DNA of 62,105 nucleotides, counting the filler, from Basidiobolus ranarum (Eukaryota): assembly GCA_040143965.1 (NCBI GenBank). It is 15 parts of 15 records of this genome, joined end to end, with 100 filler letters (N's around TTAATTAATTAA, not from the genome) between each part and the next. Parts side by side here need not be neighbours in the genome. Positions count along the whole stretch, not along the records: positions 12,492 to 16,545 come from JASJQH010009012.1; 14 more parts are not named here. One strand, given 5' to 3'. This document shows, piece after piece, positions 1 through 62,105 of the stretch; position 1 is the first letter of the stretch; each line of letters opens with the position of its first letter. Made by a program: the position numbers and the translations under genes. The notes under the pieces were generated by a model. The model searched no databases. It was not told the origin of the DNA and worked only from the letters and a program-made list of their open reading frames with translations.

Positions 1-734
1 GTAGTAATAGTTGGATTCGACGCGATTGGGATATCCACCAACCCATTCAAAATCAATCTCGTCACCTTCCAAGTTACGGACCTATAATGTTAAAATCAAA
101 CCATTGTAAGTGATAAGTACTATTCGTATGTGACACTGAAGAACTTACGATAAATGAAGAGACTACACCAGGGCTGGTGGAGGCACTCTTGATCCTAGCA
201 CTGACTTTACCGAACTCAAACCATCTTGACAATAATGTAAGTACATTTCTAGAAGCAAAATCTCGAAGAAAAGGCTGCTTACCTAACTGCAGAAACGGTT
301 GCACCAAATCCTTGAGTTTTACCAAAAGTATTAGGTTTGGAGTCAAGAGGCATGAAGAGTACCAATTGACCGTTCTCTGCAACAACATTTGAGGGCTCGA
401 AGTCTGATGTCCATTCTGCGACTGCAGGGTCACCGGTGAAATTAACACCAGCAATCTTGGGACTATCGAATTCGTGGTTGGCATTGATGCATAATGCTCT
501 TGGGTAGCAACTCTGTGGAGTGAAACTATCTTGAGGACGACAGTTCAAAGGAGAGCAGAACAGAGCATTATTACTGCACCAGCCGTCTTTACAGCAAGGC
601 GCCTCTGCAGGACAGTTTCCTTTGTAATTTTCACAGATAGCAGTGATCTGAGTTGCGGTAGCAAGAAGTGCAACTGCCACAAAAAGTTTCTATTGTTAAA
701 AAAAGAAGCTGGATGAGTATACTTGAAATGACAT
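1..734 (-). CDS. GH16 Crh/Utr2-type cell-wall chitin transglycosylase with signal peptide and N-terminal hevein-like Cys-rich domain; spliced, 3' end truncated at window start
   Basis: ATG at 734 (MSFQ), intron 690-722, then KLFVAVALLATA (signal) and CPAEAPCCKDGWCSNNALFC (chitin-binding-like). Two more GT-AG introns give WFEFGKVSARIKSASTSPGVVSSFI and VRNLEGDEIDFEWVGG, the GH16 catalytic EIDxE motif. Confidence 0.9.
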
Positions 735-3567
735 TGTTATATTGATTGGATGGAGATGGAAAGCATGGGAGGAATTATTCACTGGACAAGTAATGCGAAC
801 CTTTAAAGACATATTGAAGTGGAGAATATTGTGAAGATTTCGAGGGACGTGTTGACTCTTTTAAGTATTTGAGAATGTTAGAAATAGTCAATATCAATCT
901 AAAACTAGCATGCTTCTCTAAACCAATATGGATCCTTCGTAGCACTAAAGAAATTGTTGGCACAGTTAGTGATCCTTGAGTTACTGTTTTGGAAGGCCAG
1001 TCGTCTATGGGCCATGGTAACAATGGTGAGTAACAAGTATTGTAATTTGATTTACCAATGGCAAGGAATAAGCTTCATTTCTTAATTAATGTAGAGTTTG
1101 TAAGTGCTCCCTTTAGGCTTGATCAAGATCTGAGAATTATCAGGTTAGGGGTATCTACGATGTGATGATTCATTTCCCAATCAGCCCTGGTAAACAATGT
1201 GGGTTGGAAAGAAGGAATTAAGCTGAGACATGGTGCATTGTGCTTGGTAGAACTTCGCTGTAGAAGGCTAATGTATCAGTGCCACCTACGCCGTAGAAAT
1301 CCCTTTAAACTTAAATATTAGAATGAGCGGCATACGGAGTGTATGAATCAAATCTATTTGACAGTCTAATTACCGCAGGAGTGACCTATATTAAATAGCC
1401 TCAATGCCTATTACCGACAAACCTGATATGAAGAAAGAGATATTCGTTGGAATTCGGTCGAAGCTTCCAAACGAAATTAAAAAATTCCCCTTTAGCTTAG
1501 CAGAGAACGTTTCCATAATGATTCTATGCAAGGATGTTGGTATTACTTCTGAGGCTTGGCCTACTTGATCCAAATATTAGGGGCTTCGCTTAAAATACCA
1601 ACGCCATACTATATTGGTGCTTGGGATTTACCTATTTTGAAATATTCGCATTTCTCCCAGAAATTAGTAGACATATTTGTTTCGCCAAGATGCGAATGGG
1701 CGCAATCATGGCATTGGATGATATTAGAATGGCAAATAGGTTTGCTTTCAGGTTGAGGATTTGTGGAGGTGCAGAAGGTAGGTGATGACTCAATTGAATT
1801 ACAATTATCCGCTGAGTTACCAAAATACTGACTTGCTTGGAGGCGATTATCACTTGGTTCAAGAACACCTTCCTGATCAGAAATCTGAAATGGATACAAC
1901 CTTATATGAAACCGTTTTGAAACCTAAATGTGGTACAGCAGACACAATGACTCTTCCACAAAGATTGTTTTTTAACGTCAAATTAGTGTTGCGCTTAAGG
2001 GTTAGACCCCCACTCTTATTTTGAGAATTTCACAGATTCGTTCGTGTTACTGGACAAATGGGTTGCTTGTGATTTGAAACTAGTACTTGAAAAAATAAAG
2101 TTTCGCTAGTAACTACGTCATTAGGTAGGCGAATTTTTTTCCAAAAGTCAAGGTATTCAAGGATAGCTTGCGAACGATGACTTGTTCCGGAATGCGGTGA
2201 ATTGGGTAATTTCTTCCTACCACAAGGGAGGTAGTAATGCCACTGATACACCAGGTGACAAGCTGGAATTTTTCATTGGAAACTGTGTGCAACCTGTGAA
2301 GTGATACTTGCCGCCGTGTTGTCACATCAATCTAAAAATAATATTCCATGTTTGAGGAGTATCCTCCATATGGATATCGCATCAAAAAAATCATCGCTCT
2401 CTTCCCGCCAATGGTGGATAATAGAATGCGTGGGAGGAGAGGTCATGGATATAATCAATCAGACTCGACTCAATTATAATGCGTTCTTTAGATACTGAAG
2501 TACATACACTAAGCTAGTTCAATCCTGTTCAAAGGAACTAATGCAACATGTTCAAACTAGTGAACGGTTAACGTGAAGCTAATGTACAGCCTGCTCACTA
2601 GTTTAATTGGAAATCAAGCATTCTCTAGCAACACAGTTGTTTACTTTATGATGAGATGTGATGTAATACGAGCATACGATACCAAAATATTAAATTTAAG
2701 GTTACACTAAGTCCTAAATGTTCATGCTATTTGTTATTGTTGAGTATTTCGGAAACATTCTGATATACACTCTCTCATTTTATCCCAATCCCTAGAAGAA
2801 TGCAACGCTTTACAGATGAACAAAGATAACAATCTTGCACTACATTGATACATATTCTTTGATGAAGCTTCATATTTTGAGTCTGCTGCTACACAAGAAA
2901 GTGGTTAAAATTTGAAAGCACAAATATATATTTAAGCTGGAGATGGGGATAAACAACATCAACCATGGCATATTTACGATCCCAAGACAGTTAGCGAGGT
3001 TGGTGGATTTTGCTTAAAGTACATGAAGTAGTTCGATTTTAGAAATATTCAATTGATAAGTATTGTCAAGTCAAATCTATAATGTATTTCAATAAAAGCA
3101 AGTAGATTCGCTATAAATTAGATAATGATACTCTTGTATTACTGGACACTTTGACTTATATATTGAATAAGGAGTAAATTTTCTGCTGTGTTGGATTCAC
3201 TCTTCAAATAGAACCTGAAAGACATATTGTATACGAACATGGATATCACAAGTCTCCACGGAAGTTGATTAACAGAAGTAGGAACAGGAATCACCATATA
3301 TATCATAACATATTCCTCACCTGAAGAATTATAGTGATTCATAGGGTCAGATCCATAATCTTGTTTGCGAGTGTGGTAAATCCTGAGTTTAGTTTTTTCC
3401 AGTATATTGCTTTTTACAAATATTGAAGACTGCACTTAGTAAAGGAGCTATATGAGCTCGGGAGATATTAGCATAAACATCTGAATTTGAGTACTTGGTT
3501 CTTGAATATCAGGAAGTACATGAGTAGAGCTCCTGCACTGTATCTGTTGATTAGTTTACATTGCTTA

Positions 3568-3908
3568 TATTGAAATCAACATAGCCTAAATATTAAGCTA
3601 TATATTACTATATGGCTTAATATTTAATTATTCCATATTTCCCAAAGATATTACTTACTATTCTCAAGTAGTATTTACTTAGAATATTCTTACCCCCAAG
3701 TTCTCAGATATATAGATTCTTCAAACTTGTCCTAGAATCCCAAACTTTGCACACATGTTTCTGGGACATTCCTTAACACATTCTACACATTTGTTTGTCT
3801 ACCTCTATACAAAACTATAAATGTCAACATTCTACTCAATAAATCAATAAGTGAAAACCACCAATTCTTTTAGTTCTTCAAACCACTTCCAACAAACTCC
3901 CAAGATAC
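3568..3908 (+). mobile_element. Copia family A LTR (degenerate, last few bases missing)
   Basis: Aligns by eye along its length to the complete LTR at 21325-21672 (e.g. aagttctcagatatatagattct, aaaactataaatgtcaac, gtgaaaaccaccaattc). Confidence 0.85.
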
Positions 3909-3957
3909 TGTTGAAGTATTTTCAGAATTGTTGCATGATGTAGGATCTGGCAATAAT

Positions 3958-4064
3958 TATTGGGAAAATATGGGCTGTTTGGAGGAACTTTAGAAAAGTG
4001 GAGTTGTGAATAGCTTTGTGAGATAATTATTTATTGTCCAGAAATAAAGCATTTATACTTTTTG
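3958..4064 (-). mobile_element. LTR-like repeat family C fragment
   Basis: Near-identical reverse complement of 33368-33473 (tataaatgc...aataaa...cagcccatattttcccaata). Confidence 0.65.
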
Positions 4065-4068
4065 GTGG

Positions 4069-4168
4069 NNNNNNNNNNNNNNNNNNNNNNNNNNNNNNNN
4101 NNNNNNNNNNNNTTAATTAATTAANNNNNNNNNNNNNNNNNNNNNNNNNNNNNNNNNNNNNNNNNNNN
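4069..4168. other. Artificial contig spacer (44N-TTAATTAATTAA-44N). Identical spacers at 8234-8333, 12392-12491, 16546-16645, 20698-20797, 24849-24948, 28994-29093, 33138-33237, 37281-37380, 41423-41522, 45563-45662, 49702-49801, 53839-53938, 57974-58073
   Basis: Identical 100-nt N-flanked linker with stops in all frames; contig lengths decrease monotonically. Confidence 0.99.
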
Positions 4169-4289
4169 TTATATAGATATAGAGATATTCCTATTTAGAA
4201 TATAGGGGCTATAGATATGTTGCTTTCTGTTTCTGATATATGTTTCATAACTAAAGTTAACTATGATGTTGAATAAAGAATCATCATCC

Positions 4290-4472
4290 AACAGTTTTGC
4301 ATTGTTTTCCTCTCCTACAACAGTGTCCCAAAGCCCTTTTTCTTGCAGCAGCATTTTCATTTTAATTTTCCAAAGTTGAAAATTGGTTCCATCCAATTTT
4401 TCAGAAGAGGGAAAAGTTCCATAAATTTGAGAAGTAGACATTACAAAGAGTGCAAGCTCAGGGCTCATAACC
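4290..4472 (-). mobile_element. Copia family A PBS (GGTTATGAGCCCTG, 4459-4472) and gag N-terminus
   Basis: MSPELALF...EKLDGTNFQLWKIKMKMLLQEKGLWDTVVGEE is a typical Copia gag start, directly after the LTR end. Confidence 0.9.
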
Positions 4473-4821
4473 TGTTAAAGTACTTGGGAGCCTGTTGGAA
4501 GTGGTTTGGAGAACTAGAGGAATTGGTGGTTTTCACTTATTGATTTATTGACTAGAAAGTTGACATTTATAGATTTGTCAAGATGTAAACAAACTAACAT
4601 GTAGAATGTGTTAAGGAAAGTCCCAGGAGCATGTGAGCAAAGTTTGGGGCTTCTAGCACAAGTGTGAAAAATCTATATATCTGAGAACTTGTAAGTTGGT
4701 AAAAAATATTCTAAGTAAATATCAAATGAGAATAATTGATAATATCTTAGGGAGTTATAAGATAACCAAGTACTAAGTTATATATGACTATATAGGTGCT
4801 TAGGCAATGCTAATTTCAACA
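4473..4821 (-). mobile_element. Copia family A 5' LTR (349 bp, TGTTGAAATT...TTTAACA)
   Basis: TG...CA termini, matches 21325-21672, followed by PBS and gag. Confidence 0.9.
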
Positions 4822-6853
4822 AGAATGACCAGTAAATATTTAGGTGTTTAAGATGAATATTTAGTAGTACACATATTAGCACAATGTTTTCCCATTTCAT
4901 TTTACATGAACCATCACCAATCTCAATTTCATAATATATGCATATCAATGCTACTAGAATATGGCCCAGAGAGAGTGCATTTGTGATAGATGGCTATATG
5001 TTAAGAAAATACGTACTCTTATATGTCTAGTGTATCTATAACTAGAGGTGACTACTTTAAGCAGGGGTCAGTAGTTATGCAGATAGGATGAAGATGGCAG
5101 AGTGCAAGATAGGACAAATAGAAATCAGCTAGGAATGAAGTACACCACAATCTATGATATTGAGTGTGTGGGTGATGATACTGATCGTGTGGGTGGATCG
5201 CATAAAGCATGTGTGAATAATGAGGTTGCGAATTATAATAGAAGAAAATTCATGTGGAAGATTAAAAAGTGAAGACAGTACTTTCATATTTGTATTCATA
5301 TTGCATAATAACCATGATTTTACTCATATTTAAGAGAAAGCTGGATAAATTAAGCTTGAAGCAACACTTTAGCACCAATATTGGTGTATTCTTTTACTAG
5401 AGACTAGTTTGCCACTGAAGAAAATATGTTGGAGTAAAAAGTCAGTGATTTCTATAGATAAAAGAAGTATGAAGTGTCCCCTACAAAAGAATTTCAGTTT
5501 GTCAACCCCTGATACACTCAAATGTACTCAAACTTGATTACACTCTGGCTAGCAAAACCGCAAGAGAAATTAACCATATTACACGAAGAAATATTCATAT
5601 TCAATATGTATGGCGTATGTAGAGTGATCAAGATGAAACAGTTGTCATTTTAGGAAATATATCAACTTTCGAACATGATTTTAAATACTGGAGTAGCTCT
5701 AAATCTACTGTAAATCTACTGATTGCTAATTAGTACTACAGTGCACGATCCTATAAAATCGAATATAATACAAGTGCCAGATATACAAATGAGATAACTG
5801 CAGGTAGTGCTTAGGAATCCTTTCAGCATTTATCTACAAGAATCTCGATAATTTACTCGCGCATTATCTTTCCATACTTAATCTCAAGTATCACCGATTT
5901 CTACAGAAACATATGTAGAAGGGTAGGTCAGTGCATAAGGGGAGTGAAATCTAGGCTGTGAAAATAGACGAATCACCTCCTGTACATATCATCGGACATT
6001 AGTTACACTAGATTCAACTCACTGCAGAATGACGTAAATGGATGGAGTGAATAATTCAAAAGACCATTTTGGGCAGTAGGATAGAGGAATATATATATCA
6101 TATTGTGTAAATCAATCGCGCACTGAGAAATGTACACCAAATTTGAATCCTTGACCAGTTCAAGAAGGTTCCAGGAAAATCCTTCGAATCACCAAACTGA
6201 ATCTCGTCATAATGATTCAATTTCCGGAATGTACAAACCCTTTGGCTGAATCATGTATCTCTTTCTTCTCTTTGCTGATCAAAATCCGGCAATCTTGGTT
6301 GTACAACAATTAAAATGGGAGGCAAATGCGGATACGGATGCAAATGCGGATCTGAATGGTACATCATATATGTACTTGAATCCATTATTATAGGTGGATT
6401 TGGGATTTAAAGTAGCTCATCAGTCTGACATCTCTTTATGCCCAAATTCCTAGTCAAAGAGCTGGGTATTTGACGGGTAAGTGAGACGCGTAATCATAGC
6501 AGAATTATGGTGTCTTTGGCATCTATGCGAATCATTGAAGTATCAAACATTCACCATTTATATCAATAGTGATGGCTAATATGAGACCAGTTATACATGC
6601 ATCAATAGAAGTCTGAACTGTCGTGCCTGCACTTATATTCAGAGAGATTGCAAAAACTAAAGAGAAGGAAACTCATACAAAATGAAACCATCGATGTTTG
6701 CTAGAAGAAATAAATGGTGTAGAACTACTTATTTACAGTACATTAATGATGATTGGGGAGGGGACTTTTTCAGTGCTAACTGTTATTACAAAACAAAATT
6801 GGTACGCTGCTTTACATCTGATCGACCAGCAATGGTTGTTGTTTATCGCATCA

Positions 6854-8233
6854 TTACTGCTGGGAAGTCGGAGGCATCGATGGTGGGGCTGTGGAGTGAA
6901 TAAACACCGGTTGTGATGGAAAAGGTGGCGTCGATCCACTAGCTACTGTGTAGTAATTTTGCGTTGGTATCGTTGTAGTCATCATATCTGAGCCTAAGGA
7001 GCTAGAGATACCAGAAGATGGATACCCAGTTGTATCTCCTTCACTGAATGAATGGGATTGGATCACTGGGGGTTCAAGCATATTGGAGGAGGCTTGCATT
7101 TGCTGCATCTGTAGGTTGTTTACGCCAAAAGGACCAGAGCCAATATCAATTCCACCAATGGCGGGAGGTAACAATCCCTCTCTCCCGATTGATTCGTGAG
7201 GTGGGTGGCTCTGCATCGAATTCATTTCTTCAGGCTTGAGGGTATCAAAAAATGAAGGCTCAGAAGGATACTTCATATCGTGTGGTATGTTAAAGTCATC
7301 TTGACGAAAGAAGGGCTGACTGTTGTAATATGGCATTTCATTCCCATTCGCGTAACTTGGTGAGTATAAATGGGCTGATCTGGAAATTTCGTGACTTTTG
7401 ATGTGTTTCCGAAGAGAGCGCGAATGATAGTATGCTTTTCCGCACCCTGGAACTGGACATATATAGGGCCGCACATTCGAGTGTGTTTTGACATGCGTCG
7501 ATAATGAATCAGGCCTAGAAAACTTTTTTCCGCAGTCTAAGAAGTATGTGATCAGTATATGAAAGAGCGAACAGCGATATTCGCTTCAATGCATTGCTTT
7601 TACCTGGAATTGGGCATTGAAATGGTCGCTCTCCAGTATGTGTTCTCATATGATTGTACATTTTGTGACGTTTTGTAAACGGCTTCTGGTTACGGGGGCA
7701 TTCTCGCCATTCACAGGTGTAGGAAGCCTTAATGATCATACAGAATTGTTTAGCACACAACATCGTTATTCGTCGATATGTATATTACTTACCTTTCCAC
7801 TTCCAATATGCTCCTGGCCAATGTGTGCTATTAAAACCTCTAAAACAACGAATGTTTTGTCGCATCCTTTCCAAAGACAGTCAAACTGTTCTTGGCTATT
7901 CGAATCATCCTTCATATCTGGTGAATCGGAGGGGGATTTCTTGGTTTTAGCAAGCTCATTCTCGACAAATTTCAATTTCTCGATCAACTCTTCACGAGTT
8001 AGGGTATCTAAAGATTTTTGGTTTTCCTTCAGTTTTTGAGTTTCCTCAGGTAAACTGCTTCTTCTGAGCCCAGTATCCCCATTGTGGGACTCTATAGACC
8101 TCGGGGACTCTTGCTCGTTAGGGAAAACATTCTGTGTTGTGTTATTAAACTGTCTTTTGGTTCCTTTGAACGCTGCGGAATGGTCAAATAGTTTATGCGA
8201 CCTTGATTCACTTTCCTCTTCATGCTTTAGGTG
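6854..8233 (-). CDS. Gli/Zic-like C2H2 zinc-finger transcription factor (4 fingers); 5' end truncated at contig edge
   Basis: Removing introns 7728-7792 and 7537-7603 gives FDCLWKGCDKTF..HIGQEH, YTCEWRECPRNQKPFTKRHKMYNHMRTHTGERPFQCPIPDCGKKFSRPDSLSTHVKTHSNVRPYICPVPGCGKAYYHSRSLRKHIKSH, then a low-complexity tail. Confidence 0.9.
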
Positions 8234-9876
8234 NNNNNNNNNNNNNNNNNNNNNNNNNNNNNNNNNNNNNNNNNNNNTTAATTAATTAANNNNNNNNNNN
8301 NNNNNNNNNNNNNNNNNNNNNNNNNNNNNNNNNCCATATATCTGACAGGTAGTCCTAAATTGGACAAGTGCTTAACCATGATGTAGTCATGATTGAAGCT
8401 GAAAATGATCTTGGCTGTGTAGAGCATCTATATCTCAACAAATAGTTTGTTTATTATGTCAGTTTACATTATTTTACATGAACTAAAAACCAGAGTAGGA
8501 AACAAAATATATAAGTTTTATCAGTTTGAGCTGTGAAATAATGGTTATGAACATGTTACTGACCATTTTACATAAACTCATAAGAAAACCTCAAATGGCC
8601 TGGAGAAGCAGTACACTGCAGAGGGGTACGAATATTTTTAGGGCTGTTCTGTTTACTAGTATTTTTATATGCTGCATCATGTGCGCATCTAAACAAAGCG
8701 TGATTGAAAAATGGGGTATCTATCTTATACTCCTCATATTCCTTGTGACTGGTACTTTTACATTGTATCTTGCAATAACGCCTTCGTGGGGTATGCTGTA
8801 ACGATATGTATGCCGAAAACTTGTAATATTCTTGAATGTGTTCAAGTAACAATATAGTGGTGAAAGTTTTGAGCATTAATGAGGCATTCAATCCCTTATC
8901 TATATGTATTTTTAGCGTAACATGCACACACAGTGATTCAGTATTAAACAGCAAACGATCCATATCCTTGTTAAGAGAATGAAGTTGTATAATAATAGTC
9001 TCATTGATCGGGAAATCGTAGTTCGTATAGATTAACAAACCAGATATCCGCTCATCCATGAAGTTTTTTGAAAGGATAGTAGTAGCTCTTTATTGGTGAG
9101 TGAAAGATTGAAACCGATAATTACTCGAAAAAAGATATGACTATTATTAGACTACTACTTATCGGTCAAGAGACAAGCTCATTTTGGATGTATGCATTCA
9201 GGTGTATGCATTATCAATTTATTCTTACATGTTATCTCACTTTTCAACAGTGGTATGCCCCCTTGGTAGTGCGGATATATTTAAGGTGATATTGGCGTAC
9301 AAACTGATAGCCATAGTCTATCTCCAGAACTATATACAGAATTCCTGAACATAGAAATTGATCTTCCTGTTCACATCGGGCGTTATAGGATTGATGTAGA
9401 TGTAGTCGACTATTCAGCTGATATAAATTCTAAAAACAAATTCAGTTTGTTAAGTTACTTTATCCATGCAAAGTCATTCAAATCCTAACCATATATGGAA
9501 TCTAACACTAACCAATAGCCGTGAGAAGATCTAAATATAGAGAAACACATATTAATAGATTCTGAACGGTGTGAGTATGAGAGTGAGAAGAAACACGACT
9601 AAAAAAAATGATCTACGAGTTGCAAGTAGTACTTTTCGTGGGATGAATGATGAAAGATGTATTGACAATGATGTCAGAGCATCCCTAACCCTGACTTTAC
9701 AACTAATGCGCATCCCTTCTACCATTAAACCAATCTCCGAGTAAATCTGAAAACTACGTCACCGAGATAATATCTAAAGTCCGCTCCATTCATTTCATCA
9801 CAAATGCAGCATTTCAATCGATTAGTAATACACATAAATATTTATTTGAGGTCGCTTAATAATATAGATATAAAAT

Positions 9877-10968
9877 CTATATACAAGTCTCTTCACCACA
9901 GCTATTATCAGAAGGATTAGGGTCACGATAAAATGGTGCACTATTTAAGCAACCAGCGAGATTGACCAACTTCCAGCCGCGCCCTTGAAGATATTCGATA
10001 GCACGCTGAGCAAGAGGTATGGTAGCGGGATAACTTCCAGGTCTAAAGTCAGCAGTTGTGTTCCACACATCATGATCCAAAGAGATAAATTTTCCTACTT
10101 TAGGGTCTGTAGAGCCAGTTTGACTTACATATTCTTGGAACATTTCATCGAGCTTATTCTTTGGATTCCAATCTACGGGATCTACATTCCAAGTGACCAC
10201 GGTATACCCCATACGTTTGAGAACTGACAATGAAGGCTTATCCGTATCACCATAAGGTGGTCTCATACAAGTGGGAACTTTTCCGAGAATTTTAGCCAGT
10301 GCATGATTTAACCGAGTCATTTCATAAACAATCTCTTCCTCATCGACGGTAATCAAGTCTGTATGAGCCCAAGTGTGAGAACAAATCTGATGACCGGAGT
10401 TATAAGCTCTTTGGACAACATCTGATAGCTGATAAATGCTAAGTATTGGGTTCTTGGTATCAGCATTCTTTTGGTTCAAACCGTTGACAAAGAATGTCAC
10501 TTTCACTTGCTTTTTGTCCAAGTAATCCAATAATCCCGAAGTAAGAACACTTGGTCCATCATCAAAGGTCACCGCGAATGTTCCTGGTACGGAACAACCA
10601 GTTACAACTGTGGCTTGAGTTTTATCATCACAACCACCAAAACTTTTCTGACAACCGGTACCACAATGATCTGAGGTATAACCACAAAAGCCCCATTTAC
10701 TACAGCATAATCCTGATCCACAAGTACCAATTTTGGCCCCACAAGCTTCGTCTAAATATTTGAAAGTGGTAACGATAGGACTGGTGGAAGGTTTGGATGA
10801 TTTGGAGGTACTGGAAGCTACCTTAGTGGACACAGTGCTGAGATGGACGGTTTTAGTGGAAATGATTGACCTTGAAGTAGTTAACGTCTGAGTACCACTG
10901 TACTGAGGTGCCCCACTAACAGATGAAGCAGTTAGTCCAAGGAGTAGTAAATGAATCACTGAATTCAT
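9877..10968 (-). CDS. Secreted chitin/polysaccharide deacetylase (CE4) with S/T-rich linker and CBM18 chitin-binding domain
   Basis: Intronless 363-aa ORF: signal peptide, CCSKWGFCG hevein motif, NodB motifs TFDDGP, HTWAH, RPPYG, DPVDW, LDHD. Confidence 0.95.
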   Translation of the reverse strand: MNSVIHLLLLGLTASSVSGAPQYSGTQTLTTSRSIISTKTVHLSTVSTKVASSTSKSSKPSTSPIVTTFKYLDEACGAKIGTCGSGLCCSKWGFCGYTSDHCGTGCQKSFGGCDDKTQATVVTGCSVPGTFAVTFDDGPSVLTSGLLDYLDKKQVKVTFFVNGLNQKNADTKNPILSIYQLSDVVQRAYNSGHQICSHTWAHTDLITVDEEEIVYEMTRLNHALAKILGKVPTCMRPPYGDTDKPSLSVLKRMGYTVVTWNVDPVDWNPKNKLDEMFQEYVSQTGSTDPKVGKFISLDHDVWNTTADFRPGSYPATIPLAQRAIEYLQGRGWKLVNLAGCLNSAPFYRDPNPSDNSCGEETCI

Positions 10969-12491
10969 GATGAACTTGGAAATATAAAAGAAACGTATGG
11001 TTAGTTTAACGGAGAGACTCGATTTATATAGAGAAGGAGAGGGATGGATTTACTTTAAGCGACCTGTATTGAGCTTTATCCTATGACTAAGTTACAAATT
11101 ATTATGCAACAAGGCAAAGCAATACTTGTATACACTTTTCACCATTGACATCTACTCAATATCTATTGGGGAAGGGAAGAATTTTGATTAGTGTGACAGT
11201 GATACTGCATGCAAATACCGCCAAATGTAAAAGCGACCATTTCAGCTCGTTACATTGTAGCTTATACAAGATAACACCACATCTCAAATAGTGTTCAACA
11301 TCGTAAGCATCAAAGCATTTCTACCATAAATGGCCGGATTGGTAAAGAAATATCACTGGCTAGTCTATAAATATAAAAGTCAACATCAATTATCCCTTTC
11401 CAAATATAGTAGCATGAACTTCGATAGGTTCCTTTGGTTAGCTATCATTTTCCTATTCAGTTGACTAAGTTAGGGAACAATCGTCTAGACAATGAAACTG
11501 GTTCGGGTGGGACGATTTAGTAAAGATTTCTTGCCATGAGGAGCATTGGGTTGATAAGGTCTGGCGAGGATATTTCCATAAACAAATAGGGAGTGAAATT
11601 GGCTATGCAATATCATCGGGATTGTATTGTAACTCAACGTGTGCAATGGAACTAGTATAACTTGCTTAGCTAAATTTAGTTAATAGCTATTCTTATATGC
11701 TAGTTAACCAAACAAATACTGTAGTAGAACGTTACCGTCTATTTTTATTGGTAATTCTCGAAAGACTTACTGGAATGAGTTCGCACGCTATGCATATAAT
11801 GTTCATAGTGTGTTGCATTGCTATGATGGTTCGAATCTCGGCAGAGATGGAATTTCGCATTTTGGCCTTGGTGGAATTATCTCATAAGAATTGTGGTTTT
11901 ATGAGCATATATACTGTTAGGAAATAAATCAACATTTGCCGGTGCTTTTTATGCAATACTCTAGTTCTAGGTAGATAAAAGGACCATAGTATGACCACTG
12001 TTAAAATGAGATGTCTTTGATTGGACACTTCTACTGAATTAGAGTAACATAGATAACATATTTTATTTTCTGATCATACTCCTCTACTTTAACCATTCCA
12101 TTTGTCTTTTGTAGTTGCATTCAATTGGAAACAAAGTGCTCCTACCTGGTCTATTTTCAATATATTTTATATACATTTGGCAGTAATTTGAAGAGATATG
12201 TTATTTTTTTTTGCTCAAGTGAATGATAACAAGAATTTATTCATCTATTGGAATAAAGAAAATCAATAACAGTGATATAGTGTTAGGGTATAAGGATGTC
12301 AGAGAAAAGCTGAAATCTTGACTTCAATATTCGTTAAATATGGATTAATTATATTAAACATGATGTGTGAATATTTAAGTATAATATTCAGNNNNNNNNN
12401 NNNNNNNNNNNNNNNNNNNNNNNNNNNNNNNNNNNTTAATTAATTAANNNNNNNNNNNNNNNNNNNNNNNNNNNNNNNNNNNNNNNNNNNN

Positions 12492-12683
12492 AAATAGAGA
12501 AATTGGTGGTTTTCACTTTTTCATTTTTTGAGTTGAAAGTTGACATTTATAGTTTTGTCAAGATGTAAGAGAGCTGATGTTTAGAATGTGCTTAGGAAGG
12601 TCCCAGAAACATGTGTGCTAAGTTTGGAGCTTCTAGCACAAGCTTGAAAAATCTGTATATCTGAGAACTTCTAAGTAAATTCC
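12492..12683 (-). mobile_element. Copia family A LTR fragment
   Basis: Matches 4515-4720 (gaaattggtggttttcactt...ctgagaactt); truncated against the Fanzor remnant. Confidence 0.85.
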
Positions 12684-12689
12684 CAAAAC

Positions 12690-13343
12690 AAGTCTGCTTT
12701 TTGATACACAAGAAGCCAGCAAGCAATATAACCACAAGCAAGATATTTGTGGAAGCTTTGAAGATCTACATTCTGAACAAGAATTAATTACCAGTTTGAA
12801 GAAGAAATTTGGGGACGATGTTGATGTTGTATTAGGTGACTGGTCATATGCGAGTGTGAAATTTGCTGAGCCAATTAGAGGGAAAGGAATGCAACATATA
12901 CTATGAAAAGCAAAGTTCTGTTGTTGAATGAGTTCAACACTTGAGGTTTTTGCCCCAAACGTGAACTCTCAGAATTGGAAAAATTCAAAACTATTCCAAA
13001 CCCAAGAGTTTTTAGAAGAAACAAGATGGCGACTGTAGAATGTCATGATCCTTTAAGGTGCTGTCCAAAATACAAAAAGAGAGAGATAAAAATGAAAGCT
13101 AATATATTTTCATCAAATAGGTGCACAAACCGAAATTGTTTTGAGACCACGCTAGCCAGTAGCATTAGATGACTTAGGAACCGAGACCTTGCTGCAGTGC
13201 TCAATTTCCGGCATATCTTAACTTCACCTAGAGAAAAAGCTACCCGTCCTGACCGATTTAAGCCCCAAAAGCAAGGTGAAAGAAAAGGCAAGCAAAAGGA
13301 AAGCCAAGAATCAAACACTCTTCCTCCTCAGTTATCGCTGTAG
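12690..13343 (+). pseudogene. Degenerate Fanzor1 (eukaryotic TnpB-family RNA-guided nuclease), C-terminal half
   Basis: Reconstructed: SEQELITSLKKKFGDDVDVVLGDWSYASVKFAEPIRGKGMQHIL*KA / frameshift / KVLLLNEFNT*GFCPKR..LEKFKTIPNPRVFRRNKMATVECHDPLR^CTNRNC...R*LRNRDLAAVLNFRHIL...RPDRF + basic tail, stop at 13341-13343. The GDWS, (D)E, CxxC..CxxxxC and NRD motif order is that of fungal Fanzor1. Confidence 0.85.
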
Positions 13344-13439
13344 GACACCCATAGTATAGATAAGATTTTCTATTGATCGTTTAGAAATCATCCCGGTTAT
13401 GTCCACAAAAAACTGAGACGTCTAGTTTTACTGGGACGG
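13344..13439 (+). ncRNA. Candidate Fanzor omegaRNA scaffold / element right end
   Basis: Directly after the Fanzor stop: hairpin 13364-13389, and stem 13391-13397/13430-13436 enclosing hairpin 13409-13429. Function is inferred from position. Confidence 0.45.
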
Positions 13440-16400
13440 CCAAAGTAGAATGAGAAAGCTTGTTTGAGTACAGGAAACCATCTTCTAATAAATACAGCAC
13501 TATGTGGCTCAATAAATGAGAACAAGCCTCTTTTATAACATATACTATTTAACATGACAACTCTTAGTCTCTCTCATTCAAATTGGTAATTGGGTCATTG
13601 CATATTGTATCTCCCCAAGAAACAAAGTTGTGTATTTAAACATTTGCAAGTTGGTGTTGATTCTTCGAGCAACCACGAGGTATATGTCTGGATAAAAGGC
13701 ATATAAAGAGTAAGAGTGGAGTTTACACTCAACACTTCAATATGTAGCAATAGTTTAAAAGTTTAACATATCTTCATATTGACACTACTTCATGGACTCA
13801 TTTATAACTCATAACTCTCTTCATGTTCAAGATCCATAAAGATGCGACTTTGGGAGTACTTTTATTTCCATATCTCTTGCACAAATCTCGCAAAAATTCA
13901 TTGAAGTATCGTGACTATATATTCCCTAAAGATTTACAGCATTGAACACTGAGCACTTTCATTACGAACTTATATTTAGAAACTAATTGTCACTTATAGG
14001 AGATAGCAAATATGTCGCTGAAGCCGTACACAACTGTCGGCTATCAAAAGTAAAGTATATTCCGTCTTTCAAATATCTGCACGTCTATCTTTCTTCCTTC
14101 TCTGAGAGTTAATAGCCGAAGGGAGGGGGTAGCTTCACATTTATGTGAACTCTTTCGAATCAGTCAAGTTCTACTATCTGAGCAGCATTATATTCAAACT
14201 AGGCACATAAAGATCATAGATCAGATCTTGCAAGGCCATCAAGTAGAGATAATAGTAATTGAAACATCGAGCTGTGTGAGTTTGACGAGAGCTTCAATTA
14301 CTATTATGACAATATTCCTAATATGTTGTACCTAAGCTACAGCTCGGCTCTGACTAATTCCTCGGCCTACTATCCAGCTGCTCCTGATTACCACTACACT
14401 ACTACAGCATTGGAAATAAAGGACTATACCAGGCATGCTCCAGGGCATTCTATATGTTTACAACGGGAATATAGTATGTGTTTCGCTAAAAGTGCTCTGT
14501 CATCAGTGCTGCCAGACTATCCATAATTGAAATTAACCGGGTGATGTTATCATAAACTGCTAGATTACCCATCAAGACTTATCTACTACTAAGTGAAAGT
14601 ATATTTAGCCCAGTAATAAAAATAACTCGAAGTGGGTAACGAGTAGACTATTCTTACTTGCCAGTTGAGAGCCAATCACCAATTTGCTTTTGTTAGATTT
14701 AGTGTCATACCTTCGTGTGGACCATAACGGTTGTCATAGCAAATTGTGGAATCTTTGTAACATCCAATGTTTTCTCCGTCGACTCGGAAATGGATTCTTT
14801 ACGGTTATGCAAGTGCATAGAGTAACTCAACATATGATTCATACATAGTCTCGGTTACCTTGCACGCACCGTTCAATCCCGAGTGAAACTAATCTCAAGG
14901 TTAGTACGAAAAAACTTGACTGTGGAGCACAATGGATGTCTATGCTAGAAGCATACTCAGGAAGTACTCTGAAGCCAATGAGGTAGATGTGAAAGTATTA
15001 AAACTAATTAGACTGTTGGTTGTATCACTGCCTCTTCGACGGGGATTTGATTACTTCAACAGTGCGATCTGCATGTACATGCTAGAGACTATATATATTT
15101 AAGCTAGACATATCTTACGTCAAGTAGACAAAATTGCTTATCAAACCTGCCGATTGCTCGTAGGGATGGTGCGATTATTCTTATGCGTGGCTTGATACAG
15201 TCTGCATTTTCCAGCAGAGTTGTTGAACATAACCCACCAAGTCTGGTGATTTCGAGCAGTGACATCAGGGTCATTCATATAGTTGTGACCTCAGGTGATG
15301 CACAGCCATCAACACGTATAACACAATCCAGATCAAGGTCGAATAGCGATGATTTTCGTCATGCTAATAAGATGATTTAATTCATGGAATTCATTTACTG
15401 GCCCCCTGCACGAAACCAATGCCTGCTAAGTCACACGTTGACATTCCTGTGTTCCCAAGTCCAAGCCAGTTGCTAGATGTTGATCGTTGCAGCGTTGTAA
15501 TTCTTTGCATGTACCATTGGGTAGCTATCCAGTCCTGTAATCCAAATGGAAATTAACTATGCGTGATGGATATCCATGGCCTTTTATCGATCACCTGCTG
15601 ATCATTTTTGGCACCAAGCCTAATGCGAGTTACCTATCTTGATTTCTGGTAAAGTACCGAGGGGTTTTCACCGATCCGAAGGATACCAACACTCTTGAAC
15701 AGATATTGTGGAACTAATCTGCAGTATAAACTCGAGGGTTATCTTCAAACCGGGATCTATTTCCTAAAACCCACTTGAACTCGATTTCTATGATCTATTT
15801 TTACGTAATGTAGGTCGAGTGGCAAAAATTGGAATTCCTTGGGGGAGATAATTGCTCAGTTGTTTTGACTTCTGCTCAACTGCACATACCCCAAGCAATT
15901 CCATCATACTGTTTGTAGCCAAGTGTCTAGGCCAATCTGTTATCCGTCTGGTAGGGTAATTTCTCTGATACACAGAGTGGTGATGAAGGGTTAAGTAGTT
16001 CAAACCTGTAAATAATGATACAAAGTGACCTGTGTCCGTACTACATGACTTATTCAGTTCGCTTAAGTAAATTCAAGATGTTTCCTAACTTAAATATAAT
16101 ATGATTACCTAACGATTTCATATTGATTGGGTTCTATTTATGTTTCGAAATCCCAACAGTGCTGCAATTAGCAACTTTATCATTGAAATCTTACCTATGT
16201 GTTCAACAGATAAGCCACAGGAGACAGATAAACAACTCGAACATATAGCAACAGTACCCATTTGCTCCAACAAAGCACTAACCGTTCTACGTTCACACGG
16301 TGAAATGGCATAGTCTAAGAATTCCTGTGGAATAACGCTGATTGATATAGCGTCTCTAAGCATGGGTAGGAAGCCAGGTTCTGTATATTGAACAATTGAA

Positions 16401-16645
16401 TGTTTCTAACGTTCTAGACATATCGGATTATTTTAATGGTCGTGGGAATATAGATACATGGTGCATGTGTGATTCATGTGTGACCCATACAAAGCTGTAA
16501 CAGAGGCTAAACACCAAGACCATCCTCATTCATAACTGGAGTGTANNNNNNNNNNNNNNNNNNNNNNNNNNNNNNNNNNNNNNNNNNNNTTAATTAATTA
16601 ANNNNNNNNNNNNNNNNNNNNNNNNNNNNNNNNNNNNNNNNNNNN

Positions 16646-17704
16646 CCAAAATGTTGGCATTTTCAAGACTTATGTTTCCACCTGTAATACTTGTGCTTGA
16701 GTGAAGACTCCAAGGCATTAGCCCTATGGCCTCCTCCAGCCACCTTCAATACCTGATCAGCAGTGGAAATCAATATCCCTGGATTTCATGACTGATCTAC
16801 CCTTGTCTGTCAAATATGCTTTAATTCTGGTCAGTGTAGACCATCTAACAAAGATGGCCCTGTTTGTGCCCTGCAATAAGTCAATTGATGCAAAACAAAC
16901 AACAGAGTTGGGGACTTAAATATTTTCCACCTACATGGACTCCCCAGAACTATCATCTCTGATGGAGGACCTCAGTTTGCCTCTAAATTTTGGAAAAGTC
17001 TCCTCCAAGCTTTGGGTATCTCTGCAAATTTTTCCACTGCCTTCCATCCGCAATCTGACAGACAAACAGAAAGAGTCAATCTAGTTTAGGAACAATGTTT
17101 GCAATGCACTATTAACTGTAATCAGGATCATTGGACTCAACTCTTGCCTCTTGCTGAATTTGCTTACAACAACTGTTATCATACCTCAGCAAAACAAATT
17201 CCTTTCTTTGAATATTAGAGATTCCATCCTTTTTTCACAATTCACCCACCATCCAATCTACCTTGCCCTGCTGTCTCAGACCATGCCACTTTCCTTAAGG
17301 ACATCCTTAAACAACTAATATCAAAGTAGTAGCATGCTCAATCTCAATACAAGATCTTGGTTAAAAAGAAAAGAAAGCCAAACCTATGTCTTAAGCCAGG
17401 AGATTATGTATGGGTAGAGCCACATGCTATAAACACCTTCCAGGGCCAATCCATTGACCCACCCCCATTTATCCAAATAAACAAACACTTTGAATATGAA
17501 GTTAGAAAAATTCTAGATTCCACAATTTTTCAATGTAAATTGCAATTTTTAGTTGACTGGAAGGGATACTCAACTGATGATCAATTGTGAGTGCCAGCAA
17601 CAAACCTTTCCAACTCAAAAGATCTTAGTCAGCAGTTTAATAAAGCCTACCCAAAAAAACCTGGCCCTATGATGTCTGGAAGCCATAACCAAAGGAGGGG
17701 ATAC
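16646..17704 (+). mobile_element. Decayed Ty3/Gypsy chromovirus integrase + chromodomain + polypurine tract
   Basis: ISLDFMTDLP, VDHLTKMALF, IISDGGPQFASKFW, STAFHPQSDRQTERVN, AEFAYNN; chromodomain EYEVRKILDS..FLVDWKGY; PPT aaaggagggg at 17691-17700; many stops and frameshifts. Confidence 0.92.
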
Positions 17705-18235
17705 TGTCATGATTCTGATCTTGGCATACTTATCCACTGCAAATGGAACTCTAATACTATTAGATTTTAACATCTCATCTGCTGTGCCATCCTTTCTTGC
17801 CAATCTTGAGCTAGTACACAGGTTACCTTATATGAAGTTATGTTCTTTGGAACATTAGATGAAACCTAACAAATTGTTTCATCCCACACTTATTATATTT
17901 CCACCAAGATCTTCCATACAAGGTCAACTGATCATCCTTACATCATCCATCCTTGTATTGGTCCTTGTAGTCCCCAACACCCCAACACTTGAACTTGCCA
18001 CAGTATATTTGCAATTCAGTATATTATGTTTCACACTGCAATATCTACAAAGGCTCCCTGTTTTTCATGATCAGACTGAGGTCTGATCAATGCCAATTAT
18101 TGATAAGATTTTTGCTAAAGTATCTTTCCTGTCTAGTCCTGTCTTGTCTTGCCTTGTGGTCTACACCCAAGTGCGCTCCTGCTTTCTAGCCTCTTGTCAC
18201 TGCTTCCAATCCTTATCCAGTTCTTTGTTGTGACA
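17705..18235 (+). mobile_element. Chromovirus 3' LTR (531 bp, TGTCA...TGACA)
   Basis: Follows the PPT; homologous to 33997-34526 on the minus strand. Confidence 0.9.
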
Positions 18236-18948
18236 ATCAGATATGCTTCTAGGAAAGCTGCAAGACAGACTTCTTGGCAAGATAGATCAAGATACACAGT
18301 ATTATTGTTATGGCCATGGGGTAATATATTCAAGCAATGACACATCTATTTGTGGCAGGACATTTGATGACTGCAAGTTAGAGATATTTTGGCTGAATAC
18401 ATTATGGCTATTGGCCAAAATCCACAAGCTTATTCTCATTTTGAAAGGTAACAAGAGTCAGCTATTTGCCAAGTGTCATTGATATTTGAAGTTTCAGATG
18501 TTTAGCAAGTTTTCCACTATTAGTTTGCTGGTATAGCACATAGATGTTGTTGAGTAATGTCTGATCAGTCAAGTATGTGCATATGTGGAGACTAAATACA
18601 ACAGAATCTTGTATTTTTTGATTCTCATTGTGGCTGGAAAGAAAAGCCTAAAATATCTAAATAAAGGCATGCATATCAATTTGAATTCCTATGACTGTAA
18701 AGCCAGTAATTTGCCATTTAAAAACTGGTTTTTTGCAAAAGTATTTGGAAATTAAATTACACTTGCCAAATTTGAGGAACAATATTTTACTACATATGAA
18801 TACCATCAAAATACAGTTAAGAAGCCAACATCTCACCATCAAAATCCTGGCAGAATGCAAGCCACCAATGTTTGGATGGTTTGCTGAAGGTTTTGCTATC
18901 CAGAAGGGTTGAATTGATCTGGATCATATTGATTTTATTTTATTAGGG
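18236..18948 (+). mobile_element. DNA transposon family D: probable transposase C-terminus and right end (...tttttattaggg)
   Basis: Decayed ORF GNKSQLFAKCH..SQVCAYVETKYN is repeated at 57694-57951(-); the shared sequence ends at the same CCCT terminus. Confidence 0.65.
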
Positions 18949-19139
18949 AACACAGCTGAAAGTCAAGATACCATGCATATGCATTACTGTTATCCAAATA
19001 CAACACTAAACTCCATGATTTTACCCTCAAGAACCTAGTCAGATATCAACATGCTCACTGATATCAACTCACCAAAAAGTCAGTCTAACATCAAACTTGG
19101 GATTAGCTGTAAGCCTTAGATTTTATTGCTTAAGAGATC

Positions 19140-19750
19140 AGCTGGAACTAGAGCTTCCCATTAGGTACGATGCACTTACTATTCAACAATATTATAATAA
19201 TACTTACCCAGCTCTATAGTGGGAGATTCAATCTGAACAAGCCATTTGAGGTAGTATCAAAGTTTGGTTTAATTGAAAAAATTCTTGAAAACATCAAGAA
19301 ACCATCATATTTTACCAGGACTCCCATCAATATCTACCCATATAGGCATTTATTTAAATGCAAAGACTGGAAGTATTGGATTTGCGTACATTCAAGTGGA
19401 ATCTTGAAAAGATTTCTGCCTGACAAATATTGGCAACAATGGGAGTTGTTTGTGGATATTGTTAATATATTTTTACAGCAGCAACTCACATTGGCAGATC
19501 TCAGGCAGATATAGCAACTGTGCAAACATTTTGTAATTGGACATGAAAACTTTAATATAGGCTTAAATAATATAGACTGAATCTATGCTAGTATTTAATA
19601 CACTCCCTCCTGCTTCTTACACAATACATAGACATTTTGGGCCCTTGCTATACATTCTTATGACACCAATATTGTGATGGTCCTCTGATGGTTTTGTGCT
19701 CCAGTAAGGTGGATCCAATCCAAGTCAAATTGATTCTATTTTTATTAGGG
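19140..19750 (+). mobile_element. Family D CMC/EnSpm-like transposase core fragment plus second right-end copy
   Basis: MHLLFNNI...PSYFTRTPINI..FKCKDWKYW..LKRFLPDKYWQQWELFV resembles fungal CACTA/Tnp2-type transposases; 19660-19750 repeats the 18860-18948 end. Confidence 0.7.
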
Positions 19751-19764
19751 TTAAGTTATAAATT

Positions 19765-20697
19765 TGTAAAATTTGAGTTATGTTTTTTTGTGCATGTATT
19801 GATTCACTGTTTTCTGAGATTGTAGCTAATCCTTTGCCACTATTTTGCAAGATCTTGAAATTTCACTCTTGGAACTGAAAAAAATGATCAAAATCAAATT
19901 GAACTTGATGATTTTCTGATGTTATGTAAACAGTCAATCAAAAATGGATTAATATTGAGATGGTTTTCTTAAAATAAAAGTCCTCAAATTTCCATTAGGT
20001 TTCCTAGCCATTCTGCTAGCAGATTTTAATCAATATCTTATGACATCAATAAGTGTTACTATGACAATCTAGCTAAGCAGAATCTATGTGCAACAATGAA
20101 ACCTAAACAAAAACCATAAATTGCATTTGGATGTGGAAGTAGAAGTCTTGTAGAGTAACCAGCAAAAAAAAACATTGAATGTCAGAGCAGCTATCAGTTG
20201 CACTGATGAGTATGATCTAACATCTTGGAAAATGTGTAGAATCTTACACAAAATCACCTCAATTTGAATCAATCCTGGCAAGACCAGAAGCCACATATTA
20301 CTCAAAAAGGTTCTCAACTTATTTCTTTTGGCATATTCTGGGTTTTTACAAGCTAATGGTAGTTGGACAAGTATAGGCCTATTTATGAAATATCTTATAA
20401 CTATAAATAGTTATCAAATTGGATAAGAAATAAAAGTAGCTTAAGTATTACTTTAGAAGCAGGATATAAAAACTCATGGGACAAGGAGATACTGGCACAA
20501 CACCCTAACAGAAATTTGAGGATTGTTATCATAGGAAAACCATCACAATTTTAATCCATTTGGGATTGGCCGTTTACTTACCGTCATATAATTGTCAAGT
20601 TAGATTTGATTTTAATCAATTTTTTCAGTTTCAGGAGTGAAATTTCAAGATCTTGCAAAATAGAAGCAAATGATTGGCTAAAATCTCAGAGAACTAT
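19765..20697. mobile_element. Family D left-end copies (19765-20000 and 20503-20697, opposite orientations) around an accessory-ORF fragment (~20165-20440)
   Basis: ~240-bp block ending aaatttctgttaggg is shared with 35605-35842 and 56580-56813; the ORF fragment matches 34580-34870. Confidence 0.7.
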
Positions 20698-20797
20698 NNN
20701 NNNNNNNNNNNNNNNNNNNNNNNNNNNNNNNNNNNNNNNNNTTAATTAATTAANNNNNNNNNNNNNNNNNNNNNNNNNNNNNNNNNNNNNNNNNNNN

Positions 20798-21324
20798 TGG
20801 ATCTATGCTTAAAATACACATATTCAGGATCAAACTTTGATCTGATGGGATATTCAGATGCAAATTGGGGAAGAGATATTGAAGACAGGAGATCTACAAC
20901 AGGATACTTATTTCTTTGCTATAATGGAGCTATTTCTTGGAATTCAAAGAAACAACCTACTGTAGCACTTTCAACAACAGAAGCTGAATATATGGCTACT
21001 TGTGAAGCAACAAAAGAAGCAATATGGTTAAGAAAACTGCTAACAGACTTGGCTAATTCTCAAAGTTCACCAACTACAATAATTCAAGATAATCACAGTT
21101 GTATCAAATTAGCTAAAAATCCCACGTTTCATATTAGAAGCAAACATATAGATATTAAGCATCACTTCATTAGAGAGACTATAGAGAATCAGTTTATTGA
21201 CTTAACTTATTGTTCTACAGAAGACATGATTGCTGATATATTAACCAAACCATTAGCTAGACAGATATTTGAGAAATTTAGACCTTTATTATGGTTAGTT
21301 TATATGATTATTTAGTTGAGAGAG
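20798..21324 (+). mobile_element. Copia family A RNase H (pol 3' end) and PPT
   Basis: GYSDANWG..DRRSTTGY..WNSKKQPTVALSTTEAEYMA..QDN..RSKHIDIKHHFIRE..ADILTKPL; PPT agttgagagag. Confidence 0.95.
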
Positions 21325-21672
21325 TGTTGAAGTTAGCATTGCCTAAACATCTATATAGTCATATATAGCTTAGTACTTAGTTATCTTGAAATTCACTAAG
21401 ATATTATCCATTATTCTCATGAGGAATTTACTTGGAATATTCTTACCAACTTAGAAGTTCTCAGATATATAGATTCTTGCAAACTTGTGCTAGAAGCCCC
21501 AAACTTTGCACACATCTTCCTGGGACTTTCCTTAACATATTCTACATGTTAATTTGTTTACATCTTGAGAAAACTATAAATGTCAACTTTTACTCAATAA
21601 ATCAACAAGTGAAAACCACCAATTCCTGTAATTCTCCAAACCACTTCCAACAGGCTCCCAAATACTTTAACA
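21325..21672 (+). mobile_element. Copia family A 3' LTR (348 bp)
   Basis: TGTTGAAG...CTTTAACA directly after the PPT; at least 8 full or partial copies in the window. Confidence 0.92.
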
Positions 21673-21714
21673 GATACTAGCCTTTGATAGAAGGTTAGAT
21701 TGAGAATGTGATAA

Positions 21715-21850
21715 TAGTTGAGATACACTGAGAAGCACTGAGATCCTATTTTTATTGAGACACACTGGGCAGATACTGAGAAACTAGTATTTGTTGAGAC
21801 AAACTATGAAGTGCTGAGATCCTATTTTTGTTGATACACACACTGAGTTG
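21715..21850. repeat. Degenerate tandem repeats (ttgaga-ACAC-ctgag / ctgagatcctattttt units)
   Basis: Visible repeated units, including two copies of ctgagatcctattttt; possibly subterminal repeats of another transposon. Confidence 0.55.
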
Positions 21851-23310
21851 AAGGGATCAGTTAGTTTTATTTATACTTTTTTATAACAAAATCAATTAGT
21901 CAGCTGAAGCTTTATAACCATTGAAATTTTAACAAGAAATTGCAGGATATCAAATATTCACTAGAAACTATTTTCTTATTTCCATTTCTATCTAAACTTT
22001 CAAAAGGATGTTGAGGTTGTCTAGCATTGCCATTCTGAATTGGAATATTCTTTATGATAGCTTCTGGAACAAATGAAGATACTTCAGCTCAGCAGACCGT
22101 CATCTAATAATTAATAAGGTCTAACACTAGAGCTAGTACTTCGTCGTGTACAGAGAAATAGAAACTTGTATGCAACCTTTAAGATGGGCTTTATAGCCAC
22201 TGTGGTTTGCTGAGTCTATAGAGTACTACATGTTACAACACGTGTGTAGAATCGAGTATTATGTCATACATACTTTCACCTGTGCTCAACATTACAATAG
22301 AGTTGACGGAACTTAGTGCCGTTTGCTGTAGGCAATGATTCCAAATACTGTTATACTGACAGGAAATACGTTTTATAGAAAGCAAGCATTAAGCACTAGA
22401 CTTGTTCAGAACGAGGTAACTTACCAGTCGGAAACCCTACATGACCTGAATTGGAAGTGTGCAACTATTAATTGATATGTTACCGAATTTCAATTGAATC
22501 ATAAACCTAAACTTGTTTCACCGATGGCTCTTGGCAAGTCGGATTTGGTCCGTGATAGAATAAATATTGGCCATGAAATCATTTGTACATGATTGAATCA
22601 TGTAATTTCGCCTAGTATCACCAACATTTGCATTTGGAAATTTGCGTCGAAATCTATGCAGGTTCTGCTATTGAATCCATCAGTATCATGCATCGCCATA
22701 CAAACAGTCAGGGAGACGGGTCAATTCCATTGGTGCAGAAACGTTTTCGTCTTTTTGAGCGACAACGCCATGCTTGCGTGGACTCTTCACTCTAGAGCTG
22801 ATACTAGCTTTGGTACTGCGCAAGCGACTGCACCTGGTGGCAGAGCGCATAGCATATGTTTAGCTTCGACTTTGGGCTTCTACAGAGCCTATATCCTGAT
22901 TTATTGGTAACTTACTTGGATACATTACGCACGCGACACATCCAGCCTTGTGAGTGATACGAATGAGAAACAAGACGGTTGATTTGATGGATCCCTGATG
23001 TGCTTCTAATATATCGATCCATTATCAAGCGATGTGATTAATTGATTCCATTTGATTGCCAACCTCCGAAGTTGACATGCATCCACTGATATTCTCGAAG
23101 ATCTGTTTCTTTTTCATCTTACCTTAGGAATGTTGGTTTTGGGCACGTATGAGCTCAATTTGTACATACCTTACTGATTGGATCAACGGATCCCTCAAGA
23201 CAGCCAATAACTATTTTAAGACTTGGAGGTGATGGTCAATAAATACAGCCGGAATTTCCCTTTGAGATGGGTTTACAATACCCTTTGCTTTTCTCGTCGA
23301 CTCGGAGTAT

Positions 23311-24684
23311 ATGGGGGATGTAAAATCCTCGATCGTTTGTGTTGTAGTGGCAGTTTGGTCCTTACAGTCGCTGGTTACCTCAGCTATATACTGGCGTCGG
23401 CGAGATAAAGACTGTATAAAATACCGATCGCCAGGGTTTACTGTTGTAGCTGCGTTAACTGCCTGTATCCTGGTTTGCGTAAACGTACTTCCGTGGGCGG
23501 ACGATGATTTAATTCCATGCTTCGTTCGACTCTGGATTACTAGTTTAGCTTATCCAGTAATGTACCTATCGGCTACTGCTCGAGCGCTTCGATTGCTATG
23601 TTTCTATCGTATAAGTGAGGCCAAACTTGCCACTCAGAATTCTCAACCTGCTTCGCATTCCCCTACAACCACCTTAACACATACTTCTAAAAAGCCTTCA
23701 AGTCAAATCTCAGTCATTGAGCTGAGTGACATCAACCTCCCTTCCGAGTCCCCTATTCCGCTTTACCATGAATCTTTAGCTAACAATTGGTATTACCGGA
23801 ATCGTCGCTTGTTTTCGGTAGCCTTCTATGCTCAGATATGCTGTGCTATTGTATTTATTCACATTGTAGTTTTAACCATTATTCAGTGCAATACAACAAG
23901 CTTCTCTATTCATCCAGTTATGGTGAGAAGCAATTGCTCCGTAGGCTGGGAATGGCTTCCCCATCGGCTATACATAGTTGTCTATGCAATCGTCGTTAAT
24001 CCGTTTATATTGCTCAGGCTGCGAGGGATTCATGATGCTTATGGAATACGAGAGGAGTTGATGGTTTTAACCATCACTAACAGTGTGTTCGATTTAGTTT
24101 TCTTGATTTTATTTGCACTTAATGCATTTGGTGGTATAGATCCTGACTTCTATGGGTTACTGTTCGTAGTTGTGCCCATCTCCCTGATCCACTGCTTTCT
24201 GATCATTCGGCCTCTTTGCGAGTCCTACGGGATCCATTTCTCCCGGTTCGGGATTAAGCGCAACTCTATCTATAAGGTACTGAAGTTTACACCTGAATGT
24301 TTCGAAAAAATCCTGAAGGACCCCTTACTATTGGAGCAGTTCAAATCATTTGCTGCGAAAGACTTCACCGTTGAAAATGTTCTCTTTTATGAGAGATGTC
24401 AAGCAATATCGCAAAATGAAGTAGACCCAGCCAAGTTAGAATTTGAGCTTCGTGAGACATATACCACGTTTATTGAGCCTAACGCCGAACTTCTAGTCAA
24501 CCTGGACTCGAATACAGCATCTAAAATCAAGGCCGACGTTAGTGTTGAAAAATTTTATCCCAGCATGTATGATGAGGCACAAACGGAGATCAAGGATCTG
24601 ATGTTTCGCAATACGTTCCCAAGATTTCTAGAGTACATGACGCACAATAAGTCCCATTGGGTAACTGATTCCTGTATGGCGTAA
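23311..24684 (+). CDS. Seven-transmembrane receptor fused to C-terminal RGS domain (GprK/AtRGS1-like)
   Basis: Intronless 457-aa ORF with about 7 hydrophobic segments, then RGS signature FEKILKDP..FKSFAAKDFTVENVLFY..FIEPNAELLVNL..LMFRNTFPRF. Confidence 0.88.
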   Translation: MGDVKSSIVCVVVAVWSLQSLVTSAIYWRRRDKDCIKYRSPGFTVVAALTACILVCVNVLPWADDDLIPCFVRLWITSLAYPVMYLSATARALRLLCFYRISEAKLATQNSQPASHSPTTTLTHTSKKPSSQISVIELSDINLPSESPIPLYHESLANNWYYRNRRLFSVAFYAQICCAIVFIHIVVLTIIQCNTTSFSIHPVMVRSNCSVGWEWLPHRLYIVVYAIVVNPFILLRLRGIHDAYGIREELMVLTITNSVFDLVFLILFALNAFGGIDPDFYGLLFVVVPISLIHCFLIIRPLCESYGIHFSRFGIKRNSIYKVLKFTPECFEKILKDPLLLEQFKSFAAKDFTVENVLFYERCQAISQNEVDPAKLEFELRETYTTFIEPNAELLVNLDSNTASKIKADVSVEKFYPSMYDEAQTEIKDLMFRNTFPRFLEYMTHNKSHWVTDSCMA

Positions 24685-25083
24685 TCATTTCATGACCTCC
24701 CGAAGTCCATCCAACAATTTTCATTAGGCATCATTTCGAATCTTTCGCTGTCATTTTTTTTCTTCACTCTGAGGATGTAAATCACTTTCATGCAATTGGG
24801 TTGGAGAGTGGTTCAGAGAGTTCTTCAACAAGCTTGAAAATGTTTTCTNNNNNNNNNNNNNNNNNNNNNNNNNNNNNNNNNNNNNNNNNNNNTTAATTAA
24901 TTAANNNNNNNNNNNNNNNNNNNNNNNNNNNNNNNNNNNNNNNNNNNNGCATGGAAAAAGGCATGGAAAAAGGTATAGGGGAATCATTTTTCAATCTTGA
25001 GTAATATTATATTATTTGATTTGTGGTTTGATTTGTGCGAATCACTCATTTTCAAACTTTCAGTGCTAGTCGATAAAATCCTG

Positions 25084-25187
25084 AATTATCAGAAATGGGT
25101 CAAATCAGTTAAAAGTTAATTATCAGAAATGGGTTAAATCAATTAAAAGTTTATTATCAGAAATGAGATAAATTATCGGAGTTACTA
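25084..25187. repeat. 34-bp tandem repeat (about 2.6 copies of aattatcagaaatgggt-aaatca-ttaaaagtt), possibly a DNA transposon subterminal region
   Basis: Units at 25084-25117, 25118-25151 and partial 25152-25170, ending attatcggagttacta. Confidence 0.7.
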
Positions 25188-26060
25188 ATCAACAACCATG
25201 ACAGTCTCGATAACATCAAGAGAAAGATCTGAAACCCAAGTCCAATTTAGAATGGCGGCATCATGTACTAATTCCTGAAAACTAACAAGACTCGAGGTTA
25301 CTTAGAAACGCCAAGGATTCTATGGTTGATCTTGCTGATAGCAACTTACTATATGAGCTCAAGATCGGATTGGAATCTTAGATATTGGTTTCATCTCCTA
25401 ACTCCCTTTACCACGCACACACTTGCTGCTATTATGGAGAAACAAGTGACCGAATCGAGACGGTCGGTATTTCCTAGGCTTTCTATCCAGATACTGAAAC
25501 AATGGCTCTGCTTACAGTGACTACTTCATTTAGCAGGTCCGAGTTTATGCGATGAAACCTATCTCCTGATATGGACTCTCCCCAAAAGTCAAAGCTTTCA
25601 GTTCATTGCTTCTCACATGGCTCCAGGTATAGTTTTGCCGTCCTTGCTTCCCCGTCGGACCGAAGGATTTTGTAAAGAATCTAACCTGAAGCTACATTCC
25701 ATGCATCCACCAAATACTCTCCAAACACACACCAAATGCTCCTCCTAAATCGTTGTTCTAGTCGGTAGCAAAAATCATTGCAAGACTGCAACCATCCAAC
25801 TTCGTCATGACCCACTTTTTATCGTTGCAGATGACCTCATACCGTTTATAGTAGCTATCTAATTGTGACAGCAGTGGTGTGTGGACTCCCTGATTTGGTA
25901 ATAGATTCAACACACAATATAGGCATATCTTATGGATAGCAGAAGCCCTGGTTTGCATAAATAGACTACAGTCAGCTCCCATTGAAACCATTCTATGTTG
26001 TATCATTGACACTAGCTACTTTGGACGCTGGCAATTACCTCACTTACTCATTTATCTACC

Positions 26061-27203
26061 ATGTCGTCCAACAATAGACCTCTATTCAAAATACAGCTCG
26101 AGAAAACCACTTACTATAAATCCTTAGAGGAGTCCACAGGCATCGTTGTTCGTGGAAGTCTTCTTTTTACCCCCACCTTCCCTATCAAGGTCAATCGAAT
26201 CTTACTTCGCTTCCAAGGAAAATACGTCGCCACATCGACAAAGGGTAGGCTCTAATTTAAACAAATATTCCTTTCCCACCACTTATTTACATTATTTGCA
26301 GATATCCGTAAATCTGGAAATGTGTTAGTAGAAAATCAGTGGATATTCTTTGATGCTGGAAAAAAAAGTCAAACCATGGAAGGATGTTCATTCAAGTACG
26401 ACTTTGAAATGACTCTTCATGAGGAGCTTCCCGAATCATGCATGTTAGAGTATGGAAGCGTTCAATACAAATTCAAAGCTATAGCAGAAACATCCATTCT
26501 GTATTCGAACCTCAAAGATGAAAAGGAGATATTCTTACGACAAAATGTCAACTCTTGGCTTGATACTGTCTATCCAACTGAGATCGATCGTAACTGGCGT
26601 AACATTTTAAATATAAATATGAAAATCCCATCGAATCAGTACAAATTGGGTAGTGTTCTACCTTTAACCTTTCGAACACAACTATCCGACGAGACTGCCC
26701 GTGTCGTTTTAGTATCGTGCATGCTGAAAGAGCATATGATTTTTCGTTCGCCTAAAATCCACGGGAGTTCGCGTCCGGTAATTCGTGACCAAGCCAACAA
26801 TATAGACATGGCGTTTACCTGGTGTAAAAATATTGGTTACAACGAGGAGAAAGTGATGGAGATTAACATTCCTTTCAAACGGTGTAGCTTTGATTGCTCC
26901 AATGAGTATGTGAATATTTCTCACAAATTACATGTGAGAGTTGATATCCAGAAGCAGGGAGTTGTTGAGTCCATAGGCATTTCGTTCCCTATACTCATTG
27001 TCCCTCAAATCTCCTCAGAATTGCGTTTTGATGAATTAGGAATCGAACAGCTTCCTGGATATCAAGTAATTCCTCCCCCTCCATCTTACGACTATGTTTA
27101 CAGTCTCGAGAATCTCAGCGCTATCAGTTTGGATTCTAATGAGAATTATACCCCCTTTCCACCTAGATATTCCACTATTGGACATAACATCTCTGTATAT
27201 TAA
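26061..27203 (+). CDS. Alpha-arrestin (ART/ARRDC-type ubiquitin-ligase adaptor)
   Basis: Exons 26061-26244 and 26302-27203 join in frame; arrestin-N motifs (VVRGSL, ILLRFQGK, YDFEMTL..LPES..GSVQYKFKA) and C-terminal PY motifs LPGY, PPSY, PPRY. Confidence 0.88.
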
Positions 27204-27509
27204 CCGAGTCCTCAAATTCAGTGTAAATTTTCTGCTCTTGATGAGTACAACTATGTTTCTTTAGTATGTTGATAACAATAAAAGTACATGCTTTCAATTA
27301 ATATTAAATTCAAGAGCATTAATTACTCTGTCAACATTGGAAATTGGAATTCTGTTGAATAGTAATCAGTTGATGAGCACATGAAATAGATAAACAATCA
27401 ATTTATTGAACAATAATTATCTACAACAGTTCTGTCCGTCTATGAAAGAGAAATCCAATTAATATTTTGATGGCAAGAAGGAATCTTGGTATGGGAGTTT
27501 CGAATCGAA

Positions 27510-27856
27510 TCAGTGTAACTATGACTTCAAATAAATGAAAATAGGTCGCATTGCGGATGAACTACCAAAACGGAGTTCGTGAAAGCCGCTCAAGAAAAAT
27601 TGCTATCATCACTTCGAAATTCGATCCTCCCGAAATGAAAAGATACTTACATTAACAGAAAGAGCTGAATGAGCTAGAGCTTCGCAAACACTATTGAGTA
27701 GAAAATGTTTAGTACATGCGTATAACAAATGAAGTTGCGAATGTCTTTAACATCGTCAGTGTAACTATGACTTCAAATAAATGAAAATAAGTCGCATTGC
27801 GGATGAACTACCAAAACGGAGTTCGTTGAAGCCGCTCAAGAAATAATGCTATCATC
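27510..27856 (+). repeat. ~100-bp direct repeat (27510-27610 and 27757-27857)
   Basis: tcagtgtaactatgacttcaaataaatgaaaata...gctatcatca occurs twice with few mismatches. Confidence 0.9.
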
Positions 27857-28637
27857 ATACTAGAAAAAGAGGAGCTATTTGAAATTGTTAATTACCTATT
27901 ATTTACAAGGGAGCATGCTGCAGAAACACTTCGGTGGAATGATAGTACTCTCAGCAAAACGATGTGACCTTTTATAATCTTTGAGGCGATAATTTGATTT
28001 ACAGGGAGGCCTGGACTATGTAATAATCTTAGCTTGATTGAAAAAAAAACTATGAATGATCTGATTGGACATTAACGGTTAATCAGGGGACCATCGTAAA
28101 AATATTTTAATACTTACATTCATGCACGAAAAAACTTTCAAGCAAACAGGGTTTATTTAGATTCCCATAATATGTTGCATACTATATATTATTCTGTATT
28201 GGTTTAGTTGAACCCTATCGTGCGGCACCGCTTGTTTTTCCGTGTTGCTCATAAGCCTCTAAGCACCATAGGCTTGTTACTACTTTGTAGTTTAAGAGCG
28301 TCAACGCAAGCGTAGACGAAAAGAATATCTTAGCACCCTTTCTCAAGTCCCGATAAAAACGGATTTGGGAGGGTCGGGAATTCATACATTACTTTTTAAT
28401 TTTTCTCAAACAAAAAACTTCGCCCGAATAATATTGCCTAAATAATCATGTTCAGGAAGAAAGATGCTATTTATTTAACTGCACAAGTGTAGATATTCAA
28501 TAAACGGTGGTGGTTGGTTCAAGTGCGTGTGATGAAATGTGTACAAGATTAGCGCTGCTAACGCAGAAGTTACAGATTCAAGAGCTTTGAGCAATGTGTC
28601 GTTCATGATTGCTGCGGATGAATTTGAAGATATCAAC

Positions 28638-28993
28638 TTAATATGCTGTGACTTGGCCAGGTAATGGAATTGATTGCTGAATTGGTATGATGGGAAGATG
28701 CTCTGAGAAAGTTACACTCTCAGTGGATTTAGTAGTGATAAGTTCGGTTATCATAGGATTCTTCGATAAATTGAGTTGCTCCTCCATAAGCTGTTTCATC
28801 TCGTAAAGACTTTGGGTAAGGAATTGAAGTAATTTCTTGGGTTGCATATCCACAAGTCCTGTACAATTGAAATGCAAAGATTTTTCACGAATCATGTAGG
28901 CAAGGCCAAAGCCATCTGGAACAACTTCACCCCAGCCATACTGGTCAAACAAATCATCGGAGATTTGTGATGTCGATAGATACCAATGGGAAG
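28638..28993 (-). CDS. Carnitine O-acetyltransferase, C-terminal part (5' portion off-contig)
   Basis: SHWYLSTSQI..YGWGEVVPDGFGLAYMI is the conserved C-terminal choline/carnitine acyltransferase motif. Confidence 0.88.
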
Positions 28994-29093
28994 NNNNNNN
29001 NNNNNNNNNNNNNNNNNNNNNNNNNNNNNNNNNNNNNTTAATTAATTAANNNNNNNNNNNNNNNNNNNNNNNNNNNNNNNNNNNNNNNNNNNN

Positions 29094-29654
29094 TTTGAGT
29101 ATTGATCCCAGTAGCTAATTTGGTATTATTCTGATCTGTGATAGTGCATCCAGCCTTACTGAGCATAAAATTTAGTCCTTGAGTTGTTGCTTGGCTTACT
29201 GAGAGTAGATTCTTGACTATAATTGGTACGTAGAGTACATCATTCCATTTTGCAGATTGTGTAGCTGAATTTCAGTCTAAATTGAGTAAAACTGTGGCTT
29301 TACCAACTGCATCTAGTGCATAGTCTTCCCCTAAGTAGACTTTCCTTGTTTGGATTGGTTTCAATCTAGGGTTTTATTGAATTGAATATGTCCTATTTAT
29401 GGTTTACTATGAAATAGGACTATTGGACATGCTTGGATCATAACAAACATGCCTGTTAAGCACGGGTAAATATTTGGAATGATTTGGAGAAGTTTTGAGA
29501 AAGTAGTGAAAATTGGTAAAAGTGATCTAATTGATATTTCTATCATTTAGAGCAATAAACACATGTTTTTGAATGGCAGAATTAAGTGCCAAATAATCAG
29601 AATATGAATAAACTAAACACTAAAAAATGAGTTGTTCTTAATCTAATTTCAACA
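29094..29654 (-). mobile_element. Copia family B protease-region fragment plus LTR (about 29350-29654)
   Basis: Reverse complement matches 40400-40650 and LTR 56079-56430. Confidence 0.8.
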
Positions 29655-29659
29655 CTCTA

Positions 29660-32529
29660 TGTACTATATCAGCCAAGAATCTGCCCTGAGTAAGCCAAGC
29701 AGCAACTCAAGGACTAAACTACATGTTCAGCAAGGCTGGATGCACTATTACAATTCAGAATAATAACAAATTATTTACAAGAATACAAACTCAAAACTTA
29801 TACAAGTCAAAAAAGAACAAATTGCATTCAGAACATGCAAACTTGGCTAAAACTGATGAAATTTGCTATCAAGTATGGCATTGAGGATTAGGCAACATTG
29901 AGGAACAAAAGCTGACCTAAATGATCTAAAATCAGCTTGTTGAAGGCTTTGAAATTGAAAATATCACTAAATTGGATCTTTGTGAAGGTTGAATATATGG
30001 AAATCATCACAGAAGCAATTTTCACACTCTGGAGAGATTGAATTCCCACACAAGCTTACCACAATTTATTCTGGCCTTCATGCGCAAATGAAAAACATCT
30101 CACTAGGTGGGAAAAGGTACAGTATGACCTTTATTGATGACAAAACAAGATGTACCTGGGTATTCTTTCTCAAATCTAAATCTGAAGCCTTAACTCCATT
30201 CATGACATACAGAGCAATGGTAGAGAAAGAATCAGCACAAAGAATAAGGGTATCATGGAGTGATAATTGTGGAAAGTTCTGCTCTAAAGACTTTATTAGT
30301 TTCTGACTTAAACATGTAATTAAGCAACAAACTACTTAACCTTATACTCCACATCAAAATGGAGTGCAGAATATGCCAATAGGACCATGGTGGACATGGC
30401 TAGATCAATGTTGAATGATTAAAACTTGGATTACCAATATTGAGCTGAATCTGTCTCCACTGCAGGCTTTATCAAAGCAGATGCCTAACAAGATTGCTAC
30501 AAAATTCTACTCCATTTGAAGCCCTATATGGATCAAAACTAAGTATTTATCATCTCAGGATCATTGATTAAGCAACTTATTGCCTAATTTCAGTTCAATA
30601 TACTCTAAATTGGAGCCCAAAAGCAAAAAATGCATCTTTTTTGGTTACTGTGATGGATCAAAGGCCTACAGACTGTTTGATAACAAAAAACAGAAGTTAA
30701 TCAAGTACAGAGAAGTGATTTTTGATGAAGCAGCATATTTTTCACCGCAAATCACCTTTCTTGATCCAGAAAACACAATTAGCACTATGCAGGAAGTGAC
30801 TGCCCCAATTCCATTGGTGTCTGAGCTCTATAGACCCAAAATTACAGACCCAATTACCTAAGAGGATGATTTAGGGTGCAGAAGATCTTCCAGAAGGAGA
30901 AATCAGCCAGGGAAGTAGTGATACACTTCCAATGATGATGTATACACTTATGCAACTTTCTGTAACAGCCACAGACTCTAGATTATGCCCTAGAGTGTAC
31001 AGCAACAAAGTATGGGAAAAGGCAATGTCTGAAGAGTTTTCTTCACTTCAGGACAATAAAACAATGGTTTGAAGTCCGTGACCATGAGGAACAAAGGAAA
31101 TCCAGTGCAAATAGATCTAAAAAGTCAGAAACCAAGCTGATGGAACCATAGAAACGTACAAAGCAAGATTATTTGCAAAAGGTTATTCTCAGACTCTAGG
31201 TGTTATTTATGGTGTAAAATTTGCTCCAGTAGCTGATTGTAGCCCCAATAGATCAATCCTGGCACTCTCAACCATTCATAACCTTGTTATACGTCAAATG
31301 AATATCCAAACAGCCTTTGTGTATGGATAAGGTCAGGGTCAGGTAGCTAAAATTAGCACCATTAGATCAATCCTGCCACTCTCAGCCATACATGACCTTG
31401 ATTTACATCAGATGGATACAAAAGAAGCCTTTCTGCTTGGAAATCTAGAAGAAGAGATATTTATGGAGCAACCAGATGGATCTGTGGACCCAAAACACCC
31501 TGATAGGGTTGGTAAACTGCACAATTGCTACATGGACTCAAGCAAGCACCCAGGGTATGGTACAAACAGACAGATACCTATTTGGTATCACTAGGGTTAC
31601 AAAAATGCCTCACAGATCACAGTGGTTACATCAAAATAACCGGATATGCAATCCACTTCACAGCATTATATGTGGATGCTTTGAATATAGTCATCAATGA
31701 TATAGAAGCACTTAATCAGACAAAAAGCAGCTTATCAAACCAATTTCAGATGACTGTTTTAACATTAATGGAACCAAATCTGATATTAATTAAAATATTA
31801 TCCACTTTGGCCCAAAATGACTCAAATCAAAGCCAGGTGTTCCCTTAGCAATCCATGGTGGGCAGCTTATTGTAAACAATGGTTGAAAAACATCCAGACA
31901 TTGCTGTGGCAGTGGGAACTGTCAGCCAATATCTCAAAAATCCAGGATCTGAACAAAAAACAGTAGTAAACAAATATCCATGTATGTGAGAGCAACAGTA
32001 GATCTAGTTCTGGAATGCTCAGCCACTCCTGATGCACAAAATTTTGAAGGCTAGACTAATGCAGCCTGGGGAAGAAACCATGATGATAGAAGATCAACAA
32101 CTGGGTACATTTCTCTCTCTGGTAATGGATCTATAACTTGGAATAGTAAGAAGTAACCAAATGTTCCATTTTCAATTACAGAAGCAGAGTATATGCCTGC
32201 CTCTGCTACTACACAAGAAGCTATGTGGTTAAGGAAGCTATTTACAGACCTAGGATACATGCAAGATGTGCTATTACTATATTTTAAAATACTCAAAGTT
32301 ATATTTCCTTAGCTAAAAACACAACATTTCATGTTAGAACAAAACATATAGATAATAGGCTTCATTTTGTTAGAGAGGCAATAGAGAATGTTACAATTGA
32401 ACTTGTCTGTTGCCCTGCTGAAGAAATGATTGCTGACATCTTAACCAAACCTTTAGCTAAAGCACAATTTGAAACATTAAGATATAAGTTAGGGTTATGA
32501 GAAATACAAAATAATTAGTTGAGTTGAAA
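29660..32529 (+). mobile_element. Decayed Copia family B pol (protease-integrase-RT-RNase H)
   Basis: YSMTFIDDKTRCTWVFFLKSKSE, PYTPHQNG, KLEPKSKKCIFFGY, YKARLFAKG, MDTKEAFLLG, ALYVD, DRRSTTGY, ADILTKPL; heavily interrupted. Confidence 0.92.
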
Positions 32530-33137
32530 TGTTGACAGTGAGTAAATAGCAACTCATTATTTAGTAGATAGTTTACTCATCTTGTCATTTTTTAGCACTC
32601 AATTCTGCAATGCAAAAATGTGTGTTCATTACTCTAATTAATAGTAATATCACTTAGATTACTTCTAGCAATTTTCACTATTTCTCAAAACTTCTTAAGA
32701 TCACCTCAAATCTTCACCCATGCTTACCAGGCATGTTTATTATGATCTAAGCATGTCTGATAGTCCTGTATCATAGTGAAATTTAAATAGGACATATTTC
32801 ATTCATTAAAACCCAAGTGTCCAATTGACAAATCTAAATATTGTCCAAAACAGTTCCAAATCTCCTAAACACAGTTTTCCGGTTATGAGCCCCAACTAGC
32901 TTTTTAAGGAATATCTACTGGTACTTTTTACAGCATTATTGAATCCACAGAAAAGTGGATGGTGAGGACTTTCACCTTTGGAAGTTCAAGATGCAATTGG
33001 CTGGAGAAGACACAGACCTTTGGGGATTTGTTGCAGGTGAAGAAATAAAGCCCAAGGGGAGCCCAGAAACTATCCTTGCTTTTAACAAGAAGCAGAGCAA
33101 TGCATTCTCTACACTTTGGCTACATCTCAAAGACTCT
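32530..33137 (+). mobile_element. Copia family B LTR (32530-32880), PBS GGTTATGAGCCC (32881-32892) and new gag start
   Basis: The LTR follows RNase H/PPT and is followed by a PBS and DGEDFHLWKFKMQ..DLWGFVAGEE. Confidence 0.88.
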
Positions 33138-33237
33138 NNNNNNNNNNNNNNNNNNNNNNNNNNNNNNNNNNNNNNNNNNNNTTAATTAATTAANNNNNNN
33201 NNNNNNNNNNNNNNNNNNNNNNNNNNNNNNNNNNNNN

Positions 33238-33473
33238 TGAATAATGTGAGAATTAGCAATTCCATATTGGAAATTTCAAACTTGTCCAAATTGCCCCAAA
33301 GATAGCTCATTTTACTCCCACATATGTTCTGAACACAACCCCAGTGTTAGTTTTCTGTATTTCCATGAAAAAGTATAAATGCTTTGTTTCTGGACAATAA
33401 ACAATTATCTCACAAAGCTATTCACAACTCCACTTTTCTAAAGTTCCTCCAAACAGCCCATATTTTCCCAATA
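33238..33473 (+). mobile_element. LTR-like family C 3' part, interrupting chromovirus gag
   Basis: TATA-like tataaat, aataaa and terminal cccaata; shared with 3958-4064. Confidence 0.65.
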
Positions 33474-34526
33474 GATTTTGGGTTCAGGAGTTGGATTTGC
33501 AGTATAGTTGGGTGGAGCTGGATTCTGTACTTGAGCAATAGAAGTACAAAGTTCTTGATTTTCTTGCTGAAGCTGAGTAAGAGCTTGCATAATATCTTCC
33601 ATTGTGGGGGCTGGTGTAGACATAATACTTACTGTGCTGGGAGGGGGAAGTTTTAAAACCACAAGTTTCTCTAGGAATGATAATCACAATGCAATGTCCA
33701 ACTTTCTGTTGAAGAAATGATTGGTGCCTTGACAAAAGAATATGCTGGTATCAATGTCCTTTGATCTTGATCAAGTACTAAAGCTTCTTTGATCAAAAAC
33801 AACTGTAAACTCAACCAGTAGTGTCTTGACAAGGATGCACTTAGAGCAATTATCCAAAGGTGGAAGGTACCTTTGCCTTAGCAGGGAAGCTTGGGAAAGA
33901 TGGGGAATAAGAGGGAAGCTGACCTTGGTGGGTTTCAAGGTTGGAGAACAGGGATGGAGAGAAGTCTACAGGCAAGTATAAGTAGTATGATCAAACTGTC
34001 ACAATAAGGAACTGCACCAGGACTGGAAACAACAACAAGAGGCCAGAAAGCAGGAGAGTACTTGGGTGTAGACCACAAGACAAGACAAGACTGGACAAGG
34101 AGGATACTTTGGCAAGAGTCTTTATTCATAGCTGGCATTGCTCAGACTGAGGTCTGATCAAGGAATACATGGGGCTTATATAGATATTGCAAGGTGAAAC
34201 ATAATATACTGAATATGGAATATACTGTGGCAAGTTCAAGAGTTGGGGTGTTGGGGACTGCAAGGACCAGTACAAACAGGGATGATGTAAGGATGATCAG
34301 GTGACCTTTCATGGAAGATCTTGGTGGATATACAATATGTGTGGGTTGACATGATTCGGTAGGTTTCTTGGAATGTTCCAAAGAACATGACTTCCATATA
34401 AGTTAACCTGGATGAACTAACACAAGATTGCCAAGAAGGGATGCCACAGCAGATATGATCTCATAATCTACTAATAGAAGAGTTCAATTTGCAGTAGATC
34501 AGTGTGCCAAGATCAGAATCATGACA
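33474..34526 (-). mobile_element. Chromovirus 5' LTR (33997-34526), leader and gag N-terminus
   Basis: LTR homologous to 17705-18235; MEDIMQALTQLQQENQEL...PEPKI coiled-coil gag start at ~33474-33625. Confidence 0.85.
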
Positions 34527-35842
34527 CCAGGTCTGTGGCAAGCAACAGTTGCCAATCAACTGTGGTAAAATTGTAAGAAAACCAAAGACTCTGAATGTCA
34601 GAGCAGCCATCACTTGCTCTGATGATGAGTGGTTTAACATTTTGGAAACGGTGCAGAATCTTGCCCAGAATCACCTTGATTTGAGCCAATTTTGGGAAAA
34701 CCAAAAATCAGGTGTTACTCTGAAGGTTCTTGAATTATTTCATGTGGCCTATCCTGGGTTTTTGCAAGCAAATGGCAATTGGGCTAGTATAGGCCTATTC
34801 ATGAAATATCTTGAAAATGTATGCAATTATTGACTTGGAAAAGAAAGAAAAGCAGCTAAAAAAGTACTCAAGGAGCAGGAAGTTCGTAAACCCAAGGGAA
34901 AAGCAAACAAGCCAGTGAGTTCAGGCTCCACAGTCCCACTTACCAAATTGTTCACACCATTACAAAGATTTGCATTTCCAGAGTCAGATATACTGGCAAC
35001 AAAGCTTAATTTCACCATAGAACCAGGTACACCAGTTGGAAAAGTGCTAAATTTGGAGGTTTATCCAAAACCTGGCATCTCTCAACAAGCCAAAACCCCA
35101 GCAAATAGATCTCACAGCTCTCCACCCTCAACTGGTACTTTTCAAAGTGATGAAATTAGCCCTGAACTTAAAGGCTAGCAAAAAGCAGCACAAACACCAC
35201 AACACATCCTTGGCAGTGTCACACTACAAGGACATACAAAAATAGTCTAAGTGCTTTAGGAGTATTTTCAAAAGTATGAAGGGAGATATGTAGTGCAAGT
35301 ATGCCAAAAGTGGCTTCAGGAGAAGAACATTCAACTTGACATTCAGTCTGATGTTGACCATGCAGATATCTGGGTAGAACTTAATGAAGAGTGGCACAAT
35401 ATTGCAGGGTATCCACCAGATAGCTGGGAGCATGTTGATTCAGCAACATTAACACAATGGTGGACTTTGATGGAGATATTGATACAAACTAGTGTTGGGT
35501 ATGAGCTAAACCTTGGGTATGAACAACCCTATAAAAATATTCAGGAGAATATATCAAAGAGACTAGGGATTTTGAAGGAGACAAATTAACATTCAAGCAG
35601 TAATTTTGTAAAAATTTGAGTTACATTTTTTGCACATGTGTTGTTCCATAGTTCTCTGTGATTGTAGCCAATCATGCACTACTATTTTGTGAGATCATAA
35701 AATTTCACTCCTGAGACCAAAAGCATTGATTAAAAACAAATCTAACTTGACAATTTTATGATGGTAAGTAAATGGTCAATCCTAAATGGATTAGAATTGT
35801 GATGGTTTTCCTACAATAACAATCCTCAAATTTCTGTTAGAG
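34527..35842 (+). mobile_element. Family D accessory ORF (decayed) and left end
   Basis: ORF pieces 34549-34833, 34915-35178 and 35293-35589 lead into the shared 240-bp end block; junction with Copia RT at 35842/35843. Confidence 0.7.
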
Positions 35843-37280
35843 AACTCTGATGCAAAAATAGAAAGGTACAAGGCTAGACTAGTAGCCATAGGCTAATTCC
35901 AAACACCAGGAATGGATTATACAGAAACTTTTGCTCCAGCAGCAAAGTTGAATTCAACTAGATTGATTTTGAAATTTCAGCTAAATATCAGTTTAGTAAA
36001 TATCCAATGGATGTTAAAACTGCTTTTTTAAAATGTGAGTTTGCTGAGGAGATCTATATGGACCAGCCAGATGGATTTGTGGATCCAGGAAACCCTCCAA
36101 AAGTTTACAAACTCTGGAACACACTCTATGGCTTATAACAATTTCCAAGAGCTTGGAATTGCAGGTTAGATGCTTTTTTGAAAACACTCAAATTTCAAAA
36201 GAGTTATGCTTACTATAGTATCTATTTCAGGCCAGATAAGACAAACCCAGCTTTATTAGCCTTATATGTAGATGACCTTATTATAGCCACCAATGACTTG
36301 AAGACTTTTGAGAAAAATCAAATCCAGCTTATCTACCAAATTCAAAATGACTGAACTTGGTAAACTCATGTACTATCTGGAAATCCAAATTAAGATTGAT
36401 AGAACTACCAAAACATTAACTTTATACAGTTCAAGTACATCCTAGATGAATTAAACAAGTTTAAAATGGAAGAATATAATCCTGTATCTACTGTAATCAA
36501 GACAAATCTTAACTTGACCAAAAATGGCTTAAATCAGATAATTTGGATGCAAAAATGGAAGCAAGATGTTTCCTTATCAATATACAGTTGGTAGTTTAAT
36601 GTATATCATGGTTGGAAAATAGCCAAATATTGCATATTCTGTGGGTGTTATCTGTCATTATATTCAAAATTATGGATCTGATCAAATCATAGCAGTTGAA
36701 TGAATTTTCAGATATTTGAAAGGTACAGTGGATTTGTGCTTAAAATACACATATTCCAGATTAAACTTTGATCTGATGGGATATTCAGATGCAAATTGGG
36801 GATGAGATATTGAAGAGAGGAGAGCTACAATAGTATACTTATTTCTTCACTGTAATGGAGCTATTTCTTTGAACTCAAAGAAATAACCTAGTGTTGCACT
36901 TTAAACAACTGAAGTTGAATACATGGCTGCCTGTGAAGCAACAAAAGAAGCAACATGGTTAAGAGAGCTTGGAACAGGTTAAGGTTTTTCACAAAATTCC
37001 CTAACTGCAACATTTTAAGATAATCAAAGTTGTAACAATTTAGCTAAAAATCCTATGTTTCATAATAGAAGCAAACATACAGATATCAATATATTATCCA
37101 TTATTCTTGATTGGTATTAACTTAGAATTTCTTCACCAACTTCAAAGTTCTCAGATATATAAATTTTTCAAACTTATGCTAGAAGCCCTCAACTTTGCAT
37201 ACATGTTCCTGGGACCTTTTTTAACACATTCCACATGTGAGTTTGTTTTTGTCTTGACAAAACTATAAATGTCAACTTTC
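35843..37280 (+). mobile_element. Decayed Copia family A RT-RNase H and partial LTR (about 37089-37280)
   Basis: ERYKARLVA, MDVKTAFL, ALYVDDLII, GYSDANWG; closely matches 20798-21150. Confidence 0.9.
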
Positions 37281-37380
37281 NNNNNNNNNNNNNNNNNNNN
37301 NNNNNNNNNNNNNNNNNNNNNNNNTTAATTAATTAANNNNNNNNNNNNNNNNNNNNNNNNNNNNNNNNNNNNNNNNNNNN

Positions 37381-38338
37381 AGCCAATATCTCAAAAATCC
37401 AGAATCTGAGCACTAAACTGCAGTAAAGCAAATATTCAGGTATTTGAGAGGAATTGTAGATCTAGTTCTGGAGCACTCTGCCAATCCTGATGCATGAAAT
37501 TTTGATGGCTTCAGTGATGCACACTGTGGAAGAAACCTTGATGATCAAAGTTCAACAACTGGGTACACTTTCTATATGGGAAATGAGCCATGACTTGGAA
37601 TAGTAAGAAGCAACCAACTCTAGCACTTTTGCTACAGAAGCAGAGTTTATGGCTGCCACTGCTACTACGCAAGAAGCTATGTGGTTAAGGAAGTTACTTA
37701 CAGACCTGGGATACATGCAAAAACATGCTATTAGTGTATTTGAAGATAAGTAAAGTTGTATTTCATTAACCAAATCCCTATAATTCATGCTAGAACAAAG
37801 CATATAGATATTAGGCATCACTCAGTTAGAGAAGAAATAGAGAATGCTACAATTGAACTCATCTAGGGCCCTAATGAAGAATTAATTGCTAACATCTTAA
37901 CCAAGCCTTTGACTAAAGCAAAATTTGAATTATGAAGATATAAGCTAGGTTTATGCAAAATATAAAATAATTAGTTGTGTTGCAATGCTGAAATTAAGTA
38001 ATTAGCAACTCCTTACTCAGTAGTTGATTTATTCATATTCATTATGATTATTAATATTCAATTCTGCCATTCAAGAGCATGTGTTTATTGCTCTAATTGA
38101 TTGAAGTATCAATCAGATCACTCTTACCAATTTTGACTATTTTCCAAACTACCTCAAATCATCTCAAATTTTTACCCATGCTTAACAGGCATGTTTGTTA
38201 TGATCTAAGCATCCTCAATAGTTTTATTTCATACAAAACTATCAATAGGACATATTCAATTTAATAGAACATAAGTCTTTAATTCACAAATCCAAATCTT
38301 GTCCAAAACACCTCCAAATGCCCTAAACACTTTTAGCA
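37381..38338 (+). mobile_element. Copia family B RNase H and 3' LTR (37986-38338)
   Basis: Homologous to 31920-32880 and 55480-56430. Confidence 0.88.
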
Positions 38339-38339
38339 A

Positions 38340-39125
38340 ATAAATGGTCTTGCATCCACTACAAGTATGAAGTAAGTTGTACACAGTTTGGCTTTGAGCT
38401 TCTTGAGCATTATCACAGTGCCAAGTAGCTGTCTGTAGATCTGGAATATCTCTGCTCCTTAGAGTTGAATAAACAGCTTATGAATCTTGCAGCATAGAGG
38501 TTATCTGCTTGATTATTTTGGCCTAAGAGAAATACTACTCCAATAGTATATATATTCTGATTCAGCTTGCCGTTGTGATTCGGTTTTCTCTCTTGATTGG
38601 GATTGAAAGGAAATACCTTAATTCATGCCTACCAGTCATGTGACAATAGTTTGATAAGTTTCTTTTTGCGCTTAGGTGCTTCTAGATCATTTGTGGTGAC
38701 AATCAAGTCATTAATATATCATATCAGATAAGGATCTTATTTCTAGTTGCTTTGATATAACTACTGTGCTCAACTGTGCATCTTTGAATTGCAGTGATTT
38801 CAAGTAGGTATCTATCTTGTTGATCAATTCCCTGGGTGCTTGCTTAAGTCCTTATAGCATCTTTTGCAGCTTACAGGCCATATCATGGTGCTTAGGGTTT
38901 ACTAATCAAATCTGGTTGTTCCATATAGATGTTTTTTTCTTGATTGCTGATTGTGCTTTCTGGACCCATTATTGTTAATGTAGCTTTTGATCATTTAACA
39001 TTGATTTTGCTATCTCTACTGTGGTGCTATTAGCACATTCTGCGATTCTGTTTTGCTGTAAACCAAAAGGTACAGTGGTTTGTTATTTGATTCCATGTTT
39101 TGACTGTTATAATCAGGTAAATAGT
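38340..39125 (-). mobile_element. Inverted Copia pol fragments (integrase/RT region)
   Basis: Reverse complement contains the EQPD, GLKQAPR and TYLKSL RT-region remnants. Confidence 0.7.
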
Positions 39126-39129
39126 GATT

Positions 39130-41422
39130 CATCATTTAGTATTCAGTTTGTCCATATTCTGATTATTAGCACTCAATTATGAAACTCAAACACCGGCTTT
39201 TACTGCGGTAATTAATAAAAATATCAATTAGCTTACTGTTACCAATCTTCACTAGTTTATCTAAGCTTCTCCAAATCACTTCAAATTTTGACCCATGCTC
39301 TACTGATATCTTTGTTATGATTTAATCATATCCAAGAGTCCAACTTCATAGTAAAACACAAATAAGGTGCATTCAATTCAATCTAACTTTAGTGTCTAAA
39401 TACAAATTAATATCTAGTCTAAAACACTTTCCAAATCCTAAACACTTTTATCTTGTTATGAGCCCCAAGCTAGCTGTTAAAGAGATGTCTACCAGTAGTA
39501 TTGTCAATGTCTTTGCATTTAAAGGGAAGTTTGATTGTGAAGACTTTCACCTTTGGAAGTTCAAGTTGCAAATGGTGCTAGAAGACAAGGACCTTTAGGG
39601 ATTTGTTACATGAGAAGAAATAGAGCCAAAGGGACCACCAGAAGCTATCCTTGCCTTTCACAAGAAGCAGAGGAAAGCACTTTCAACAATTTGTCTACAT
39701 CCCAGAGACTCTCAATTGAGGCACAAGCACTGAGCCACAAACATCCAAACTGTTTGGGTAGCACTTGAGGCACTATATAAGACTCAAAGACTTGCTAACA
39801 GGCTATGTCTTAGATGACTGTTATGCTCAATTAAGATGAATCATGATGCTACTATGGCTAATCATATTAATTGAATCCTAAGTAGTTCAGAAGACCTTTG
39901 ATCCATTGGAGCACCTCTAAATGAAGATAACTTAGCTAAGACACTACATGGGAGCCTGCCTGACAAGTTTGGGTACCTTATGATTGCCCTGCAATCAAGA
40001 TCTGGGCCTTTAACAATGGAATATGTTGGTGCTGGGCTTTTGAATGAGGATTTAAGGAGATCTAATTCTCAGCAAAATCATGCAGATCAGGCCTTTTTTT
40101 AACTTTAATATGTCCAACAGGCTTCAATAATAGTGCCTCCAATAGGAAACCCATTATCTGCAAGAATTGTAAGAAATCAGGTCATTTAATCAAAGCTTGC
40201 AGCTACACGATGTTTGCCAAAAAGCTAAAATTCAAACAGTAAAATCAAGTATGCACTGATAGGGCTCACCTTTTGGTGTCTGCCCTATCAGCAACCACTG
40301 AAGAAGACTCAGAAGCATAGTACAATGATTCAGTAGTTCCCATCATATTTCAAACAAAATACATTGGTCTTCTTGCTTAAAACACATCCAAATATGGGAG
40401 CCCTACCTAGGTGATGACTAAGCACTTGATGCAGTTGGTAAGGTCACAGGTATGCCCAATTTTGACCAAAATTCAGCTATGCAATCTGCAAAATTGAATG
40501 ATGTAATCTATGTACCAAATACAGCCAAGAATCTACTCTCAGTAAGGCAAGCAACAACTCAAGTATTAAATCTTATGCTTAGCAATGCTTGATGAATTAT
40601 CACGTATAAAAAAATACAAAATTAGTAACTGGGATCAAAACCCAAAACTTATACTTGCTACAAATCTACAAATTATGTTCTGAGCATGCAAACTTGGTCA
40701 AAACCAGTGAAATGAGCTGTCAAATGTGCAATAGATGAATAGGCTGCATTTGGCAACAAAAGCTGACCCAAATGATCTAAATTAGCTTGTAACAAACTCA
40801 GATATTGAAAATATCAACAAATTACATTGTGAGCATGCAACTTGGCTAAAACCAGTGAAATAAGCTGCAAACAAGGAATAGAATTTTAGGCCACAGTGAG
40901 GAGCTAAATTTAACCCAACTGAACCAAGATCAGCTTATTTCAGGCTTAGCAATTGAAATGTCACTAAATTAGATATATGTTAAGTTTGCATATCTGGAAA
41001 ACATCACAGAAAGCCCTGGTGATTTCAAATTCACCTTGAATCTTACCCTCATTCATTTTGACCTATGTGACCCTGTGAAAAATGTCAAACTGGGTGGCAA
41101 AACATACTTTCTGAGATTTATTGCTGATAAAAAAGATAGACATAGGTATTCTTTCTCTAATCAAAATCTGAAGCCTTAGCTACACTCAAGCACTACCAAG
41201 CAATGGTAGAGAAAGAATCAGCATTTAGAATAAGGATACTAAGGAGTGATAATGGTGGAGTATACTGCTCTAAATACATTGCTACTGTGTGTTCTAAACA
41301 TGTTATTAAGCAACAAACTATGGTACCTCTGACTCCACAGCAGAATGGAGCTGCAGAACAAGCTAACAAGACCATAGTGGAGATGGAAAGATTAATGTCA
41401 CATGATTGAATAATAAGATTTT
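39130..41422 (+). mobile_element. Copia family B partial 5' LTR, PBS (39454-39465), gag with CCHC knuckle, protease and integrase start
   Basis: MSPKLAVKEMST..FHLWKFKLQMVLEDKDL; ICKNCKKSGHLIKAC at ~40155-40200; LRSDNGGVYCS..TPQQNGAAE. Confidence 0.9.
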
Positions 41423-41522
41423 NNNNNNNNNNNNNNNNNNNNNNNNNNNNNNNNNNNNNNNNNNNNTTAATTAATTAANNNNNNNNNNNNNNNNNNNNNN
41501 NNNNNNNNNNNNNNNNNNNNNN

Positions 41523-41674
41523 CTGGGATTTTTTTAACACATTCTACATTAGTCTGCTTATATCTTGATAAAACTAAATATGCCAATTTTCTACTCAATA
41601 AATCCATAAGTGAAAACCAAAAATATCTCTAATTCTCCAAACCACTTCCAACCACCTCCCATAATACTTCAACA
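41523..41674 (+). mobile_element. Copia family A LTR 3' half
   Basis: Ends ...ataatacttcaaca; matches 21520-21672. Confidence 0.85.
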
Positions 41675-43182
41675 AAGTACTATAATTTATGTACATTTAG
41701 CAAAAGCTACTCGTTATACAAAACCTAGGCATTACAATAGGTATTTACAATTTTGTTCTTAAGAATTATTTTGTGTAAAACCTAACTGCTACCTAGTGAT
41801 AGAAGGAAGAATAATTAAAATAGATTTCTCTAAGTGCTTGAATTTGTGAAAGGGTTTTAGATACAAATAAAAAATCTCAATAAATAATTATTTCTTTATA
41901 AATGAAGAAACAAATATCACAGGATACTTTGCAGGATGACATTTGGGAAATTGTGGACTTCTATGTAATTTTGTCTTTTCTATGTACTCCAGGTTAAACT
42001 AATTTCTGATTCAATTACAACATATACAAGAATGACATATAGTCTATATTTGATGTGTAAAAGATTTGGGTTCAGCACTCTAAACTATCAATAATTATGA
42101 GCAAGCACACAATTGAAGCTAGATTCAGGTTTGCTACTTTATGGCCATTGGAATCATCCCTTTTTTTGCATGTGCCAAGTGAAATAAATGGCAAATCTAA
42201 AATAAATTATTGAATGCTACCAATCTGTTCATATTTTTTGTAGTTGTCATCAGTATGCCATTCTAATATACAAGATTCAATTTCGGCTCAATTCCTAAAA
42301 AGTAATAGAATAATGTATCGTGAGTAGAAAAGTAAATATTGCAAGCTTGCTACTCGATGAATAACAATGTGAATGAAGATGTCTGTGATATGGATGCACT
42401 TAATTCATTTGATAATACAATTTCAGTTTATCCCCATCTCAAATAGTTAAAACCACGTATGTGTATAGCTACCATGTAATCAAAGAAAAAGATTTCTACT
42501 TTCTCAATTGGATTTATTCTCTTCGATATTCAAAGCAACATATGAGGAGTCTTATAGGAAAATTCTTACTCCAGGTATATGCTGCTACCAATAAGCTACA
42601 AGACGCTACTTGTGCTCACTTCGCTTTAGATTACTCACTGATATATTCTAATTTAGTCATGCAATAAGTCAACAAAATAGGAAATTCCTCCACGTAACGC
42701 TTATAATCATAATAAGAGCTACAGTTCATCGGTGGGAAAAATTGGTGTCTCATGGCGATCGTGACTCCGCTTCACATAGCTCCGATGAGATCCAGTAACA
42801 TTGAATTCATAATATGGGTGGGGATTCATCACTTATTTTATACTAGCTTTTACCCAATTGACGGATGGGTTTAATGTGCTTTACAGACACTTTTTTAGCT
42901 CACGTCCCAGGGAATTAGTTTAGTGCTCTATCGCCACATAAACAGATTAATCTATTCATATCAGGAGCATATAATAGAAGAACAGTGTCAAATTGAGTTC
43001 AAATCGGGGATTTTCATCGATGCAGAATACCAACAACCAATGTTCCAGTTACTGGACGTACGCGGACGTCTATAGGACTCAGGCAATTACCAATCAAAGC
43101 AGTATTTCTATATTATATATTAATGCTAATATCGATAACACTGCAAGTAATGCTAATATCAAGATACTGTATATAATGATCA

Positions 43183-43222
43183 TTGCTCGCGGTACACTGC
43201 TCGCGGTACACTGCTCGCGGTA
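43183..43222 (+). repeat. 14-bp tandem repeat (ctgctcgcggtaca) x ~3
   Basis: Directly visible. Confidence 0.85.
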
Positions 43223-43798
43223 TACCAATCCTATCTTATTGGATGTAAAGTGACATAAACAAAAACCACATTATGCCCGTCGTATTCATCCCAATTGTAC
43301 TCCCATATGCTGAATCATAGACTACGATGACAGTGACGTCGTGATCATTGTTCGAGATTATTACTAATAACCCTCTATGATCGGTACCTCTCATATGAGG
43401 TATCCAGTTAGATCATATCCATCGAATATATATTTGCTTGCATGGTTTGAATGAATCGGAAGGTATACAGTGTATCTCAGTTTGGTATGAGGAAGACCCC
43501 ACCAATCAGCCAGTAGAGAAGATAGGCTCAACGCAGCACAGATCACCGATACAAGCAACCACGAGACAGCTCAAACGGGGTTTATGAAATTCATTTAATA
43601 GCTGACCTTGACTAATATTGAATTACCGTTTTAGTCCTTATCGGGTAGAAATAAAGTCTTTGGTACCACGCACACAATCACTACTAGGTCTTGAATGACG
43701 TTTCGTTATATCATTAGTATGTAGGACAAAAAGTAGAGGAGCTTCGACTATATATAGGTTGATTTCGCATCAGACCCCGCAACAATTCGAAATTCATT

Positions 43799-45562
43799 AT
43801 GCAGAAAAAGGCTATTGTCTTGCTAAGTTTCCTTGTGGGAACCGAGTTGGTTTTCTCCCAGATGTGCGCTCTTGAGAAGGGAATCCTTGGCTCCACTGAT
43901 GGCTCTGCCAAGAAGAAACAACTTGATGAGTTTACTATTGATAATGCCAATACGCACGAAACGACCAACTTTGGTCTCAAGGTTGGCCATTAAACTCTCC
44001 ATTATGCACTGTCGCACCTGATGACTAACATTTTTTTGCATAGATCAATAACACAAACAGCTTAAAAGCTGGTCTAAGAGGTCCTACCCTCTTGGAGGAT
44101 TTCCAATTACGTGAAAAGATCATGCATTTTGGTAAGCTTGTAAAATAATCTGTATCAACATATATCGTCTAATATCTTCAATTGCTAGATCATGAACGTA
44201 TTCCCGAACGTGTTGTCCATGCTCGTGGTGTTGGGGCTCATGGATATTTCCAGTCGTATGGAGATTACTCAAATATTACAGCTGCCAAGTTTCTACGCAA
44301 TCCAGATGTCAAAACCCCCGTATTTGTCAGATTTTCAACAGTTCTAGGCTCTCGTGGATCTGCTGATACTGTGAGAGATGTTCGTGGATTTGCTACACGC
44401 TTTTATACGGAGGAGGGGCTCTTTGATATTGGTAAACTTTGAGGATCAGATAATATGTTGAGTCGCTATTTACTAACATGATATATATTTTTAAATTGAC
44501 CTATTAGTTGGCAACGATATCCCCGTATTCTTTATTCAAGGTACGTACCCAGTACATTAAACATCTATGAAGTTGCTTCTGGATACTTATTTATTACAAA
44601 TATTCAAGATGCTATCAAGTTCCCTGACCTTATTCACGCTGCAAAACCAGAGCCGGATACAGAGATGCCCCAAGCTGGTACTGCTCATGACACAACTTAT
44701 GACTTCTTTTCAGAATTTCCTGAATCTTTACACACCGTACTCTGGGCATTCTCTGGACGTGGTATTCCTCGAAGGTATCTCGAATTACTTGTTATAGATT
44801 TCTTGAAACCTGTACTGATGAAGTATTTAAAATTCAGTCTTCGTATGGTGGAGGGCTTCGGTGTACATACGTTCCGCTTAGTCAATCCTGATGGTAAATC
44901 GGTGTTTGTAAAATGGCATTGGAAACCAGTTCAAGGCTTGGCTACTTTAGTATGGGATGAGGCTCAAAAGATTGGCGGAAAGGACCCAGATTTCCATCGT
45001 AGAGATCTCTATAACGCAATTAACAACGGTGACTATCCTGAATGGGAATTAGGAGTTCAAATAATCCCCGAGGAAGATGAATTTAAATATGATTTTGATC
45101 TATTGGATGCCACTAAAATTGTTCCAGAATCGTTAGTTCCAGTAACTAAGATTGGCAAAATGGTAGTTATTTATTATTATTTTTCATCTTATGATTAGCA
45201 AATTATTTATCGAATTTTGATAGACTTTGAACCGCAATGTCGATAATTATTTCGCAGAGACAGAACAAGTGAGCTTCCATCTTGGCCACATAGTGCCAGG
45301 TATTGATTTCACAAATGATCCACTTTTGCAAGGCCGTCTTTTCAGCTACCTTGATACTCAGTTGAATAGACATGGCAGTGCTAATTATCACCAAATTCCA
45401 ATCAATCGTCCTATCAATGCTGTTCATAATAACCAAAGAGATGGGTTTATGCAAACCACGATAAACAAAGGAAAAGTTGCTTATTATCCCAACAACATGC
45501 AAGGTAATTCCCCTCGAATGGCATCTCCAAAAGATGGCGGCTTCCATGCTTACGCGGATAAA
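43799..45562 (+). CDS. Secreted large-subunit (clade 2) heme catalase, at least 7 exons, 3' end truncated
   Basis: Signal-like N-terminus; [31 protein letters not shown] (distal His), [39 protein letters not shown] (proximal Tyr). Exons about 43799-43981, 44044-44131, 44189-44431, 44508-44540, 44609-44774, 44838-45162, 45224-45562. Confidence 0.95.
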
Positions 45563-45662
45563 NNNNNNNNNNNNNNNNNNNNNNNNNNNNNNNNNNNNNN
45601 NNNNNNTTAATTAATTAANNNNNNNNNNNNNNNNNNNNNNNNNNNNNNNNNNNNNNNNNNNN

Positions 45663-45879
45663 TGCTCAGAGTTATATGTCGAAGTGAATATTCCAGAGCG
45701 ATTCTTCGACTGTCAATAACTTGTTGAGTATCCCCCGTTTTAAAAACGGAAAAATGTTCTTTAACTTTCTCATGTGTATTGGTATTATTCGCTGAGATTT
45801 CGGAATCTGTAGAGAAATTGGCTATGAAATTTTCAACTTGAGCGAGAGTTTCACTTTTAAGACTCTCAAATAGTTCCAT
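45663..45879 (-). CDS. 5' end of a gene divergent from Tra2, possibly THO complex subunit 1-like
   Basis: Open frame from ATG 45879 to the contig edge (MELFESLKSETLAQV...RRIALEYSLR); the identity is only a weak resemblance. Confidence 0.35.
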
Positions 45880-46296
45880 TTTGAGGATTGAGAGAAAAGT
45901 ATTTTCTACGCGTTAACTATCGAAGGAATATAGTAACGAATATTATATTAGTGTCACATGACCTTGGATTATTGAATGTATGCTTAATCAATTTGTGGTC
46001 TCAAATTACTTATGGATTACCATCAGTTAGTATGTAACCATAAATTAGTTTACATGAATATTGATTAGTGTCAGGTAACAAAATTATGGATATACATTTT
46101 CTCGGGTATATCTTGAAAATACAGATCTGATGCATTCCTATCAATTGAGGGAATCTTAAAAAATTTTGAGCATCATTTAATTTTTTTTTACAGTCGAACT
46201 CATCACGTGTAGTCATCACTTTAAAACAAACAGTTCCTTTGAATCCCTAAATCTGGTGATAAGGTATTGATTTCTGTTCATTCCTCTGTCTTAAAT

Positions 46297-47410
46297 ATGG
46301 CTTCGAACGGGGAAGTAAGTGTGCCAATATTATACTTTTCTTCCGGGGTCATTATTTATATGATTTTTTAATTTAGAATTTCGATATTGCTGCAGTTCCA
46401 GCTCCTGAAAATGCTTCTGAACGAAGCCCCGAAGATGTCAAATCGGAAGATCCAGCTCCAAGAGATAATTCTAGGGAAAGGACAAGAGATGATTCTAGGG
46501 AAAGAGTAAGAGAGGATTCCAGAGAAAGAACAAGAGAGAGATCTAGAGAAAGATCAAAAAGTTATCGTAGTAGATCTAGAGACAGACGCGATAGACATCG
46601 TAGTAGATCCAGAGACCGATCTGGCGAAAGATCCCGTGACAGACGTAGAGATCGTTCTAATGATAGATATCGGGATTACCGTGACTCACGCAATGATCGT
46701 AGTAGCCGTCGTCGCCGCTCTAGGTTAGATTTTTATAATAGTTGCATCATGTTTTAGTTTGTAGTATTTAGTTGTTATTTTTGAATAGATCACGTAGCCC
46801 CCCTAGACGCAGACAACGTAGCCGTAGCCCTCCCCGTAGAAAGGTATGTGAGTTATATATTTTCTTTTAATGGTGGCTGATCTGACTCGATTTGAATTCT
46901 TATCCGTAGGATACTCCTCCTCCCTCCAAAGTGTTAGGTATTTTTGGACTGAGCTTACGTACTCGCGAAAGAGATCTTGAGGAAATCTTCGACGAGTTTG
47001 GCAAACACGAGAGGGTAACCATTGTGTACGATCATCGTGTAAGTCCGTTTACATCTTATATGACTGTTCTTCAGCATACTAATTGTATATTTGTAGACTG
47101 ACCGTTCTCGTGGCTTTGGCTTTGTTTATTTCGAACATGAAGATGATGCAGCAAAGGCCAAAGAGAAAACCAATGGCCTGGTGGGTGATATAAGCTTATG
47201 TTGTGTTGTGGTTCCACTCACTCATTTATTTTCAATTTTTAGGAGCTTCATGGTAGACGTATGCGCGTCGACTTCTCGATGACACAGAGACCCCATTCTC
47301 CAACTCCTGGCCAGTATATGGGAAGAAAAACTGAGCGTTCAAGCCGCCGTCGCAGCCGATCCAGATCTCGGTCTAGATCCAAGTCGAGAGCAAGAAGTCA
47401 CTCTCGCTAA
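46297..47410 (+). CDS. TRA2: Transformer-2 family SR-like splicing regulator (RS-RRM-RS), 6 exons
   Basis: Spliced: MASNGE / RS-rich exon / ... [28 protein letters not shown] / [20 protein letters not shown] / [35 protein letters not shown]. The RPHxPTPGxYMG motif after the RRM is diagnostic of Tra2. Confidence 0.92.
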
Positions 47411-48687
47411 CCGAGCTTTTAACACTATTTTTTCATGTTTTCCGTCGTTCGAGTTACTTTCTATGTTTGAACAATTTGCACCTACGACCTTTTGCAGTTT
47501 CAAAGTTTTATTCAAGAATATCAAGACGATATTACAGTTAGTACTATCTTGAAACGGTACTCAAAGGTATTGCTGATATTATGGTTGAGAAGTAAATAAT
47601 TTATTAGATCCAATATTTCGCCTTTTGCTTCGTATTCTTTTCTTTTAATACTTGCTACATTTGGTCCAACTTCAGATCGAAAAGCATATAAAAGTGATGC
47701 TTACAAAGAAGATTTGCAAGATGCTGAAAGAACATTCAATAGGCGGGACTCTCGCAGTGCACAACTAATGTTTGCATGTAAGAAGAATAAACCAAGCGGC
47801 AAGACCACATGTTTGAAATATGAATGTTTGGAACCAGCAAGACCACATGTTTGAATACTTTTCGGTTCTTCGTCTGTTGTTCGTGAAGAATGTCAAATCT
47901 AAACTTCAGGTAATGTGCTGACACTACTCATATTTTGTAACTTGGTGTTCTTTCAATAAACGAAGCATCTACTTGGTCTTTCACTGCCACTTTCACTGAT
48001 CAATATATATCGATTAGATATTAATCTGACAGATGAACCCTTCTTAAGTTAGCTATCTGTTATTGGGCAAATCAGTTATCAAATATAATGCTTCTAAGTA
48101 CAATTTGATACACAGCCAAATAACGCTTCATTTTCAACAAGTAATCATTCCTTTGGCAACTCTGCCTAATAGCGGTTAAGGCTCTACCCTGATGTTTCAA
48201 GTATGCTACTATTAGCTACTTTGGCTGAACACCCTCTAGGTTATATCATATCTGCAGGTATTTGGGAGAAAGTCCAGCACTGGGTTCTGTCTAGTTCATT
48301 ATTACTGTTTTTTGTTTTATGTAAAAGGGATGAGACAGAAACTCTCAGGATAATTGATTTTCTCTTACTGTTTATTGGATTAATAACTATGCCCACATCA
48401 GAAATAAAGAAGGCAATACACCTGCATTTCTTGTATGTCAGGAAGCTGAGGAAGAGAAAATTGTGGGTTTTGTGCTAGTTATAATAATACATAAACAAGC
48501 CCATATTTTCTGAATTCATGATCAAATACATTTAACAAGCAATCCCAATATGCTGACATTTTGCTAAAGCTCTAATAGTATCCTGAACTACATTTAAAGC
48601 TTAAGTGGTATCTATAGTAGCTGCCAGTATCAATATATTAATATGTCCAACTACATTACATTGTCTTATCTTTGAAATGCTTGATTG

Positions 48688-49037
48688 TGTTGAAGTATTT
48701 TGGGAGTTTGTTGGAAGTGGTTTGGAGAACTAGAAGAATTGATGGTTTTCACTTGTTGATTTATTGAATTGAAAGTAGACATTTACAGTTTGTCAAGAAG
48801 TAAACAAATAAACGTGTAGAATATGTTAAGGAAGGTCCCAGGAATAAGTGTGCAAATTTGGGGCTTCTAAGACAAGTTATCAAAATCGGTATATCTTAAG
48901 AGCTTCCAAGTTGGTGTCAATATTCTAAGTAAATTCCTCCTGAGAATAGTGAGTGATATCTTATGGAAATACGGAATAACTAAATACTTAGTTATATATG
49001 ACTATATATAGATGTTTAGGCTATGTTAATTTCAACA
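48688..49037 (-). mobile_element. Copia family A solo LTR (350 bp)
   Basis: TGTTGAA termini at both ends, full-length match to 21325-21672; no clear TSD. Confidence 0.9.
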
Positions 49038-49600
49038 ACAACCCCCAATATTCTTACAGTTGGCAACATATTTCCATTATTATTTGTCTTCATTAGTAGG
49101 AAAAGTACTACCAAAATCAGAAAAAATACAAGCTATCCCCATGATTTTCAATTCATTTTAAATCTTGAGTGTTAATGACTTGACCTAAAATGTCACTCAT
49201 GATAGGTATAACAGGCATCTATCAGTCTCTTGACTAATTGGTTTTGTAACATACAGATTGGATATGCTCGAAATGAGAAATCCAAATTAGATTCAGCCTG
49301 TTGCTTGAATGTTTCAATAAATTTCCGATAAAATTGATGGATCTAGGGAAGAAGGGATATATAGCTTGATTAAATAATCTAAACTAAGATATTCTTAAAC
49401 GCTGAAAAAAAAAATCGAAAAAAATGGGCCACAATAATATCCCCTATGAATTCCTGACTTTCTATTAATCAACGATACTTGGTAGCAGAGTCTTTCGCCT
49501 ACGCTCTTGCTGGTAAGGCATGCTGTATAAAATTAACTAGAAAAAAGTTCGGCAACTAAATGATTTGACCCCAGTAGATCTTTCGATTCATATCCCAATA

Positions 49601-49701
49601 ATGACTTCTACAAATACAGCCAAGGTCGCCAGTGCTAGGGACATTCCTGCAGTGAGAAAAGCTGAACCTGGAACTCCACTTCCAGTCGATTATAGTACCA
49701 C
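49601..49701 (+). CDS. eIF4E-binding protein (4E-BP) N-terminus, truncated at contig edge
   Basis: MTSTNTAKVASARDIPAVRK..LPVDYST(T) parallels the animal 4E-BP1 SRAIPATRR..LPPGDYSTTPGG segment. Confidence 0.65.
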
Positions 49702-49801
49702 NNNNNNNNNNNNNNNNNNNNNNNNNNNNNNNNNNNNNNNNNNNNTTAATTAATTAANNNNNNNNNNNNNNNNNNNNNNNNNNNNNNNNNNNNNNNNNNN
49801 N

Positions 49802-49920
49802 CCCCATACCCCCTGCTTTCTTTTTATACTGGGAGGACTGTGTCCCCCAGACCCCCTCTTTTCATCCTTACCCTTCCCAGAACATCTATACCCAAACCCT
49901 AACCCTAACCCTATATAAGC
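49802..49920 (+). repeat. C-rich segment with gggaggactgtgtcccccagaccccc and short (CCCTAA)n-like run
   Basis: cccaaaccctaaccctaaccct at ~49891-49912. Confidence 0.5.
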
Positions 49921-50950
49921 TAAATAAAGTCCACACCACCTGGTGCTTTTCATCCCCCTAAGAAACATATTATATGATTAATTTTCCTTACGCGAATTGT
50001 CTTTTGGAACGTGAGCAAGCAATGAGAATTAAGGCACACCATATCTTTGGATAACATTACATCGACATTGCTATAGATAAGTACCCATGTTTACAAAAGA
50101 AATAAAAAAAATCCACATTTTATGTGAATGTACGTAATTTTGAGTGTGCCCTGTAGTTTGTTGCGATCGATTGCAGTCCCATAACCCATGATTTGTTAGT
50201 GTTGAGGAATTCGTGTTTCATCATGGCGTATCCACAAGGCATATTATTCGTTCGAATGGCGGGCAATTTTTCAACAGGTTCGTGTGCCTGGATTTGCATC
50301 ATGTGATGCAATGGCTTTGCGATTGTACTGAATGCGATATGCAATCTGGATTTGTGTAGATTTATTAATGTGAAATGGTTCCCGTATATTTCACCGAAGT
50401 CTTCGCTTGGCACTAGTATTGTTGACGTGTCATGACTGGGTCTCGACACTGCGAGTCGTGTTGTTTCCTCATGTTCTATGAAATCCTAAACGTATACTTT
50501 AACCCTGCTACTAAGCTTCGTGCGCGTGCTATGATAGTCAGGGGTGTGGCTCTACTTGGGGAGGGCAGCATACGGCGATACGGCATCAAAGATGTTCTGG
50601 TGTTTATTCATTGCTGACAGCAGGCTGCAATCTAACCTGTATATAGCATAGTAAGTATTTGCCCGTTTCAATACTGATGTTGATGTACCAAGTTTCATCA
50701 GCCTACCGCACCGCATCCATGGATTTCAAACATGTAATTTGAGGCAGACCCCAAAATAGACTATTACATGTGTTAGCCCTGCCAGATTACGCATACGTGG
50801 CTAAGTCGACGTCATATCGTTCCCAGTATAAATTGGTTCTCTGTGCCCGAGAGTTTCTCCCCGCGTAGCCGCAAAATACATCTATTTTTACGATAATTTT
50901 ATACGCCAACCACACCCGATTGCTCAAATTAGTTCCCACCTTCGACAATA

Positions 50951-51898
50951 ATGAAATCATACCTCGTGACATGTGTCTCGCTATTGATGGCGACAATTTC
51001 TGTACTCGCAGACGGTTGTGGCAAGACCTCTCGAGTTGGCTTTCACTCGGGTCTCACCATGCATTCCGGAGACCGAACTCGAACTTATGCTATCAATATT
51101 CCTAGCACATACAACGACCATCCCTACAAGAAATGGCCTCTGATCATTGATTTTCACGGCAACGGTGGGACCCCGGAGCAACAGTATAACAATTCGATGT
51201 ACTATGCATATGCCGCTGGTCAGAAATACATCGTTGTCTACCCCGCTGGTGTATCAAAGCATTGGCAAGGCCCGAGCTATGCTGTCCCTGGTGTGGATGA
51301 TCTCCAATTTACTACCGATTTGCTCGAGGTTATTCGAAACAATTATTGTATTGACTCGAATCATATCTATGCTTCTGGCAAAAGCAACGGCGGAGGGTTC
51401 GTCGATACTCTTGCCTGTTCTGATAATGGCGACGAATTTGCAGCTTTTGCAATGGCGGCGGCCGCATTGTATACTGACACCTCGCGTGCCGGATGTAACA
51501 AAAGCCGCCCAATTCTCGAAGCTCACGGCTTAGCGGATAGGACCATTCCATACAAGGGAACTTCTGATGGTAATGGAGGGCCTTTGCCTAGCATCCTCGC
51601 TTGGCTTGATTGGTGGGCTGAACGGGACGGATGTCCCCAAGGGAACGCTCAAAAGACAACTGTAGCGAAAACAGGATACAACATTATCTGGTACACTTGC
51701 AATGGCATCAGCCAGGTGGTGAAACATTATCAAGTCCCGGGACTAGGACATTGCTGGCCCAGCAGCCATGGCAACAACTATGATAGCCGAAAATCGAGCT
51801 GTTCTGATCGATCGTTGGATTTCACTCCTGTTGTTCTAGACTTTTTCAACTCATGGGATCTCGTCAAAACCTCAAGCCTGGGCGCAAATTCTGAGTAA
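50951..51898 (+). CDS. Secreted alpha/beta-hydrolase, feruloyl esterase / PHB-depolymerase-like (CE1-type)
   Basis: Intronless 315-aa ORF; signal peptide, LIIDFHGNGG, YASGKSNGG (GxSxG nucleophile), HGLAD, GLGHCWP. Confidence 0.9.
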   Translation: MKSYLVTCVSLLMATISVLADGCGKTSRVGFHSGLTMHSGDRTRTYAINIPSTYNDHPYKKWPLIIDFHGNGGTPEQQYNNSMYYAYAAGQKYIVVYPAGVSKHWQGPSYAVPGVDDLQFTTDLLEVIRNNYCIDSNHIYASGKSNGGGFVDTLACSDNGDEFAAFAMAAAALYTDTSRAGCNKSRPILEAHGLADRTIPYKGTSDGNGGPLPSILAWLDWWAERDGCPQGNAQKTTVAKTGYNIIWYTCNGISQVVKHYQVPGLGHCWPSSHGNNYDSRKSSCSDRSLDFTPVVLDFFNSWDLVKTSSLGANSE

Positions 51899-53730
51899 GT
51901 CTAATTTGTGGCTGCTACCACACCCATCGTTAATAGTCACTAATGCCATGCCAACGAAAACTTTGTCTACTCTAGTCTATGCTCTTAATCTTGCACTGCG
52001 ATCCATCATTGACCGATTTGCAATGGTTTTAAATCTCACATTGATATGTACACTATCCCTCGTGATCCCTATTTTGTGTTATAATTACGTGTAACGAGGA
52101 AACAATAATTAAAGTACAGTTCCCCATATGCTCAATGTCGTTGCTTTTAAAGCTGGATATTTTGGTAGTTTTGTTCTTGTAGTCGTCGCAAATATTCATA
52201 AACAGGATTTTAGTGCCGTGATGAAAGAAACGGATAGCAGTATCTCGATTTCTCGAAGGTAAAAGAAAAATTCTAAGCATGAGTAGCATTGTATATATCT
52301 TACTTCATTCGGTGGCTGCTCTGTTTTCCTTCGTAGAAGGGTATTTAGATTATGTATAGCATGATCAAAAATTTGCAATAGGCAGGAAGCTTGTAAGCGA
52401 CCATTTAACTTTTGGGTGAGTGGGGAGAATTATTTATTCTGATTTTGGATCTTCTTCCTTTCAGAGGTAAATGACCAGCCTTATCTTTCCGAGCCTTGAT
52501 GATGACAGTATACTTGGAGCAGCTCTTAAGGGCTCCTTTTGCCGTTAGCAGACGTTTAATTGGGCAAGTGACTGGTTTGATAGGGGAAACTCTTCAGATG
52601 TAACGCCGGGCTGTCGACGCTCAGTGTATTGTACCAAATACAAGACCAGCTAGTATTTTCGTACGAGTTCGACACTCAGAAATCGAGCCCATGGTTTTAT
52701 TTAGGTATTGCTGCGTGAGGGAACATGTATGTCCCCAAGAACAACGGTTGTCATGAGGGGAGAAGACCCACCTGCGACATCTTCCTGATTGTCAGAAGGG
52801 ACGACTTCTTCCACGTCGTATGCATGGAGATTATGGGAAGAGATTAGTTTTGGTACGAGAACTCTTGACCCATTCGATCTTTTTCCCTGCTGCAAAATCG
52901 GGATGGTCCTTGGCAAGAGAAAAATCACATTGAGTAGAGCCTGGCACAAGCAAGCATATTATTCGGTTCAGCCTAGTGTACATGCAACGAAGATGAGGCA
53001 GATACTTTCAACTATGCTCGAATTGGGTGGAATGATGGTGCTGTACCGTTGAATTGACAGAGGGGGTATAGTAGTGTGTACAGTTGATGCGGAAAACAAT
53101 CGGTAACCTGGTAAATCGAGTGTTCAGTAAAATGGCATCCAGTAGTGATCATTTTATACGATATAGTTGTCATCGAGATTGGGGCGTGTATTGACCCTTA
53201 CTTCGATAACCATATCAAGTACTGGGATTTGACATTCTTTTATTTGAATTAAACAAAGAATTGTTTTTGGAGAGCAGTTCTGCCACCCCTGATCCATAAA
53301 AAGTCAATGGTGAAAGAATTGGTTGTTGACGGAGATTGCTGCAATTGCGTTGGTTTATTTTGACTTGCACTAGGCCTACTGAATTGAATGATGGATTTTT
53401 AGTTACATATGAGTCTGGTATAGCTACTCTTTCTGATGTCAAGAGAGTACTGTAGTCTACATGCTCAAGATCAACTTTCTTGAAGCTTCTCCTGACTAGC
53501 CTTAGTGAACAATCTACTGCTAATGTCTCTTCTTATGTCACTGGCTAGAAAACAACCTCACCTAATGGAATAGACTAAATAGATGAAAAGCTTTAAAAAA
53601 TGAATAATATTGCAGAGAACATGACAAAGATTGCCAGGTCATATGTGAGGCATTGTGCATGATAATATTTCATTCAGTTCACCAGAAGAGATTCTGCAGA
53701 GCTAAGATAGCCAGGAGAAAATGAATTGAT

Positions 53731-53838
53731 TGTTAAAGTATTTGGGAGCCTGTTGGAAGTGGTTTGGAGAATTAGAGGAATTGGTGGTTTTCACTTATTG
53801 ATTTATTGAGTAGAAAGTTGACATTTATAGTTTTGTCA
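53731..53838 (-). mobile_element. Copia family A LTR 3' end
   Basis: Near-identical to 4473-4580. Confidence 0.9.
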
Positions 53839-53938
53839 NNNNNNNNNNNNNNNNNNNNNNNNNNNNNNNNNNNNNNNNNNNNTTAATTAATTAANNNNNN
53901 NNNNNNNNNNNNNNNNNNNNNNNNNNNNNNNNNNNNNN

Positions 53939-56430
53939 TGGAGATGGCAAGATCAATGTTACATGATCAAAAGTTAGATTACCAATATTGGGCTGAATCT
54001 GTCTCCACTGCAGTCTATATCAAAAACAGATGCGCAACAACATTGCTACCAAATTCTACTCCATTTGAAGCCATATATGGATCAAAACCAAGTGTGGATC
54101 ATTTCAGGATCTTTGGTTGGATAGCAAATTGCCTGATTCTAGCCCAAAAATACAAAAGCAGAAAAAGCATGTTTCTTGGTTTATGATGGATCCAAGGCCT
54201 ATGCAATGTTTGATACCAAAAAGCAGTAGTTAATCATGTGAAGCAATGTGATATTTGATGAAAAAGCAAATTTTTGCCTCAAATCACAGTTCTTGATCCA
54301 TCAAACACAACCAGCACTATTCAGGAAGTGTCTGACAAAGTTCCAGCTCTATCTGAGCCCTATTCAACTAAAATTTCAGTCTCAAGTACATCACAGGATG
54401 ATTCAGGCCCCAGAAGATCAGCCAGAAGGAGATATCAGCCAAGAAAGTGGTGGAACACTTTCAATGATGCTGTATATGCTTATGCAGCATTCTGTGACAA
54501 GTCACAGACTCTAGAGCAAGCTCTGGAGTGTGCAGAATCCAAATGATGGGAAAAAGCAATGTCAGATCAGTTTTCTTCACTTCAGGACAATAAAAGAATG
54601 GTTTCAAGTCCTTCACCATCAGAGAGAAAACAAACAGGTTGAAAATGGGTCTGCAATGTTAAAGCTGAGCTGATGGAACCATAGAAAGGTCCAAATCAAG
54701 ATTAGTTGCAAAAGGTTATTCTCAGACTCCAGGAGTTGATTTTAATAAAACCTTTGCTCCAGTAGCTAACTTTAGATCCATTAGAATATTCCTGGCACTC
54801 TCAGCCATCCATATCCTTGATTACATTCAATGGATGTAAAAACAACCCTTCTGAATGGAAATCCAGAAGACAAGATCTATATGGAGCAACCAGATGTATT
54901 TGTTGACCCAAAACATCCTGAAATGGCTGGTAAACTGCAAAGATTGCTATATGTACTCAAGCAAGCACCCAGGGCATGGTACAACAAGATAAATATCTAT
55001 TTGGAAATACTAGAAATCTAAAAATGTAGAGTTGATCACAGTATTTGTATTAAAACAACTGGAAATAGGATTCTAATCTTGGCACTATGTGTTGATGACT
55101 TAATCATAGCCACATACAATCTAGTAGCATTTAATCAGATTAAAAGCAGCTTATCAAACCAATTTCAGATGACTTATAGAGGAGAATTAAGTTAATTTGA
55201 ATTGCAATCCAAGACAAGAGATATAAACCCAATCAGAAAATAATGCTAAATCAGTCTAGATACATCATAGATATCCTAAGAAGTTACAACATGGAGAATA
55301 GCATGCCTGTATCAACACCAATGGATCCCAATATGAAATTAATCAAAATTTGACCCAATTTGGCCCAAAATGACTCAAATCAAAGCCTGGAGTTCCCTTA
55401 TCAATCCATAGTGGGTAGTTTAGTATATACATTAGGTAGAACATGTCCAAATATTGCTGTGGCAGTGGGAACTGTCAGCCAATGTCTGAAAAACTCAGGA
55501 TCTGAGCACAAAACTGCAGTAAAGTAAATATTCAGGTATTTGAGAGGAACAATAGATCTGGTACTGGAGTTCTCTGCACCTCCTGATGCACAAAACTTTG
55601 AAGGCTACAGTGATGCAGACTGGTGAAGAAATCTTTAATGATAAAAGATGAACAACTGGGTGCATCTTTCTCTATGGTAATGGAGCCATAACTTGGAATA
55701 GTAAGAAGCAACCCACTGTAGGAATTTCCACTACAGCAGCTGAGTATATGGATGCCTCAGCCACTACACAAAAAGCTCCGTGGTTAAAGAAGTTATTTAC
55801 AGACTTAGGATACATGCAAAACATGCTATTACTGGATTGGAAGATAATCAAAGATGTATTTCATTGGCTAAAAACACTACATTTCATGCAAGAACAAAAC
55901 ATATAAATATTATGTATCATTTTGTTAGAGAAGCAATAGCAAATGATGTAATTAAACTTGTGCCCTACATGAAGAAATAATAGCTGATATCTTAGCCATA
56001 CCTTTAGCTAAAGCACAATTTGAATTATTAAGTTATAAGTTAGTTTACAGAAATACAAAATAGCTAGTTGAGTGGGAATGTTTAAATTGGGTATATAGCA
56101 ACCAATTATGTAGTAGTTAGTTTATTCATATTCTGATTATTTAGCACTCAATTCTGCCATTCAAAAATGTGTGTTTGTTGCTCTAATTGATAGAAATATC
56201 AATTAGGTCACTTTTATCAATTTTCACTATTTTCTCAAAACTTCTCCAAATCACCTCAAATTTTCACCCATGTTTAACAGGCATGTTTGCTATGATCTAA
56301 GCATGTCTAATAGTCCTATTTCTTAGCAAACTATAAATAGGACATATTCAATTCAACAAAACTCAAGTGTCTAATTCTTAAATACAAACCTTGTCCAGAA
56401 CATTTCCAAGTCCCCTGACCACTTTTATCA
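53939..56430 (+). mobile_element. Decayed Copia family B integrase-RT-RNase H, PPT (agttgagtgggaa) and 3' LTR (56079-56430)
   Basis: [53 protein letters not shown] ends ttttatca. Confidence 0.92.
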
Positions 56431-56813
56431 GATATTGATAAAAACCTGTATTGGTTATGATTAAAACCTTGGGTATGATTGATATCTTGGGTATCAAGAA
56501 CACTATAAAAATAATCTAGAGACTATATTCAAAAACCAGAGATTTTGAGGATGACAAATAGCATTGAAGTGGTAAATGTCAAGAATTTGAGTTACATTTT
56601 TTGCACATTTGTCAATGCTTAGTTCTCTGAGATTGTAGCCAGTCATGTGCAACTATTTTGCAAGATCTTGAAATTTCACTCCTGAAACTGAAAATATTGA
56701 TTAAAATTAAATCTGGCTTGAAGGTTGTATAATGGTAAGTACATCATCAATCCAAAATGGATTAAAATTGTTATGGTTCTGATACAAAAACAATCTTCAA
56801 ATTTCTGTTAGGG
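56431..56813 (+). mobile_element. Family D accessory-ORF tail and left end
   Basis: Matches 35470-35842; ends atttctgttaggg. Confidence 0.7.
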
Positions 56814-57510
56814 AGTGCTGCTCCATTTGAAGCTCTGTGTTAATCAAATCAAGGGTGGGTCATCTCAGGATCTTTGGTTGAACAGCATATTACTTAATAT
56901 CAGCTCAAATACACACTATATTGGAACTCAAAATGCAGAGATGTGATATTAGATGAAAAGGCACATTTATCACTGTCAATGATATTTTTTGATCTACAAC
57001 ATACATTCAGCACTTGTCAGGAGGTGTCTGAAAATATTTCAGCTGTATCTACACCCTATTTGATGAAAATTCCCATCCCAATTATATCAGGGGATGATTC
57101 AGGGCATAGGGATCACCCAGAAGGAGGAATTACCAAGTGAACGTGGTAACACTTCTATGCTAATATCTATGCTTATGCAGAATTCTGTGACAAGCCACAG
57201 ACTTTTGATTAATTTGTGAAGTGTCCAGAATCAAAAACAAGGGGAAAGCCATTAGCTGATGCGATTTCTTCACCTTGGGCCAATATAAGGTGGGTTATCA
57301 ATGCTCTAATATCAGGGAGTAAGCTATTTGGTTGCAAATAGGTCTAGGAAGTCAAAAATCAAGCTGATGGAACTTTAGAAAGGTGCAAGTCAATATTAGT
57401 TGCAAATAGTTATTCCCCACCTTCTGAGTTAAGTTAAATGAAAAATTTGCTTCAGGAGCCAAGTTTAGCACTATTAGATCAAACTAGCACTCTCAGTTAT
57501 TTATCTTCCA
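56814..57510 (+). mobile_element. Copia family B integrase/RT fragment
   Basis: Homologous to 54055-54800. Confidence 0.8.
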
Positions 57511-57620
57511 AGATAGGAAAGCTATTGAATAAATGATGTAGGGTCCCCAATAGAAAGCTGTGCTTGGAAAGATTCTTGAGTAAAATTATGTCTTACTCAC
57601 CCTTAGGTCCTGACTCCATG

Positions 57621-57973
57621 CCCTTACAAAGATAAAACTGATTTGATCCGTATTGGATCCACCCTCCAAAAGAGCAAAACTGTCAGATAATTGTCACAAT
57701 ATTGGTGGCTTGCATTCTACCAGGGATCTTGATGGTGTGATGGTGGTTTCTTGATGGTGTTTGATGGAATCAAAAAATACTAGAACCTTGTTGTGTTTAG
57801 TCTCTACATATGCACATACTTGACTGATTAGACATAACTCAACAACTTCATTATGCTTTACAAGCAAACTAATGGTGGAAAAATTGCTAAACATCTGAAA
57901 TTTTGAATAGCACTGACACTTGGCAAAGAGCTGACTCTTGTTACCATTCACAATGAGAATAAGCTCTTGGATT
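57621..57973 (-). mobile_element. Family D transposase C-terminal fragment and right end
   Basis: Reverse-complement match to 18420-18630 and 18820-18948; terminus cccttacaaagat. Confidence 0.65.
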
Positions 57974-59103
57974 NNNNNNNNNNNNNNNNNNNNNNNNNNN
58001 NNNNNNNNNNNNNNNNNTTAATTAATTAANNNNNNNNNNNNNNNNNNNNNNNNNNNNNNNNNNNNNNNNNNNNTTTTCATCCTTTCCTTGCTTTAATATT
58101 ACCTCTTGTTTATAACACCAAAAATCGTTTTGTGGGTACAATGTCAGATTGCTTTACTATATATCCTGTGGCATATGAGTTTGGCTGAAAACCACGTAGA
58201 ACTGAAAGCTCAAACATAAAGCTACCCATTTAGGAAATAGCACACTGGATATATCAACATCGCCATGAAATATCCATCATCCTGGTGGTTGTGTATCCAA
58301 AAATGGAGGCTGAAGAATCAATGACTTGATACCTATTTCAACTTCCTCGGTTTTAAAAATTAAAGGACACTCTGGTCAGCAGTCAACAATAGATATTGTT
58401 TCCGTTGTATCTCGCTGACAACTTCCAGATGTTGAATCTAAAACAACAATAAAACCGATAAAAAACAGGACCCCGTACCTTGGTTACTTTATATGATTTG
58501 CCCCGAGCATATACCAGATAATAGCCTTCGTTGGGAAGTAGCATTGCGTCCACCTGTATATATTAGCCTAAATGAATTTTTGTACACCAAAATGAATTCC
58601 ATGACATCTACCTATTTATATTAGATCCCAGTCTCGCTGTAACACCACCAGGACTCACTTTGACCATTTATAATAGTGTAAGCTTAGCCATTAATCTACT
58701 TGCGTGCATATTTAAACTCTGATCACCAATATCTTGACTCTTTTAAGAAATAGACAGTCGTCAGGTCACGCGAATATCACATTTAATGCTTCTATAGGCC
58801 GTGAAACCATATATGTCTATGTCATCTCTGATGCTTAGTTAGATGCCAAGAGTTTATTATACATACTAAAGTTGAATTTCAACTAAAGATATAACTTGAC
58901 CGAGGCTCTTGGCTTTTCAGAAATGATGATCAATGCGCATAGTATTCATTCGTGTTTTCCATCAGGGATCATCTGATTTCGATTAGTTCTTTAAGGTTGG
59001 ATGTTAAAACAATATCTTGATTATGCCTCAGCCTCAAAAACTCTGACAACTTTCAATTTCTCCTGTCTAGTTGAGTTCTTGAAGCTCGAGTTATATTACA
59101 GCA

Positions 59104-62100
59104 ATGGCCAAATCTATTAGAGACGAGGAAGTTCCTCGTCTCTTTGAGGATCTTTTGGTACGTTCATATTGTACTGTTTATCCGAAAAATCTCTTATACT
59201 GAGCGTTAACTTGAATAAACAGAATGAGATGGGTCTTGACGATTCCAAAAAAACTCCTCTCAGAGTACTTCCACTACAGCACAAGAAGAGTATGCTTAGA
59301 GCGCAGAAAGATTTAAAGGCACAAGATGTACATCTCTTCATCAAATGTGAAGGCTATTTCCTAGTATGCTAAAATTTGAGTTTTCATAGGTGAAACATCT
59401 TCGTTCCGGGCGTTTCGACAGTATGCCCGAATTTTATATTCGCAAGCTAACTGACGTAGATATTCGATACCTCTCTGTCAGAGACTTATCCTCTTTACGA
59501 GTTTCTCTGACTACTCAATCCCTAACGTCAGTATTATTAGAAATTCAATTATTAGAGTATAACTGACATTGTCTGTTCACAGATGGGTCAATCAATTCAT
59601 ACAATTAAAAGGCCTTCGGTACCTCTCCAATATTCTCGTGAAATTCAGCAGCACGTATCAAAGGTAGTAGGATATGCCGTGATTCTCTTCAGCAGTGGTA
59701 CTGATTTAGCTTCTACAAATCATATATATATATATATATAGATCAAACTCCGACAACCAGATTGAGCACGAAGTAGTCCGTTGTTTAAAAGCATTGTTTA
59801 ACACCAAAGTAAGGTCATGATAATTCTTTGAATCTCATGGTCTATGTAGCTCATTTTTAGTTTTCGACAGAGTGGTATCAAAGATGCTTTAATACAACCC
59901 AAGTCTGTGACCAACTTATGTTTTTCACTAGATTCACCTTTGATTGGCACTCGAAAACTAGTCGTTGAAGTAATGATTTTCCTATGTCATTATGAATTAC
60001 CAGTCGGCCTCAACCAAGTTCTGAAAGGAATTCACAAAGTTGAACATATGCGAAAAGAGTATGGAGCATTTGAAGCTTGGTTAAGACCATTTGAGGCTAC
60101 CATCGATGGCCATAGGCGCCTGGGATCAACAGCTAACCCAGCTCAGTACAATGACCAGGAACTTGTAGATTACATTGTAAATCATCAATTATCTATCAGT
60201 TAATCTTCCATATTATTCATGACTTGCCTTTTTCTGTCTCTCTAGCTATCCAATCTGATTTTACTCAATAGTATTGTTGGAAACTGCAACGAAGTAGAAT
60301 TGAGAATTCACATCAGAACCCAAATGAATGCTGTTGGTCTCCGCAGAGCCATCCGAGTATGTGTTCAAATATATACATACTAAATATGCTACCTGTGAAC
60401 CTTATCATTCTTTTTTTTGTGATAGAAAGTCAAAGTTTTTGCCGATGAAGCGATAAATCTTCAAGTTTCAAAGTATCTATTCGAGGCTGAACAAGATCTG
60501 CTGTACTTGATGGATAGTCATGCAGTAGAGAGCGACGATGGCTCTTCTATTACCACTCCCTCATTGCCCGACACTTCTGATCCTCTAACTCTGTTCCAAA
60601 TACTACTGTCTTCTGTAGAGAACACCACCTGCTACCATAATTTCTTATCTATTCACCAACATATGGTAATGATTCCCTCAGATCCTGTGGCCAAGTTTGT
60701 AACCAATTTCTAGAGAGTAATTTTATTGTGTACTCTATTTCTCACTATCTGTTAACTTACAGACAGAAGATCTATAAGCTAATCGACAGACTTGTGATGC
60801 AGATTATCCTAGATGATACCGGAATGCCACAAGATCTTTCAAATACATACGGTATTTCTGTTGGTAATTTGCTTTCACGATTTGGGAACGAAGATAAAAT
60901 CGACGAGTTGCAGGAAGAGCTTAGAAAGGCCAAAATGGACGCAACCAGAGCTCATAAGAAACGTTCTGAAGTTGAAATGCAACTTGGAATGATCAACGAT
61001 GGATTATTTGGAAATATGAAAACTAGGATAGCATCCCTTGAGGATATGTTGGCTATGTCAAGGAACACTGTTGAGCTCCAAAAAAATCAGATTGCTCAAT
61101 TAACTAAAAAAGTGGAGCGCTTGAATTCTCGCCATCCAAATCTACACCATTCGGATCTTTCATCGCTAGCATTGCCCACATCATTGTCATTTCCCAATCC
61201 TGATGACTTTATTCCTTCCTGTGGAACTCTAACTATTAAATCCGGAAAGGTACCCTATGTCAAAGAGACAGCTAATGATTACTGGAGAAGATCATCTACT
61301 TCTACCTCTACCTCAAGGTCAGATTTGATATACAATGCAGGACCCAGCTCTACCAGTACCGAAGTCTCACGTAGCAACTTGCGTGAATTATCCCCTTTTC
61401 ACTCTCCATCGTTCTCACAATATGAAAGGAGACCTGCAGAAGTGTCTCAATGGCCGGCTCCACCAGAGACCCATTACTCTCACACTCTCCCTCATTACAC
61501 CGGAGGCCTTTCTCCAGTCTCGCCAGGTATATCATTCAATGTAAACATATTTCCCCTGGAAGGTATATTCTAATCTAATACAATTATTTAGTCCACCACC
61601 ATGAATCTCCTGAACGCTACAATAGGCATTTTTATAGATCTGGTACCCCTTCCACCGCACCTATGGCTTACGAACCGGTCGGGTCTGGCTATGCCAGCGA
61701 CTATTACGGTGGTAGCACACCCTCTTATATACCTCAAATAGGAGGTTTTCCATTCCCCACACTTCCAAACCAAACATCCAGCTATAATCATTATGATTGG
61801 AATCCTTCTCACGAGAGAGTTTCTCATAATGTTGATGATTCTTTTCCGCCTTCTCCTCAAACAGGACATTATCCTTCTGTATATAACTCCCCAACCTCCA
61901 ATTCGCAAACTCCATCAAACGCGCCAGAGATTTCACATCACAAACCTCCACCACTTCCTCCTCGACCTTCTTTTAGAGCAAGATCAAACCCTCGATTCAA
62001 ACCCCTACCAGATCCAAAGATTGTTTCATCAGAGAAAAACAACATAAGGAGAAACAGTGATTCCCTTTCGAGTATCGTATCAGAATCATCGTCAGAAAGT

Positions 62101-62105
62101 ACTCC
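59104..62105 (+). CDS. Formin-family protein, N-terminal GBD/FH3 region plus coiled coil and S/P-rich region; multi-exon, 3' end beyond window
   Basis: Spliced exons: MAKSIRDEEVPRLFEDLL / NEMGL..KKSML / PEFYIRKL..LRVSLTTQSLT / WVNQFIQLKGL / EHEVVRCLKALFN / LDSPLIGTRKLVVEVMIFLC..FEAW / LLNSIV..RIHIRTQM, typical Drf_GBD/Drf_FH3 motifs. Confidence 0.85.

Follow-up and report, generated by a model that had tools for sequence, protein, structure and literature searches.

The plus-strand segment 12685-13343 of the Basidiobolus ranarum DNA analysed here is very probably what is left of a Fanzor1 gene that no longer functions, comprising roughly its last quarter. Fanzor1 proteins are eukaryotic, transposon-borne, omega-RNA-guided RuvC endonucleases and descendants of TnpB. 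The relic descends from a gene of the type represented by PpFz1, the Fanzor1 of Parasitella parasitica, and is not a functional member of the family: RuvC-I, the open reading frame, and an intact zinc ribbon have all been lost.

The window, which is the whole stretch of 62,105 bases that was analysed, consists of 15 pieces of 4032 to 4068 bp each, sorted by falling length and separated by 14 identical 100-bp linkers; each linker is composed of 44 Ns, a 12-nt six-frame stop motif, and a further 44 Ns.

4069-4168, 8234-8333, 12392-12491, and 11 more: linkers, artificial joins.

Pieces that lie beside each other in the window are not genomic neighbours, and since unplaced contigs have been chained artificially to form the window, findings in it need to be read contig by contig. 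The Fanzor1 remnant sits in the piece 12492-16545, and the linker at 12392-12491 means that the DNA to the left of 12392 is not physically adjacent to it.

The remnant was read through in frame 3, with stop codons written as X, and the peptide was searched with phmmer against 1.84 billion representative proteins. This gave 107 matches at an E value of 1e-3 or lower, 14 of them at 1e-10 or lower, and in the long matched proteins the aligned segment always lay near the C terminus. Against all PDB sequences, the same peptide matched only PpFz1 (9cf0; E = 9.6e-13) and, much more weakly, the Spizellomyces punctatus Fanzor1, SpuFz1 (8gkh; E = 1.3e-3). The 75-aa piece from frame 1 likewise matched PpFz1 (E = 1.9e-6) far better than SpuFz1 (E = 0.016), the only further match being one methyltransferase at E = 0.42. 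A full-length relative of 807 aa, P0036, matches PpFz1 at 1.3e-79. We also assembled a family profile of 719 positions from 20 full-length relatives, drawn from the 107 phmmer matches, three further matches, and one cluster member. Compared with the PDB, the profile matched all three solved Fanzor1 proteins: PpFz1 from end to end (3.6e-223), SpuFz1 (6.3e-98), and the Guillardia theta Fz1, GtFz1 (5.5e-28); its sole other match was one unrelated chain at E = 0.7. The initial annotation had called the segment a Fanzor1 remnant and had suggested an HMMER comparison of the repaired peptide. That identity was borne out, with both pieces matching Fanzor1 chains in the PDB and the profile in agreement, and the comparison gave significant matches to Fanzor1 and no better match to any unrelated family. 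As judged by sequence comparison, the remnant belongs to the Fanzor1 family.

Pfam assigned no family to either of the two read-through peptides, and NCBIfam returned two matches far below its cutoffs (E = 0.077 and 0.14), both for the 75-aa piece. Since full-length relatives also score below threshold on PF07282 (5 of 10 in one set and 2 of 4 in another), the missing Pfam family is no argument against Fanzor1. The assignment accordingly relies on comparing the remnant directly with Fanzor1 proteins of solved structure, rather than on a curated domain model. The relatives P0109, P0110, and P0054 carry a precomputed Pfam label, PF26935.1, which the Pfam search did not reproduce; it may be a newer model for the family.

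The same comparisons bear on the proposal that the fragment comes not from a Fanzor1 but from a Fanzor2, from a TnpB of the IS607 type, or from some unrelated protein with a zinc ribbon. Bacterial TnpB (IS200/IS605 and IS607) and Fanzor2 share with the remnant their ancestry, a RuvC domain combined with a zinc ribbon, and the RD motif, and the arrangement [TS][TS]-x-x-C4-...-RD is described as common to Fanzor1, Fanzor2, and TnpB (PMC3627910); the weak scores of the relatives on PF07282, a Cas12f1-like TNB domain, point in the same direction. The PDB matches, however, were confined to Fanzor1 chains: no TnpB, Fanzor2, or Cas12 chain appeared at an E value of 1 or lower with either read-through peptide or with the family profile. 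The Gly/Glu pair typical of Fanzor1 is also present, whereas canonical TnpB keeps the RuvC-II Glu at the position where the remnant has Gly. We therefore give an origin outside Fanzor1 next to no credence and retain the assignment to Fanzor1. The parts of the remnant are listed below; residue counts refer to the 20 full-length relatives.

12685-12906, plus strand, frame +1: first piece of the remnant, the part of RuvC surrounding what used to be the RuvC-II strand, with K-K-K-F-G and V-V-L-G-D-W-S, ending at TGA 12904-12906.
12835-12846, plus strand: GDWS, read directly from the sequence.
12835-12837, plus strand: Gly where canonical TnpB has its RuvC-II Glu, which is characteristic of Fanzors; 19 of 20 relatives also have Gly in this column.
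12904-12906, 12942-12944, and 13170-13172, plus strand: in-frame TGA stops, read directly from the sequence.
12907-12917, plus strand: zone of the frameshift from +1 to +3; relatives have about 7 nt more here.
12909-13057, plus strand, frame +3: second piece of the remnant, with the relocated RuvC-II Glu, a Thr followed by TGA, C-P-K-R (first half of the zinc ribbon), and N-P-R.
12930-12932, plus strand: relocated catalytic Glu (GAG), equivalent to SpuFz1 E541; column invariant in 20 of 20 relatives.
12951-12962, plus strand: C-P-K-R, read directly from the sequence.
12960-12962, plus strand: Arg (CGT) in place of the second zinc-ribbon Cys; Cys in 20 of 20 relatives.
13058-13120, plus strand: intron of 63 nt, GT..AG, phase 2, between L-R and C-T-N-R-N-C.
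13121-13343, plus strand: last exon of the remnant, with C-x4-C at 13122-13139 (second half of the zinc ribbon), N-R-D, a basic tail, and the native TAG stop.
13179-13187, plus strand: N-R-D of RuvC-III; its Asp, 13185-13187, is equivalent to SpuFz1 D606.
13341-13343, plus strand: native stop TAG, read directly from the sequence.

All the positions first proposed for the three TGA codons, the frameshift, GDWS, the Glu at 12930, and NRD proved correct on direct reading.

In Fanzors, the canonical RuvC-II Glu is reported to have given way to Gly or Pro, with an alternative Glu used downstream (PMC10530073). For Fanzor1, G500 and E536 are described as highly conserved, and a motif D-x-[TS][TS]-x-x-C4-x-RD is given for the Fanzor family (PMC3627910). 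In the remnant, Gly at 12835 and Glu at 12930 form the Gly-plus-downstream-Glu combination of Fanzor1 and correspond to the pair reported as G500/E536 in SPu-1-1p (PMC3627910), and N-R-D at 13179-13187 supplies the RD of RuvC-III. When aligned with the SpuFz1 chain 8gkh_P, the Glu falls on chain residue 935 and the Asp on residue 1000, 65 apart; a constant offset of 394 in this chain maps them onto E541 and D606, likewise 65 apart. In SpuFz1, D383, N385, E541, and D606 are reported to coordinate Mg2+ (PMC10432273), and D606 is also named in PMC11423790. The order of motifs recognised at the outset, namely Gly for the RuvC-II Glu, a relocated Glu, a zinc finger, and NRD, thus has the backing of both column conservation and the SpuFz1 alignment.

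PpFz1 (PDB 9cf0-9cf3), the best solved match, presents its features in the same order as the remnant: the G-x-W-S strand, the relocated Glu, T-S, CxxC, and N-P-R-P, followed by C-H-G-L-L-R-C-x4-C, W-N-R-D-x-A-A-V-L-N-F-R, and P-x-x-F. The remnant corresponds only to approximately residues 1109-1254 of the PpFz1 chain, and the FRI insertion specific to PpFz1 maps upstream of the surviving part. PpFz1 is described as an intact, active omega-RNA-guided nuclease (PMC11423790), whereas stops, a frameshift, and a Cys-to-Arg replacement have disrupted the remnant.

When all six frames of the window were searched with the family profile (hmmsearch), frame +1 of 12763-12918 fell on profile positions 530-581 (i-E = 3.3e-13) and frame +3 of 12912-13316 on positions 582-697 of 719 (i-E = 3.6e-28). 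The two pieces abut on the profile at 581/582, which proves the frameshift. From the Leu that ends at 12903 to the Glu at 12930 there are 26 nt, compared with 11 codons in both P0036 and PpFz1, a deficit of 7 nt. The three TGA codons occupy positions of different character: 12904-12906 stands where relatives have Lys or Arg; 12942-12944 replaces what is Ser in 18 of 20 relatives, in second place within the [TS][TS] motif; and at 13170-13172 all three partial B. ranarum homologues (P0002, P0003, and P0127) have Arg.

Conservation was assessed at the 43 columns that are conserved in at least 18 of the 20 relatives. Fifteen of these belong to the lost N-terminal part; the remnant keeps 22 of the remaining 28. 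The six that are not kept comprise a Gly lost at the frameshift (P0036 position 665), the Ser changed to TGA, the Cys changed to Arg, a Gly changed to Asp, and two Leu changed to Pro. The [TS][TS]-x-x-C4 zinc ribbon (TNB domain) is recognisable but broken: Thr is kept and the next residue is TGA, the first Cys pair has become C-x-x-R, and the C-x4-C pair is kept once the intron is removed, so that three of the four Cys remain. Three TGA codons and one frameshift interrupt the coding sequence, and the longest open stretches over the remnant are 75 aa.

Upstream, the loss is complete within the window. Profile positions 1-529 of 719, which include the RuvC-I Asp, have no counterpart anywhere in it by profile search or tblastn, in agreement with the original statement that RuvC-I and the N terminus are missing. 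All 183 tblastn HSPs, from 125 proteins, lie within 12640-13340, and neither tblastn nor the profile located further Fanzor pieces in the 62-kb window, the other profile match being noise (E = 0.73). With RuvC-I and the rest of the upstream part gone, three nonsense codons, a 7-nt deletion, and substitutions in conserved columns, one of them a zinc-binding Cys, the remnant cannot yield a nuclease; the loss of RuvC-I would in practice exclude RNA-guided cleavage.

The survival of 22 of 28 conserved columns and of the native stop might nevertheless suggest that the remnant is still used, whether translated through stop-codon recoding, in the form of a truncated protein with a zinc ribbon, or as a source of a transcribed regulatory or guide RNA. 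Recoding was considered and rejected: the TGA codons replace Lys/Arg, Ser, and Arg, with a frameshift between them, so that no single recoding rule rescues the frame, and they are ordinary nonsense mutations. A truncated protein is opposed by the absence of any ORF above 75 aa, and catalysis is not possible without RuvC-I. Neither Rfam nor folding gave a structure signal for an RNA; there was no Rfam match downstream of the remnant, and the fold of 13200-13560 had a z-score of +0.78, with 79 of 100 shuffled sequences folding at least as well. These searches thus gave no omega-RNA-like signal downstream, on the side where Fanzor1 elements encode this RNA (fRNA), at the 3' end of the gene and towards the right end of the transposon. 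Continued use of any of these kinds appears highly improbable, and a non-functional relic remains the preferred reading. Downstream, none of the five ORFs of 13344-16545 contained a Pfam domain, nor did the two antisense ORFs over the remnant, and 13344-16545 yielded no inverted repeats, other meaningful repeats, or transposase domains. No transposon end could be defined around the remnant, and the left end is lost. SpuFz1 loci, in contrast, are described as intact single-ORF elements with 30-nt inverted repeats, and no such element ends are recognisable here.

The intron was not recognised in the initial annotation, where it appeared as 21 extra residues between LR and CTNRNC. The profile score is 96.9 bits with 13058-13120 included and 118.4 bits without it, and excision restores the family spacing C-H-x-x-L-R-C-x4-C. 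The relative P0004 has a read-through insert at the same site, and the B. ranarum model P0003 contains the last codons of a homologous intron. Acquisition of introns by Fanzor genes has been reported (PMC10530073).

On its left side, the remnant is joined to a fragment of a long terminal repeat (LTR).

12492-12684, minus strand: internal fragment of a Ty1/Copia LTR, approximately LTR positions 110-309 of about 348, cut on the left by the contig end and truncated on the right at the Fanzor remnant.
20800-21672, plus strand: 3' end of a Ty1/Copia element, with a 171-aa open pol C terminus at 20800-21312, TAG at 21313-21315, a GAGAGAG purine tract, and a 348-bp LTR at 21325-21672.
3570-3909, 4473-4821, 48688-49041, 37088-37280, 41523-41682, and 53731-53838: other full or partial copies of the Copia LTR, 77-96% identical.
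36729-37089, 32059-32482, and 37516-37928: related copies of the Copia pol end.

The repeat is about 350 bp long with TG..CA ends and occurs seven more times in the window, in full or in part. For the ORF at 20800-21312, 3039 relatives were obtained at an E value of 1e-3 or lower, and among the 120 matches listed most carry RVT_2 and many also rve and gag. As a full copy of the repeat directly follows this Copia-type pol stop and the purine tract, the repeat is a Copia LTR; Atlas feature matches likewise point to Copia. The initial annotation had described a Copia LTR fragment beside the remnant, and this holds by way of the repeat with TG..CA ends that follows the Copia pol end on another contig, with the caveat that the LTR at the remnant is itself truncated. 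No target-site duplications were seen at three full LTR copies. Several of the other copies lie at contig ends, which suggests that the assembler broke in the repeat.

The fragment is 78-85% identical to the three copies that align with it over 184-186 bp, and 12492-12676 shows 84% identity to the full copy at 21325-21672; a 15-nt exact match carries the LTR homology to approximately 12683. Fanzor homology begins by about 12691, and the leftmost tblastn HSPs start at 12679-12700, barring two (12640 and 12658) that start to the left of the junction. The junction therefore falls at approximately 12684, some 190 bp from the contig end. The remainder of the LTR was not found downstream in the contig, where matches beyond 12683 are 16 nt or shorter, the longest exact one is 11 nt, and E values are 0.09 or higher. 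The junction is thus not a clean insertion site, and insertion of a 5'-truncated Fanzor element into the LTR was rejected on the same ground.

The setting of the junction has to be weighed against the lesions themselves. Both were seen on one short unplaced contig of about 4 kb that begins inside a multi-copy LTR; a gene that is intact in the organism could then have acquired its stops, its frameshift, and its LTR junction as artefacts, through sequencing errors and a chimeric join inside the repeat on a poor contig. This account, however, requires many independent errors, comprising three nonsense codons, a 7-nt deletion, and four substitutions in conserved columns including an invariant Cys. 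Furthermore, the nearest relatives in another assembly (P0002, P0003, and P0127) are also fragmentary, one with a frame change at its end. We consider an assembly artefact very unlikely and genuine decay of the gene the better explanation.

The family assignment, the lesions, the intron, and the LTR junction come directly from the analysis. The ancestral gene coded for a PpFz1-like protein, roughly 600-1000 residues long, and contained at least one short intron. About three quarters of the gene, from its start and with REC, WED, and the RuvC-I Asp, have been lost at the junction with the truncated, reverse-oriented Ty1/Copia LTR. The Gly-bearing strand, the relocated Glu, the zinc ribbon (TNB), and the N-R-D helix of RuvC-III survive, as do the basic tail and the stop codon of the original gene. 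A likely history begins with a Copia element inserting within or close to the Fanzor element; the edge of the LTR and the 5' part of the gene would then have been lost through a deletion or illegitimate recombination, and the rest would have decayed neutrally. The order of these events and the deletion or recombination step are our inference.

The closest proteins to the remnant are partial hypothetical proteins of B. ranarum, P0127, P0002, and P0003, with 81%, 78%, and 69-71% identity, respectively, over the last exon; the next closest come from Mucorales and Kickxellales fungi, at approximately 36-50% identity. The three B. ranarum proteins are gene models of 79, 64, and 191 aa from another assembly, and all fall short of a full-length Fanzor1. 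The frame is shifted at the end of P0127, P0002 has the same six C-terminal residues as the remnant, and P0003 skips the zinc ribbon, passing from the K-R-K-F-G region through intron-derived codons to the last exon. They seem to have been annotated across decayed Fanzor1 copies; that they are fragmentary, with one changing frame at its end, fits a decaying family. A decayed Fanzor1 family accounts for such short hypothetical-protein models in neighbouring assemblies as fragments of the same family. In metagenome contigs, 308 pattern matches were obtained in a search for close relatives, and none was confirmed.

The remnant is a real but ordinary genomic fossil of a family well known in early-diverging fungi. 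Fanzor1 genes and decayed copies have been catalogued in fungal transposons, zygomycetes included, since 2013 (PMC3627910), and RNA-guided nuclease activity of Fanzors was demonstrated in 2023 (PMC10432273, PMC10530073). By itself the remnant matters little; it marks the genome as a one-time host of a PpFz1-like Fanzor1 element and gives reason to look for intact copies across the whole genome. It is possible, if rather doubtful, that a Basidiobolus-type, PpFz1-like, intron-bearing Fanzor1 lineage with intact active copies and omega-RNAs persists elsewhere in the genome or in close relatives. With such copies, the characterised Fanzor1 nucleases would come to include those of a fungal group on which we found no Fanzor report in print: a full-text search retrieved no literature naming Fanzor together with Basidiobolus, and the supplementary locus tables of large surveys may list such loci.

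Other contigs of the chain carry ordinary host-gene fragments.

23266-24681, plus strand: RGS domain and part of a 7tm_3 receptor.
26256-27200, plus strand: Arrestin_C.
44500-45195, plus strand: catalase.
6857-7585, minus strand: C2H2 zinc fingers.

An open frame of 390 aa at 9877-11049 on the minus strand contains Ser/Thr-rich and Cys-rich stretches and, by eye, resembles a secreted carbohydrate-active enzyme.

Follow-up and report, generated by a model that had tools for sequence, protein, structure and literature searches.

The window analysed here, meaning the whole 62,105-nucleotide stretch of joined Basidiobolus ranarum sequence, filler included, shows paired N-runs every ~4.14-4.17 kb with piece lengths in descending order. 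One of these assembly linkers precedes a separate piece of ~4.05 kb (12492-16545), and within that piece lie both the remnant of a Fanzor gene and a set of downstream hairpins that had previously been flagged as a candidate guide-RNA scaffold. The features of the gene and of the sequence on its 5' side are listed below.

12392-12491, no strand assigned: assembly linker, N44-TTAATTAATTAA-N44
12492-12676, no strand assigned: truncated copy of a dispersed repeat of ~350 bp
12769-13343, + strand: 3' remnant of a Fanzor1 gene of the PpFz1 type, a pseudogene
12904-12906, + strand: in-frame TGA where relatives have Arg
12942-12944, + strand: in-frame TGA within a conserved ...EF.TS.CP... stretch
13058-13120, + strand: intron-like insert of 63 nt (GT...AG), in phase
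13170-13172, + strand: in-frame TGA at a codon that is Arg in the closest relatives (SSIRRLWNRD)

The repeat copy adjoins the Fanzor remnant but did not arise from Fanzor sequence. By blastn within the window it is 78-91% identical to 4512-4696, 21449-21633, 48728-48911, 37139-37280, 3698-3866 and 53770-53838, and the other copies remain mutually similar past the point at which this one ends. The same unrelated repeat, together with self matches, accounted for everything returned when 11001-14500 was compared by blastn with the 62-kb window. An Rfam scan of 12000-14500 (E-value of 1 or less) gave a sole match, the snoRNA family snR76 at 13925-14000, which fell below threshold (19.7 bits vs a gathering score of 55) and was taken as noise. 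Among inverted repeats in the region 10900-15500, none around the remnant was convincing, the best pair outside the linkers being 37 nt at 70%.

Identity and decay of the Fanzor1 remnant

That a Fanzor gene lies upstream of the hairpin segment, as the original prediction had it, is borne out by homology. Interrogation by tblastn with a 525-residue relative (P0007) placed its residues 346-395 at 12769-12918 and residues 396-492 at 12912-13259, and found no matching part in the window for the sequence upstream of residue 346; the frames of the remnant may reach back to about 12679. When read through, 12945-13340 matched PpFz1 of Parasitella parasitica (PDB 9cf0) with an E-value of 2.3e-8, and a full-length relative (P0060) matched PpFz1 at 2e-150 and SpuFz1 at 9.5e-44. 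Homologues of the remnant numbered 57, three of them at E-values of 1e-10 or below; the nearest are fragments from B. ranarum itself (69-81% identity), and named full-length relatives used as tblastn queries aligned with the window at about 37-42% identity. Pfam assigned no family to three fragments of the window, and a match of the read-through sequence to DUF3726 was set aside at an E-value of only 0.11; sub-threshold matches to PF07282 occurred in 7 of 14 relatives. On these homologies, the upstream frames are a true remnant of a Fanzor1 gene of the PpFz1 type.

This Fanzor1 copy is dead. What is left amounts to about its last 180 residues, interrupted by TGA codons at three in-frame positions and by a frameshift, and a zinc-binding cysteine has been lost. 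The N-terminal two thirds, RuvC-I included, are absent, and the RuvC triad is incomplete: the codons for the RuvC-II Glu (12930-12932) and the RuvC-III Asp (13185-13187) are retained, and the region bearing the RuvC-I Asp (...DPGRRD...) is missing. The cysteine is lost from the zinc ribbon (TNB; CPxC...C..C), whose first pair reads CPKR in the window vs CPKC in PpFz1. Of the lesions that break the reading frame, the TGA at 12904-12906 was recognized by eye against the sequences of relatives, as were the short deletions that follow it and change the reading frame near 12907-12915; the second TGA emerged from reading of the frames and tblastn, and the third from comparison with relatives. The intron-like insert has no counterpart in PpFz1 at the ...LRC/TN.NC junction, query residues 40-58 being unmatched in the 9cf0 alignment and the PpFz1 chain continuous at 1206-1207; by its sequence, the insert would presumably be spliced. 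The frame closes with a TAG stop at 13341-13343. The locus is presumably neither expressed nor active.

A conserved block spanning the stop codon

The features at the 3' end of the gene and beyond it are as follows.

13319-13371, + strand: probable homologue, as a relic, of the PpFz1-type omegaRNA scaffold
13325-13345, + strand: SL1, UCCUCAG / CUG(U)AGGA, 7 bp with hexaloop UUAUCG
13355-13367, + strand: SL2 equivalent, (U)AU[AGAUAAG]AU(U)
13364-13389, + strand: hairpin 1 of the flagged segment
13371-13390, + strand: putative guide-equivalent, by homology to PpFz1 guide C50-C58
13391-13436, + strand: hairpin 2 of the flagged segment, outer and inner stems

Searches of metagenome contigs gave three related loci (L001, L002 and L003), the last without its 3' end, and viral contigs and genome contigs searched in the same way yielded no relative. 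Relatives with a 3' flank are therefore two only (L001 and L002), both distant metagenome contigs. A block of 53 nt is common to the window, these two loci and the published PpFz1 omegaRNA. It lies where the Fanzor ORF ends, on the same strand (+), beginning 22 nt before the stop codon, covering the last 22 coding nucleotides and spanning the stop. A covariance model (R1) built from L001 and L002 only found a single match in the 62-kb window, at 13319-13371 (31.3 bits, E-value 4.4e-5, E-values of this model being rough), with a runner-up at 13.1 bits (E-value 0.73). Around the stop codon the three sequences align without gaps, 22 of 58 columns being invariant. Identity per 10-nt bin peaks over 13322-13351, dips at 13352-13361 and rises again at 13362-13371 (pairwise 4-8/10 at the peaks), and from 13372 on it lies at a background of 1-5/10. 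Since pairwise local alignment of the block was not significant alone (206/500 and 130/500 shuffles scored as high or higher), the independent covariance model was used. The omegaRNAs published for P. parasitica, recovered from Fanzor RNPs (Saito et al. 2023, supplementary table, IDs 58 and 59; Xu et al. 2024, Table S3, structures 9cf0-9cf3), display by eye the same AGTTATCGCT and GGTAAG motifs with matching spacing, and their 5' end coincides with column 1 of the block. The case for a scaffold rests on this match to published RNAs, on the covariance-model match and on a place relative to the stop codon that does not vary.

The minimum free energy (MFE) fold of 13319-13375 reaches -10.4 kcal/mol (z -1.69; 11/200 shuffles as good). 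Its SL1 has the loop at 13332-13337, a bulged U at 13341 and the TAG stop (13341-13343) within the 3' strand. SL1 is 7 bp in all three Fz1 omegaRNAs with solved structures (Xu et al. 2024). In the three-sequence alignment 18 of 21 SL1 cells are paired, three of the seven pairs are changed on both sides, and SL1 is the sole helix predicted by RNAalifold; across five sequences, two of them published and compared by eye, the stems vary with pairing kept. The window's own SL1 needs the bulge, two of its seven pairs being broken in the shared register. The SL2 equivalent retains two of three homologous pairs. Across the alignment, SL2 shows 7/9 cells paired and 3/3 pairs changed on both sides in the best of seven registers, from few sequences. 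Its loop GAUAAG is the counterpart of the (G)GUAAG loop of the relatives (that of published PpFz1 compared by eye); the MFE form nearby is another hairpin of 5 bp, joining 13356-13360 with 13369-13373. A longer SL2 stem for PpFz1, drawing on sequence past GTAAG, was dropped in view of the assignment of C50-C58 to the guide.

For PpFz1, C50-C58 is described as part of the guide and a heteroduplex of 15 bp is reported (Xu et al. 2024). Because nucleotide C50 aligns with 13371, the junction of scaffold and guide in the window would fall at ~13368-13371. As to a scaffold giving way directly to copy-specific sequence, similarity among the window, L001 and L002 ends near 13371, these being distant relatives and not copies of one element.

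The downstream hairpins and alternative readings

Every pairing that drew attention to the downstream segment is present. Hairpin 1 joins GATTTTCTA (13364-13372) with TAGAAATC (13382-13389) in 8/8 pairs with one bulged T; the outer stem of hairpin 2 joins TCCCGGT (13391-13397) with ACTGGGA (13430-13436) in 7/7 pairs, including one G-U; its inner stem joins AAAACT (13409-13414) with AGTTTT (13424-13429) in 6/6 pairs around the palindrome AGACGTCT (13416-13423); and GGGACGG ends at 13439. These are real base pairs at chance level. As a whole, 13344-13460 folds no better than its shuffles (-17.8 kcal/mol vs -19.08 +/- 2.97; z +0.43, 128/200 at least as stable). Neither hairpin 1 alone (13362-13391; -3.6 kcal/mol, z -0.78, 43/200 shuffles) nor hairpin 2 alone (13389-13439; -12.0 kcal/mol, z -0.99, 29/200) stands apart from shuffled sequence, and the fold of 13371-13460 is similar (z +0.34, 118/200).

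The segment had further been proposed to end as a scaffold at ~13439, with conservation and compensatory pair changes up to that point and a guide beginning at ~13440. Identity to the relatives is at background from about 13372, conservation among these distant sequences stopping at ~13371, well before the hairpins, an outcome that the original prediction had itself named as refuting it. Homology puts the start of the guide-equivalent at about 13368-13371 and not at 13440. Past the scaffold, the sequences of the window, L001 and L002 resemble one another no more than shuffled sequence does (86/300, 221/300 and 294/300 shuffles score as high). Held in register, the pairing template of the hairpins is satisfied at 6/21 pairs in L001 and 10/21 in L002. 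The blastn comparison that had been proposed for the genome found, within the 62-kb window, no second copy of the segment. Since similarity to relatives stops near 13371, the flagged hairpins lie in the guide-equivalent and flank: hairpin 1 overlaps the scaffold end and the guide-equivalent, and hairpin 2, which has no conserved counterpart in relatives, lies past the end of the conserved block. They are chance pairings in the guide-equivalent and in ordinary downstream DNA. What survives of the proposed scaffold at the Fanzor 3' end is its presence there, as a relic; its place is 13319-13371 and not the hairpins at 13364-13436. We put at roughly 0.7 the probability that the omegaRNA-scaffold relic of this dead Fanzor1 is 13319-13371, straddling the stop codon, with the stems downstream of it arising from chance pairing.

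A scaffold lying wholly after the stop (13344-13439), with several hairpins, a right end at 13439 and a guide from 13440 (CCAAAG...), or its variant in which the core at 13319-13371 is extended to 13439 by lineage-specific stem-loops, seems unlikely to us. Longer scaffolds do occur, GtFz1 having four stem-loops (Xu et al. 2024), and the stems are there as described; when the template is slid over L002 it reaches 16/21 pairs at a shift of -9, five of them G-U, a value equalled by 1.5% of random placements. Over L001, however, the best is 13/21, matched by 41% of random placements, and the corresponding stretches in L001 and L002 are less stable as folds than their shuffles (z +1.18 and +1.10). 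Hairpin 1 also competes with SL2 for 13364-13373, and PpFz1, the closest characterized relative, has SL1 and a 4-bp SL2 only, its guide following a few nucleotides later (Xu et al. 2024). The relatives compared are distant and the region 3' of SL1 is highly variable among Fanzor1 omegaRNAs (Xu et al. 2024), so the scaffold in the window may have a 3' extension peculiar to its lineage. In its most specific form, a Basidiobolus-like lineage would have kept the SL1/SL2 core (13319-13371) and gained two 3' stem-loops (13364-13436), with a right end at ~13439 and a guide from 13440; we consider this quite improbable, and if true, the extra stem-loops would constitute a new, longer scaffold variant in an otherwise minimal PpFz1-type family.

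The hairpin segment might instead belong to another element that carries or adjoins Fanzor, for instance as internal or end sequence of a carrier transposon bounded by terminal inverted repeats (TIRs), a reading that is compatible with a scaffold at 13319-13371 and that we hold to be unlikely. L001 offers a precedent: its Fanzor gene and scaffold block are enclosed in an element of 2,860 bp whose TIRs (1721-1855 and 4446-4580) are 135 nt long and 89% complementary; moreover, the two published P. parasitica omegaRNAs are by eye near-identical through their guide parts, which suggests shared carrier sequence. Against this, the window past 13373 resembles neither the right TIR of L001 (86/300 shuffles score as high, for which reason a by-eye likeness of 13400-13510 to that TIR was rejected) nor its reverse-complemented left TIR (262/300), and the region 10900-15500 offers no convincing inverted-repeat partner, nor the window a second copy. 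Very improbable, in our estimate, is that the block at the stop codon is an mRNA signal, for example a splice donor at GTAAG or an element of the 3' UTR, rather than an omegaRNA. GTAAG does resemble the 5' splice sites of fungi, and the block does sit where a coding sequence ends, but RNA recovered with the Fanzor RNPs of P. parasitica has the same sequence, which is also the RNA in the cryo-EM models of PpFz1 (Xu et al. 2024), covariation is seen in both helices, and the window copy reads ATAAG, not GTAAG.

Returning to the scaffold relic that straddles the stop codon, we propose that a Fanzor1 element of the P. parasitica PpFz1 type has left its 3' end here as a dead remnant, with SL1 (13325-13345) followed by a short linker with CCCA and then by a minimal SL2 presenting GAUAAG. 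In a relative that is still active, the nuclease would bind the RNA via SL1 with its RuvC/TNB surface, and the 15-20 nt after the scaffold, here from about 13371, would serve as guide. Little hinges on this copy, a dead relic of an already known system. The SL1 hexaloop TTAWCG, the CCCA linker and the GTAAG loop are nevertheless recognizable at the stop codon across Fanzor1 proteins that are ~35-60% identical, so that a small covariance model can place the scaffold and likely guide start in uncharacterized fungal Fanzor1 loci; choosing hairpins by eye in the sequence after a nuclease gene is an unreliable way to locate the scaffold.

Comparison with characterized systems

The PpFz1 omegaRNA shares with the window its location at the end of the Fanzor ORF, a 5' leader T..TCC, an SL1 of 7 bp with hexaloop TTATCG, and a short SL2 with a GGTAAG-like loop ~26-29 nt past the SL1 loop, after which the sequence is variable. 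By eye, the window differs in having a bulged SL1, an SL2 with 2/3 pairs and the loop GATAAG, and a linker that is 3 nt longer and carries CCCA. Its nuclease gene, unlike that of PpFz1, is a truncated pseudogene.

The SpuFz1 omegaRNA of Spizellomyces punctatus (Saito et al. 2023) presents a like order at the right end, from SL1 to SL2 to a flank-derived guide of 14-15 nt, and it is the architecture behind the model of the original prediction. The SL1 loops of S. punctatus loci (TTGTCG or TTATCG; Saito et al. 2023, supplementary table) are related to that of the window. The SpuFz1 protein family is more distant (P0060 matching it at 9.5e-44 vs 2e-150 for PpFz1), and the inverted repeat of the SpuFz1 type was found neither around the remnant in the window nor in L001 or L002, for which comparison of the scaffold with sequence upstream of the ORF gave scores reached by 184/300 and 300/300 shuffles. 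The omegaRNA (reRNA) of TnpB in IS200/IS605 elements such as ISDra2 likewise has a scaffold that overlaps the nuclease gene at its 3' end, the guide coming from the DNA beyond, as described by Saito et al. (2023); it differs in being bacterial, in overlapping the ORF over a far greater length and in its fold.

A Fanzor1 remnant on one assembly piece

Fourteen linkers of the form N44-TTAATTAATTAA-N44 interrupt the window between 4069 and 58073 (12392-12491, for example), at a spacing that falls from 4,165 to 4,135 bases; the window is therefore not a single chromosome stretch but strings together ~4.1-kb assembly pieces, ordered from longest to shortest, and features on opposite sides of a linker are not genome neighbours. 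The Fanzor remnant and the hairpin segment flagged downstream of it both lie on the piece 12492-16545, where a truncated copy (12492-12676) of a ~350-bp dispersed repeat occupies the stretch ahead of the remnant. Copies of this repeat are frequent at piece ends, and the assembly probably breaks there. Other pieces carry ordinary fungal genes (among them chitin-binding polysaccharide deacetylase, RGS/7TM protein, arrestin-like protein and catalase), and those at 29094-33137, 37381-39712 and 53939-57496 have in common kb-scale repeats of 68-88% identity, probably a larger transposable element family.

Features of the remnant and of other pieces of the window
12904-12906, 12942-12944, 13170-13172, plus strand: in-frame TGA codons of the remnant
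13058-13120, plus strand: 63-nt in-phase GT...AG insert without counterpart in Parasitella parasitica Fanzor1 (PpFz1)
9880-11049, minus strand: chitin deacetylase-like gene on the adjoining assembly piece; intact-looking 390-aa frame, chitin-binding domain E 5.8e-8, polysaccharide deacetylase domain E 3.7e-32
3570-3909, 4472-4825, 12492-12676, 21325-21691, 37088-37280, 41523-41682, 48669-49041, 53726-53838: copies of the ~350-bp dispersed repeat, 77-96% identity

The frames at 12679-13343 gave no Pfam match. Read through a TGA codon, 12945-13340 matched 57 proteins at E<=1e-3; three short gene models from Basidiobolus ranarum come closest (69-81% identity), the full-length relatives include proteins from Helicostylum and Coemansia, and 7 of the 14 relatives scanned gave sub-threshold Cas12f1-like TNB matches. 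The Helicostylum protein (P0060) matched the solved PpFz1 (9cf0) at E 2e-150 and Spizellomyces punctatus Fanzor1 at E 9.5e-44, and the window's own fragment matched PpFz1 directly (E 2.3e-8); from these matches to PpFz1 the gene is therefore identified as a Fanzor1 of PpFz1 type. A full-text literature search found no paper joining Fanzor with Basidiobolus.

Judged from its sequence, this gene is dead. A tblastn search with the 525-residue relative P0007 placed only residues 346-492, at 12769-13259, with no match to the preceding residues upstream of 12769; the frame changes near 12907-12915, and the first zinc-ribbon pair reads CPKR, against CPKC in PpFz1. Relatives carry Arg at the TGA codons 12904-12906 and 13170-13172, both of which would be compatible with C-to-T transitions at CpG, CGA becoming TGA. 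The insert at 13058-13120 is probably an intron, whose splicing we infer.

A conserved block across the stop codon

An alignment of 13 relatives, scanned against metagenome contigs, yielded three loci: L001 and L002, which cover the gene's 3' end, and L003, which lacks it; viral and prokaryotic collections, when scanned, brought up no relative. The window, L001 and L002 can be aligned gaplessly across the stop codon, with 22 of 58 columns invariant, and have in common a T..TCC leader, AGTTAWCGCT, CCCA and TAAG. In L001 and L002 AGTTAWCGCT starts at the TAG stop itself; the matching window triplet is CAG, and the window's stop (13341-13343) lies 6 nt further on. Identity per 10-nt bin is 6-8/10 at 13322-13341, 4-6/10 at 13342-13351 and 13362-13371, and 1-5/10 from 13372 on, equal to the far-upstream level.

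Aligned pairwise and locally, the block by itself did not score above shuffles, and the case for it therefore rests on position, structure, the match to published RNAs and a covariance-model test. The model, for which L001 and L002 were the sole input, was run unfiltered over both strands of the whole window and gave one clear match, full length, on the plus strand at 13319-13371 (31.3 bits, E ~4.4e-5, E-values being rough after a short calibration); the next best reached 13.1 bits (E 0.73), and the model found no stand-alone scaffold copy lacking a Fanzor elsewhere in the window.

Folding of 13319-13375 produced exactly two hairpins (-10.4 kcal/mol, z -1.69, 11/200 shuffles as good).

Stem-loops of the block
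13325-13345, plus strand: SL1, 7 bp, bulged U at 13341, loop UUAUCG, TAG stop within the 3' strand
13356-13360 with 13369-13373, plus strand: second hairpin of the fold

Across the three-sequence alignment 18 of 21 SL1 cells are paired and 3/7 pairs are changed on both sides; in the shared register two pairs are broken in the window, and a one-base bulge restores them. SL1 is the only element that RNAalifold predicts. In the PpFz1/L002 register, the best of seven slid registers, SL2 has 7 of 9 cells paired and shows changes on both sides in each of its three pairs, the window keeping two of the three around a GAUAAG loop. Coming from three sequences, these counts are suggestive and not proof. 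P0058, the closest B. ranarum gene model, translates the SL1 region in a different frame (...SSSVIAAGHP), with a back-translation compatible with ...CAGTTATCGCTG.AGG.CACCC... as in the block; from this protein alone, the block therefore seems to be kept at the DNA level whatever the frame.

Extent of the scaffold

The original prediction put an omegaRNA scaffold at 13344-13439, after the stop, and the start of the guide at 13440. That prediction holds in so far as a Fanzor remnant is present together with an omegaRNA relic; its position was wrong, the homologue of the scaffold lying across the stop codon. Comparison with the distant relatives places this homologue at 13319-13371 (probability about 0.7). 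By homology, the guide-equivalent would start at ~13368-13371, and on this alignment the hairpins fall in the guide-equivalent and in ordinary downstream DNA.

The hairpins themselves pair exactly as described: hairpin 1 (13364-13389) with 8/8 pairs and one bulged T, and hairpin 2 (13391-13436) with 7/7 outer pairs, one of them G-U, and 6/6 inner pairs flanking AGACGTCT; the GGGACGG end is at 13439. They are not unusual against shuffled sequence when taken singly (hairpin 1, z -0.78, 43/200 shuffles as good; hairpin 2, z -0.99, 29/200), nor is the stretch 13371-13460 (z +0.34), and Rfam gave no relevant match over 12000-14500.

A scaffold extending to 13439 appears improbable. Conservation was expected to reach that point; with identity at background from 13372, it ends well before the hairpins, a refuting condition named with the prediction itself, and by that condition the specific model fails. 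Past the block, likeness among the window, L001 and L002 does not exceed that of shuffles, and 13344-13460 folds at shuffle level (-17.8 kcal/mol, dinucleotide shuffles -19.08 +/- 2.97; z +0.43, 128/200 as good), the counterpart stretches in L001 and L002 folding worse than their shuffles (z +1.18, +1.10). Within the 62-kb window, blastn of 11001-14500 returned self matches and the unrelated 12492-12676 repeat only. Applied in gapless register, the 21-pair template of the hairpins is satisfied at 6 pairs in L001 and 10 in L002 (chance expectation ~8). Shifts of -15 to +15 raise this to 13/21 in L001, equalled in 41% of random placements, and to 16/21 in L002, equalled in only 1.5%. The L002 value, in which five of the 16 pairs are G-U and the first arm overlaps SL2, is weak and unconvincing, yet counts against a scaffold confined to the block. 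The main limit on the comparison is that L001 and L002 are distant relatives; close paralogues exist in B. ranarum.

Carrier element and published P. parasitica omegaRNAs

In L001 a 2,860-bp element (1721-4580) encloses the Fanzor gene and the scaffold block; it is bounded by 135-nt terminal inverted repeats, 89% complementary, with ends TA|TAGTG.... The right repeat begins 45 nt past the scaffold end, so that the guide-equivalent would be carrier-internal and not host flank. Oligo-T runs follow the block at 30 nt in L001 (T7, 4431-4437), 49 nt in L002 (T6, 3221-3226) and 55 nt in the window (T4, 13426-13429), and the longer P. parasitica RNA, as tabulated, likewise ends T-rich; these runs may form a Pol III-type terminator, or may have arisen by chance given the AT-rich DNA.

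Two P. parasitica Fanzor1 proteins were recovered with their omegaRNAs, which Xu et al. 2024 (PMC11423790, Table S3) and Saito et al. 2023 (PMC10432273, in a supplementary table) list. By eye, both tabulated RNAs hold AGTTATCGCT within a 7-bp stem, followed by AATGCAGGTAAG; their SL1 stems differ again and still pair. The 71-nt RNA has its 5' end at block column 1 (window 13319), and its loop-to-TAAG distance is 26 nt, where all three aligned loci have 29 nt. According to Xu et al. 2024, each of the three solved Fz1 omegaRNAs has a seven-pair SL1, the RNA past SL1 is poorly constrained, and PpFz1 has no more than SL1 and a four-pair SL2 ahead of its guide; C50-C58 are named there as a guide segment, with a 15-bp heteroduplex. 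U26, C50 and C58 agree with the tabulated PpFz1 sequence, which sets its nucleotide 50 opposite window 13371. As tabulated by Saito et al. 2023 (PMC10432273), the P. parasitica omegaRNAs IDs 58 and 59 differ in their SL1 stems, and their proteins clearly differ; by eye they are nearly identical across the part that Xu et al. 2024 treat as guide. Such likeness is unexpected if guides are unrelated insertion flanks, and may reflect either a carrier element that both have in common or a target that is site-specific.
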